A stretch of DNA of 60,622 bases, counting the filler, from Circinaria calcarea (Eukaryota): the NCBI GenBank assembly GCA_051942165.1. It is 3 parts of 3 records of this genome, joined end to end, with 100 filler letters (N's around TTAATTAATTAA, not from the genome) between each part and the next. Parts side by side here need not be neighbours in the genome. Positions count along the whole stretch, not along the records: positions 40,577 to 60,622 come from JAVECS010000185.1; 2 more parts are not named here. The stretch is one strand, 5' to 3'. The translations under genes were made by a program, and so were the position numbers. Position 1 is the first letter of the stretch. The number at the start of each line of letters is the position of its first letter. The notes under the pieces were generated by a model. That model did not search any database. It had not been told where the DNA came from and saw only the letters and a list, made by a program, of their open reading frames with translations. Below, piece after piece: positions 1 to 60,622 of this stretch.

Positions 1-14
1 ATACTCATCTTCAG

Positions 15-1161
15 ATTTTGGGATCCGCATACCTTTTGGGTGCAGAACCCGAGCACCTCAACCTGATCTACGAGGAGGAAGCCAAGGTTCTAGAGAGATG
101 GCAAGATTCACCCGGGGAGGTGTCGAAGGGCGACTGGAGGGAGTACCTAGGCGATCCGAGGTCAGTGTCAGCTGCGACCGTCATCCAGGCCTATTGCCCG
201 TTAGGGTGGACAGACACTTATGAAGATGCATCAGATACCAGCGAGCGTATATTGATTTCTTTGAAGACGAGCTTGTTATGAATGGTTATGATTGGCGTAA
301 AGTCCTGGATGAATACTTGTTCCATGGGAAAAACCCGCTCATCAACTGTCTTGTTGCAGGCTGTATGTTGCCATCCTAAGACAAATCAACCCAGTGGCTA
401 ACGGTAAAGTGGGCCATCCCCTGATACATCTTGGCTACGCTTTCGAGTTATCGAGCCGTGAGCTGGCCATGGAAGCTCTGTGTCTTGCAGCTACTCAGTA
501 TAACTTTCTTCACAAGTATCTTGATGATCCTTCATACACCAAAGCAGTGACAAAAGCAACATCGTCGCCTTTAGAGATACTCGAAAGAGTCTGCAATGAC
601 GAGCGACTCGACGGACTTTTCGATCACCAAGGCGCTAGTAACATAGGGCCGTTATTCGATGAGCATGAAGACATCGTTCTCAGCCATTGGAATACATGGC
701 GCATTACGGACCCCAAGAAGCAATTCGAAGATAGCCAACACGCTGCGGTTGCTCTACTTGCCGCCACGCAGCAACAAGGAGACAAGAAATACGATTTCTT
801 CCTCGTCCACCTCCTGACATCGAGTCATGCCGTGCGTATAATCCTCCCCATGATTCCAGCCAGGTTTCATGTTTTGCTAGTCCGCCAGTGGTGGCTCTTG
901 GCTCTAGCAGTTTACATCGCCCAGCGCCGACCGGTTATCACAGTAAAATCTGTGTTGGAGTATGACACGGGAGAAAAAGACTGGACCTGGATAGAAAAGC
1001 TGGCGATTCAAGGCAAATATGCTGCCGACGCACATTTTGTGAAAGCACTTCGAGCCATGAAGGAAGCAGCGCAAACATGGGGGGATGAAGGCGCCTTTTA
1101 TCTCAAGGCTGCTGTTAAATTCGGTGAAGAATTCAGCGGTTGGGGCGGCTTCGGGTCTTGA
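15..1161 (+). CDS. Questin oxidase / AflY-HypA-like (DUF4243) oxidoreductase, 5'-partial, multi-exon
   Basis: Exons ~15-160, 235-362 and 410-1161 with GT..AG introns. Spliced product has ILGSAYLLGA, YQRAYIDFFEDEL, GHPLIHLGYAFE, DFFLVHLLTSSHAVR and DAHFVKALRAM, motifs typical of this fungal family. Confidence 0.8.
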
Positions 1162-2707
1162 GTTATGTAGTTGGTATTATCTCTTTGTGCGATTGACTTC
1201 TTAGATTGGTGTGCATGAATCCTCACCTATTTATGATCAGGATTGCGATCAGTAATTCTATTATAGCTTCGACACGGAACAAATATAGCCTAGCAATATG
1301 TTATCGATTAGGGTGAGTATGTGACTTTTCTGGGCCGAGAGTAGTAATCATCTCTACCCTAATGCTGTCTGAGCATCTTATCTTTTGGAAACAAATGTCA
1401 GCTTATTAGCAGCCTGCCATCTTACTGGGTAATCTTGTTGCGCTATTCCTTCCGAGATTGAGTACAATCGTTATTTTCATAGGTCACGATATCGGTAAGG
1501 AGGAGTCCAGTTCCCAACAACCCATATGCCTCTATAAACCTGCCACCAACGTCGTAAGCCATCGTACTGAGATGCATAAGAACTGATTGGGCGTCCAAAA
1601 CTCGTGCTTGGTTTGATAGGTTCATAGGAAAACCCGCAAGGAAAGTCTAGGGCTAGTATGGAGCATATGCGATATTTTAGTGACACTTGAAGTTATCTAG
1701 GAATCCTTGAAACGCCCAACGTCAGCTGTCCGCAGCAGTCTTTTCAACTCGAGCATCAATCAGCCTTTCCCAGGTTCGATGCAACCCTTTATTCATAATG
1801 TGCAGCATGAAATCCCGAGTTCTGTGCCAGTGAGAAATCGGTCTTCTACATTCTGTTTCTCCAAGGTGAAACAAGTCTAGAGAGTTTTAGAAAACTCCAG
1901 GTAATCAGTGGACCTAAGTTAACACGACGTTTGAGACCTCGATTTTGCAATGGAGGCTAAAGGTCTGACAGTTTACCGACCTCCTGCCATCTGTACTGGA
2001 GGAGCAATTATGAGAATCTATCAAGCACAGAACCCAGTATATTCAAATGGGAATAACGATTTAGGTAAGATGCCTTTTTGATTTCGCCAAAGAAACTAAA
2101 ATTAACTTAAACAGGGACAAGGCGGAAAGCAATCCGTAACTAAGTAATATTCATAAAAACATCAAACATACACAACCTATTTTCCTTGACTTTTGTTGTG
2201 AGAGCATCGCAATGCTTTTTTCCGTCTGCCCGACATTTATAGTCACCAGTTAGCACAGAACAAAATCATCATGATCTGCTGAAGGTCGTCCCTTGGGGTG
2301 TCACGGGAACATGAGGGGGAACAAAGTGATATTCCCAGGAGTCTAAGAGCAATTTAAGCATTTAGGATGTTATAGGTTACTTGTCTTGTGCATTTCCGTA
2401 GGATATCCTTCCTCATCCTATGTTTTCTTTATAATGGATGAGATTCAGGCCGTGTACGGGCATTGTTCGCAGCCTATGCAGTCCCGTTGTTAGGAGAGAG
2501 CTCGAAAAAGGAGAAACAAAGCAACCATTACCATCTTACTTGACTTGCAATGGAACCTTTGTACTTCGATAGGAAAGTTCAAACCCCTGGCAAAGACCTC
2601 AGTGTTTCAAATGAGAGATTTAGGACTATGGGAATATAAGGGCTGAACTGGTGAAGAATTTACTGTTCAGCAAATAATAATGACATAGTGTAAGTAGTAG
2701 TTATGGT

Positions 2708-3617
2708 CTATTGCGCCTTAGAAGATACAATCTCTGTTCAGGTTGATTAGTAGTTATTCCATGTAGGAATATTGTTCTGCATAGGAACTCGACTTACTCT
2801 CCACGTCGCCCACGCTCTGCTGTAGAATTTGCTGCAAAGTCCTTGGGTTTTCAAGCTCTTTTGTAATCTTCCCAATAATAGTTTCGGCAAGTTCTCGTTG
2901 TTGCCTTTGTTTGACTTGGCCCTCATAGCGAACCCAAGAATCCAGTACTTGTTTCGCCTCCTGCACCAATGCAGTCCTTTGCTCAAGCTCGAATGCTTTC
3001 GCCTCGAGATTCGCGGTTTCCTGGGAGAGATTAGTGCGTTATACTTGCATCTTACCTCGCTACCATGACCAACCTTCGAGACGTCAAATAACTGCTTAGT
3101 TACGTCGATAACACTACCCAACTGTTTCACATTATCAATGCGTGACTTGACGGCCGTAGTATGATCTTCCCGTGCAGCGTTCAAGATGCCCTTTATCTTG
3201 TTGACCTGGCCATCCGCCCACTCCTTGTACATCGGCCCTCCGTACTTTCCGACAGCGTAGAAAACACTGAGAATACAGAACGCTACGACGGTTTCCTCAT
3301 TGATGACGAGAAACTCGTTACTAATTCCAAAGATCGACAATCCAGCTCCGGCAGAGAGGATCGCGGTCTTGGACACCAGACTATTGCCGGGCAAAGAGTC
3401 AATAACAGATTGGGCCTTCTTCTTCGGATCTTCAGCTGGGACGTTAGAAGCATGTCTTGTTGAAGCATTGGAGTTTGAAAGCGTAGGTAGAACCCGAATT
3501 GAAAGCGCTGGTCGGAGGCGGATACTGCCTATATCATGATTAGTATCCAATCAGATAGATCTTCACCACTACTCTCGAAGACCTACCCATGGTGCTTTTC
3601 GCCAATCGTGAAGCCAT
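2708..3617 (-). CDS. ATP4: Mitochondrial F1Fo ATP synthase subunit b (subunit 4)
   Basis: Starts MASRLAKST at ATG 3617; 4 exons. Contains KAQSVIDSLPGNSLVSKTAILS, NEETVVAF and VLDSWVRYEGQVKQRQQRELA; the last exon gives IVSSKAQ* (TAG at 2708-2710). Confidence 0.95.
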
Positions 3618-3819
3618 GATTTCTCGGACTTGCGTACAGTGTCTGATTGCCGATAGTATTATTCGGATTCCTTTGGCAGTTGGAGTTACGATTACGGTAG
3701 TCGAGTTAGATATTACGGTGACCAGTAAGTAGCGGATTACTACGTGGAGAGGCATTCTAGAGTCCTCATTTTCGTGACATCGAGCTCAAGACTGAATTCA
3801 GCGAATTTGTACGGCAAAT
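3618..3819. promoter_or_regulatory. Short bidirectional promoter between ATP4 and NOC4
   Basis: The two start codons are head-to-head and only ~200 bp apart. Confidence 0.55.
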
Positions 3820-5551
3820 ATGCCCGGCCTCATTAATCCTGAAGAGGGATCACGGAAACGGAAGCGAAATGGATATCTACCACCTGCCGATGTGCATTCC
3901 AAAAGATGCAGCGTGGACGACTATCAGTCCGAAATTCTTCAGCTCGAGGATAAAATTCTTGGATCGCGCCAACACTACAATAATATCCCTGAATTACTAG
4001 CACTTACACGAGAACCAGAGGGCAACGTTGGAAGGCAGCAATTCGCTGTTGTGGCGTTATGTCGTATCTTCTGTCGACTGATGGCCGTAGGGAGCATGAC
4101 CAGCACCGGGGCGGAAGCTGAAAACGACGCTGTCATCCTGCGGTGGCTAAGAGAACGATATGCAGAATACCAAGCGATTGTTCTGAATATTCTAGGTACA
4201 GGGGATTTTGAAAGACAGACAGCTGTGTTGACGCTCTTAATGCAATTGGTCAAAGAAGAAGCCTCGAACATGAAATTTGACGATCACAGGCTGTGGAAGT
4301 CAGGAGTATTCCCAGGTGTGGTGCGAACTTTGGTGATAGCCCGGTCTGAGGGTCGTACAAGAGAGCGATTTATAAAAGATTTTGTAGAAGAATACGATGA
4401 TATCAGATTTTACACCTTCTCGGTACTGGCGTAAGTGCTATTCTGACTCTTGAGATTACGTTGTTAATTATGCGTAGGGATGTTGCCTCTGAAAACGGAG
4501 GTTCCACGGCACTCCGAAATATTATATTGATGTTATCTTTGATTGAAAACATCCCGAACTCCAACGATCAGATAGCTAACTTTTATGTCGAGCCTCCAGG
4601 CAAGAAGGAACATGAGGTATATTCTCTTAGAGCGCACAAAAATCGAGCTCAAAAGGCTTGGATGACTCTTCTCAAACAAGATCTTAGTAAAGCCCATCGG
4701 AAGTCCGTCCTCGGGCTTCTGTCATATAGAATCGCCCCTTGGTTTCTCAAGGTCGAACTTCTCATGGATTTCTTGACGGATTCCTTTAACCAAGGGGGAT
4801 CCGTCTCATTGATGGCACTATCCGGGCTTTTCTACCTAATCCAAAAAAAGAACCTGGACTATCCTCATTTCTACCAGAAACTTTATTCGCTGGTAGACGC
4901 CAACATTCTCCACTCGAAGCATCGATCGCGGGTTTTCCGCCTGCTTGACAAATTCCTTGCATCTACGCATTTGCCTGCAGCTATGGTAGCCAGTTTCATC
5001 AAACGTCTATCAAGACTTTGTCTCCACTCGCCACCTTCTGGAATAGTCATTGTTGTACCGTGGATCTACAATCTCCTGCAGACACATCCGAATTGCACGT
5101 TCATGATACACAGAGACATTAGCAAAAGTGAACCGGCGACAGATCACCAAGAAAAAGTTAAAGCGGACCCGTTTCGGATGGACGAACCCGATCCTATGCT
5201 TGCGAACGCAGAGGAGAGTAGTCTATGGGAGATAGAAAGCTTGCAATCTCATTATCATTCAAACGTAGCAACCATTGCTAAGATCATCTCGGAGCAGTTT
5301 ACCAAACGGTCATATAGCCTGGAAGACTTCTTGGATCATTCGTACGCCAGCGTAAGCTTCTTATCCCCGTCGTGTATGGCTTTAGGTGCTGATAACTTTC
5401 CCAGATGCTCGAAGCAGACTTATCGAAAGATACCAATAAACCGCCGGTTGTGGAATACAACTTACCGAAGCGGGTGTTCACCAGCTCTGACACAGAGTCC
5501 TTTGAAGGCAACAGCTTGATGGTCAACCTCTGGGATCTCTCTGTGAATTAG
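3820..5551 (+). CDS. NOC4: Nucleolar complex protein 4 (CBF/Mak21 family), 3 exons
   Basis: Introns at 4431-4477 and ~5352-5404. Motifs LMDFLTDSF, NLDYPHFYQKLYSL, STHLPAAMVASFIKRLSRL, SSLWEIESLQSHYH and YSLEDFLDHSY. Confidence 0.92.
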
Positions 5552-5951
5552 CATTCAGAGCTTGTAGACGTGAAACCACATCAGAATACATATTAGCACT
5601 CTCACTGCAAAATCCGGTCTTTGGACAACGGTTGTAGATAAATAGGAAATTCTTAGTGGTACGTATAGGCCGAACGCATGAAAGAAGCGAGCTAGGCTTT
5701 CGATAGAACAAGGCTGAGCATGTGAAATGTCACATTTGTACACCAGGCTTCAATCTCATGCCATGTTCCTTGCTAAAGAAATCACCTTGATATCAAGAAC
5801 GACGGCTTTCAATTAGTACCAAGGAGGTTCCGCGACACTATCGAAGTTCACTGAAGAGCGAGTGCTCCTTTTTCGCCCATCGATTATCGTTTCAAACTTA
5901 CCTCGCGGGATCAGAAGTATCTGCCAAAGTTACGGCTGGAGAGCAGCGCGA

Positions 5952-7660
5952 ATGGCGCTCAAGGATCTACTCAAGAAAAGAGACAAGCTTAAGGGGTCCG
6001 AGGCTTCTTCAAAGCCAACTCCAGCGGTTCGGCCAGAGTTCACCATTGTACGGTCCGACACCCATACCCAGGAGATTATCAGCCCTCCTTCATTCGATTG
6101 TGACACGGTGCCTACATTGGATAAAACCAAGCCAGGTAGCAGCAAAGGTTCGTCGCGTTTCCGGAGCCTATCTAGTGTCTCTACAACATCGAGAGATTCC
6201 AAGGGAGAGAAGCGTCATTCACACTTCCTCAGTCGCCGTTCCTATTCCCACGACTCGCGCACAAGTTCTGTCAACGTACCTGTAGACCTACCCAGTATCG
6301 ATGATGATGCTACTGAGGGACTTGAAGAGAGGGAAGCGCAGTGGGAGGAACGAGCGACCATACTGGCCAGGGAAAATCCTAATCTTAGGCAATCTACCTC
6401 GCGCGATGATCTTGCGACAATAGTGAGGGAGCAGCAGCTTGACAGCGTTGGACAGAGTGCGGCAGGGAATATTAGTGACGCGAAAGGCGATGTACAGCAC
6501 CTACTGGCCGATGAAGAGAGTCAAAATTGATAGAAGGCCAGGACGACATCCAAGAGGCAATCAGATTGCATGAGTCCGGAGGTAGGCAAACGCCACCACT
6601 TTGGACCAAGTCGCTTGCGACTTGGAGAAGGCGGTGATCACTGACGCAGAGACCCGAACGAGATCAGATCTCTCCCGATCCACTGCGATGTTTGGTCGCC
6701 TCGCGGATCCACACGGTGAAAACAATGCTTTGAGTCAAGTTCTTTATGGTCTAGCACTTAGGTCGGTTTCCATTTCCTTTCTCCGTCAAACCTATTCGCT
6801 GCAACCAGGCTGGTTCCCTGGAGGCTAGATCCATCATCTAGCTCCAAGACTTCCTCCACGCAGTTCGATCGCTGAACCTTCGCCAGGCACGGCTGGGGTC
6901 TCCCTCCCGATCCTTCCCGCGCGGTCGTCTATCTCTCCCACGCAGCTTCCAACTCGGCTTCGATCGAATCGCAAGCCCTTGCCGCAGGTGTCAAAAAGGG
7001 AGGAGCTGCGAAGGGTGAGCTAGTACTGGCGATCTACGAATTGGCGAACTGTTTTCGGCATGGGTGGGGTGTGGAAAAGGACGCGGTGGCAGCGCGGAGT
7101 TATTACGAAACCGCGGCAAATCTTGGTGATACGGATGCGATGAATGAAGCTGCGCGGTGCTACGAAGAGGGGTTTGGCGGTAAGAAGGATAAGGTGAGTT
7201 GGTTCCAATGGGTGGCTGGACTGTATGCTTTAGGCCGCTTTTGGGAATCTGAAAGCTAGGCCATTGTTTTTGGCAGTGGCGCGTGTAAATGTCCATTTGG
7301 CTAGGTCAATGGTCTTTCGCGATGTTGGGTCGGGCAGCAACGCTTGGCGGGGAGGCTGACTGGCAAATCATCACGTGCAGTTCATCGCGGCAAAGTACTA
7401 TCGCCTCGCCGAAGGCAAAGGAAGCAAGACGTTGGGCAATTCGTGGTAAGCAACCAGCGAGTCCTTTTCAACCCCGGCCTTCGCAACCCCTGTACTCTCC
7501 AGGGCGAACACTCCCTCTTCATCCCCATGGAACGGAAAACGGCGGTCGACCTGTCGTGTATATGAAGCGATACGCCTTGGTAATCCTCCTGCATGCCCAT
7601 GGCTAACCACCTTCTCCTAGGATCTGGAAGGACAAGTATAATCCCCAGGAGTTACACTAA
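5952..7660 (+). CDS. Sel1-like repeat protein (Nif1/Dsf2-like), multi-exon
   Basis: ATG 5952 (MALKDLLKKRDK), a Ser-rich linker, then spliced Sel1 repeats: ALSQVLYGLALRHGWG, LAIYELANCFRHGWGVEKD, GDTDAMNEAARCYEEGFG, AAKYYRLAE. Ends WIWKDKYNPQELH* (TAA 7658-7660). Confidence 0.8.
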
Positions 7661-8260
7661 CCATCAGAAAGGTGAGCTATCTGTGAGTGGCGAGTACCAT
7701 CCTCGCCCGTCAACGCTCTTCGTGGCGGCGATGAGAGAATATGGATACGTTATATCACTAGATGTCACATTGATATAAGGCCTATTTTGTATACTACAGG
7801 AGTAAAGCTCTCAGGTGTGAGTCAAGGTTGCGTGTGCATTATTCTCTCAGCATGATGGAGCTACCATCTTTTCGAATATCTTCAGAATCAGGTAGATGCC
7901 AAAACACGGTAGCCTGATGCCGGTGCTGGTGTACTGTACCACGGTCAAAGCATATACACATAAGTCATCATCGTAAAATCGTCAAGCCGTTCCCCCCAAG
8001 TCGCTCGCTAAGATTAGAACATAAGCGACGTAGAAACATGCCCTATCCATAATCCATAAATCATCGAACCGTCCGTGAAGAGTTATCTCTCCTCCCTTGC
8101 GGGATGCTGTAGCAATTCTGGGAATGTGACGCGGGACCACTCCAGTCGTGAGAAAATGGTCAAACCGCTATACAAGTAGGCTGACATCGTCTCGATCATC
8201 GAAAAGGAAAAAGCTGAACGCATGTTCAGGTCTGTTGTGGTTTTACTGGCGTATCCCCCA

Positions 8261-10226
8261 TCACCCCATGGGCTCCGACTTCCACTGCCCGGCCACACCG
8301 TCTGTAGCAGCAACCATTCGCGCAAAATCCTTGACAACCTCGTGAGGAACTTTATCCCACATCAACGAACGAGTGTAGACTTCAGCAGCGCTTCCTTCAC
8401 TTCGCTTTCGTATGGCAGCTAATGCATCTTCAAGATTTCTTCGGCCAGCAGGCTGGAGAGGTTTCCGATGTTCGTAGCTTGAATCCAGAGAAACTGCATT
8501 ATACTGGCTCGCGCTGAGTGAAAAGGTTTGCGCTTGTATCTGTTCTTCGGTGGGTGAAGTGAGATGATGGTGGAGGTTCTCGAGAGGCGACTTTGATAAA
8601 CTAGCAATCTCAAACGCACTTAAAGTAGTCGTTCTAGGATCACGTGATAAGCTTGTCTTCGCCCTAGGAGCTTCGTATGACGCCGGCCGAGGAACAAGCT
8701 CAGACTGTAGCCCGGCATCTTTGTAAATGTGATCTAAGACAACAGCTGAAGCCACCCGCATATCTTCAGACATTTGCGGCAGTTGCACGGCCGAGCCCGA
8801 ACCTTTCGAGGCAACCCAGGCGCCGCACAGCAGAAGTAGCAACAGGAAACCAGATGTGGCTGCCCTATCGTCGTCTCTAACGACAGTTTTTGCTTGGGTC
8901 GCAGACGCTGCTAGGGGTTGAGGCTCTGTCTCGATACTAAAGTCATTGACAACAGAATAGTTTTCCCAAGGACTACTGTGCATCGTAAGATGATCGAAAT
9001 CAGAGAAGTCTGCTGAGAAACCTGTAGAGCTTGGCGCTGTGGACATTGCACTGCCCTCCATTCTCTGGAGCTGTCCAACGAGGAACGAGTTCTTTTTGCG
9101 TAGCTCCCCCGATTCGATTGTATGACAGCGAACCAATTCTTCTTTTTCCATGATCAGCGTGTCGATATACTGTTTGTACTGCAGTTCCAAGGCAGCCCTG
9201 CTCTCTTTCTCGCGGACCCATTCTGTTTCCCGGAGCTTCATCTCGCCAAGAGCTTCCTCTAATTCGGTAATGATGGTGGTAAAGTGCTTTTTCTCCTCCT
9301 CCAAACGTTCCGTGTGTTGCTTCTTGCGCTGCCGGGAATCGAGTCTGCGATGCATCAGTACGAAAGTAGACCCGAAGGACTCGCGAGAGTGTTGCCTACG
9401 CTGCTTGTCTGTTCCTCAAAAGACGTTTTTGCTGTTTGAGTTCTTTGATTTCTTGCTCGTCATTAGTCTGGTTAATGAGGTGATCGATGGTTCGCAAATT
9501 TCTTTCCGCCGGTATCTCAAAACGAGCGTTCTTCTTACGAATGCCATCGCGCCGGAAATTTTGTAAGCTTCCCGGATGAAAGGGACTATTGGGGTGCGGC
9601 TGCGCAGAGGTGGACCATTCACCAAGTTGCTCGGACGAGGAGATAGATGCCCAGTCTTTACCAGACTGTGGAGATGTAGAAGATGCAAGATTAGCTAGGT
9701 ATAGTGGTGTGGTTTGGACATGAGGACCATCGAAAGTCGTTGCGGCGGTTGAAGAATTGGTGGTACCGTGGCTGTAGGATGGCATCATCATCATGCTGTT
9801 GGCATAATCCGAGCTTATATTCTCGTAATCAGCAGTGGGCGTACAGGAGCCAGAGGTGCCACTCAGATGCCATGCAGGAGTTTGATTTGGATACGAGATG
9901 CCTTGCGGTGCGCCATGCCCGGGGAAGACGTTGTTGTTGCCGTGCTCAATCAGAGATTGCACTGCATGATCCGACGATTGGAGAGCAACTTGATCTGGGC
10001 CATAACGATAGCTCGACCATGGGCTCCCTGTCGACGAGAAGACTCTGGCATTCTCCGCAAACGATTCTTTGCGGTTTAGGGAACTCGGAGACATATCGGC
10101 GGCATCAGAGTCAAGGATACTATCGTCGAGAATACCAAAGTCGTCCTCGTCGGCTTGTGGTTGCCTTTGGTTGACGTGACTATGCGACAGTCTCTGAAAT
10201 TGTTCAGTGTTGGGTATTCTGACCAT
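8261..10226 (-). CDS. bZIP transcription factor with a predicted single transmembrane segment
   Basis: An intron at ~9346-9399 joins KRLLRNRQAA to LDSRQRKKQHTERLEEEKK (basic region plus zipper). Downstream hydrophobic stretch TSGFLLLLLLCGAWVAS. Start codon is uncertain. Confidence 0.85.
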
Positions 10227-12143
10227 AATGCACCGGCCGGAGGGGTGTTTTGCGGGTCGCTGCGGTCAAAGCCAACTGGCGGTGTGGCGGGGGCGGGGAT
10301 GACCTTGACAATTTGAAGCGCAAAATATTGGCAGATGCGAACGTCTTGATCAAGACCAGATGGAGTTGGATAAAGCTAAGTAGGATTCAAGACGTGTTGA
10401 GAACCATGCGTTTATAAATGGCAGGACAAACAGTCAAGGCGGATGGGCAAGATATGAGCATGACATTCTGGTGTTTGGAAAGATGGTGGAGGGTGAAGGG
10501 TAGATAGACGGTAACAGATGAAAAGCGGCGACCAGTAAGGAGGATTAGGATCCGAATCTTGGAAGAGTCCCTGCGCCCGCTCCAGCTTCGCTCCTGATCA
10601 ATCCCTTTCTCCCTTCCAGGCAATCCACGAAACGATACGGTGCGAAAAGGACGTCCAGAGACGAAGGTCAGAACAGGTCGACTGGTCGGTGGCAGTACCG
10701 AAGTGTCGCAGTAGGAGGGGTGGTGGTAGCATCGGGAATAGGAATAGCCTGAACGCCAGGAATGTGCGATCAGAGTTCAGTTAGGCAGTGGTGGTCGGCA
10801 GGTGGTAATGGCAGCAGGGCGATCCGGCACGGGAGAGTGGAAAAGGAGGAGGCTTCAGGAGCGAGATTAGGCTGGAGTGACGGCGTTGATTGGCAGCCCT
10901 CCCGTGCGGTCATGGGCTGGTCGACCTTTCAGTTGGGTATAGAGACGAGAAGTTGGGTATACCTGCAGCAAAATCGACCGGGATGCTCGGCAGCCAGTCC
11001 AAAGTCCCGGATGAGGGCGCTCATTTTCCTGCCGCCAATGGGAAATCATGACCCCACGGTTTGCAGTAATCACCATCGTAACCAAGGTCCGTGGTCCGTC
11101 GTCCCACAGGGAATCCGACTACGATCGGAACCGAGGCAGCAGAAGTCATCGGACATCAGGCGGCTACATTCACCATCTAGCCCGATACACCGGGGGGACC
11201 TAAGCGAAGCGACGATACGGAAGAGAAGGCGGCCGTTTCGGGACGCTGGAGCATCCTCCGCTACTCACAAGTCACTGATCAAATGCAAAAGGCAAAACAG
11301 GGCTCGCCCAACTCCGTCCATTTGGCGGGCGACTGGGAGGAGGAAGAAGGGAGAAGACGCAGAACGAGGCTGGAAACACGGAAGCCCGCTGGTACACGGC
11401 CAGGACATGGAAGCAGGTCTACTTGATGTGTACTACAAGAACGCAAGGCAGGTCGTCCATACTCCGGTACAGTATCACGCATCTATCCCTGGTTCAGATG
11501 ATCGACCTGGCGCGCCTGTCTCCAAGCCGTAGGCACATCTCATGCTACCCACAAGATGTACAATTCGACAAAGTCGAGCTCAGAGATCCTACCTCCACCT
11601 CCCCTTACTTTCAAGCCCAGCCAGAGACTGTTGGGAGTGTCTGGTGGAAAGTCAAGGGCTTGGGCGAATATCAAAGTCAACGCGGGTGATCATTTGGAGG
11701 TCGGCTACATTTCCCCATTGTTGCCCAACTGGTCTTTGGTCTATCTCGGTCTTCTACTCCGTACAACACTGCTGCCGGTCATCTCAGCGCACGTGCGAGT
11801 CTAGAGTTTTGAGATTGGATAAGTCGCTTCGTAACCGTTTAGCTGCTTCTTCTACCTATCTAGTGACTACAGCACAGATTCCCAAATAGCCCAGTGCCAT
11901 TCGAGGCGTGGCTATGTAGTAAGAAGGTACATGAATGTAAAGCCCGTAAAGACGCAGCTGGGCCGGGTATCAATCCTGTAGCCCAAGGGCCGCACTGCAG
12001 ACGCTTCAGATAGCTCTTTTTTTAAAAATAAAAAAAAACCATGTCCGACCCGAAACTTTGTTCGAAAAGAAAAGAAGTAGATACCGACTCATCGTCATTG
12101 ATAGCGCGCAAGCCCAATGTTGGCTGCTCAGTGTGGTGGCAGA

Positions 12144-13793
12144 CTAGAAGTGGACAAAGTCATCCTCGTTATCAAAACCGTCCGAGTCCACATCGTCACT
12201 ATCAATCTCGTCGATTTCTTCATCACTGGATAGATCGCTACCGGTGTCGTCCCCTGTAGTATTGTCTGTTGTCATGGCCGGCGCATCTAGATTGTTAGCA
12301 ACAGCGGTATGCTTTCTGATTTGTCCTGCTCTGTCAACATGAGGTAAAGCGCACCGCTTGTTATGACAAGATCCTGTGTTAGACCAATGGGGGCATTCAT
12401 GAATGTGACGCTCGTTGCAACGGGTGCCTTTCGAACAATACCCAAGGATAGCAAAATCGCGGCAGACCAACGAAGAAGGGTTAACGCGCACATGAGCATA
12501 GCGACATGTGGGTTTAGAACATCTACCGCGTAGGAAATGAAGACAGGTGGGAACACGTTCAGGAATAAGGTTATGCGAGAGATCACAACTTTCTCCTGCA
12601 GGGCAATTCCCAGTTTGAAGGAAGACTGAGCACACAGCAACTTTTGCTGGATCATGGGTGTACGGGCACAAAGGACCCTTCGAGCAGCGACCTAGAGAAC
12701 TCCCAGAAACGTTAGTGCTACCCCTTATTCTATCGCTCACTGTAAGTTTGGTCAAATTTCAAGTTTCGAAAGAGGAATTTGGGGCTGAAGATAAGGGTAC
12801 CGGTCGAAGAGAATCGCCTGCAGGGCTCCGGAATTTTGTTCATCCTTCCACTCCTAAAAAAAGTTAGAAACTGCAATAATGTCCATCTTGACGTTATGTC
12901 CTAAGCACAGAAAACCCAAGGTGAAACGAACCTCCTCGCCTTGACAAAGCCTGAACGATAGAGGTTACCATTTTTGCTTCGGACGAACGTTACTCCACCA
13001 ACAATAGCTCTCTTGGGCGTTGAGCGTACTGTATCAACCGTACCTAGAATATGTTCAGCAGCCGATAAGAACCGGATGTTGTTCACGCACTTGAGATTCG
13101 CAAAAGTTTGCTTCCGCTATCGCTGACTTTAAAACGCAAGCCATTGATAGTAAGCTCATTAATCGCAGGAACGAATGAAGCCGGAAGAGATGACCGCCCT
13201 GGGTGTGTAGCAAGTGTTTGAATGTGATTGCTGAACTTTTGCTTTTCGCGTTGGTCCCTTTCTAGAATCTTTTGGCAACGTGTATGTTCGATGGCCCGTT
13301 TACGTGCCTCGGAATCCTTGTCAAAGATGGAAGAGTTGATGAGTTGCATGTGGCGGTCTCGCTTAGTGACCCAGCTTGTCGGGCCTGGAGTTGGTTGATT
13401 GCCCTGAACCTCAAGAGACCGAGCCAAAGCAGCAACGGCATGTACGGACTCAACTTGGTGTTCTTGTGTGCTTGTAGACGGTGAAACCATGTTCTTCAGA
13501 ACGAGAGTGCGGTTCCGGTGAGAGTACGGTGTGGCTTTCCCCGCGCGACCCCTCGCGCGGTTGAATTTGAAGCCACGAGCTGAACTCCCAGCCCTCGACT
13601 GTTGCAGTAGCCCAGTAGCCGGTCGAGCCCAGGCTGGAGCGTGTCTCGTAGTTTCATTTTGCTCGGACGATCCTTGATTTTTATGTAGATTGATGTGACC
13701 TTGTTGAAATTAACAGGTGGATGAAGCTGGAGATGACAAGAAATTACCAGCAAGTTGACTAATGCGAGACAGCAGATTTTGATCTTCTGACAT
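12144..13793 (-). CDS. CCCH zinc-finger protein (ZC3H3 / S. pombe Red5-like), multi-exon
   Basis: Starts MSEDQNLLSRISQLAG (ATG 13793). Contains WVTKRDRHMQLINSSIF and GGVTFVRSKNGNLYR, several C-x7/8-C-x4/5-C-x3-H fingers, and an acidic C-terminus. Confidence 0.85.
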
Positions 13794-14213
13794 ACTTCAA
13801 TGTGCTTGGAGAATGAGAGTTTGTGTATGTTGCTACAAAAGGGTGTATACCTTATAAGAAGTGAAGTTGGTGATGAAAAGCCCAACTCGGACGGCTGTAA
13901 ATTTCAAGAGCCATCGGCACCGGCTATGCCACATCCGGTCAAGTCGGTAAAGTGGTCCGGAACCTCTACGGAAGTTTCTGGCGTATAATATACTATTCTA
14001 TTGTAATATGCTCGCGCTTATTATTTTATATCCCCCTACGATCGAAGCACCCATGCTGCAGTTATTCGTGAAGGTACTTCGAACCGGCACTTACTTTCAC
14101 CGCATTTAGACAGCTTGTCGTCTAACTGCTCCTATTTACACCTTCGTTGTCCTCCACAAATTAAAGGACGCAAGGGACAAGCTAAATTTATAAAATCATG
14201 CCAAGAAAAAAGC

Positions 14214-15537
14214 TCATTGAGGCATAACATCCTCCAATTTCATATCATCCTCTTCGTCAGAGCCAAGAGTATCCCTGATCTCGCCCACGTCAGAATGTCC
14301 ATCAAAAGTATAGCCTGTATCTGGCGCGTTCTCGTCTTTCGCCCGTTCGTAGGATTCGGCGTTGGCGTAGGAATTGAATTTGGATTCTGGCTTAAGCTGC
14401 CATGTCATTGCATGGGGACCTGTTCGTACTAATTGAGCGACCATCTCAAGCGTCTGCTTTAAGTACGCCTCAGGTTGATTGAGCTCCGCCTTGAGCGACT
14501 TGAGTGGCCAGTAGTTGTACCGAGTGAAGCAATCGTAGATCAGGTCTATAAGCTCGTTTTGGGGCATACGGGCAGCTTTGATCTCTTGTGTCTTCCCCCG
14601 TGATGGGCCAGTCGTTTTCTATAGCTTATCAGCAGTTTTACTTTTGAGGTTTGATTGGTCCATACAATGAAGCTGGTGAATGCAGGTGCATATAGTGTCG
14701 CTGGGTCCGGAAGCTTATTTGTTCCTGTCACAAACTGTGTTTCCTTTTTCGGCTTCAGGGCCTGACGCGCAATTTCGTCCATAACGCGGTGGTAATCATC
14801 GTTTTCCACAGGAAGACAGTTGATTTCTCTTTGCACTTGACCGATGATAGCGGTCTTCTCTGGACACACGAACCTCCTTTAGTCCCGATTCATGGCCTGT
14901 TCGGTCAAACTTACTAGGAATTGCCTTTCTGTAGTATGGCTCCCACTTTCTACTTTTGTCAAACCTGGAGGAAGCTTGCTTTGAACGATCTTGGAATTGA
15001 GGACGGGGGGCCACTTGAGATTGAGGCAGGGAAGCGTTATCGTGGTTTTGTCTCGGGTTCCCTTTCGTCCTGTTACTGTAGCCTGGTAAGTCCTTTTCAG
15101 AGAAAACATAAGTGTTCGTAGGACTCCGATTAGTGATTTGCAGGTTGTACTCCTTCGGGATAGCTTCATTAATGGGCACTTCCGGTGAAAGCAGCAAGCT
15201 CATCTACGAACTCAAGTTAGCGGGCAATTGTCATTCCGGGCTGGTACTGACCCACACGTTTTACATCACCGAGATGACCTTCCACTCTGACTGTTCCCAG
15301 CTGTACCTCTTGGTCGTCATCCATTTGTGACCAGGCTTTCCACAGAAATCTCGGTATCCTAATGAGATATACCCCATTCGCCGACTCCCCGAAGTCCAGG
15401 TCACCTGCATCTTCGTAGACATCTTCTTCCCAAGAGGATCCTTTGGGTAAAGCGGTGGACGAGTCGGGGTCGAGCTTGATTCGAGGGTGCCCACCAGGCT
15501 TGACCAGAGGAAACCCAGAGCCCGCGACCGTTTCCAT
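14214..15537 (-). CDS. TFG2: Transcription initiation factor IIF beta subunit (RAP30)
   Basis: Four exons with DVYEDAGDLDF, VYLIRIPRFLWKAW, IPKEYNL, YVFSEKDLPGY, and the C-terminal winged helix RMPQNELIDLIYDCF..YWPLKSLK..QPEAYLKQTL. Confidence 0.92.
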
Positions 15538-16094
15538 ACCGGATCGGATTGGGATCAGTAAGCTGAGCTGGCCCACTTTGCCAATTCGGTGTTAATCCTA
15601 CCTTAAGGGGAGTTTTTTTCGCCGCTGGATATCCGGTTAGGTTATGCTATGAAGATAGCGGAAGAGTCGCCCGCTAGATCGTGATAGCAAATGTAGATGA
15701 TGGACTGGCACGTTTCGGTTTGCAAGGATGTGTGGATGAGGGCTGATTGAGGCTTATATAGCTTGTCCGGATAAACAAGGGACGGGGCTTGACGGAAACG
15801 TCCGCGTGGAACACAGAGCTTAGATAACGCAGGTTTACTGTGTATATGGTTTGTGTACCCCGTACATCACTTGAGCGGGGAGCGCGAGGTACTACCATCC
15901 TCCACTAGATTCACCGCGAGATTGTTACATATGCATTATCCAACCTAGTATGTGAGATGCCTACAGAGCCGGATCACTATTGATACCTTGGAACCTGCAC
16001 GCTTTTACTCTCCTCTAAACCGAGTCCTGAAAAATATTGTTGATTATGTCCGTTTCCAAATTGGCGTAAGCAAAGCAACGATGTGCCAAGGCTA

Positions 16095-17472
16095 ATGGAC
16101 TCATACTATAGGGGCCAGCACGATTCGTCCTCGCTGAGGCTCTCACAACGATCCAATGGCTTGGCTTTCAGCCAGCATCATTTCCTCTCCTCGAGCTATG
16201 GCGCTGCTCGGTCCACAAGAGCGGCCAGGAAGCCCCAGCCGCCTGCCCTCCGACCAAGAACCAGTAATCCTTGTGCAGCATCTCGCGCATCACATCAAGA
16301 AGAAAATGATTCATTCGAGGTCATTGATGAGAACAGCGGTAATGCTGTCACGCTCCACAAGGTGGCCTCCTTAATACCAACTTCTGTCCGACATTCACCA
16401 AGTACCAAGGGTGAAACCAAAGTACTTTGTTCCGCTAGCTCCTTCCGGCGGCCCATATCCTCAGCTGCTTCAATTCGGTCCTTCTCGTCGTTGAGCTCCC
16501 GAAAAAGAAAGATCACCCCAATAGATACCCTTGACACCCTTCCCTCTGAGATCCAAGACCTCATCTTTGCCATTTTACCCCAAAGGACGTTGCATGACTT
16601 GATGTTGACATCTACTTCTTTGGTTGAGGCTGCAGCTATTGCCTTGTATAGTAATCCGAAGTTCGCCACGACTTATCGCTTTGCTCAATTCGTCTCTACC
16701 GTCATCCATTCCCGACACTACGCGGAAATGGTCCGGACTTTCTGCCTAGCAGAATTTCGTCCGTCTTGCGAGCATGATCTTCCCTTGGCGGGTTGGAGGG
16801 AGTGGAAGTACAGGACAGAACCACTTTATTCAATTCAGCGGCCAGGAGAAGTGAACAATGGGCTTACGAGTACTAAGTGTGCGAGTAGACCTACCACTTC
16901 AAATCTAGATTTTTACAGCTCCCACCCCAAGTGCAGTACCTTCCTGAAAGAGTACAGCAATTATCAGGATATACCTGTTGGGGCTGTTATTCACGTACTA
17001 AAAGCATGCCTGAGAATCAGGTATGAGGCCCACATAATATATGAGTCGGCGGCTAAGTGTACACAGGGACGTCGATTTCTCAAATGTTACAATCTCCCCC
17101 GATTACGCGATCGACTCACCCTTGTACGTTCCAAGTTCCTTCACTTCACTCATTTTCGTATCAGACGTACCGAAGTCCTGGACTTGGAAAGGCGCAGATT
17201 TGAAACAGGTGTACACGGCCGATGTAGTACAGGGCCTCACATTACTTCCTCAACTCCGAAGCCTCCGCATCAAAAGCGCTTGCTGGCTGTTGTCTCGGGA
17301 TGTTGAAACGATTGTCCACCACTGTCCACGACTCGAGCTTGTTGATTTCCGTCAATCTGGAATGAAGCAGGATATGCATTGGGCTTGCAAAGGTCGGAAA
17401 GTCGAGATAGCGAAAACATTCGCTGTAGTCCAGGTTGCCGCTACAGTGCGGCCACAACTGCCTGCACTCTGA
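16095..17472 (+). CDS. F-box domain protein, 2 exons
   Basis: ATG 16095; F-box-like LDTLPSEIQDLIFAIL followed by LYSNPKFATTYRFAQFV and LAGWREWKYR. Intron 17021-17066; LRR-like C-terminal exon (LPQLRSLRI, CPRLELVDFR). Confidence 0.75.
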
Positions 17473-18301
17473 ATTTGGGCTCGTACAACAAAGTTGGACC
17501 GACCTTGCCGACTGTTGGTCACCTCAGTCACGCCCAGCGCCTAAAGAATAGGGAGTACTGGTTGCTGTGTCTCTATATACAAACATGTAGGAGACCAAAT
17601 ACGTCCTAAATCCGTTAAAAATAGAGTACTTAGGAAGCCATAACTACTGTTGAGGTTTCCTGTATTTTGGCATGATTCCCACGTGATGAAAGCCTCCGGC
17701 GCAACATTCAATCATTTCTATTCCAGACATGGACAGTCTCAAAGTTTGTGGTCGAGAATCGATTTAGATGAATTTTTGAAATGAAGATGCTGTGATCAAT
17801 ATGCCATAGCATAACTTCTGAATTTGCTAGGGTCTTCACGGGATTACACCTTGAAAGTTGAGGAATGTTATCTCCACCTCTGCCTGCCAAAACGAGAACT
17901 GATCACGTAGTCGTACAGGCATGCTGTGGCCAATGCTGACCAGACCGCAACGTTCGGGCGAGAATTGGCACCGCGGGTGGGCAAAAAAGTGGTTGATTGA
18001 GTTGCTCGTGTAATAAAGGCCCCTAGGATTGTGGTGAGCCTTGGATCCCGGGAGTTGCACTCCGGCAAGTAGATTAAATAACTAATCACTCTATTTATCA
18101 CCGGCGTGGCTACTACAAAGCATGCAAACCTGCACTATGTAGATATCTAGTGCAGCCAATCGATAATAACAATTCTTGTCACCATGGCTACCATCAGCGT
18201 CTCCCCAAGATACCTTAATTAGATGCAATCTACCTCAATCAACGTCTATTTTACATACCTTCGCTTGAGTCTCGTACACCGTGGAGCTACATAAGGTCAG
18301 C

Positions 18302-19558
18302 ATGACTTCTCCGTCAGTTGTGTCAGAGCTGGGGAAATTCGAAGATCAATCGACATCGCAACCAAGCAAGTCGTCCGGCTACATAACGCTTCTGAACCAA
18401 ATCATCTCTAATCCTCAGATTTCCCAACTCCCAGCTGAGCTCGCAGCATTCGTTGATTCAATACTAGGGGACAGTCTGGGCATAGTAACAGCAAGGCCAT
18501 TGCTGAGCGCCTATGTTGATGCTCTTCGGGGGTTCACCAGCGCCGAGGTTAAGATTGAGGCAGGTGAGCATGCACTGCAAGCCCTGCAATCGCGGGTTGT
18601 CTCATTCGAAGAACAAGACGCCTTGTTGAGAGAGATTGTGGCGGACGCATATCAGGAACAAGAGAACTACATCGAGGCCGCAAAGATACTACAGGGCATT
18701 CAGTTGGAGTCGTCTCAACGAAAGGTCTCGGACGTTCAAAAAGTCAAGATTTGGATTCGCATTTGTCGGTTGTACCTGGAAGTGGATGATACTACGAGCG
18801 CAGAAAGCTATCTAAATCGAGCGAAGAATCTACTTTACAAGATTGATGACAAAGAGCTCAACCTCATGTTCCAGCTTTCTCAGGCAAGGATTCTGGACGC
18901 GCGCCGCAAATTCCTGGATGCAAGTCAGGTATATCACAGCTTCAGCATGTCAACCGCGCTAGATGAAGAGGAACGATCACACGCTCTATCTTCTGCGATC
19001 ATCTGTGCCGTACTAGCACCAGCTGGACCTCAACGTTCCCGAGCTTTGGGCAAGCTGTTCAAGGATGAGAGAACCAATCAGCTCGAAGAATTTGGCATTC
19101 TGGAGAAGATGTTCTTCGATCGACTGATTTCCCCAGGCGAAGTTGACAAGTTTTCCGGAAAACTTGCCTCTCATCAGCTTGCACAGACTGCTGATGGCTC
19201 GACGGTACTGGCAAAGGCTGTGACGGAGCATAATTTACTTGGGGCCTCCAGACTTTATAACAACATTGGGATTGACGAGCTGGGGTCATTACTTGGCCTA
19301 GATGCCGACAGAGCGGAAGGATATGCAGCTCGGATGTTGGAGCAAGGCCGCTTGGCTGGCAGGATTGATCAGATTAATAATGTGATCTTTTTCGAAGGTC
19401 GCGAGGGGACTGGCGGGAAGGTGACTGCAGGTGCAGTGGGGTTGCGAAAATGGGATGTCAGTGTGCAGGGGTTAACGGAAGAGGTTGAGCGAGTCACATC
19501 ATTTTTGCAATCGCAATACTCGATGCTTGATGGAGCTTTTAATTATTTAAATCAATAA
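18302..19558 (+). CDS. CSN4: COP9 signalosome subunit 4 (PCI domain)
   Basis: Single ORF with RVVSFEEQD, WIRICRLYLE, QARILDARRKFLDA, VLAPAGPQRSR, EHNLLGASRLYNNI and GRIDQI. The extreme C-terminus looks atypical (see findings). Confidence 0.93.
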   Translation: MTSPSVVSELGKFEDQSTSQPSKSSGYITLLNQIISNPQISQLPAELAAFVDSILGDSLGIVTARPLLSAYVDALRGFTSAEVKIEAGEHALQALQSRVVSFEEQDALLREIVADAYQEQENYIEAAKILQGIQLESSQRKVSDVQKVKIWIRICRLYLEVDDTTSAESYLNRAKNLLYKIDDKELNLMFQLSQARILDARRKFLDASQVYHSFSMSTALDEEERSHALSSAIICAVLAPAGPQRSRALGKLFKDERTNQLEEFGILEKMFFDRLISPGEVDKFSGKLASHQLAQTADGSTVLAKAVTEHNLLGASRLYNNIGIDELGSLLGLDADRAEGYAARMLEQGRLAGRIDQINNVIFFEGREGTGGKVTAGAVGLRKWDVSVQGLTEEVERVTSFLQSQYSMLDGAFNYLNQ

Positions 19559-19577
19559 AATAAAATCAGATCTTCCG

Positions 19578-19940
19578 TGTAAGGGCGCTGCAATCCTTGG
19601 GGCCTATTGAGGAATATGATAGGTCCCGATTAGTGATAGCACGGTTATATAAGGTGTAGTTGAACTATTGCCCTAAACTTAATATAAAAGGAATATATTG
19701 AATTTACTATGGTTCTATAAACATATTATTCTAACGAAAGACGAATAATCTATTTATATATTAATTATACTTCTTAATGATCCCACTACTCCTTAAGATC
19801 CCTAGGAGCCACCGGGAGCATAATACGTAACATGTTCTCACTGCTCCCTGCCAAGTCCTGGGAGCACCTGGGAGCGCTCGGCTCCCTAGTTCCTCCGTTC
19901 CGGCACTCAGCCTGCCAGGGTATGGCGTTGCGCCATAACA
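19578..19940. mobile_element. Solo LTR (363 bp) with 5-bp target-site duplication
   Basis: Begins TGTAAGGGCG and ends CGCCATAACA (TG..CA, 8/10 terminal inverted match). Flanked by TTCCG at 19573-19577 and 19941-19945. Confidence 0.75.
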
Positions 19941-19945
19941 TTCCG

Positions 19946-20218
19946 GCAAACGAAAAAAAAAATATTATTTTTATAAATAAATTTTAGATTTAATAATTTA
20001 TATAGAAATTCTTTACGAATAATATTATAATTTTATAAATAAATATAAAATTTCTATAAGGATTTTCTATAAATAATATAATAACTTCATAATAATAGTC
20101 GGTGAATTATAAAATAATAAATTTAATTAATTCGTATCAACGTATAAATTATTATTAAAAAAATTCGCGTAATATTTCGCGAGGAAAATTTTTCTCGTTA
20201 AATTAACACCTCGTGACC
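19946..20218. repeat. Very AT-rich, TpA-rich decayed repeat DNA (RIP-like)
   Basis: Abrupt switch from ~50% GC to runs of TA/AAT with no ORFs, continuing to the contig end. Confidence 0.55.
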
Positions 20219-20318
20219 NNNNNNNNNNNNNNNNNNNNNNNNNNNNNNNNNNNNNNNNNNNNTTAATTAATTAANNNNNNNNNNNNNNNNNNNNNNNNNN
20301 NNNNNNNNNNNNNNNNNN
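20219..20318. other. Artificial contig-joining spacer
   Basis: Exactly N44-TTAATTAATTAA-N44 (stops in all six frames); identical to the spacer at 40477-40576. Confidence 0.95.
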
Positions 20319-20412
20319 TAGCTCGACTGACTCTCCACCAGCCCCCAGACTTTTTCAGTTATCGCTGGTTTCATTATTCCTTCAGCCCAGCTCTTTCACC
20401 ATCCAGCCCATC

Positions 20413-23400
20413 ATGTGGAGTCGGATTACGGGCAAGTCACAGGTCAAAGGTGAGGATGCGCGCTCCCAGACATCTCGGCGCAAAGAAGAGGAGCGGCGCT
20501 CTGGACGGCATCGATCTGAATCCATGGTATCCTCTACTTCTGCCCGAAAGCCACCACGGGGTGACGACCGTGACCGTGGCTTCAATCCAATCTCCTCAAG
20601 CTTCTCCTCGACTTCACGGACCCCATACCCAGGAACCGCCGCAGCTTCAGTTGCTTCGAGTTACGCGACAGCTTCCAGCAACCAAGCTGACATCCCGATG
20701 GTGCCCCCAGACCTTGTAAGAAACTCCAGCCTTGCAGGTCGAATGCCCCGGGCAAACACCGCCTACGAGTTGCAGGATGGGGACGAAGACCAATATGGTA
20801 AAAGCAACCGACGGAGGGAGCGCTCCACAAATAGAGACCGCAACGCGGAAAAAGTTGAAAGTTCGAGAAGCCTTGATAGAGAAGGCGCAAAGCGAGAAAA
20901 AAGAGAAAAGAGAGACAAGAAATCCGAAAAAGATCGAGGGTTGAGGAGATCTGAGAGCGGCTACCAAGGGGATAAGGGTAAAACTAGGGCGCACTCCATG
21001 TCTGGAAGTTTCGGTGCTCAGGTTGGACGCTCAGATTTCACCCAGTTTCCTGGGCAATATGATGGGGGTATGCCAGGATTCCCAAGTGCGGCATCGCACC
21101 CTCAGCCAACCATGTCTGCTCATATTCAGGACCAATTCCCTGGCCAATTTCCAATAGAGTCCACGGCTCCGTATCGTCCGCCAGTGGCCGCTAGTGAAGG
21201 AGGCCTTGGCCTGGCAGCAGAATACTATGGCGATGCCGGAGAATCCGTCGCTCATCAACCTGGTGTACGACCCCAAGCGCCTTCGTTGATAGTCGGTGCC
21301 GAGCCTCATCTTCAACCTGCTTCGTCAATTGCTGCTCCACCTCCGGAACCTAGTGCATCGGGAGGAGTGGGGGCTGCAGCATCATTCTTTAGCGGCAATG
21401 ATGATTTCCAGTCCTTACCACCAGCACCACCATCGAAAGCTGGAAGTAAAACCCGCCCAATGAATTCCAACCAACCTGGTATGAACTCCGGACCATTTGC
21501 ATCGACCGGTAGTACTGCCTTAGGCTATGCAACGGGGTCCCATCACAAGACAACCAGCAGCCAAAGCACGATGAACCATTCTACTAGCTCAATGCAAAAA
21601 CCGACTTCAGATTTACCCCCAGGGTCCTCCTATCCCTCATCATCGGTGCCTACTACTAGCAGCTACCATTCCTCTTCCGCTCCAGTAATTCCAACCTTGG
21701 GCGCTGCAGTTGCGGGAGCCGCAGCGGGCTATGCGATAGGCAATCATTCATCATCCCACAATCAAGATCACATGACTTCTCATATAACTGGGAGCTCTTA
21801 TACTGGCAAGATCCCAACGGATCCGCAGCGTCCTCCGGCCCATGCTCAAAGTTCGCAAGGATCATTCCCTAATGGTGGTGAAACATTCACAGCAGGTAAG
21901 CCCCCGTCCTACTCATCTAACACTCCACTCTATGCAGCGGGTGCTGTAGGCGCTGCTGGGCTGGCTGCTGCTGCATATCATAATAAGTACCATACTTCAA
22001 CGCAAAGTTCACACACGACTCACCAGTACCCATCTGGTTCGATGGCACAAAAGCATCGACAACATGGGCCGTTAGACAAGTTCGTTGACTTCTGGAGAGA
22101 CCCATATGGTGTTGCTCGGTTCGAGGAATATACCGAATATATTGGCGTGTGTAAGTACTGCTTCGCGCCTGGATCATCACCACGGGATGCACCTCGTAAA
22201 CATCATTATCGCCGGCGAGGCTCTAATGAGCGATTTGGTAGTAGCATTCGTGTTGATAAAGATAGCCGTTACTGGTCATCTGACGGTGAGAGCCGGCGAA
22301 GAAAAGGAAAATCCTGGCTGGCGGCAGGACTTGCTGGTTACGGGTTGTCAAAGGTTGGCAAAAGTTTGTTTGCGGCCCACGACGATTATGAACATACGTA
22401 TAGTGTTCGATCTGGGCGTGTCAATGAGTCGAGGACCTCATTACGTGATCGTCATCACAGCTCCTCACCCGATCGAAGAAGCTACACTTCGCGGGGCGTT
22501 ACTAGGAGACCTTCTGCTGTTAGCTCTTCGCACAGGAATTACTCTCGAGAGCGGATAGAGACCGGAGTAACGAGCGATGGGAAGCTCCACAGGAAAGATC
22601 ATCATGGAAGTTCTTCCGGAGGATATAGCATAACGACCTACGATGCTAGACCTCGTTCCCGATCTCGATCTAGATCAAAGGGTAGGAGAAGTAGCCCGGC
22701 TAAAGCAGCACTCGGTGTAACTGTCGCATCATCAGTAATGGCGGTAAATCTTCGGAAACATAGTCATTCACCGAAGATGACTTCTACACGACCTACGCAG
22801 CAAAGGAAAGAAAATAGTCCAGAACTCAGATCTGTCCATAGCGTCAGAAACTCCCAAAGCAAGCATACCGATGACCAATTGCATCACTCACCAACCGCAT
22901 CGTATGTTGATATAAGGAGGTCTCGTCTGAGTCCTGAACCTGGTATTCTGGGTGGCTTCTTTAGCGCAGCATCGGAGAAGCCCCGCTATAGGCACAAAAA
23001 GAACAAGAAGAAGGGATTCTTCAGCTTTGGAAACTCGTCCTCCTCGTCAACCGACTTAGATCTCGCGTTTGGGTCAGGGGTTGATCATTTCCGAAACAAG
23101 AAGCAACCGAAAGCACGAGAAAAAAAGACCAATAGCAACAACAGCAACTCTGCATTGCTTGGACTTGGAGCCGCTGCAGCAGTTCTTGCCGCAAACGAGG
23201 CGCGCAAGAACAACAATAGCAAGCGTAAAGCTGACGTTGTTGCTGTCAAGAAAAGCAGGAGTGCCCATGGCCGCCGGTCTGAACAAAATTTAAAGGGTTC
23301 TCTGATATCGGGTCCTTCTGGAGTAGATGAAGATCTCTGGGAGTCTGCATCAGAGGACGACGACGCTTCTATAGATTACGCTTTGGCATACGGTGCACTG

Positions 23401-26400
23401 CACAGAGAAAGCCAAGAGTCTCTACGATCAGACTCTTCTGGTACAAGCAAATGGAATTGGCGGTGGGGCAGTAAGAAGAAAAGAGGGAATGTCTCGCCAC
23501 GCGAAAGCCAATCTGTACCATTTGTTGGCATGGCGGTACCTCTTGCAGGAGCGGCCCTAGCTGCTCGCCATGATCATCAAGAAACGGTTTCGACCAGCAC
23601 CAGCAGTCTCCCACCACTCCAGCATGTATACCCTATGCCGACGTCCGATCCTTCACACTTCGATGTGGTAAGGCAGAACTCGATGGGTTCGGATAATTGG
23701 CCAATCACGACATCACGACCAGCCCCAATACCTTTGCAACAGCCGCAACCCTTGCCTCTGGTATCGCCAGCGGTGTACACAACACCAGTGTCGTACGGCC
23801 ATTCTTATAGTGCACCGGATGGCCCTCCCGTCTTCTCTCAGGTGTCCCCCTCGTCAGTACTACATGCCCACCCTGCTACGTATAGAGACCAGTTGCCAGA
23901 GAATATCCCCGGCGGGTTTCCAATCATGGACTATCAGCCTGAGGCAAGATCCAATGAGCTTGTGTACAATGCAAAATCGAAACCACAAGAGTTCTCCCCA
24001 ACCTCGATATCGAATATCCCTAGTAAAGGTAAGCGCACGACTAATCGGGACGACAGTTCCGGTGTTCGGTTTGATCTTCCGGAGCAAAGAGAAGATACTG
24101 AACGTAGAGATCGAAAAGACATGGAACGGAAGGGTCAAGAAGACATGGAACATATGGCTCGGGAAGATATGGAACGTAGAGATCGAAAAGACAGAGAACG
24201 GAAGGATCGAAAAGACAGAGAACGGAAGGATCGAGAAGACAAGGAACGTAGGGACCAAGAAGCCAGGGAACGTAGGGACCAAGAAGCCAGGGAACGTAGG
24301 GACCAAGAAGCCAGGGAACATAGGGACCAAGAAGATAGGGAACATAAGGCTCGAAAAGATAAGGAACATAGGGATCAAGAAGCCAGGGACCAAGAAGCTA
24401 GGGAACATAGGGATCGAGAAGACAAGGAACGTAGGGATCGAGAAGACAGGGAAAATATAAACCGAGAAGATAGGGAACGTAGAGATCGAGGGCGCCAGAA
24501 AAGAGAAGAGGAAGATAAGAGACGGGAGAGTGAGCGGCGTGAGGCAGGGTACCAAGCAGAGGTTGACGAGCAGCGAAGACTTAAAAGAGTTGCAGATTTA
24601 ACGGCAGAAGAGATTGATCGAGACCTAGAATTACTAGAGAGGAAACCCCTTTCCTCGGAGCCAACCAACAGCAACCCTTGGCCTCTGCCAGCATTGGCTG
24701 GAGTTACTGATGCTGCAATTGGGCCTAGCATTGTCGATCGCCAGGCTGACAAGGCAACGAAACAAAGTGCCAATCGTGAGAAACAGCAACGGTGGGACAA
24801 CGATCAAGAACATGCGGATTCGGGAGAGGTCGATTACTCTTCTGGCTTGAGGTTTGAGCAAGAACTTCGTGCTAAACGAGAAGCCAAGATTGCTCGACAA
24901 GCAGCTGCGAGGATCAGACCGACCCCAGCTCCGGAGCATGAGAGCTACGCCGAATTCTTCGTTCCACCTGACTTGCACGCTGAAAAATCGCCTATTGGAC
25001 CTGACACCGAGAACGCGAGTTCCTTGGATCAGACTCCGCAAATCATCACTATTGAACCGGCCGCGTCTCGAGAAGTGAACGAGGAGATGGAGGAGAAAGA
25101 CTCACCGTTACCATTGTATTTACCGCAGATCAACATGATACTCCAATTGACCCAGCCAACCCCACCCGCTAGTTTTGCTGGCTCGGTTAGGACCTCCCCT
25201 ATGATGCGGGCCAATGATGGTCAAGAGTCCGATATTGAAGACAACCACAAACCTCGCACTAATTCTAGGGTAAGCTTTGGCGGTTCGGAACATGTTCCCG
25301 TTATCCCGCTGGACCATCATGGAGAATTCATCGAGCCGATCTCCCTTGAACATGATACTCAACATGAACAGGCACAAAGAGGGGTCGGGATCGACTCTGG
25401 AATTCCGATACATGAAGAAGTCATATCGATCGAGGTGCAGAGGGCAGATCATGTCCCTGGCGGATTTGACGATGATATCGATTTTGCAGCTACTGTCGCA
25501 GCTGGCCTGGAAGACACGGGCTTCGATCCTGCAATCGTTATCGATGATCCGAACTTCCGAAGGCGAGATTCGCCGCCGGAGACTGAGCAATTCGTCTTCC
25601 ACCAGTCTCCATTTTTCGAGACTGTACGTAGCACGGGCATAGACTCCCCGGGTACAGAAGGTGCACCCCCTGTAAGCGACTTCATTGTAGGGGAGCTGCC
25701 ACCTACCCCGAAGGAAGAAATAATGCCAGCAGCAACTGAGGGGATTGTAGACGAGAGTAGCGCACATATCAGCGCTGAAAAGAGGGAGGAGCAAGGAAAG
25801 AAGATTGTGGAGCATCAGAGTACTGAGGAGCTCGAAGATGCTACTAATGGCTTCGCGACGCCTTCTCGACAAGCTAAGGTATTCGGTGATCATCTTCAAC
25901 ACTCTGTGGAACAAGATTTACCGACTTTCAGCAAGAGGGGGCCAACTGATGACCTGGAAGCTTTCAATAAACCCAAAAGTTCAAAGCCGAAGAAGTCGAA
26001 GAAAGGAAGTACCAGATCTGATCCTGGAAGCTCTGGTGCCACACCTGTTCTGGAGACAAATAGAGATGACTTCTTTGATGTACCGGAGATACCAACCCCG
26101 ACGCCCCAGGGTATGCGTCCACAGAATCTACAAGACATAGCTATGGGTGTACCACTGCCCGATGAAGGTATGGACGATTTAGACCCGCTAGTTGTGAAAT
26201 CGGGAAAAGGAGCTAGCACCATATCATTAGAAGATCGTGACATGTACGATTTTGGTTCTGATGACGAAACAGACTCGATTGCAGCTTCAGCACCCATGCC
26301 TGGTAATTTCGAGGAGCCCAAGAGATCCAAGAAGAAGTCGAAGCGTAGGACATCCGAGTATGACGAAGTCGGTTCCTCATTCTCCTCACCCGCAGCATTC

Positions 26401-29400
26401 GACAACACAACACAGCCGAATGGAAAGTCTAAGAAAGATAACAAGGGTGGTATCTTCGGTCTATTCACCAGATCTACTGATGATTTGTCTAAGAAGAATC
26501 GCTCTAAAGATACTCCAAAAGAATCTACTCTCGAGAGTTTCGAAGAAACGAAGAAAAAGGGCAAAAGGTCAAAAGATCATAGATCAGCCAAGGATGATGA
26601 TGTTGTTCGCAGTCGCGCTTCTAAGCCTGTGGCTGACTTGAATCATTTTAATAATGATGACTTCGAAGAGCCGAAGAAAAAAAGCAAGAAGTCGAAGGAT
26701 CGAAAATCAAGATATGACGAGGATGATGTGCGAAGCCGCGCCTCTGAGCCCGCATCCACTCTTACTGCGTTTGATGATGACGATAAGAACGAAGACAGAA
26801 AGTCCCGTAAGTCATGGAACAAGGAAGACAAGCGACGAAGTCGTCAGGATGATGCTATACAAGAGAATTCAGGTAGGATCACCCAAGACCTACCGGCCAA
26901 GGTATATATGCCAGCGTCTCCCGGTCATCCCCTTCCAGAATTATCACAAGAGTCACTAACGAACCCCGAGGATCCAATTCTTATCGACTCTGAAGACCAA
27001 AACAAACCACACGTGAATAAAGATGATCGTGAAAAAGACAAATCAATAGCGATCAGTGACGAAAATCAGCCCCTGTCTTTTTTAGGCGAGCGCCAGGAAA
27101 TGGAAAGGCCACCAGATGAAGCCGGTACACTACTACCCCATAAATCAGTCCAGACCTACCCACATTTTCGTGATTTGCCAAAGCTGGAACCTATGAAAGA
27201 CATCTTACCGCCCCTTCCCGAAAGCCGGCCTACATCTCCTATGGAAGTGGGTAAGCTAGATGATCTTCCTTCGCTACCACTTAGTCGGCCTACATCGCCT
27301 GCGACAACGCCATCTGGTCATCGGCGACACTTGTCCATGTTGCAGTTATCCGAGGTCAGCCATCCCGGATCTTCACCTTCTCCTACTGCGGTTCCCTTGT
27401 TCTTCCGTAAACCTCCGTCAGCTGGCTTTAGTCGCTCTTCACCCTCAACCCCTGCGGCGTCTTCACAGAGCGCTGCATCTTTCACACCTCGCCAGCGGCA
27501 ACCCCGACCTTCGTCAACAGAGTTCAAGACATCAACGGAATTTCGGCCCCTCTGGTTAGTTGAACGACATAGCGCTAGACAGATACCTCCATTGAACGAG
27601 GTATATCCATCACTTCCTTCTAGCCATTCTACGTCACGTGCGTCGTCAGTCCACGATCCTGAAGACCTGGATCCGTTCGACGATGTCAAGCTCGGGTCTG
27701 ACGAATTGGATATATTAGCAGAGCCAGATCTTATTGTTGATACTCACCGAAATACTCGCTCAGACTTCCTCGACTCGCAGCAAGCGACCCCAACTGCAGC
27801 TTCGTTTCAATTTAAGGAAATAGCGTACGATGACTTACAGGATGGACAAGCACCTATTTATGAGAAAGAACTTGGGGACATCCTGGCTGGAGATGAGCTC
27901 GAGGGTCAACAAATTCATGGAGTACCGCAGAGGATTACACATTCCGTGGATGATCTTTTCCCAGATTTGCGAGCTAAGTCACCGTCAAGGTACGATTTGG
28001 AAGGTCATGGGGTATTTTCAACGCTTCCCTTGAGTCGGCCTACATCATCACACGATTCATACTCTGTAGACGAACCACCCTCTGCCACAAGGGAGATAGC
28101 AACCGATGCATTAACCAGTGCTGCCAGCCTGGAATTATCCCAATCAACCAGCTACCCCCAAAATCAGCCTGTATCAGACAATGATCGCAATCCTGCACCT
28201 GAGTCTAATTATGAATCCTCTACCAAAAAACCGGAAGAGTCTTCAAGGAGCATACAGGTAGGAGAAGAAGGAAAGACATTTGTTTCTACGAATGACAAGA
28301 GGAAGAAAGACAAAAAACGGCGAAAAGATGGTAAGGTGCTTCAAGAACAGCACGAGCCACGGACTACTAGTTCTTCGGTAACTGTTGTTACCAATCCCGA
28401 TGTGAAGCCTTTGAGCCTCGACGACAGACAGATAATTGAAGAAAAAGATGCCCAAGATGCTGTTGACTCTTGGTTCGCTCCAAGCTCGTTGAAGAAGCGT
28501 AGTAAAGAGAAAACAGACAAAAGGAAAGATAGGGGCATCAACATCCCAGAAAATTCAAGTGAACGCTTAGTTGCGACCGATAGTACTGACGAATTGATCA
28601 ACCCAGTTTCGACTAGCAAAGATCCTGTCCTTACTAGTAATGCGGCTCCTCCAGCAGATTTGGTGGAAGAGGCTAAGTCTACAAAGTCTGGCTATGAGGA
28701 TACTCAACTGGCTCAGGAGGAGGCTACCAGAGCTGAAAGTCTTACTAAGGATGTGCCTGTAGTGGAGGCTGTAGTAGTGATGGCTGCCTCTGCTGTTTCC
28801 GCTGCAGCTTCACTAGTGGGACCCTTGAGACCCTCGGCGTCGAAGACACAGGCTAAGGACGACGACCGACAAGGTATTGCGCCGATTTCTAAAAAAGGGC
28901 AAATCGAGGGGGCAAAACCAGCGGATCAGATTTCTGGCGAGGCAGCGCTGCCAGAGTCCCTTTCTGAAGATAGCACAGGACAAAAAGTTTTGTCTGATGA
29001 TTCACCAGACCCGTCATCTCTGGCGCCGCAAATCGAGGAGGACAGCTGGCAAGATATCTCATCAAAGTCACAAAAGGTGAATGATAAGCATCCAGCACTT
29101 GAACCTCAAGCTTCTCCAAAAGATAATCCACAGCTTAACATCGCTTTCGGACCGCCTCAAGACGCTGCTACCTCATCAATTGATCAAGATCAGTCTATCG
29201 TTAACGACAGGTCCAAAAGGAGTAAAAAGGGAAAGAAAAAATCAGGACCCTCCGAAACCGGGATTGAGCGCGGCTTAGATATGCTTCCAAGTAGTGCATC
29301 ATCTTCAAGTAACGTCGTTGAGACCAAAATGGGTGAACAGCAGCTAAGGGAACCTGTCTTGTTGAAAAGATCGAAAAAAGACAAGAAAGGGAGAGAATCT

Positions 29401-32400
29401 GCGCCTCTCAATTATCTTGAGGAACCAGTAATTTCGAGTGCTCAAGTGCATAGCCAAGGAGAAAAATCCAAGCCGGTCATTTCCGACTTTACTTCAAATA
29501 CTACCAGTGAAGTCGTTGTGGACGCAGGTCATCAAAACGCCGAGGCTAGGCAAGCTATTTCGAGTACTGACAGTTCAGAAGCTGCTTCATCAACAAATAC
29601 GCAAGCAGTCTCCCCTGAGGAAATTCCTTTGCCGCCTGGCGATGATCCCGAACTGCCTGATACACTTCCAAGAAGTGCGACTATCGATCAGGATACAGTA
29701 AAGGTTGAAGCGCCTGGCGTGGTTTTACCTTCGATCCCCCCAGCTACGCTAAAAGAAAATCAACCTTCAACACATGGTGTCCATAGCCTAACAAACACAC
29801 CTCCAGAGACATCGGGCATCGGACAAGGTGTTGCCATTCTTGAGAATTCGCTCACGATGATACCACCGATTGATGACCAGAGTCCTAACAAGGTTCCACT
29901 GCCCGTTGACGATGACCTGGATTTACTTCCCACGCTACCAGCGAGTCCCAATGAGGTTGCATTACCTGATGGCGATGATCTGGATTTACTTCCCACGCTA
30001 CCGGCGAGTCCCAACGAGGTTGTACTGCCTGATGACGATAATAGGGATATATCTCCTCAGCTATCAGCGGGTCCTAATGAGGTTGCACTACCTGATGATG
30101 GTGAAGTTGGTTTGATTCCCACATTACCAGCGAGTCCTGTGATTAAGGGGAAAGTAACGGATGTGAACGACATTGTAGTTCCGGTATCTCCGAGTTCGCC
30201 AATCACCCCGGAGAAACTTGCATTACCAGATGGTGACGACAAAGATCTTTTTGACACCGTTCCCTTACTTTCAAGGTCGGAGTTCCAAGACACTATAAAG
30301 GTAGAGTATCGTTCTACCGATAATATTCCAAATCCATCTGGGAAACCAGATCTTGTCACCTTTAGCGAGAGAGACTCGTTCACATCCTCCCTAAAGCAAG
30401 ACGAGGAGCATGAGATTACCCAAGCTCCACAAAGACAGCTTCGAGAGGAGAAAGTATTAATGGAGGCAATACCAACTCCGCATACAGCTCAAGTCAGTGA
30501 AACACCATTCTTCGAAGCCGCTTCAAGCTTGCCGTTAGAAAGCCGTCTCCGAGATAATTCCAATGACTACTTCACAATGGCGGAGAGTAAAAGTAGAAAG
30601 AAAAGGAGGAACGGCCGGCAGAGCCAGCCTACGACTCCTTACGCAGGGTCTGAAATTGGGAGGGAAGATTTTGAGACGCCTATGGAGCTTCCTCCTATAG
30701 ACAATAGTAGATTTTTACAAACTGAGACCCCAAATGATACGCCTTCAGACAACCATACACCACAACCCGTCGGGGATGAGTGGGCGCTACCAATAAAGAA
30801 AGGCAAGAAAGGCAAGAACTTGAAGGCTGTCGATACGTCTTCTAGTTCACCGGTTTCCAAAAATCACCAAGAAGCACTCTTATTCGAGCAGGAAGATCCT
30901 ATACTGTTGACTAGCGGCTCTATGGAACCATTAGACGACCATTCAACACGAGAGGAGCTCGATTATAAGCGCGGTGATAACCATGAGAATCTTTTACCGG
31001 GCAACAAAATGCTACAAGCCAGCTCGCTCCCTAGTCCTGGCCCTGGAAGCTTAATAGCCTCGGACAGCCAAATTGATCAACCTGGGCTCCCAGTCACTTC
31101 AAACCTGACGAGAGCACCGAAGGACAAACTTGAGGAACCCGCCGCGGATAATAATTGGGGCTTTCCGACAAAGAGAAAGGGCAAGAAAGTCAAAAAGTCC
31201 AAAGAAGTAGAAGCTGGGTCCGTCCCAAACACGTTGAATGATCAGCAGAATCTGGTAGAACCGAATCAAACGTCGGATACCAGTAGTATCACTAATGAGA
31301 CACGGAACATAATAGATCAGGAGAGTACACCAGTCCTAGACGTTACTAGCTTTGATGAAACAATTCCATCTCAAGGAGGTACTGCTAATCTGTCGTCTCG
31401 GAAAAAGGGTAGAAAATTGAAGAAAGGTGATCAAGCAAGCATGATTGAGGCCAAAGAACCCGATACTCACGAAGCTGTGCAGACGGTCTCTATTGAGTCT
31501 TGTTCGGTAAGCTCTAATAGCCCTCTGGCCGAAAACAGTGAAGAGTCCAGTATGTCAGCGTCGAAGAAGAATAAAAAGAGCCAACGAAAGGCATTGTCAA
31601 GAACTGTTGGTGAGACTGCGCATTTTTCTAATTTCCCAGATCAGGTACAAAATATCGAGGAAACACCAGTATCTGAAGACTTACGTGCGGCATCCACATC
31701 TCGAGATTTCAAGCCAGTAAGTGATGAGGTTGCCAGCCAAGAACCCAGCGGGGCTATCCGAATCATTCCCGGAACTGAGGATTCTATGACGACTAAAGCC
31801 CATTCACAACGCTTATACCTGTATGACAAGGCTCCAAGTTCAATTGAAGCCGCTCTCCTCGAGCACCCAGCCGCACCTGTTGAGCAAAGAGCGCTTAATT
31901 TACTGCCCACCGCAGAATCTGCGGCAGACAAGATCTTACAAGAAGCAAGGATGACGATATTACCAACAGAAGATATGCAGGATTTTCCAGATGATCATAG
32001 AACAAATCATGAAGCAGTTACGGATTCTATTGTCCTTGGAACGGGCGAGAGCAAAGATGCCCGTTTGAACCAAGAGAACGAGCCCTTACTTCAGGCTCGA
32101 ACTTCCGGAAACGCAGATGACGTGATACTTCGCGAAGCAATTAGCTATCCCTTACCATCAGACAATCTAGAGCATCTTCGAGAGGATCTTTCTCTACAGG
32201 ATAAAACTTCTAGCTCGCACGACCGTGAGATGGATGGTGATAATATAATCATGGCGAGTAAGGACCTCGAAGAGCAATCTAGTCTAAGGGGTGCTAGATC
32301 CCAAGAAGATGCTATCTTGGATGAAGCGAGCAAAGCCAAATTACCTCCAGATGATGTGGATTCGTATTCGATGGATGAATCCGCGCAGCGTACGACAGTC

Positions 32401-35400
32401 ATTGAATCTTCTGCTACTGATTCTAGTAGCAATACAGAGATCGGGGCAAGTCAAAAGACGAGGTTCTCACCTGTACAGTTGGACCTTGAGTCCCAAGAAG
32501 AAGCCATATTCGAGGAAGCTAAGAACGCGGTCTTACCCTTTGATATTGCAGATTCATATACGGGCGATGAAGGTTCACAATACATAGCTACTGCTCCTTC
32601 GTCAAACATTGAACTCTATGGTGCAGGAATGCAACAACTTCAAAGTGTGGAGACACAACCAGCCGTTTCGCCCCCAAAATCTCGCGAAAATATTTCCGTG
32701 GAGGAATCTGGTGACTCTGTATTGCCAGCAGACAAGATTGAGGAACCCCTTATAGATCCGACCAACCAACTCAACAAAAAGATAGACCGCGCGGATAATG
32801 AGACGGTTGAAGATTTTCGATTAAGTCCGCAAGCCATCCCACTTCTCATGAATCAGGAAGAGTCTCAGGAAGATAGGATGTTGCACGATGCTGTTGCTCT
32901 GGCTCTACCCGCAAATACTGCAGATGAATCTTATGGGCACCACGCAGAGGTCTCCACAACAGTCTCATCTGATCGTAAACAGGATACTTCCACACTTCGG
33001 AAAGAGCCTGCTTTAAGCGAAATCCAGGTGACGCAATCTGAAGAAGACATTCTGTTGAATGAAGCGGCGGCCACTGTCCTCCCGCCAGATGCAGAAGTCG
33101 AAAGCCTCGAAAACTTGGAGGACAAGCCAGTAGCACTCGATGAGCTCAGAACACTTGATGAGTCTGAACAGGTCCAACCAAATGACTTTCCGAGCAGGAT
33201 TACTAAGAAGTCGAAGAAGACCAGAAAGTCAAAAGCATCTGCTTGGGATGACGACTCTGCCAGCGCTGAATTTGAAGAACAAAGCCTGCCCAAGCTTGAT
33301 GCGACTTTGAGCGAAACGGCCAGGACATCACAGGTAACGCAACCCCAAGCAGAGTCAAGTAGCTCCTTATCCAAAGAAATCAAGGCATCCACTGAAGCTG
33401 CTCACGAGCCCCTTAGAAGCAAAAGAGACAAAAAGAAGAGCAAGAAAGCGCAGGCTCTCAATTGGGCACCCGATGTTGAAATTGCTATCCCTAATGAATC
33501 TCTTACAGCAAGCGCCAGTGCACCTGCTCCCAGTTTGCCGACAGATGGACTCAACATGGTAGATAATGGGAGCCAAAATGTACATGATTCTGGGACCCTC
33601 GAAAAATTAGTTGCTCTTTCAGGGGAGACAGTTCCCGATATGAACGCTGCTGTTATCAATGATAAGGGACGTTATCCTGTAGCGAAAGTTAAAGAGCGTA
33701 AAAGAAAAGGTAAAGGAGCTCAAGCTCTAAATTGGGATGGCCATGGGGAAGCCACTGTATCCGAAAAATCTTCTGCAACCACTGAACTGTCACTACCATT
33801 AACTCTAGAGAGTAATCTAGATATTCCTCCTGTCCTAGCACAAACAACTGAAGGTCTTGGCAACATTGCTTCTGTGAAGAAAGGCAAAAAAGACAAGAAG
33901 AGTAAGAAATCTCAAGCTCTTAGCTGGGAAGATGACGTCAAAGCCCTAGAACCTCAAGTATCCTCAACGAAAGAGCTTGATCTGTCGAATCCAGAAGCAT
34001 CGCCAGAGACGTCTGCTCTGCCTGGAGATGGAAACGCTGCTGAAATCACATTTTCTAGCGATAGTTACAATCTTCTTGGCACAGAGGCTGCCACGGCTAC
34101 AATTACCGCTATTCAAGAGAAGGGACCTACAGAAGTAGTGAACTCCACCGAGCCAAATATTGATGTCAAAGGAGACACGACGGCGATGCTAGGAGATCCA
34201 ATGATATCGGCTAAGCAGTACCCCGTATTCCCCGAGATCGAAATACCGGATTCCCAGTTTAGCGTGAACACAGACGGGGATTCAGCTGATGTGGAATCAT
34301 TTAGCCTGAAGAGAAGCAAAAAAGATAAGAAGTCCAAGAGAGTACGAACAGTTGATCCGGGTGAAGAGCCGAATGTTGCAGTTAACGCAGATCCAACCAT
34401 ACCAGTCTCGAAGTATCCTGAATTTCCTGAAATTGAACTTTCGGATTCTGAGAACATTACGAGGACAGTAATTGAACCTACTAGGTTTGCAACGTTTGAT
34501 TCGAAGAAGCCAGAGAAGAACAAGAAAGGGAAGAAGGTAGACATGTTTAGAGCGGATAATGATTCTAAAACCGTCAGAGCAGATCCCGCCGTCAATGAGG
34601 GATCTAACGTGACAGTGAAAGATTTTGATGAAGTACCCGCCAACAAAAATGCCAACATCGAGGGATCTGAAAAGCTTCAAGCAGGTTCCGATGACATCAA
34701 CATTTCTGTTTCAAAGAAAGGCAAGAAGGACAAGAAGAAAGCGAAAAAAACCCAACTGGCTGACTGGGATGAAGAACCTGAGAGTGGCTTACCTGAAAGT
34801 TTCCTACACGAAGGGGTGATTGGAAATGACACAGAAGTTGGCGCACAAGGACCTTTGAGTCTACCAGAAAGTAGCATAATCGACAATACTACCTCCCAAA
34901 ATGTAGCTACTAAATCTGATGACGAGGCTCAACTCAGCTTTGAAATTAGTGGGGAGGATAAAACGAAGGCGAAGAAAGCATTACTACCCTTGGAAACCCA
35001 GCGGCCTCAGCTAAATCTAAGCGGTCAAGAGATCGAAGCCTCTAGGACAATCACTCCGGACGTTCTACAAAGTACAGAGATGGGGCAACAAATGTTGGAA
35101 AACTTACAATCGCATGAAGTCCTGGAAAAGCAAAAAGCCCTGTTAGAGCCAGAATCTCGACCAGAACAAGAAATCTTACGAAAACCAAAGGTCCTGTTAG
35201 AGTCAGAAGTCATACGAGAGCAAGAAATCCTACCAGAGTTAGATGTCCTACAAGAGCAAGAACCAGAAGTCCAAGAAAATCTTGAAGGCCGACAAGAGCC
35301 AGCAGATCCCAACCTTGACCGTGCCATAGAGCCGTCAGTTGTTCCTTCCCAGTCCGCAACTATCATTCCTAAACAATCCGAGTCCCAACCCGTGGATACA

Positions 35401-38400
35401 AGTCTTGCTGAGGATCCGGAAAATTTGTCCATGAATGATCCCCCTTGGATACCTGATCTGCAAGATCGAGAGGCAGCCAACGTCAAAGCAGCACCGGACC
35501 TACGAGACGATAGACAATCTGAACCCCCACGGAATGACATGCTTCTCCAGGAAGCTAAAGCAGATACTCCTTTGGGGTTTCAAAAGGGGACGCTATTGCC
35601 ATTGCTTCCTGTAACGAATCAAGTAGAGACACTACCAGAGACTAATCCTTCTCTTAGTATCCTTGATACCACTCGCGATACATTGGAGAAACAGCCGGAT
35701 GAAGTAGCAAGTAAAGAGAGTCGGATAGCCATACAAGGTCCCCGAGACGTCGCGCCGGTCATGGAAGACGCCTCCTTCAGCAGTGAAAGTTTCATTTTCC
35801 CAACACACGACTCACCAGCCTTAGATTCTACAACTAACACAAAAACAGAGCATGTTGCCATCAGCGATAAGGCGGAGGGTCATGTTAGCATCGTTCCAGA
35901 AGCGATTGTAAGGGATAAATTTATAGGTTTCACAAGCAAGAAGAAGAGCAAGAAGGATAGGAAGAAGGGGCATCAGGAAATACCGCCAGATGCGAGTAGC
36001 GCAATAGACTCAGGTCTCTCTACTCAAATAGAGCCAGTCCCACCTGTCGAGGGGGTCAAGTCTATACCTGCTGCTGCTTCGGCTCTAGGTATACTCGCAG
36101 TTGAATCCATTGTTAGCAAAGATGAACACGGGCATTCTAACCCGGAAGAAGTACCTTTAGTACGAAACAAATTGGGGGCCCTGCCTGACTACGATGAGGA
36201 CTTTTTTACTGTTCGTCAGGAGTCGATTCTGAGAGCAGAAGAACGGATTCCTACAGAAGAAGTAAAGTATGGAGCTGAGGAAAATGACAAGCTACCCAGC
36301 CCTGATGGTTCCAGCGCGTTCAATATGGGGACGAGGAAGAAGGGCAAAAATTCAAAGAGGCAAAAGCCGCTACTGTGGGAGGATGATATCATTGCGCCTC
36401 CTACAGTCCTGAAGTCTGGTCAAACTGAACTTAGAGGGAGCCCGAGTCCATTGCCAGCCTCTGAAGCTCAACCTGCTCCGGAGCCATCAGGTCAGGAGCA
36501 TGACTCTGAAGATGTTTGTGTTCCGCCCTTGGACGAGCCTCTGCAGTCGCAGGAGTCTATTGCCATAAAGCAAGATCAAGTTCTCAAAAGTAATGACCTT
36601 AAGCGTGGAAGGATCCAAGACAACGACGAAGAGTATCAGATCACTAGCGGGCTGCAATCATCAGATACAGAGCGATTCCAAGAGCCGGATGTTCCACCAG
36701 ACGTCGAGTCTGAACAACAGGGTCATAGTCACCAAAGTGATACATCACATGGAGAATCACAAATTCCTGCAGTGAGCTCTCCGGGTTATCTTTCCAACCT
36801 TGCTGAGGCAAGAGGCATTGTCCAAAAAGCCGAGGAAGCGCCTGAGGCTTCCTGGGCACTTCCCGTCACAAGAAGCAAGAAGTCGAAGAAAAAGCAGAGT
36901 GAACCATTTGCGGCAATGGGAATTACGGAGACCAACTTCAGCAGATCGCCCGGTCCAGTCGAAAATGTCGAAGATCAAATTACCTCATTCCCCATGGATC
37001 CTCCAGCAGAAACATCAACAGAAGCAGCTTATCTACCAAAGGAACAGACGTTAGACAATCAACTCTCAGGATTAGCGCAACATAAGGATCAGGAAGTTAG
37101 CACTGTCGCGGAGCCTGAAGACGTCTGGGACTTGCTAGTTACGAAGAAAAGCAAGAAACCCAAAAGATCAAAGAATCAGCGACCAGACCGTGATTTCATT
37201 ACTGAGTCTGCGGATTTACCTCTACATGAAGAGATCATCAAAACAGAACAACCGTCGTTGGATCTACCAAAAGCAGATGTATCAGATTTGAGAAACAACC
37301 CTGAAGTGTACATGGTGCAGGCCCCTCCAATCGTTCAGTCATCTGTAGACTTAAACAAAAAGGAAATCGATGAAAATCTTCCATCAAGCACTGCCGTCAT
37401 GGAATCTGAGCAGCGTTCATCCAACGGCTTTTCGGGAAGAGCGAGGGCAACATCTACTGTGGGTGCTGGAATAGCCTTATTCGAAGGCTTGCAGAGGGCA
37501 GAATCCGCTCCAAAAGGGAAGAAGACCAAGAAAGAAAGGAAGGGAAGCCGACCAACCGATAGGGATGAGACGAATTTCGATCCATCATCAACAGTCAAGG
37601 GGGAAGGAAGTAAAGAACTTGCTACTCAAGAACCTGTCCGGCTAGAGCAAGATCCTGATAACGGCCCTAAGGATATCAGCATGCCCTTGAACTCCTCCCT
37701 CGAGCAACCAAGCTCGCTAGAAACCTCAGCATTTCAACCTGCAGAGCCTGACAAGTCTGCGTACAGAGACAGTGGTGTCCATGTCATAGATTCGCCTGTG
37801 CTACTTGAGGGATGGCCCGTCCGTAATAGCTTGCGTGACAGTGGATATCAAGGCACCGAGGAAAGTCCCAGAATCGACGTAGATTTCCAGGGACAGAAAC
37901 AAGAGACAGACGAACAAAAGGCACGGCCATCAAGTGATGGTTTTTCAAGACAATTACCCTACGATATCATTCCATCTCAAATAGCAGAAGCCTATACCGC
38001 CCCTGGCACAGACAGAAGTAGTATGCCTGATAGCTCGGAAAACCCCTTTAACATCTCTATCGAGGTCGATCCCACTTACGACGTATCGATTTCTAGAGCT
38101 AAGACAGACCGCAATCAGACAAGGAAAGTGTCAATCGTCCAAGCTGATGAACACGAGAAAGAAGACCACGAAGGAGGGCAACGTTCGTCGATTCAACCTG
38201 AGCTTCCCGTAGGTTCTCCACGCCAACCATCCCCGGTAGACTCAACGACCAAAGATCGATCGTCTATTCTATTCCAATCATCACCATCGACAAGAGAAGA
38301 AGGTGTTGACTATGCAGCAACATACCAGCCTCTATCTCCGCGACAAGCCTACGACCAAGGTGAGCCAGTAGCCATCTCAATACCTCTAGCCGAATCATCG

Positions 38401-40476
38401 CAATCACTCCAGGATAACTCACCCAGGAGCATCGAAGGCGGTCTGCGGGGAGTCAAACCAATCTCGCTCTTTGGCGGCCCTCTTGGCGTAAATAGCGACT
38501 TACCGACAAGTGCATCTTCCCCAAGGACTCCGCTAGATTCAGAAGATTCCCGTCGAGGGAAACTAAATACCATTATCGAGTACAGCCCAGAGGAGTCACC
38601 TTTGCATAAGAAGTCTCGGGATATATCAGACGTTGGACTGCGCGACTATGGCCCGAAAGCTGCTCGTCATTCGGCAACGCCGCAAAGTCTTTTGCATCAC
38701 CGAGTTCGTTCGCCGCTGGCCAGCGACGAGAGAGACAAAGGTCCAATCTCGACGGACGATATCTTATCGCGGCTCTCATGGCCAGCTGTTGACGAAGAGA
38801 ACCATTCCGTTGATCTAGACCGGAGTCTAAGCCGCAACGACCACTCGGAACGTCGGACATCGAGTCGACAGAGTAACGTGTCGACTCTAGCGATTGACCC
38901 TCACAAACACCCCGAGCCGGAGAGGCGTTCGTTCAGCGGCGCGAGTATCCGCTCTGGGGAGAGCATCCATGCCATCATCAGAACACCCGACCAACTTCGA
39001 TCGGCGAGTGGTCTGAGTAACCGGTCGTCAGGAACACCACCGTTGCGACGTGTCGACCGCAGCGTCAGTGGAGATTTGAGGGCCGCCAATAAACGGAGTG
39101 AGGCTAAAACAGGCGCTAAGCGAGCCGAGGCCGACAACCTGGGAGCTGAACCTTATGCGGCGATTCCCTCCTCCTCAACTTACGACCCCGTCACCGACAA
39201 AGGCAAGAAAGCCATCAGTGCGATGGCCGATGTCTATGTAAGCCCTTCTCTCCCTGTAGACATGACACGCGACCCAAACTAATCCGATGGAAATGTAGGA
39301 GGGATGGGGTGACGTTCATGGATCCCCGCGATCGCCAACGCGCCCGCCAAGCATGCGACGCCGCCAGAGCATGCAAATCCTGGACCTGGAGACGAGACTC
39401 GACCAGCTCGTATCGGAAAATAGACTGCTGCAAGATGCCAGAGCCAGGGCGGAAAGAAACGTCGATGATGCGGCTCATGATCACAGTCGAGAGAAAAACG
39501 CCCTGACCGAGGCCCTCCAGACACGTGATCTCTACTTGAAGCAAAAGGACTCGGAGCTAAGCGAACTGAGGGACATCTTAGACCGGCTTCATCATGAGGT
39601 GTCGCAACTGACTGAAGTCAACGAGGGATTGACGGGAGCGAGACAGGAGTTTGCTGCCGAACACCAGCAGAGATATGACCAACTTGCAGCCGAGCATACT
39701 GAAACGCATCGACAATTGCAAGACTCCACAAGGGAGTTGGAGGAATTGAAACAGAAACACACGCACCTTTCTACCGGAGTAGAAGGCATCGTTCGCCATG
39801 AAGTCACCGTGGCAATTGAGAGTAAGAACTTAGAGATACGGCAGCTGCGAGACGAGTTGCTCGGCGCAAAAGAACAAGTACGGCTGTTGCAGCAGCAGAT
39901 CCTAGCATCCAAGCCTAGTGATGACCTCCTCACAAGTAGAGACGAGGACTATTTTGACAGTCAATGCCAGCAGCTATGCCAGCATGTGCAACAGTGGGTG
40001 CTGCGCTTCTCCAAGTTCTCGGATATGAGAGCGTGCCGTCGTACCAGCGAAGTTTCTGACGAAAAAGTCATCGATCGCTTTGACAATGCCATTCTCGATG
40101 GATCGGATGTCGACATCTACCTTGCTGACCGAGTCAAAAGGCGTGATGTGTTCATGTCCGTTGTCATGACTATGGTTTGGGAATATGTTTTTACACGATA
40201 CCTCTTTGGCATGGACCGCGAACAACGACAGAAGCTCAAGTCGCTCGAGAAAACCCTGAGCGAAGTCGGTCCAATGAGAGCTGTGAACAAGTGGCGAGCC
40301 ACAACCCTAGTGATGCTATCGAGAAGAGATGCTTTCCGAGCGCAACGAGCGCAAGACACTGAGGCTGTCGTCCAAGAAATCTTTCGCACTCTAGCCGTGC
40401 TCTTACCCCCGCCTTCGCACCTAGTGAATCAGATACAGGAGTCTTTACGCAATGTCATGCGAGCGGCAGTAGACTT
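20413..40476 (+). CDS. lah: Leashin-like Woronin body tether ('involucrin repeat protein'), 3'-partial, >6600 aa
   Basis: 18.8-kb exon 20413-39237, intron 39238-39298 (GTAAGC..CTAAT..TAG), then in-frame EGWGDVHGSPRSPTRPPSMRRRQSMQILDLETRLDQL, a coiled coil, and EDYFDSQCQQLCQHVQQWVLRFSKFSD to the gap. N-terminal blocks GLAAEYYGD and FEEYTEYIGVCKYCF, and an acidic disordered middle with Lys clusters, match the known architecture of Pezizomycotina leashin. Confidence 0.82.
24100..24500 (+). repeat. Coding 24-bp tandem repeat (ERRDQEAR-type charged repeat) in leashin
   Basis: GAACGTAGGGACCAAGAAGCCAGG and variants repeated many times; encodes alternating E/R/D/K, consistent with a single alpha-helix. 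Confidence 0.85.
29883..30140 (+). repeat. Coding 60-bp tandem repeat (PNEVALPDGDDLDLLPTLPAS) x4 in leashin
   Basis: Four consecutive ~20-aa units visible at both DNA and protein level. Confidence 0.85.
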
Positions 40477-40576
40477 NNNNNNNNNNNNNNNNNNNNNNNN
40501 NNNNNNNNNNNNNNNNNNNNTTAATTAATTAANNNNNNNNNNNNNNNNNNNNNNNNNNNNNNNNNNNNNNNNNNNN
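40477..40576. other. Artificial contig-joining spacer
   Basis: N44-TTAATTAATTAA-N44, same as 20219-20318. Confidence 0.95.
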
Positions 40577-40601
40577 CTCCTCCTCCTCCTCCTCCTCCTC
40601 C
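40577..40601. repeat. (CTC)n microsatellite at contig start
   Basis: About 8 CTC units; on the minus strand it would read VYELEDKKAEKEEEEEEEE after a possible CAG acceptor. Confidence 0.8.
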
Positions 40602-41205
40602 TTCTCCGCCTTTTTATCTTCCAGCTCGTAGACCTGAGCATGTAGTATTAGTGTAATAGCTTTGCGATAAACTGACGGCCTCCGGTTTCCTGCTACCTCA
40701 AGCGCCACTTCTGATCAGTCGATTTGGTTCAGTATTGATTCTGATGCTCTAGTGAGCTCCGCCGACGAAATATTCAGATATAAAGATTGAGAAGAAGAGG
40801 GCGGACTGTCGCCATAAAGACGTTTAGGAATTGGGCCACAATTATTCTGCTTTGGTAGTGTTATTGCGCGTTTCATCTTTGCTGTCTCGTCTGGGCCGGT
40901 GCTTGCCTCAAGTACATCAAGCGGCCGCTTATTCCCTTTATCAAGTATAGGGTAAGGAGTGAGTGGGAGATCCATTATATAATGATTGTTTCGCTGATAA
41001 ATAAATCGTGGTTGCGGGAGTCGTAATAGAGTATGGTAAGAAACTTTCCTTTTCCATTCAGGGCTGGGCTGCTCCATCTTCACCGTTTATCAGTCTCTGT
41101 CTCTCGTGTAAAATGGATGTGCTTGTTGTTTATGATTACTGTAGACGCGACTGAATAAAACTCATAGTTCTTACTGCATCTCTATGCTCTTGCTACCCGT
41201 CAAAC

Positions 41206-41290
41206 ATGGCTCCCCTTCCTTCCCAAATATGGCTCCCCTTCCTACCCAGATATGGCTCCCCGTTCCATCCAAAAGTGGCCCCCTCTTCCG
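41206..41290. repeat. ~23-bp tandem repeat x4 (ATGGCTCCCCTTCC core)
   Basis: Two near-identical and two degenerate copies in intergenic DNA. Confidence 0.75.
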
Positions 41291-41722
41291 ACGCCGGGAG
41301 TGCCAGCAACTCTTCTAACTCGCTTCTGACAGCTTGCTATTGCTGCACCTCACAAGTTCATTTCTGACTCCCCTTACTCCACTTCTTGCTTTCCACCGCT
41401 TCGATCCTGCTGACCTCAGTCCCTGTTTACCGTAGATCATTGTTGCCTTCGGCTGTATCCCGGCTATCCCGGCTATCCCGGCCCTCGCTGATACAGATAA
41501 TCAACTGCTAGTTATCCGCCAGAACAATAGAAGTAATGTGTAACTTACAAGCCACAAGCAGAGATTGATAAGGTATTATAGTGGTTGTGAATGTCTTCGA
41601 TGGGAGTTCTAAAGCGAAGCGACGTAGCTAGTACCGCAAGGCTAAGCGAGAAAGAAGCTCCCGGGTACGTAAGATTTATCAACTTCGATGAATACAGTGT
41701 TAGAGCTACACTAAATCTAACT

Positions 41723-44240
41723 CTAAAATATTATACAAGAGTTTGGTGTAATTGTCACCTTTCTCTTAATATCTAAAGCTGCATGCTCGTTACTGACTCT
41801 GATACTGTTATCATACCTTCTGACGCGAAGTATCTCATCATCACTAATTCCCAGACAGTCCTTTGGAATCCAAACGGTAGGCTTTTGAACAGAAAGAGCC
41901 TCATGCTGGTATGTTGGTGAAATGAGTTCGTCAGTCTCGCTCGGTATAGGTTTCTTAATATTGGAGAACAGGGTAGTAAAAGAGCCTTGATCTGCGAAGG
42001 AAACTACTTTCCAGTCATAACATTTTTGCAACAGGGTCCGGAAACATTCATCTGCTTTCGTTACACCGCACTCATGTTTCTTTTCTTGTGCTTTCTTTTC
42101 TGGTTCTGCTATGTCCGCAAACATGGGCACAAATCGAAGTTGCGGTGCAAATGCGTCGTTTAAAAGAAGCTGAAAGCTCACCGTTATAACCATCGCAACA
42201 ATCATAATAACAGCCTGACCAATGCATGTAGCTCTGTTGTGGTCATCACGGACCAAGAAGAATAAGCCCGTCACGCATAGCTCCATAACATAAACCCCAG
42301 TAAAAAGTTGGTTTAGGGCCGTTGGATATAGCATACCACCGCTGTCATGTCCAGAATCTGTAACGTAGAGTATGTTGTAGCGAAATACGATCCAGAATAC
42401 GCCAAATACTATAGAGCTAAAAAGTAGGATCAGTGGAGCTATCACCGAATATATAATACCTGACACAATGTAAGAAGAGGAGATCAACCGGAATAGAGTA
42501 TACAACTTACTAATGCAAGCAAGGTTAGTGTAGATCGGGAATACAGTGCCCCACTGCAGCTGAGGTAGACTTATCTGTCTTTTCCTTTTCTGCCATGGTG
42601 TACGATCCATGAAAGGAGCAAAAACAATTCAGCTAATTAGATCTCTTACTTGGATAAGCGCACCCGCACTTATCGAGAAGCCTTGAAATAGTATGTAAGA
42701 GAAGAAATAGTTGCTTGCTTTTGGTAGACTTCTGGCTAGCACCGCTGGTACTAAATCTAGGCCATGAACGAGCTTCTGAAGAATGGTCGTGGCGCTTGAA
42801 GACAAAGATACTGTAAGGAAAACCTGTACAAATAAAAACGTGAAATAGTAATTTTGTAAAGATTGCTCAATCGCTGTTTTGGTTGGTAGATCTTGACAGT
42901 TTGCAATTATACGAAAGAAAATTGGAAGTAACATAGTGAGTGCAGTAAGAATCACCTGCGGTAAAACATCTTGAATACAACCAAGTAGCCAACCCGGAAG
43001 CTGGTTGATCCAGCCTAGCCATGGCAGTAACCCTGTAAGGTAGGAGATTTGTGATAGTAGTCCGGAAAATGCAACTGGGAGAGCTCATGCAATAATAAGT
43101 AACGCAACAGCGACAGTGGCTAGTATAGTTCGAGCGTAGCGATCCCACCAGACAATTGATAGACTCTCCCACCTTACGTTTTTTGGGGGGGCTCCAACGT
43201 ATTGAGCTCTTAAGCGTAAAGGTGCATGATGGACAACAGATTGACAGGCCATATGGGCAGCCGCTTGAGTGTTGAACTGTACGGAGGCTGGGTTTTTAAA
43301 GGGGTATACCTTAGATTCATGCGGGTCTTGATCGGCGTTATCGTTCAACCGTGCTAACTCTTGCTGGTCCTGATCAATCTCGTTATTCAGTCGTACCATC
43401 TCTTGCCAACAATGATCGATGGTGTCAACTCTTCCCAAAAAGGGAACAGAAGACATCCAGGTTGGGCCCAAGATTGGGAGACGCATATAGTCACGATTCT
43501 TGTCACCCAAAAAAAGTCTCCAGAGAGGTGATGTAAGCCCTGTATTTGTGTCACACGACGTATTCTCCTTGACTCTCTTGAACTTATGATTGCTTTGGTT
43601 GTGAAAAGAATTGATTGCCATAATCATAAGCTTTGTCTCTGCTGCCTCCAAGATAGAAACCACTCGCCTCCGCTGTTGAATCTTTTTTGATAGATTAGTA
43701 ACGTCTCGGTTGATCCATATGGTACGTATTCCGCCAGGGAAAGTGTTGTAAAGACTGGTAAGAACGACAGTGGATAGGAGTCCCTGAGGTATATCCGTTA
43801 TAAGGATGGTGTTTGCAGAGACTTGAAGACGATGCTGAGACGACGTAAAGTACGCTTGCCGCACCCGGGTATACTCAAGTAGCTCCGCGTAGATAGTACG
43901 GCATATAAATACCACCACGCTCATGGCCATCACCAGGTGAGCCCAGTAGAACTTGGTGTGTGTCAGCCCCACGTTTGCCCAGCTTAGTCGATCGAGACCT
44001 TGAATTCCGCCCGCAGGGTTCTTCCCATCCATAAGATTCAAAGGAACTAGAATAGGAATTAGGATCAAACTTGAAGAAACAAATATCTTTAGAAGGGTGC
44101 GAAGATATCGAAGAAAGAAATAAGCGTCAAGATCAGAATTCCGAATGGTGACCGAATCCGATGTTTGAATCACCAGCGGGATCCAAGAGATTACCCCCAA
44201 AGGAAGTATTTTAGCGCGTTGTCCCTCAGGTACAATTTAC
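41723..44240 (-). pseudogene. CSC1/OSCA/TMEM63 (DUF221) channel pseudogene
   Basis: Motifs LDAYFFLRYLRTLLKIF, FYWAHLVMA, YFTFLFVQVFL, LPKASNYFFSY and GGMLYPTALNQLFTGVY. In-frame TGA at 43085-43087 and 42629-42631; no intact N-terminal TM exon recognisable; one intron near 42460-42510. Confidence 0.8.
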
Positions 44241-44632
44241 GGCGGATGTATATGCCATTGGTGACATGATATCTAATAGCGTTAACATACTGAGTTAATG
44301 GTAGGCTGTACCGTATATATAGGTGGGAGGAACATTTACTGACTACAACCTTAATATGCCGATCGATTTTGGCAGTCCCAACCTCCAAACCCGGCTCCTG
44401 TGGCGTGGTAGATGGCCGCTCACATGGACGCGCCATAAAGATGCATTGGGAGACGATGGAGGGTGCACAAAAAAGATAAATCTTGTAGGATAGCAGAGAC
44501 TGAGACGGATAAGAGCCTGTAACCTAGTTATTGTCGGGCGCTCTATGAAAGCCAAAGGGCATGCATTGGGCCGATATCATCATGGAGGCCGTGCCAGAAG
44601 AACACCCACCGGCTTCGGCTGGGCCGACAAAC

Positions 44633-44669
44633 TTAGTCAGCAAGAGCACGCCGTGTTCTTGCTGACTAA
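44633..44669. repeat. 37-bp near-perfect palindrome
   Basis: TTAGTCAGCAAGAGCACG-C-CGTGTTCTTGCTGACTAA: 18-nt arms with one mismatch. Confidence 0.85.
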
Positions 44670-45208
44670 TTGTTGATAATTATTTTTAAATCAGAGCGGT
44701 GTCTTTAGGCTAGGGTCCTAACGCTAAGCATGATGTCTCTGTTTTCCCAGAGATTGAAACGGTACCCGTGGACAATAATAGAGATGTAAACCCAGCATTA
44801 CTTGCTATCACTATTTCTTCTTTCCGTGAGCACTCAGGTCTTTCAACTGCCTAGACGGCTATTGCTGTAGATACTTGTTCACGTGAAGCAACCACACGCA
44901 CCCCGATTTGATCATGCCCGAGAACCAGCGACGACTGAATTATTGGTGGAAAGAGGTTCAGTTCATGTCCTCGATATCTGACACATCCTCGTTAAATTCG
45001 ACGTCTCCTTCTTATTGAACCATTTGCCCTCGCAACCTATTATTTGGACTTACCAAGGTTGGGATGAGGGTGTTTTGGAGATGAGTGCGGGTGAAAGGAG
45101 TATTTTGTCACATTTCATTCGTTGTATTTAAGTAGAATAAAACTACCTGCAGCAGAAGTAATGACGCAAGCTGAAATGAGCAAGCAGCGTGTCACAAAGC
45201 CATAAAGA

Positions 45209-47358
45209 CTAGGTGATTCTTTGCTTCAGCATGCTCATGAGTTTCTTATTTTGCCGTATGAGTTGATCTATCCTAGCATTCGACGAGGCGGCTTGCTTCT
45301 TCATTTCCTGCTTCTGCCTCTCAATCTCCTGCTGCTGCCCATCGTGTTCTCTTTGAAGCTCTGATTCGGTTGCGCTGGCATTCGAGGGGGTTTGCTGTTT
45401 CAGCAAATGCATGAACTGCTCGTCTCGTTGAGCCATCTGTTCTCTCAGCCGATCTATTTCCTGCTGCAGCATGGATTCGTTTCCAGAGCTGGCATTTAAT
45501 GGAGTTAGTTGTTTCAGCGATTCCATGAGTTGCTGATCTCGTTGAGCGAGTTGCTGATCTCGTTGGGCGAGCTGTTCCCTTAACATGGCAGTCGCTGTGA
45601 GTCTCGGTTTCTTCATGCGTTCCGTGTCCTGAGATGCAGGAGCGCTTGTCGCCATTTCCTGTGAATCAGGTAGCTCTGATTCGTTTTCGGCGCTGGCAAC
45701 TGATGTGAACGAATCGCCAAGTGAGACCCCAAAATCTAGATCTGGCGGTATATCGTCGATAGCCGAGCAGATTCTTTTGAGGTGAGTTGGCATCCATACA
45801 TCGTAGACGTTTTTAGTGAATTTATACGCTGTCCATTTCTCTTTCCCTTCTAAGGCGGTAAAATAAAATTCATGGATGGGATGACGATAGTAGGTGGTCT
45901 TATCTCCATCAATCACAGGGTAATGACCATAGATTCTTACAGCTTGATCGTCGTGCGAGATCGAGAAAGCGAGGATTTCTAGGTGGATTTCTTTCTCGCG
46001 TTTCACATGCCTGTAGAGTTGGACGACAGCTCTTACAGCAATAGTCATACTATGAGCATTCTGTCGATCTGCGACATCAAGTGCTGCAGCACCACACTTC
46101 ACCTCGCATGTCAGGAACGGAAAGTACATCCGCCACGTGCCCATGAAGTAGGAAGTATGAAGATCTTCGATCTCTCCAACCAAAGGCTTCAACTTTTCGA
46201 GTTGTTCATCCGTGAATGCAGATCGCGCGAATCCCACAGAATGGTCGGGCTGTGGACGGCTATAAACGACGGGTATAGCGCTGTTCCAGCCTTCATTAAC
46301 ACTCTCGGTCAAACAATCGAGACCTTTGGCACCATAGATTTGTAGGACCAGCGGAGACGGACATATCAAGGGAGAAATGTGCCGTACAACTATAGCCTCA
46401 TTTCTACTCCGTACACTGTCGCAAGTCTCATCAAACAAATCATCGCGAAATAATGTTTCTTGAGGAACTGTTTGTTCCGTAATAAGTAAGGATCGACAAA
46501 GAGTCTTGCTTATATCAGTGATTTTTAAAGGGGTTCGGCCCATATAGCTGCCTTTGGTCGCAAGTACAGTCTCATAGGCTGCAGTCATATATTTAGAACT
46601 TTTGGCTTCCCGCGGCTGTTGATCGCTAGGTGTTGCAAGGCTAGATTCCGAGTCTTTACGCCGAAGAGAAGATGACGACTTCTTTCTCGCAAGTATGTCG
46701 GCCATATTGATCTCTTGTTTGATAAGAAAGTCCTTGAGACAATTGTATCGCTCCAAATCTTCCCTGGTCTGGCTGTCTTGTTCAGAGTATTCCTTGGGCC
46801 AGCTCCCTTCTCGAATCCAATGTTTGATTGGTTGAGTCTTTTTGTTGATATCACCTTTCGCTTCCTGTTTTGATGTATCCTCGACAGCAGGATTTGCAAG
46901 TAAGGTTCGTGGTCGTTTTTGACAAGGTCCGTTTCCAGTTCGAGGGAGCGGATCTTCAGCTTCCTGAGATCTCTTTCGCTTTCGATCAGAGTTTGGAGGG
47001 TTCTCTAAAGCTGAAGGATCTTGCAAGATCTTTGATTCGAGTCAGCCTTCGCAACACAGTATAGTGGATGACCGCTAGGACATACTTCTTCACCGAAGGA
47101 GTTGGTCGTTGAAGGAGAGGGAAATAGAGGCTTTCGCTCCGGAGTCTTGCGCTGTATTTCTTGTAAACGTGTGCTCTTGCGAACAGGCTTGAGTAACTGT
47201 TTGCGCTGAATACCACGAGGCTGCTTCCCTATAGATGGTCAGCAAAAGGTAGGGTGGGCGTTTAACGTGAATGTGTTACCTTTATTGGCAAGTGATTTCA
47301 GCACCGAAGATTGCCGCCCATTTCTTTGGGCGTTTGACTTGGTCTGATCTCGAGGCAT
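45209..47358 (-). CDS. PD-(D/E)xK nuclease-like protein (DUF7924-type) with C-terminal coiled-coil repeats, 3 exons
   Basis: Spliced start MPRDQTKSNAQRNG..KQPRGIQ..PVRKSTRLQ joins ORF 45209-47026 in frame. Core motifs NEGWNS, RPQPDHSVGF, FPFLTCEVKCG, ADRQNAHS and FSISHD..VRIYGHY. Confidence 0.75.
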
Positions 47359-47600
47359 GTCGATTGGAAAGAGGGGAAAGAAGATGCTTCTATATTGTTA
47401 GAATGAGATGGGGGTGCTTGCAGGAGGAGCGGTAAAGTCGATCACTAGCATGGAAGGTATGACTCATGAAGAACAAAGGTGAGGAAGCCTTGCCTCAGCG
47501 CCACCTCCGCAAGCTCCGGAGGCTTCAGACTTCATATTAGCTCCGCAAACCCCTTTTTTCCGATCCGATATTATGTCAGCTTTTTTTATATGAAGTCTGA

Positions 47601-49163
47601 GTACTCCGTAGCCTCAGAATTCTCAGACTGTTTTTGCTTCGCTGTCGCGTATTTTTGAATTACTTGCATGCTGCATTGGAGAAATTCTGGTGTGTTGTTG
47701 CTCCTAAGGATCAAGAAAAATACGAAAATCTTATTCGTGTTCTCTGCGATAAGAACGAGGAAGGCTGCAGCCAATTCGTTCGTCATGAGTCAATCTTTAT
47801 ATACACTAATTTATTGGAAAAGCATCAGATCAGCTTTACACTCGGTCGGCAAATACCCTATGAGCTAATGTTCATTTTCGAGGGGCGTACCATCAAGGCT
47901 ATAATAACGGACCAAATCTTACTGAAGCAGTCAATTATTTAACCGGGCCACTGGAGATGGTCATAATTACGAGTTTTGTCTACCCATACCTCTTGAGGGT
48001 CTACGCCCTGCTTTAAGCCCTTCATCTGCTTCAAACATGCCATCTCGCAAGCGTCCGCGCAGGTTGACTTGCGACAGCGCTATATCAAAGAGAACAAGAT
48101 TCAGCTTGCATAATCCCAAACCTCCAACACTCACAAATACTAGTCAGTCAGCGAAACCTTCTGTACCGCCAAACCGTCGGGAAAACGGCCATTGTACAGG
48201 TAGACATTAAGAATTCTGGAATTCAGGTCACATTATGAGGAAATTACAATGGAGAGTAGCACCTCGGGCGTGGATTTTGGGAGAATCATTTGGAACAGAA
48301 TTTATGTTGTTGATTCTGTGGCAATACATTCGCGCCTACGAGACAACGGCTACTGGGCCCAAACCATTGACCAGCCGCACGTTGTCCCACGACCTTGCTT
48401 CTTTATGGAGGTCCGCCAACGTCGAAAAGCAATATCTGAGTTCTTTAGAGAATCGTCTACAGCGAGAAAAGTACTCGAGGCGATCCTTCAAGGAGCTTGA
48501 GGACATAGGGAAACAGGATATTCGATGTAATATAACCAGAGTTTCGCTAGCAGCATTGAAAATGGTGAAGGAAAAACCAGGAATACGTGGCAAGCTTGGA
48601 GACCCGACTAGAAAATATGAGTTGGGTGCCGTTCAGGTAGCTGCACGCACCGCCAAAATTTGGACAGAAGTTATCACTATCTTCAAGCCAGACCTGGGAG
48701 ATCATGCCATTGTCGCTATTCATGGGACGTAAGAGCCGACCAGTCGGTACGTACCAAGGCCTGTTGTTAAAGTAAGTGCGTTACTTTCGTTACTAAGAAT
48801 TCTTTCTTCAGAATTGAAAGGTTGTCGCAGCATGACCGCAAGGCCTTTCTTGATACCATAAGAATACGCAAGGTCAAATTATTGAAGTACTTGCAGCCCA
48901 CGACTGATCTATTCTCCGCTCTAGTTCACGGTGAATTGTCAAGGAAATCTACTCTATTAGGATCATACAACTTCCTCGACGCCATTATTCTTCGCAGAAT
49001 CCGTGAGCGGTACACGATTCAGGAGTTAGTCTGCCTTAAAATAGAGAGCTCGACCCATATAAATTTTGAGAAAACGCTTTCCTCAGGGATGATAGGATCA
49101 GACTACCCTATATTTTCTCAGATCAACACTCCCCCAGAAACGCCCATAACCGCCATGGATTAG
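47601..49163 (+). other. Possible multi-exon or decayed hypothetical gene
   Basis: Three protein-like ORF pieces (47634-47942, 48235-48732, 48822-49163) with some splice-like boundaries; no recognisable domain and no clear start codon. Confidence 0.35.
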
Positions 49164-49266
49164 GAAGCATTAATAGTATGCTAAAGCACTGGTTGACATT
49201 AAAAGCATCCATCCAAGATCTCTTTGCGCCAGTACAGCCGCCGGACCGCCTCAACGGCTTTTGATT

Positions 49267-50130
49267 TTAAGGTTGCTTGGGTAGTTGCCGCGACGGTGCT
49301 TCGCACGACGTGCCGATACAACAAGAAACCAAGTTGCTTCCGAGGTTGCTCACATTCGCGCCGTCGTCCTTGGGATAGGTATAGGCAGCCCCCGCACAAG
49401 CTGCAAAGAAAGGTGGAGCGGGCCCCTCGGGGAGATTCTGAGCGGAATTTAGGCAGACCGGGCCGTCAACTTGGGTAGTGCATATGATGCCTTGTTGCAT
49501 GAAAAGATCAATGTTGCAACCGGAGACTGCTGTTCCCCCTGAAGAACAAGTTATAGGCACAGAATAACCATCGACATAACTAACATCGATATCGGGCGGA
49601 CCTGTATAGCTACCCTCAATCTTACTGCCGTTAGGATTGAGGTTAGGACCAACGTTTATTCTTCCTGCCCATCCAGTTGGAAAGTTATACTGAGTAGATG
49701 CGGCGTTGGTCAGTGCAGTGGGTTCTGGGTTGCCTACTGCAGACGGCCCACCAGCGTTTGCACCAAAGAAAAGAGATAGTTGGGTTCCGTACACATTAGT
49801 GATTGCCATTGTCATGTCGCTGCCCGAGCTATTGACTGTAGTTGTAGTAATAATTCCCGTGCCATTAGTGCTTGCGATTGTCATATTGCTACCAGAGCTA
49901 CTGGTTGCTATAGTTTTAGTAATGGTTCTTATGGCTGTGGTTATGGTAATAGTTCTTGTGGCGGTTATGGCTGGGATGGTACTTGAGAATGGGATGGATA
50001 TGGTGGATGGGGCAACTGGTTCCCCAGATAATGTATAATCTTTATACTCCCAAAACTCAAAATGCCACATGGCAATTATTGGAGCCACCAGGGCGAGGAG
50101 TGAAAGATTAGTCTGATAAAAAGTTCTCAT
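49267..50130 (-). CDS. Secreted thaumatin-like protein with Thr/Ser-rich linker
   Basis: ATG 50130 gives a signal-peptide-like MRTFYQTNLSLLALVAPIIA. Thr-rich linker, then GWAGRI, DVSYVDGYSVPITC, CAGAAYTYPKDD and a Cys-rich end. Confidence 0.8.
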   Translation of the reverse strand: MRTFYQTNLSLLALVAPIIAMWHFEFWEYKDYTLSGEPVAPSTISIPFSSTIPAITATRTITITTAIRTITKTIATSSSGSNMTIASTNGTGIITTTTVNSSGSDMTMAITNVYGTQLSLFFGANAGGPSAVGNPEPTALTNAASTQYNFPTGWAGRINVGPNLNPNGSKIEGSYTGPPDIDVSYVDGYSVPITCSSGGTAVSGCNIDLFMQQGIICTTQVDGPVCLNSAQNLPEGPAPPFFAACAGAAYTYPKDDGANVSNLGSNLVSCCIGTSCEAPSRQLPKQP

Positions 50131-51015
50131 TTTGACGGCAAGGTGTCCAAAGTAAATAGAATTTGCAAAAGAGTCAACCCCTTGAAGATAAATTAATGAC
50201 TTAAGGTAACGACACAACAGTATAGAAACTGAAAGTTTTTGCTCCAGAGAAATTTGAACGGGTCCTGCAATCTCTTTTGTACGCAATTCTGGTACGCTAC
50301 CGTCGATTGTGGAGGCCAGAAATAATAATTTTGGATGCTTCTTAAGACATCCATTAATAAGGCCCCTGATGCCACCTTTCTGCTTCTTTATTTTCTGCTT
50401 CACCTCACCCAATGTCTTGCCCCCCAGTCAACCGTACCAATCGATAGAGAATCGGGGGTATGGGCAAACGTGACATAAAACGTTTGATATAGATGTAATC
50501 CACACATACACTGAAGACTTAACAGCCCGGCTTAAGAATAACTAGGCAAATACAGATCTTGACGCTATAGAAGTTGGTAAACTTCGGTTGCATATGGACG
50601 CTTCCTATAAATAGGAAAGTAACTTATGAATGCAAAATTGTAATATTGTCACGAAATGGACTGGTCAATTATAATGTGTGTAAAGCTTGTTGTTTTTCTA
50701 TGTATGCAATGCGCTAAGCATATTGTCAAACCCCTTGAGGTTTGGTGTTGCAGGTGTTGCAGCTCGGCTGCATGTTACGCCGCTCCGCGCGCACATTCCC
50801 ATAGATAGATTCTTCCTGATGTGCTACACACAGCAGACACACACACATAGTTGCTCAGTAGTAGAAGACCTACTCCCAGCCATTCTACATGCACTCATAG
50901 TGATACAGTAGCTTGATACATATGCAAAGCCGCGTCGCGCGGCTTTGGCAATAGGCGCGAATAGAGCCAAGCCACGGATATACCGTGACAAATATTCTAA
51001 GCTATGACACTTCAT

Positions 51016-51692
51016 CTAGTCAAACAATTCTCTATCCCTGCTATCTGCTTGATAGCCGTTCATCCACCCATTACCATAATTCTTCCATTCTGGCGCGGTC
51101 ATGCTTTTGTCCCCAAGCTTCGCACCACTTGAAGAGGGAGGCGTTTTCACCTCCCACGGCCGGTTTGTTTGTGCCATGAGTGCTTTCAATGTCGTCCTTA
51201 TTCCTTTGAAATATGGATGCAAGTCGGCGAGATGTTGGTTCAGTCGGTTCATACCCTGATTCAACTGATCGATTTGTCTTTTTCCTTATTAGTATTTATC
51301 TACTACGCTGTCTTTACATGGTGTACCTTGAATTGACTTCCAACCTATGGTCATGTTAACTGCAATATCTCAAAGAGAATGCGTTGCACGTACAATGCTT
51401 TTAGTTCCTTATACGCTGACGGATTCCAGTTGAAATTGATATCTGGTATATTGTCTGTCAGCGTTTCTGATGAGTGATGAGTTGTATCCTGATAGGCCCA
51501 GCCTAATCCTGGATTCGAATTGCTCTGTTCGCTGTAGAAATTGGGTATAATGGGGTAATCTATATTTGTGAACGAGTTTACGGATGTGTTGATTTCTTCC
51601 GGTGTGAAGATATTTTGCGGTTCTTTTTCATATTCGTTGATGAACTGATCCCATTGATCCTCGGAAAAAGGCTTTTCTTGGATGGAATTCAT
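51016..51692 (-). CDS. Small hypothetical protein with short coiled coil, 3 exons
   Basis: MNSIQEKPFSEDQWDQFINEYE..ELKAL, an 18-nt micro-exon (LEVNSR), then QIDQLNQGMNRLNQHLADL..; both GT..AG introns keep the frame. Confidence 0.55.
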
Positions 51693-51946
51693 TTTAAGAA
51701 GCAGGTAAAATGGTGATGAAATGACTTCCAAGAACTTGATGCTCTTTAATATCTTTTCCTACACATCCACTTTTGATGGACGTGGCTATCTAAAATAGAC
51801 GTTGCTATCCAAAAAGGCTCTCATTGGCTGTAAAGTTTCCAGCCGCGCGGCCCTTCGATCTGCGCCTCGCATCCCTTAGAATCCCACTGTTGGTCCGGTC
51901 CCCTATTTTCCCGTGCTTACTTCGCTTTGACCCCCAAATCCATTGA

Positions 51947-52175
51947 TCCTACGCGGCATGGATGCTTACGCACCGCAGCTCCCTACGCATATTGCTTCCC
52001 CACGCACCATCAATCCCTACGCAGGAGCCGATCCCTACGTATTTACCAACCCTACGCACCATTAATTCCTACGTAGGAGCCGATCCCTACGCATTTACCA
52101 ACCCTACGCACCATTAATCCCTACGTACCATCAATCCCTACGCGTTTACCAACCCTACGCGCTATCAACCCTACT
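51947..52175. repeat. Array of 14 CCCTACG(C/T)-core repeats, ~17-bp period
   Basis: Cores at ~51947, 51964, 51981, 51998, 52015, 52033, 52050, 52067, 52085, 52102, 52119, 52136, 52153 and 52169; includes a 52-bp higher-order duplication. Confidence 0.92.
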
Positions 52176-52341
52176 AATCATGTCGCACGACTTTGAAGAT
52201 AGAAACCAAGCTCTATAAATGCAACGTCTGTTTGAACATTGCATGTCCATCAACCACATACTTCAGTCGGTATCTACAGATTGCTCTTCAAATTTCTCGC
52301 AATTACTGGCTGTCTCGTCCTCTAACTACGTTATAGCAATC

Positions 52342-53158
52342 ATGGCATCCTCGCGAGGCGAGGCAGTGAACTTAGCGCATCAGATACCCAGGACGCTGCA
52401 GGCACCCATAGTGGTACAGATAGGAGTATAGAAACCCCTATATCAATTACGATGGTTGAATTTAACGGTACCAGGATAGTGGATCTATCTGCAAATTATG
52501 CGGCATCGAGTGGTTTTCAGAACAAAAGCTTCAAAGGCAGACCGGCATCTTTCAAACTCAAAATGCTATTCTAAACGACAGTCTGTACCGCGCCGGCCAT
52601 GCGAACCAGCTACAGGAAATCCGCCTCAGAGACTGCGACCGTCATATTCAAGAACTTTCCCAGGCCAAAAATGTATCAGATCAGGCAATCTTAAGTCTCC
52701 AGGAAGAATTGCAAACTCAACAGATAAAGATTGAGTCTGAAACGAGGGAACACGTTCTCGCCGCTCAAGCACTGAACCATGAATTCAAGTGTCATGCAAA
52801 GACAGAGAATGACCGGGACCATGAACGTGCTATGGCCTGGAAGATGGCCGAGATCCTGAACACTCTTTCTTCAAATAATGGGAACTTGAGCGCTGCTTTG
52901 CCAAATGAAGTGGGCCTTGGTACCATGCTCCATGAATGGGAGAACATGAAACACGAACGAACAAATATCCTAGAACAATTGCAGCACCAAATCAAAAAGC
53001 TGCAGCACAACCAGCAGATCCATGAACATTTATCGGAGGATTCTGAGGGCAAGTCTGAGAGCACATGCTCTTATAGTGGCGAGGATGTCGAGATCATATC
53101 AGCTGTGATACTGCCACCGGTGGGGGAAAGGCAAGGGAAGAGAAGAAGGAATCAATAG
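52342..53158 (+). CDS. Hypothetical coiled-coil protein, 2 exons
   Basis: MASSRGEAVNLAHQIPRTLQAPIV, intron, then DSGSICKLCGIEWF (CxxC) and heptad-rich helices continuing into ORF 52709-53158; ends in a basic NLS-like KRRRNQ. Confidence 0.6.
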
Positions 53159-53257
53159 ATAGGGCTGGAGGTATCTTTTGAATCACTAGTTTAAAGCTCA
53201 TTGAAGGGCCCATTTCAGTTAGAAAGGTGTTATTGCGTGTAAAATTCAATATAGTCA

Positions 53258-55827
53258 TTATAATTCTTCACTTTCTTCCCTTTCTTCTCTTAGCCGTCCA
53301 GTTTCAAATCGCTCAATAAGACTTTGCACTTTTGCTGCCGGCGGAACCTTGAGTACGGCTTTGAGACGTTTTGTCTTAGCGTCTTCGATAATTGAAGCGA
53401 GAGGAGTTAACTTGAGTCTTTTTCCAGGACCTTGAGCTAAGTATCGTGACTGATATACTTCAGGTTGTGACTCTTGTGATTTACGTGAGCGCTTTAACGC
53501 AATGAGCATAGAGGATGCGTTCCGTGAATCAGCGTGTCGCACATGAAAAGCGCCGTTTATAAATGGTGACAATACTGTAAAAGTAAATTTCTGCCGATTT
53601 CCACCTCGGAGTACCCGCGAAGCTTCTGCAAGGGACACAACTTGATCTTGAGATGGCGTTTGACCGAGGTCTGGTGCTTCGACATCGTCAGGTGCGTCTT
53701 CGTGTGCCATGCGCTTCTGGAGAGGCAATACTGGAGAGTCGGGCAGTGGTGGAAACGTTTGACTGAAGTCTGAAAGTCCAATATGGTCGTGGACATCTTC
53801 ATATATCGTAACGTCCTGAGGAGGCGATGTTGGGGGGTCTGGTATTTCAACATCATTAGGAGCGTCTTCGCGTGTCGTATTTTCTTGAGGCGATTTTGGG
53901 GAGTCCGGTAATGGCGGCAACTGTGGTGATATTGAAGTGAAGTCTGGCGATTCAACATTATCGGGAACGTCTTCGTCCATAAGATCGGACCCAGGATTGG
54001 AACTCGGCCCTTCTTCCATCGTGCCGAAGAAGCTATAAAAGAAATCTCGCTTCACATTGAACGAGGTCAGGTAACGTTTTGGAGTAATGCTGGATGAATT
54101 TGGATATATGTGATTGAGGAAAAGATACTGCCGATCAGCCAGGAAAGATTTCTCGAACGGAATGCCACATCGACTAGAGATATCCGACCCGCAATCATCG
54201 TGATCAGAGGTTAATTCCGGGAACTTCATGGCTGATGTATTTTGTCTAATGCCTTGAAGAACCGCACAAATGGCCTGAACCTTATGATGCAGGTCTACAG
54301 GTTCAATCCGATAAAAATCCGGAGGCCGAGCCTCGCGCAGAAAATCCTCGGCCATTTCGGCATCAACATTCTGGAGATTTGGATAAGGTTGACATATTCG
54401 CTGGAAGCCGGTCTCGGACGCAAGAGAAGCGAGTTCATACCACCATCGTGGTTGTATTTTTGGGCGTTTAGGCATTGGCTTACGAGCATCCTTTCGAGGG
54501 GCCTGGCCGATCATCCAAGGAAATTGACGAAGAGCCAGGCACCAGAGCTGACGATATGCCTTCCACTGAGCCAGAGACCCAGATGATTGGATACTATTTT
54601 CAAATGAAAATTCCTGTTGTTGCAACTTCAGTCCAGGTTGCCCATTATGGAGAGATTCGAAGGCTTGAGCGATAGAATATTTACAGTTGAAGGGTAGTAT
54701 CACCTTCAAGATTCTGGCACCTACTTCGAGAACCTTTGAGCCTTCCAGGAAGGTGTGAATGGAGGGAATAATGTATTCGACCGAACATACACGCTCGAGG
54801 ATGGCTGAACGCTGTTCCCAAGATTTAATCGCAGGTAGGATGTCGCCCTTAAGCATTTGTGTCTCAACATATGTGCGATCTTCCAGAGACTTGCTTGGGC
54901 AGCGGCCTTGTAACAGATGAACAGTATAGGCGTCTGTTTGAAGATGGCAACCTTCGTTCCCTCCAATTATATAACTCCACGTTTGCTTGACTCGACGTAG
55001 GTATCGCGTCATTTCCTAATACAATTGTTAAAACAGAAGAAATATTATGCAAAGAGATAATATCCACCTCGGGGCAATGTATAGTAAGGAGCCGATGGAA
55101 CGTGCCGAGCTGCATCGCCGGCCAAAGCCCTGTGAACGGAATCAAGGCATCTAAACTATCTCTGAACTCGCGCATACTAGAGTCCTCCTCTGCCCTCTTC
55201 TCCAACCGTATAAGGTCGTCCCTCTTGCTTTTAGAAAGCCGTGCAAGCCATTTCCGTCTTCGAGGTTTGTTGCCTTGTAAGGTTGCAATGCGCATATGGC
55301 GAAAGATATCTCCGTCGTAAAATCTCTGCGAGTTCGAGCATTCCTCGCGAAATGAAGTTCTTCCTTGAAGATTGAGATCTAAGGCAGGTCAGGGACGGGT
55401 AAGAAGTTATTCAAGATGGGTTCTTACCATCAGCGTATAGATTAACAACCCACCACTTATCATTCGCAGCCAGGTATTTTTTCGCTGCTTCCAGTCGGTG
55501 TCTGCCATGCAGGTAGGTTAAAGGATGTTCTGGTGTAAAGAATTGAGGCTCCTGAAGAATAACGTCACTGATATTGCCGGCTCGAAAACCTTGCGGAAGA
55601 GCATTTCGAGAGATCAAAACAGGTACATAATGCTCCGGCTCCAACCGCACACAACCCTCCTCTTCAAAGACTTTTAATAACCTCGCGACGTTCTTGTCGT
55701 CGAACTGGCGTGGATTTTTGGGGATTGTCTCGTATTGCAATTTGTTAATAGGGACTTTAACTGATCCACAAAACGTTCGGCTTTTCTCTCGAAATACCTG
55801 TAAATCATCAGTTGATAGAGTCTCCAT
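53258..55827 (-). CDS. DUF3723 protein (Starship-associated), 3 exons
   Basis: Exons ~55827-55428, 55378-55068 and 55015-53258. Motifs NVARLLKVFEEEGCVRLEPEHYVPVLIS, LHGRHRLEAA, WWVVNLY, FYDGDIFRHMR, GLWPAMQLGTFHR, IIPSIHTFLE and YRQLWCLALRQFP are characteristic of fungal DUF3723 genes. Confidence 0.82.
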
Positions 55828-56014
55828 CTGTGATGTCAACAGCAACCGTACTGCTTTGAACGGGGCATCCACTTTAATACATGGGAAACCACCAAATCAG
55901 ACTCCCTGTCCCCAAACGCCAAAAATGGTTCGCAAAGGAACATCGTCTTTTGGATGAATTTCGCCGCGTACAAAACCAACGACGGTATCATTTTGACTTG
56001 AACATACATTAGCT

Positions 56015-58635
56015 ATGGCTTCTTGCCGACATCTCGCATGGTTACATGTGACGAGCACGAACCATGGAAAGGAAGTTATACTTTTCAACCCAGGCCGCAT
56101 GACACAAGTTGTGGGAGAGCTGACTAATTCAGAGACTCAACAACCATCTGTCCTCCTATTTATTGGTCGAAAAGCCAAGAAGATAGCGCTAGGAAAGCTT
56201 TTCCTGGAAAACAACATCCCGAAAGGTCACCATGATGGCTTTGCTACTTTACGAGTTGATAGCGCAAGTCTGTATTCCGGCTGTCCTGTTTTGTTTGCCG
56301 AAAGTGACCCGTTTACTGCAATACCATCTACGGCGAACACATTCTCCTGCCACGAAACCGAGCCATTTCGTCTCAAGTGGGCTAAAGCTATACCGGTGGA
56401 TGAACTCTACAATACTGTACATGCTCGGCTTCTCATTCCATTCGCTGACGTGCTGTGCATTTTTGCTGATGATTTTGTTGACTTTGAGAGTGTCCTGGAT
56501 CGTTTGGAGAGTTGGGCGGCTGCTGGCAGCGCCTCAAATCTGTCCGAGCATATGCGGCCAAGAGTTGTCATCGTCAAACGCGGCGAGGAAGCCAGTCCGA
56601 GTCCCACATATGATTTTCTCGAGATGCAGGATCTTCGATTCAGCCTAAATCGAAAAGTCTTAAAGAAATTTTACTCTTCCATTACTGTGTTGCATCTCGC
56701 AGACGAGCAGATATCCCCGCTGGCACGTTTTCGGCGGCTGAAAGAGTTACTCTGGAGGAACATGGATGAAATGCGACAAGTTCGGCAGAGAAATAGATGC
56801 CTCTATTCTGCCGTGCACCTTGCTGAATTCTTCCGTATGGCCGTAATGCATACGGCGACCTCTCTCCTTCGCCCTTTCAACTTCATTCTTGCAAGCCGAC
56901 AGAACAACGAAGTCCGCTCCGATCATACAGACCATTTGACTACATTCCTACGACTCGGGACCGAGTTCGGATTATCTTGGGATGCCATGACAGGCTTTAT
57001 TGCTTCCAGTATTTTGCTGGATGCGTACCCTCCAAGGATGCATAGTAAGACCTCTTGATTCGCATTCGATAGATCATAAGCTAATCGAATGACTAGGGTT
57101 CAACCCGAAGACTGTATATGAAACCATTTATTATCGCTCCTGCCTCAAGTCACTCGTCGACTTACACAAAGATCGATCCACTACCGATGAGCGGGCCGAG
57201 GAGCGGGCTAAGGAACAGGAAAAATGTGTAAAGAAGCACCTGATCAACACTTTCTTGGATATGATTCGGTTGGGCAAGACCGCCGCACAGCTGCATCGGG
57301 AGAAGGCGGGCAACCTTAACATACTGTGGCCGCAACTTAAAAGCAACAATACTTGCCTTTGGTGTTTACGGCGAAAGCCAGAAAATACGCTTTCCTGCGG
57401 ACACGCCATCTGTGATGTTTGCGTCCGCATTTACGGAGAGGAGATGCCTATCACAGAATCTCAATATCATATTGGCACTTGTCTTTTATGTCACTCTGGG
57501 AGCTGCACCGTTAGACTCAAACCGTTTTCTGCCGGTGAACGGATTCTCAGTATTGATGGTGGAGGTCCGCGTGGTGTTATACCGTTGGAAATTCTGAATA
57601 TTATCCAGGGCATCATGGGACCGGATGTTCGACTTCAAGACATGTTTGATGTTGCATTCGGCACCAGTGTTGGTAAATTTTGCCTCTAGTTCTTAAGAGG
57701 TGTCAAACTAATCATATGGTAGGAGGCCTTATTGTTTGCATGCTGTTCTTACGCGATGTGCCAGTCGCTCAATGTACTCGACTTTTTGATACGCTGGCCC
57801 GAAAACTCTTTCAACGACCCCAAGAGTCAAGAAACATCTTCAAACGTCTTCGCCTTTTCTTTAAAGGTTGGTATTTGGATGGTCATTATGATATAAGTGC
57901 CCTCGAAGATTATCTGAAGGAAAACTTGGGAAGTAGCGATCGAATGTTTGGTTATCAACAGGGTATTCTTGCTACCAAGGTGGAGTGGTCGCCGCTACAA
58001 TTGGCAAGGCCGATCCGATTATTTTCACCAACTACAATGGATCGGGTACAAGAAATGAAGATTGCGGTAAGTGCATACGCTATATATTTGGATGCAAGTA
58101 ACTGAAGGGTAAATTAGGGTATATGCATATTCGCCCGAAGAACATCGAAAATGAGCCATGTTTATGGGAAGCGTAAGTTCTTTATTTTCAGAGGAATATG
58201 TATAACTGACTGTATAGGGGTCGAGGTACTTCAGCTGCGCCTATGTGAGTGTAAGCCGGTAAATGTGCGGCTTGCCATAACTGACTCGAGATAGGTTATA
58301 CCAATCAACACTGATCAAGGCCTCTGGACCGGTTCAAGATGGTGGAATGAGCGGGCACAACAATCCCGTTAACATTGCATTGTGGGAAAGTCAACAGATC
58401 GATCCATCTGTACCCAAACCTGACATTATTGTATCTCTCGGCACAGGCACCGAAAGAATATCGGCATCCTCCAAAACCACTGAGTTTCGCCATGTGGTTC
58501 TTGACGGATATGTTCCTCGACTCTGGCGATCTTATATGTCTTCTTTTGACGGCCAAAAAATCTGGGACGAACTCATGAACCATGTGGATAAGAAAAATCA
58601 AGAAGACTATATACGATTAAATGTCTTCCTGCTTA
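56015..58635 (+). pseudogene. Patatin-like phospholipase (Starship PLP type) with RING-like Zn motif; frameshifted and 3'-truncated
   Basis: CLWC..SCGHAICDVC..CLLC, ILSIDGGGPRG, FGTSVG (GxSxG), TSAAP and QDGG..NNP. A 1-nt deletion near 57980 shifts TKV|GVVAATI..FTNYNG out of frame; family-like sequence stops after YIRLNVFL at ~58633. Confidence 0.78.
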
Positions 58636-58797
58636 AGAACCGAATCACATGTTTACGTGAGTGTTGCGGTCAATGCTCAACACCTCTCCCACTATATAAA
58701 AGCTTTTTCCATAGCGTAGCGTAGTTAGTGATCTACACCACACATAATAGCAATACATGCATACCACGAGATATGCTGCTTAACAACTTCGGCCTAT

Positions 58798-59886
58798 CGG
58801 GACGCGAAGAACTCCATCATCATTACATGGCAAATATCGTTCGATTATATCTATAAGATCAGACCGTCAGCTGCTGATTTGCTGTCGCTCATGAGCTTTT
58901 TCGATCGTCAAGGGATTCCAGAGGCTTTACTTCGAGATCGAGCCGAGCAGGGAAATAGCGAGCAAAATCAGGAAGAACACGATGGCGATGATGAACAGGA
59001 TCACGATAAGGATGATATATCAGAATGTAGCGATGAGTTTGAAGACGATATAGTGGCACTACGAAACTTCTCGTTCATCTCTATCAATGCAGATGGGAGC
59101 ACCTTTGAAATGCACAGCCTAGTGCAGCTAGCCACTCGAAAGTGGCTTGAGGTACATAGCCAGCTAGAACATTGGAAGCAGCAGTTTATTAGAAATCTTT
59201 GTGCAGAGTTTCCAACCGGGGAGTATGAAAATTGGATAAGATGTCAAGCACTGTTTCCACACGCAAAATCAGCAGCAGCGCAGCGGCCGGAAACACAAGA
59301 CTCATTACGAGACTGGGCTTCAATACTATACAAGGCAGCATGGTACGCGTGGAAGGTAGGGAATGCAGTAGAGGCGGAGAAGATGTCGATTCAGGCGATG
59401 AAAGTGAGAAAGAGGATCCTCGGTCGAGAGCATGAAGATACGCTGGATAGTATGGCAATGGTAGGTCTGGCGTATAAGCTAAAAGCCTTATGGGGAGCAG
59501 CTAAAGAGCTGGAGGTGCAAGTGATGGAGACTCGCAAGAACAAACTCGGAGCGGACCATCCTTCCACGCTGACCAGCATGGCCAACCTGGCGTCGACGCT
59601 TTGGAATCAAGGCCGATGGGATGCAGCTGAAGAGCTGGGCGTGCAAGTGATGGAGACGAGCAAGAACAAACTCGGAGCGGACCATCCAGACACGCTGACC
59701 AGCATAAACAATCTTGCATTTATGTGGAAGGCCGCTGGCAAAGGAACTGAATCTATAAAACTTATGGAGGAATGTGTACAATTACGGAAACGCGTCTTAG
59801 GAGTCAATCATCCATATACTTTATTATCCTGCACCACTTTAGCGAATTGGAAAGCCGAGCAAGAGGACGTTGGACTATCGGTTTAA
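58798..59886 (+). pseudogene. 5'-truncated NB-ARC-TPR (fungal NLR) fragment
   Basis: RDAKNSIIITWQISFDYI..AADLLSLMSFFDRQGIP, FEMHSLVQLATRKWL, then TPRs (LGADHPSTLTSMANLASTL). Two 126-bp near-identical repeats start at ~59497 and ~59623. No P-loop or start codon upstream. Confidence 0.8.
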
Positions 59887-60622
59887 AGGGCCGTGTGGCT
59901 GAGATGGATCGCTTAGTCAAATGTGCTGAATATAGTTGTAATTGAATATATTTGCCAAGCCTATAGCAAGTATAGGCTTGCAGAGCTCAAGAGAGGCTAC
60001 TCTGATGTACGAGGCACGATGACTCAGCAACAGGCACGTAACCTCGATCAACTACGATTTTGAACAAAACGATCATAACGTCCCTCCACACGTGCCGGAA
60101 AACCCGCCGTGCCGGAAAATCCGGCCGATGAAGAGGCTCGTTAAATTAAGCTATATGCTATGTAATATGGCTATTTCGGCATGCTTAGAGATACGTTTAC
60201 ATTGTCTTGTTTTTGCCCAGTTTGCTTCAGCTTTTTATTTTTTATAACATATGTCCTTGGCCTTGATTCCCCTATTATAAAATTGTCGGAGCTCATAACA
60301 CATGGCCAGAGGTCTTTCTAAATGTTAAGATTTAATCACGACAACAGGAAGCTTTCACCAACGGTATGCTTGCTATTGCATCCAAATTTATATCAAAATT
60401 ATTATATCGATCGGTACTTCTAGACCAAAGCTATTACCAATCTGGCTAGTGCAGAAACGCTCTACAAAGCCTCCCAAAATAACGGCTTCCATTACATGTA
60501 CACCCCTTTAACCTACACGTACACCCCAAAAATCATAGTTGTACACCCCCCGGATTAGGTAATAATCGTCGTCATGTTATATAGTGGCGCGTAGTATTAT
60601 TATAGATATTTGCAATGTAATA

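Follow-up and report, generated by a model that had tools for sequence, protein, structure and literature searches.

The window, by which we mean the whole 60,622-nt stretch of Circinaria calcarea DNA analysed here (assembly GCA_051942165.1; all coordinates count along it), consists of three joined record parts, with positions 40,577-60,622 coming from JAVECS010000185.1. Genes for ATP synthase B, CBF/Mak21, a CCCH zinc-finger protein and PSMD12 lie at 0-20 kb and the gene for an RSN1/PHM7 channel at 41.7-44.2 kb. The latter is followed by a DUF7924 gene, orphan ORFs, the tandem array considered here, a DUF3723 gene and then, at 56-60 kb on the plus strand, a gene with weak patatin matches and TPR_10 repeats (the patatin/TPR gene). 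The window is a segment of a fungal chromosome, and the array is chromosomal and integrated; the DUF3723 gene belongs to its neighbourhood, not to the array itself. The sole syntenic relative compared, a distant one called L001, is a 16.7-kb sequence obtained by a metagenome scan with the protein encoded to the right of the array. The features around the array are as follows.

51390 to 51692, minus strand: exon 1 of the left orphan gene, about 101 codons, ending ...YKELKALY, from homologue agreement
51823 to 51832, minus strand: ATTGGCTGTA block with a CCAAT box on the minus strand, 131 bp from the left ATG both here and in L001, where the block is identical (7426-7435)
51938 to 51970, plus strand: left edge of the array, with the degenerate units 1 and 2, aligning with L001 7476-7508, including CATGGATG
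51945 to 52183, plus strand: tandem array of 14 head-to-tail units, 16-18 bp apart, all in one orientation, from Tandem Repeats Finder and core anchoring
51980 to 52174, plus strand: 52-bp higher-order unit of three motifs (types C, A and B), 3.8 copies with 84% matches, from Tandem Repeats Finder
52067 to 52078, no strand: sole perfect palindrome of the array, 12 bp, TCCTACGTAGGA, in unit 8, by direct reading
52214 to 52219, plus strand: TATAAA box, 39 bp past the last unit, with the right ATG 128 bp farther on, by direct reading
52325 to 52332, plus strand: ACTACGTT, an extra CTACG-type motif just upstream of the right ATG; the identical 8-mer stands in the L001 promoter at 7803-7810
52342 to 53158, plus strand: right orphan gene, 255 aa, with exon 1 at 52342-52425, an intron of 49 bp at 52426-52474 and exon 2 at 52475-53158
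53258 to 55827, minus strand: DUF3723 gene, made up of three ORF pieces that Pfam matches over profile positions 1-82, 116-199 and 181-508

Two divergent start codons, at 51692 on the minus strand and 52342 on the plus strand, are separated by 650 bp, and the array occupies the middle of this gap, starting about 115 bp from the CCAAT block. The right protein matches, at 100% identity, the public 255-aa sequence P0001, which its source names as hypothetical and assigns to a metagenome-assembled genome of Circinaria calcarea; this identity fixes the ATG at 52342 and the intron behind the first exon. For the left gene, whose relatives are 60-90% identical, the end of exon 1 was taken from the point where the homologues cease to agree, and a second exon probably lies within 51016-51285. 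Neither flanking orphan gene has a Pfam match at E<=5, and a profile built on the right protein collects 42 representative clusters at E<=0.001, 19 of them at <=1e-10, among 1.84 billion; there are no relatives in the prokaryote and viral collections, and the protein atlas returns only unnamed clusters, with scores of at most 0.92. By these searches the right protein represents a small uncharacterised family. Its AlphaFold (AF2) model, with a mean pLDDT of 66.8, contains a helix of about 100 residues (35-135) and some shorter helices, and the protein is predicted to be a long coiled-coil helix without a recognisable DNA-binding fold. The frame changes between the three pieces of the DUF3723 gene appear to fit introns.

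The repeated nature of the array is evident from several directions. The exact heptamer CCCTACG occurs 17 times in the whole window, counting both strands, compared with a mean of 3.47 in 100 dinucleotide-preserving shuffles, none of which reaches 17; nine of the 17 fall within 51981-52159 on the plus strand. Tandem Repeats Finder reports 51980-52174 with a period of 52 and a score of 250, together with weaker rows of period 17, and anchoring on C[CT][TC]AC[GT] resolves 14 units with starts from 51948 to 52170 and successive spacings of 17, 17, 17, 17, 18, 17, 17, 18, 17, 17, 17, 17 and 16 bp. Conservation extends over some 11 nt, the motif A-W-CCCTACG-Y-R, behind which comes a spacer of 6-7 nt that belongs to one of three types: A (CCATYA), B (GGAGCCG) or C (TTTACC). 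Along the array these follow one another as C A B / C A B / C A / A C A. An earlier note on this DNA had described 14 repeats at 51947-52175, and that array is borne out, at 51945-52183 and far beyond chance. Its conserved core with 16-18 bp spacing likewise stands, but the motif is longer than the 7-8 nt given there and is exactly CCCTACG in only nine of the 14 units, with units 1, 2, 4, 8 and 14 off by one or two bases. The three recurring types of linker described there are real, with a variable part that is shorter than supposed, and the 52-bp unit is recovered but imperfectly kept. The same note correctly placed the array between divergent genes, in non-coding DNA and about 1.1 kb from the DUF3723 stop (53258, that is 1083 bp from 52175).

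The repeats are direct throughout, and 13 of the 14 units are non-palindromic. The exception, unit 8, has TACGTA at its centre, and unit 5 is the same palindrome (TCCTACGTAGGA) with one mismatch. The GC content around the array is 0.43-0.46, with no AT-rich block there. A weight matrix built from the array finds no match of 10 bits or more elsewhere in 45-60.6 kb. A scan for a three-core pattern returned at least 117 stretches in prokaryote genomes and 30 in viral contigs, mostly with 18-bp spacing, all of these being raw pattern matches. A perfect copy of the commonest 11-mer of the array lies at 4471-4481 on the minus strand, within the coding ORF of CBF/Mak21, and is probably due to chance, about 0.03 copies being expected in the window for any one 11-mer.

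Comparison of motif and spacer, over units 3-13, separates two layers in the history of the array. Between units of different spacer type the 11-nt motif agrees at 346 of 418 positions (83%) and the spacer at 47 of 222 (21%, the random level), while within a spacer type motif and spacer are alike (82% and 81% identity). Departures from the consensus of the unit's own type number 11 of 121 positions in the motif and 6 of 63 in the spacer (Fisher p = 1.0); in the 7-nt core 2 of 77 positions are off consensus within types, a partly circular test. The even divergence of motif and spacer within types marks the recent copies, those of the 52-bp triplet, as having accumulated changes without extra constraint on the motif. 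Three sites that share a motif and a phase and have spacers at chance level are, on the other hand, hard to obtain without selection on the motif, and in this older layer, the three-site triplet, the motif does show extra constraint. The contrast of 83% and 21% at a fixed phase of 16-18 bp is also a pattern that plain recent slippage of one 17-bp unit does not produce.

The relative L001 is syntenic over its positions 1-12400 with 41.7-60 kb of the window. The divergent left and right genes are present in both, the right-gene homologue being 41% identical, and in L001 the patatin/TPR homologue directly follows the right gene, with no DUF3723 gene in its 16.7 kb. Since L001 keeps the pair without DUF3723, the pair is independent of that gene. 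The RSN1 channel gene is 57% identical between the two and the N-terminal part of the patatin/TPR gene 66%, so that the accessory-type gene is the better conserved; as DUF3723 is found in the window only, so an ORF resembling Ulp1 protease is found in L001 only. There is no tandem array in L001, and the best score of the array matrix in its orthologous promoter is 7.6 bits, ranking 16 among 38 matches of 6 bits or more; the 14-site form is thus lineage-specific and not required by the gene pair. Besides the CCAAT block, the two promoters have in common the 8-9-mers CATGGATG, CCTACGCG(C), CCGATCCC and ACTACGTT. At the spot orthologous to the array, and in the same orientation, L001 carries the densest cluster of CTAC motifs in its 16.7 kb: four per 70-bp window are found only at starts 7496-7511 on the plus strand (4 of 6642 windows, both strands), and three C[CT]TAC motifs per 70-bp window only at 7496-7516 (5 of 6642 windows), both patterns having been picked after seeing the sequence and applied to one relative. 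This cluster would fit an old group of CTACG-type sites in the promoter that was amplified in the lineage of the window, a match that is suggestive, not strong.

The wider neighbourhood has the look of an accessory region. When metagenome contigs from four runs were aligned to 44000-60622, those of X2 differed from the window by 930 C>T and 1024 G>A changes compared with 169 T>C and 166 A>G, and those of X1 by 248 C>T and 262 G>A compared with 94 T>C and 71 A>G. Such an excess of C>T and G>A would be the pattern expected of RIP-mutated paralogous copies, and the RIP-like asymmetry suggests diverged paralogous copies of the accessory region in related fungi. The summed contig depth over the bin that holds the array (6.6 in X1, 24 in X2) is like that of neighbouring bins, contig depth being a quantity that cannot rank parts, and this likeness is not taken to speak against dispersal of the array. 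A repeat boundary near 45.1 kb was considered and dropped: bins 44000-45109 are nearly without contig cover and later ones are covered, and missing cover proves nothing. Taking the RIP-like asymmetry together with the DUF3723 and patatin/TPR genes, the region resembles a Starship or a degraded one, as such elements are described in the available text of PMC9156397. Starship elements have been reported in lichen fungi, according to the accessible part of PMC13486527. The ORFs scanned, up to the window end at 60622, include no match to a DUF3435 captain, which could lie beyond that end.

The explanation that we tentatively prefer, as the likeliest of those considered, is that the array is a promoter minisatellite derived from an amplified ancestral cis-regulatory motif, and that it is predicted to serve the gene pair as a homotypic cluster of transcription-factor sites. 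It would have started from a motif of the shared promoter with the core CTACG, here in the form A-W-CCCTACG-Y-R. This motif would at one time have stood as three sites, 17-18 bp apart and with unrelated spacers between them, and the 52-bp triplet would subsequently have been amplified head to tail to give 14 sites. A single sequence-specific factor, encoded by the host or by the element, may recognise all 14 as a homotypic cluster, which would then be a shared upstream activating or repressing sequence for both divergent orphan genes, with gain and loss of units tuning the strength of the cluster. We infer, in other words, that a protein binds the array, that transcription responds and that a particular factor is involved. 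This reading is favoured by the position of the array between the CCAAT block and the TATAAA box, by the kept motif with its random spacers at a fixed phase and by the cluster in L001. Against it count the equal divergence of motif and spacer within types (11/121 and 6/63), the absence of the array from L001, where the best promoter score is 7.6 bits, and the post hoc nature of the CTAC-density test, with its one relative. It counts against it, too, that no known factor was matched, the likenesses to known binding sites reaching no more than seven of eight positions. The sequence ATCCCTAC, present in five units, agrees at 7 of 8 positions with the reverse of the yeast PDS element, given as T(A/T)AGGGAT in the available text of PMC3283669, and AACCCTAC, present in four, agrees at 7 of 8 positions with the telomere-type TTAGGG repeat that constitutes Tbf1 sites in the accessible part of PMC2834713. 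The PDS likeness, the Tbf1-site likeness and the TACGTA centre of unit 8 may serve as leads only. A literature search for CCCTACG or CGTAGGG as whole words gave nothing related, the match being an unrelated one in Pseudomonas.

The main rival, and a serious one even if we consider it rather unlikely, is that slippage or unequal exchange multiplied a segment of the promoter into a functionless minisatellite, whose copies bind nothing specific and leave expression unchanged. In its favour are the equal divergence of motif and spacer within types and the lack of an array in the syntenic L001, by which the 14-site form is lineage-specific. In one metagenome contig 52109 is joined directly to 52212, with the 102 bases between them missing, in an alignment whose shorter side is 28 letters with the likeness set at 80; this joint points weakly to a copy that may lack the last four units. 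Mere amplification does not, however, account for spacer types that are unrelated while the motif is kept and the phase fixed, a combination that calls for selection acting on the motif or else for an unexplained bias in mutation, nor for the CTAC-motif cluster at the same promoter spot in L001. Another reading, that the array is transcribed or translated, as a repeat-peptide exon, an upstream ORF region or a small RNA, is hardly credible. Open stretches of 39-80 aa do run across the array in all three plus frames, the longest being 80 aa from stop to stop, but the 52-bp period is not a multiple of three and shifts the frame by one at each repeat, stops occur in every plus frame, the public model of the right gene begins at 52342 and the TATAAA box is downstream of the array. 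Rfam gives no match at E<=1 over 50100-53300, there is no tRNA at the array, and its single-strand fold is no better than that of shuffled sequences (z = -1.63).

The earlier note had named the array an iteron- or parS-like site next to the DUF3723 module, a cis-acting element for replication, partition or regulation. More broadly, the array might be a cis-acting site of a giant mobile element, iteron-like, centromere-like for partition, or a recombinase docking site, bound by DUF3723 or another protein of the element; we regard this as very unlikely. It has in its favour the neighbours, DUF3723 and the patatin/TPR gene being Starship auxiliary families, with the DUF7924 gene in addition, and the RIP-like excess of C>T and G>A in the X2 and X1 contigs. 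It also draws on the N-terminal part of DUF3723 (window 55411-55827, minus strand), where G..R.EAA is invariant across nine homologues, two of which come, by their source names, from the lichen fungi Lepraria finkii and Psora testacea; the surrounding consensus reads HGRHRLEAA, with WW after it. This block presumably resembles the arginine box of ParB/Srx. Yet Pfam yields DUF3723 alone for this part at E<=1-5, a profile of the nine homologues has 0 matches to PDB sequences at E<=10, and its AF2 model, at a pLDDT of 43, is too poor for a fold search. The array does share with iterons its tandem direct repeats of conserved sequence, 14 units at 16-18 bp. It stands on a chromosome among housekeeping genes and in DNA of GC 0.43-0.46, with neither an autonomous replicon nor an AT-rich unwinding region; no adjacent replication-initiator gene was found, nor any Rep-type match in the ORFs scanned. 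The palindromic sites of about 16 bp that make up parS have their only counterpart in the single 12-bp palindrome among 14 units, and the window ORFs scanned contain no ParA-type ATPase and no ParB-type Pfam match. Neither does the array recur, at 10 bits or more, in the rest of 45-60.6 kb. Because no replication or partition partner was found in the ORFs scanned, the repeats are direct, the site is a chromosomal promoter and the pair is conserved without DUF3723 in L001, a function as iteron or parS is disfavoured and has, in our estimate, very little likelihood. Of what the earlier note proposed, the iteron/parS label is not supported, the array lying in the shared CCAAT-TATAAA promoter of a pair kept in L001 without DUF3723, and nothing found speaks for replication or partition; regulation is plausible from the promoter position, and the repeat anatomy, with its well-kept motif, random spacers and fixed spacing, would fit the protein-binding platform suggested there. 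The most ambitious form of the mobile-element idea, a docking platform on which DUF3723 or the coiled-coil pair coats the 14 phased sites, we likewise think very improbable; if true, the coating protein would regulate the genes of the element itself or else the pairing, silencing or maintenance of the element, and the array would be a eukaryotic counterpart of the promoter-embedded centromere-like repeats of plasmids. In the available main text of the Starship papers PMC13486527, PMC9156397 and PMC11162782 the term 'tandem repeat' is absent, and 'iteron', 'ParB' and 'myb'/'DNA-binding' are each absent from the accessible text of one of the three. Slimmer still is the chance that the array is the remnant of a smaller transposon, its units being subterminal transposase-binding repeats. 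The subterminal regions of CACTA, hAT and Mutator elements contain many direct copies of a short motif, and many such copies in about 230 bp do look like this. There is, against this, no terminal inverted repeat or inverted partner array in 44000-60622 and no transposase match nearby, and the blocks shared with L001 are colinear around the array, with the CCAAT block and CATGGATG on the left side and ACTACGTT on the right, so that nothing looks inserted.

The preferred reading, a promoter minisatellite that acts as a cluster of sites, has parallels in known systems. Tandem repeats in eukaryotic promoters include variable mini- and microsatellites that tune expression, as described in the available text of PMC3566118 and PMC4857002. 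The array resembles them in being non-coding, running head to tail and lying next to core promoter elements, just upstream of the core promoter; by analogy, its unit number would be changeable and graded tuning of the neighbouring genes would be expected. A yeast study on 'transcriptional evolvability' reportedly belongs to the same field. Unlike simple-sequence promoter repeats, the array has a unit of 17 bp, a super-unit of 52 bp, a sharp 11-nt motif and three unrelated spacers, and by this comparison it appears to be more like reiterated binding sites. The yeast GAL1-GAL10 pair has a multi-site upstream activating sequence in its shared divergent promoter, and the array is similar in consisting of one motif in several copies between divergent genes, upstream of both core promoters; it differs in having 14 sites in a strict 17-bp phase and a single orientation that stem from recent tandem duplication. 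In bacterial partition systems direct repeats around the promoter of the par operon are bound by a small adaptor protein, and some partition-type repeats sit in the promoter and double as autoregulatory operator. The array shares direct repeats at fixed phase with plasmid iterons and partition repeats (about 11-22 bp), but is located on a eukaryotic chromosome with no initiator, ParA- or ParB-type partner or AT-rich unwinding region found, and its flanking pair is conserved in L001 without array or DUF3723. It is plausibly, then, a promoter tandem repeat or homotypic site cluster, a protein-binding platform with a regulatory role, the motif being kept better than the spacers and a similar cluster standing in L001, the latter from one relative and a post hoc count.

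Should the preferred reading be true, the locus would offer a clean natural case in which tandem duplication raised the number of sites in a promoter from a few to 14, within a part of a lichen-type fungal genome that is accessory and affected by repeats, and might be usable as a tunable bidirectional promoter. The result also cautions against taking every periodic array near DUF3723 for a partition site.

Other repeats occur in the window. Four copies of CGTAGGG on the minus strand at 24247-24436 were set aside as unrelated to the array, since they belong to a coding 24-bp repeat in which CGT-AGG-GAT encodes Arg-Arg-Asp. The ORF in question runs uninterrupted for 6335 codons (20275-39282, plus strand), has no Pfam match at E<=0.001 and shows a strongly positive AT skew throughout; its coding tandem repeats are of 24 bp (24089-24490, RDRE-type) and 63/126 bp (29880-30137). 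A 23-bp tandem repeat of 3.8 copies with 80% matches (41201-41289) lies just before the 3' end region of the RSN1 channel gene, and upstream of the same gene there is a near-perfect 37-bp palindrome (44633-44669), with 18-nt arms that are 94% complementary and 1 nt between them. The DUF7924 gene, at 45374-45568, contains 60-nt direct repeats 114 bp apart as well as a 21-bp tandem repeat of 2.1 copies.
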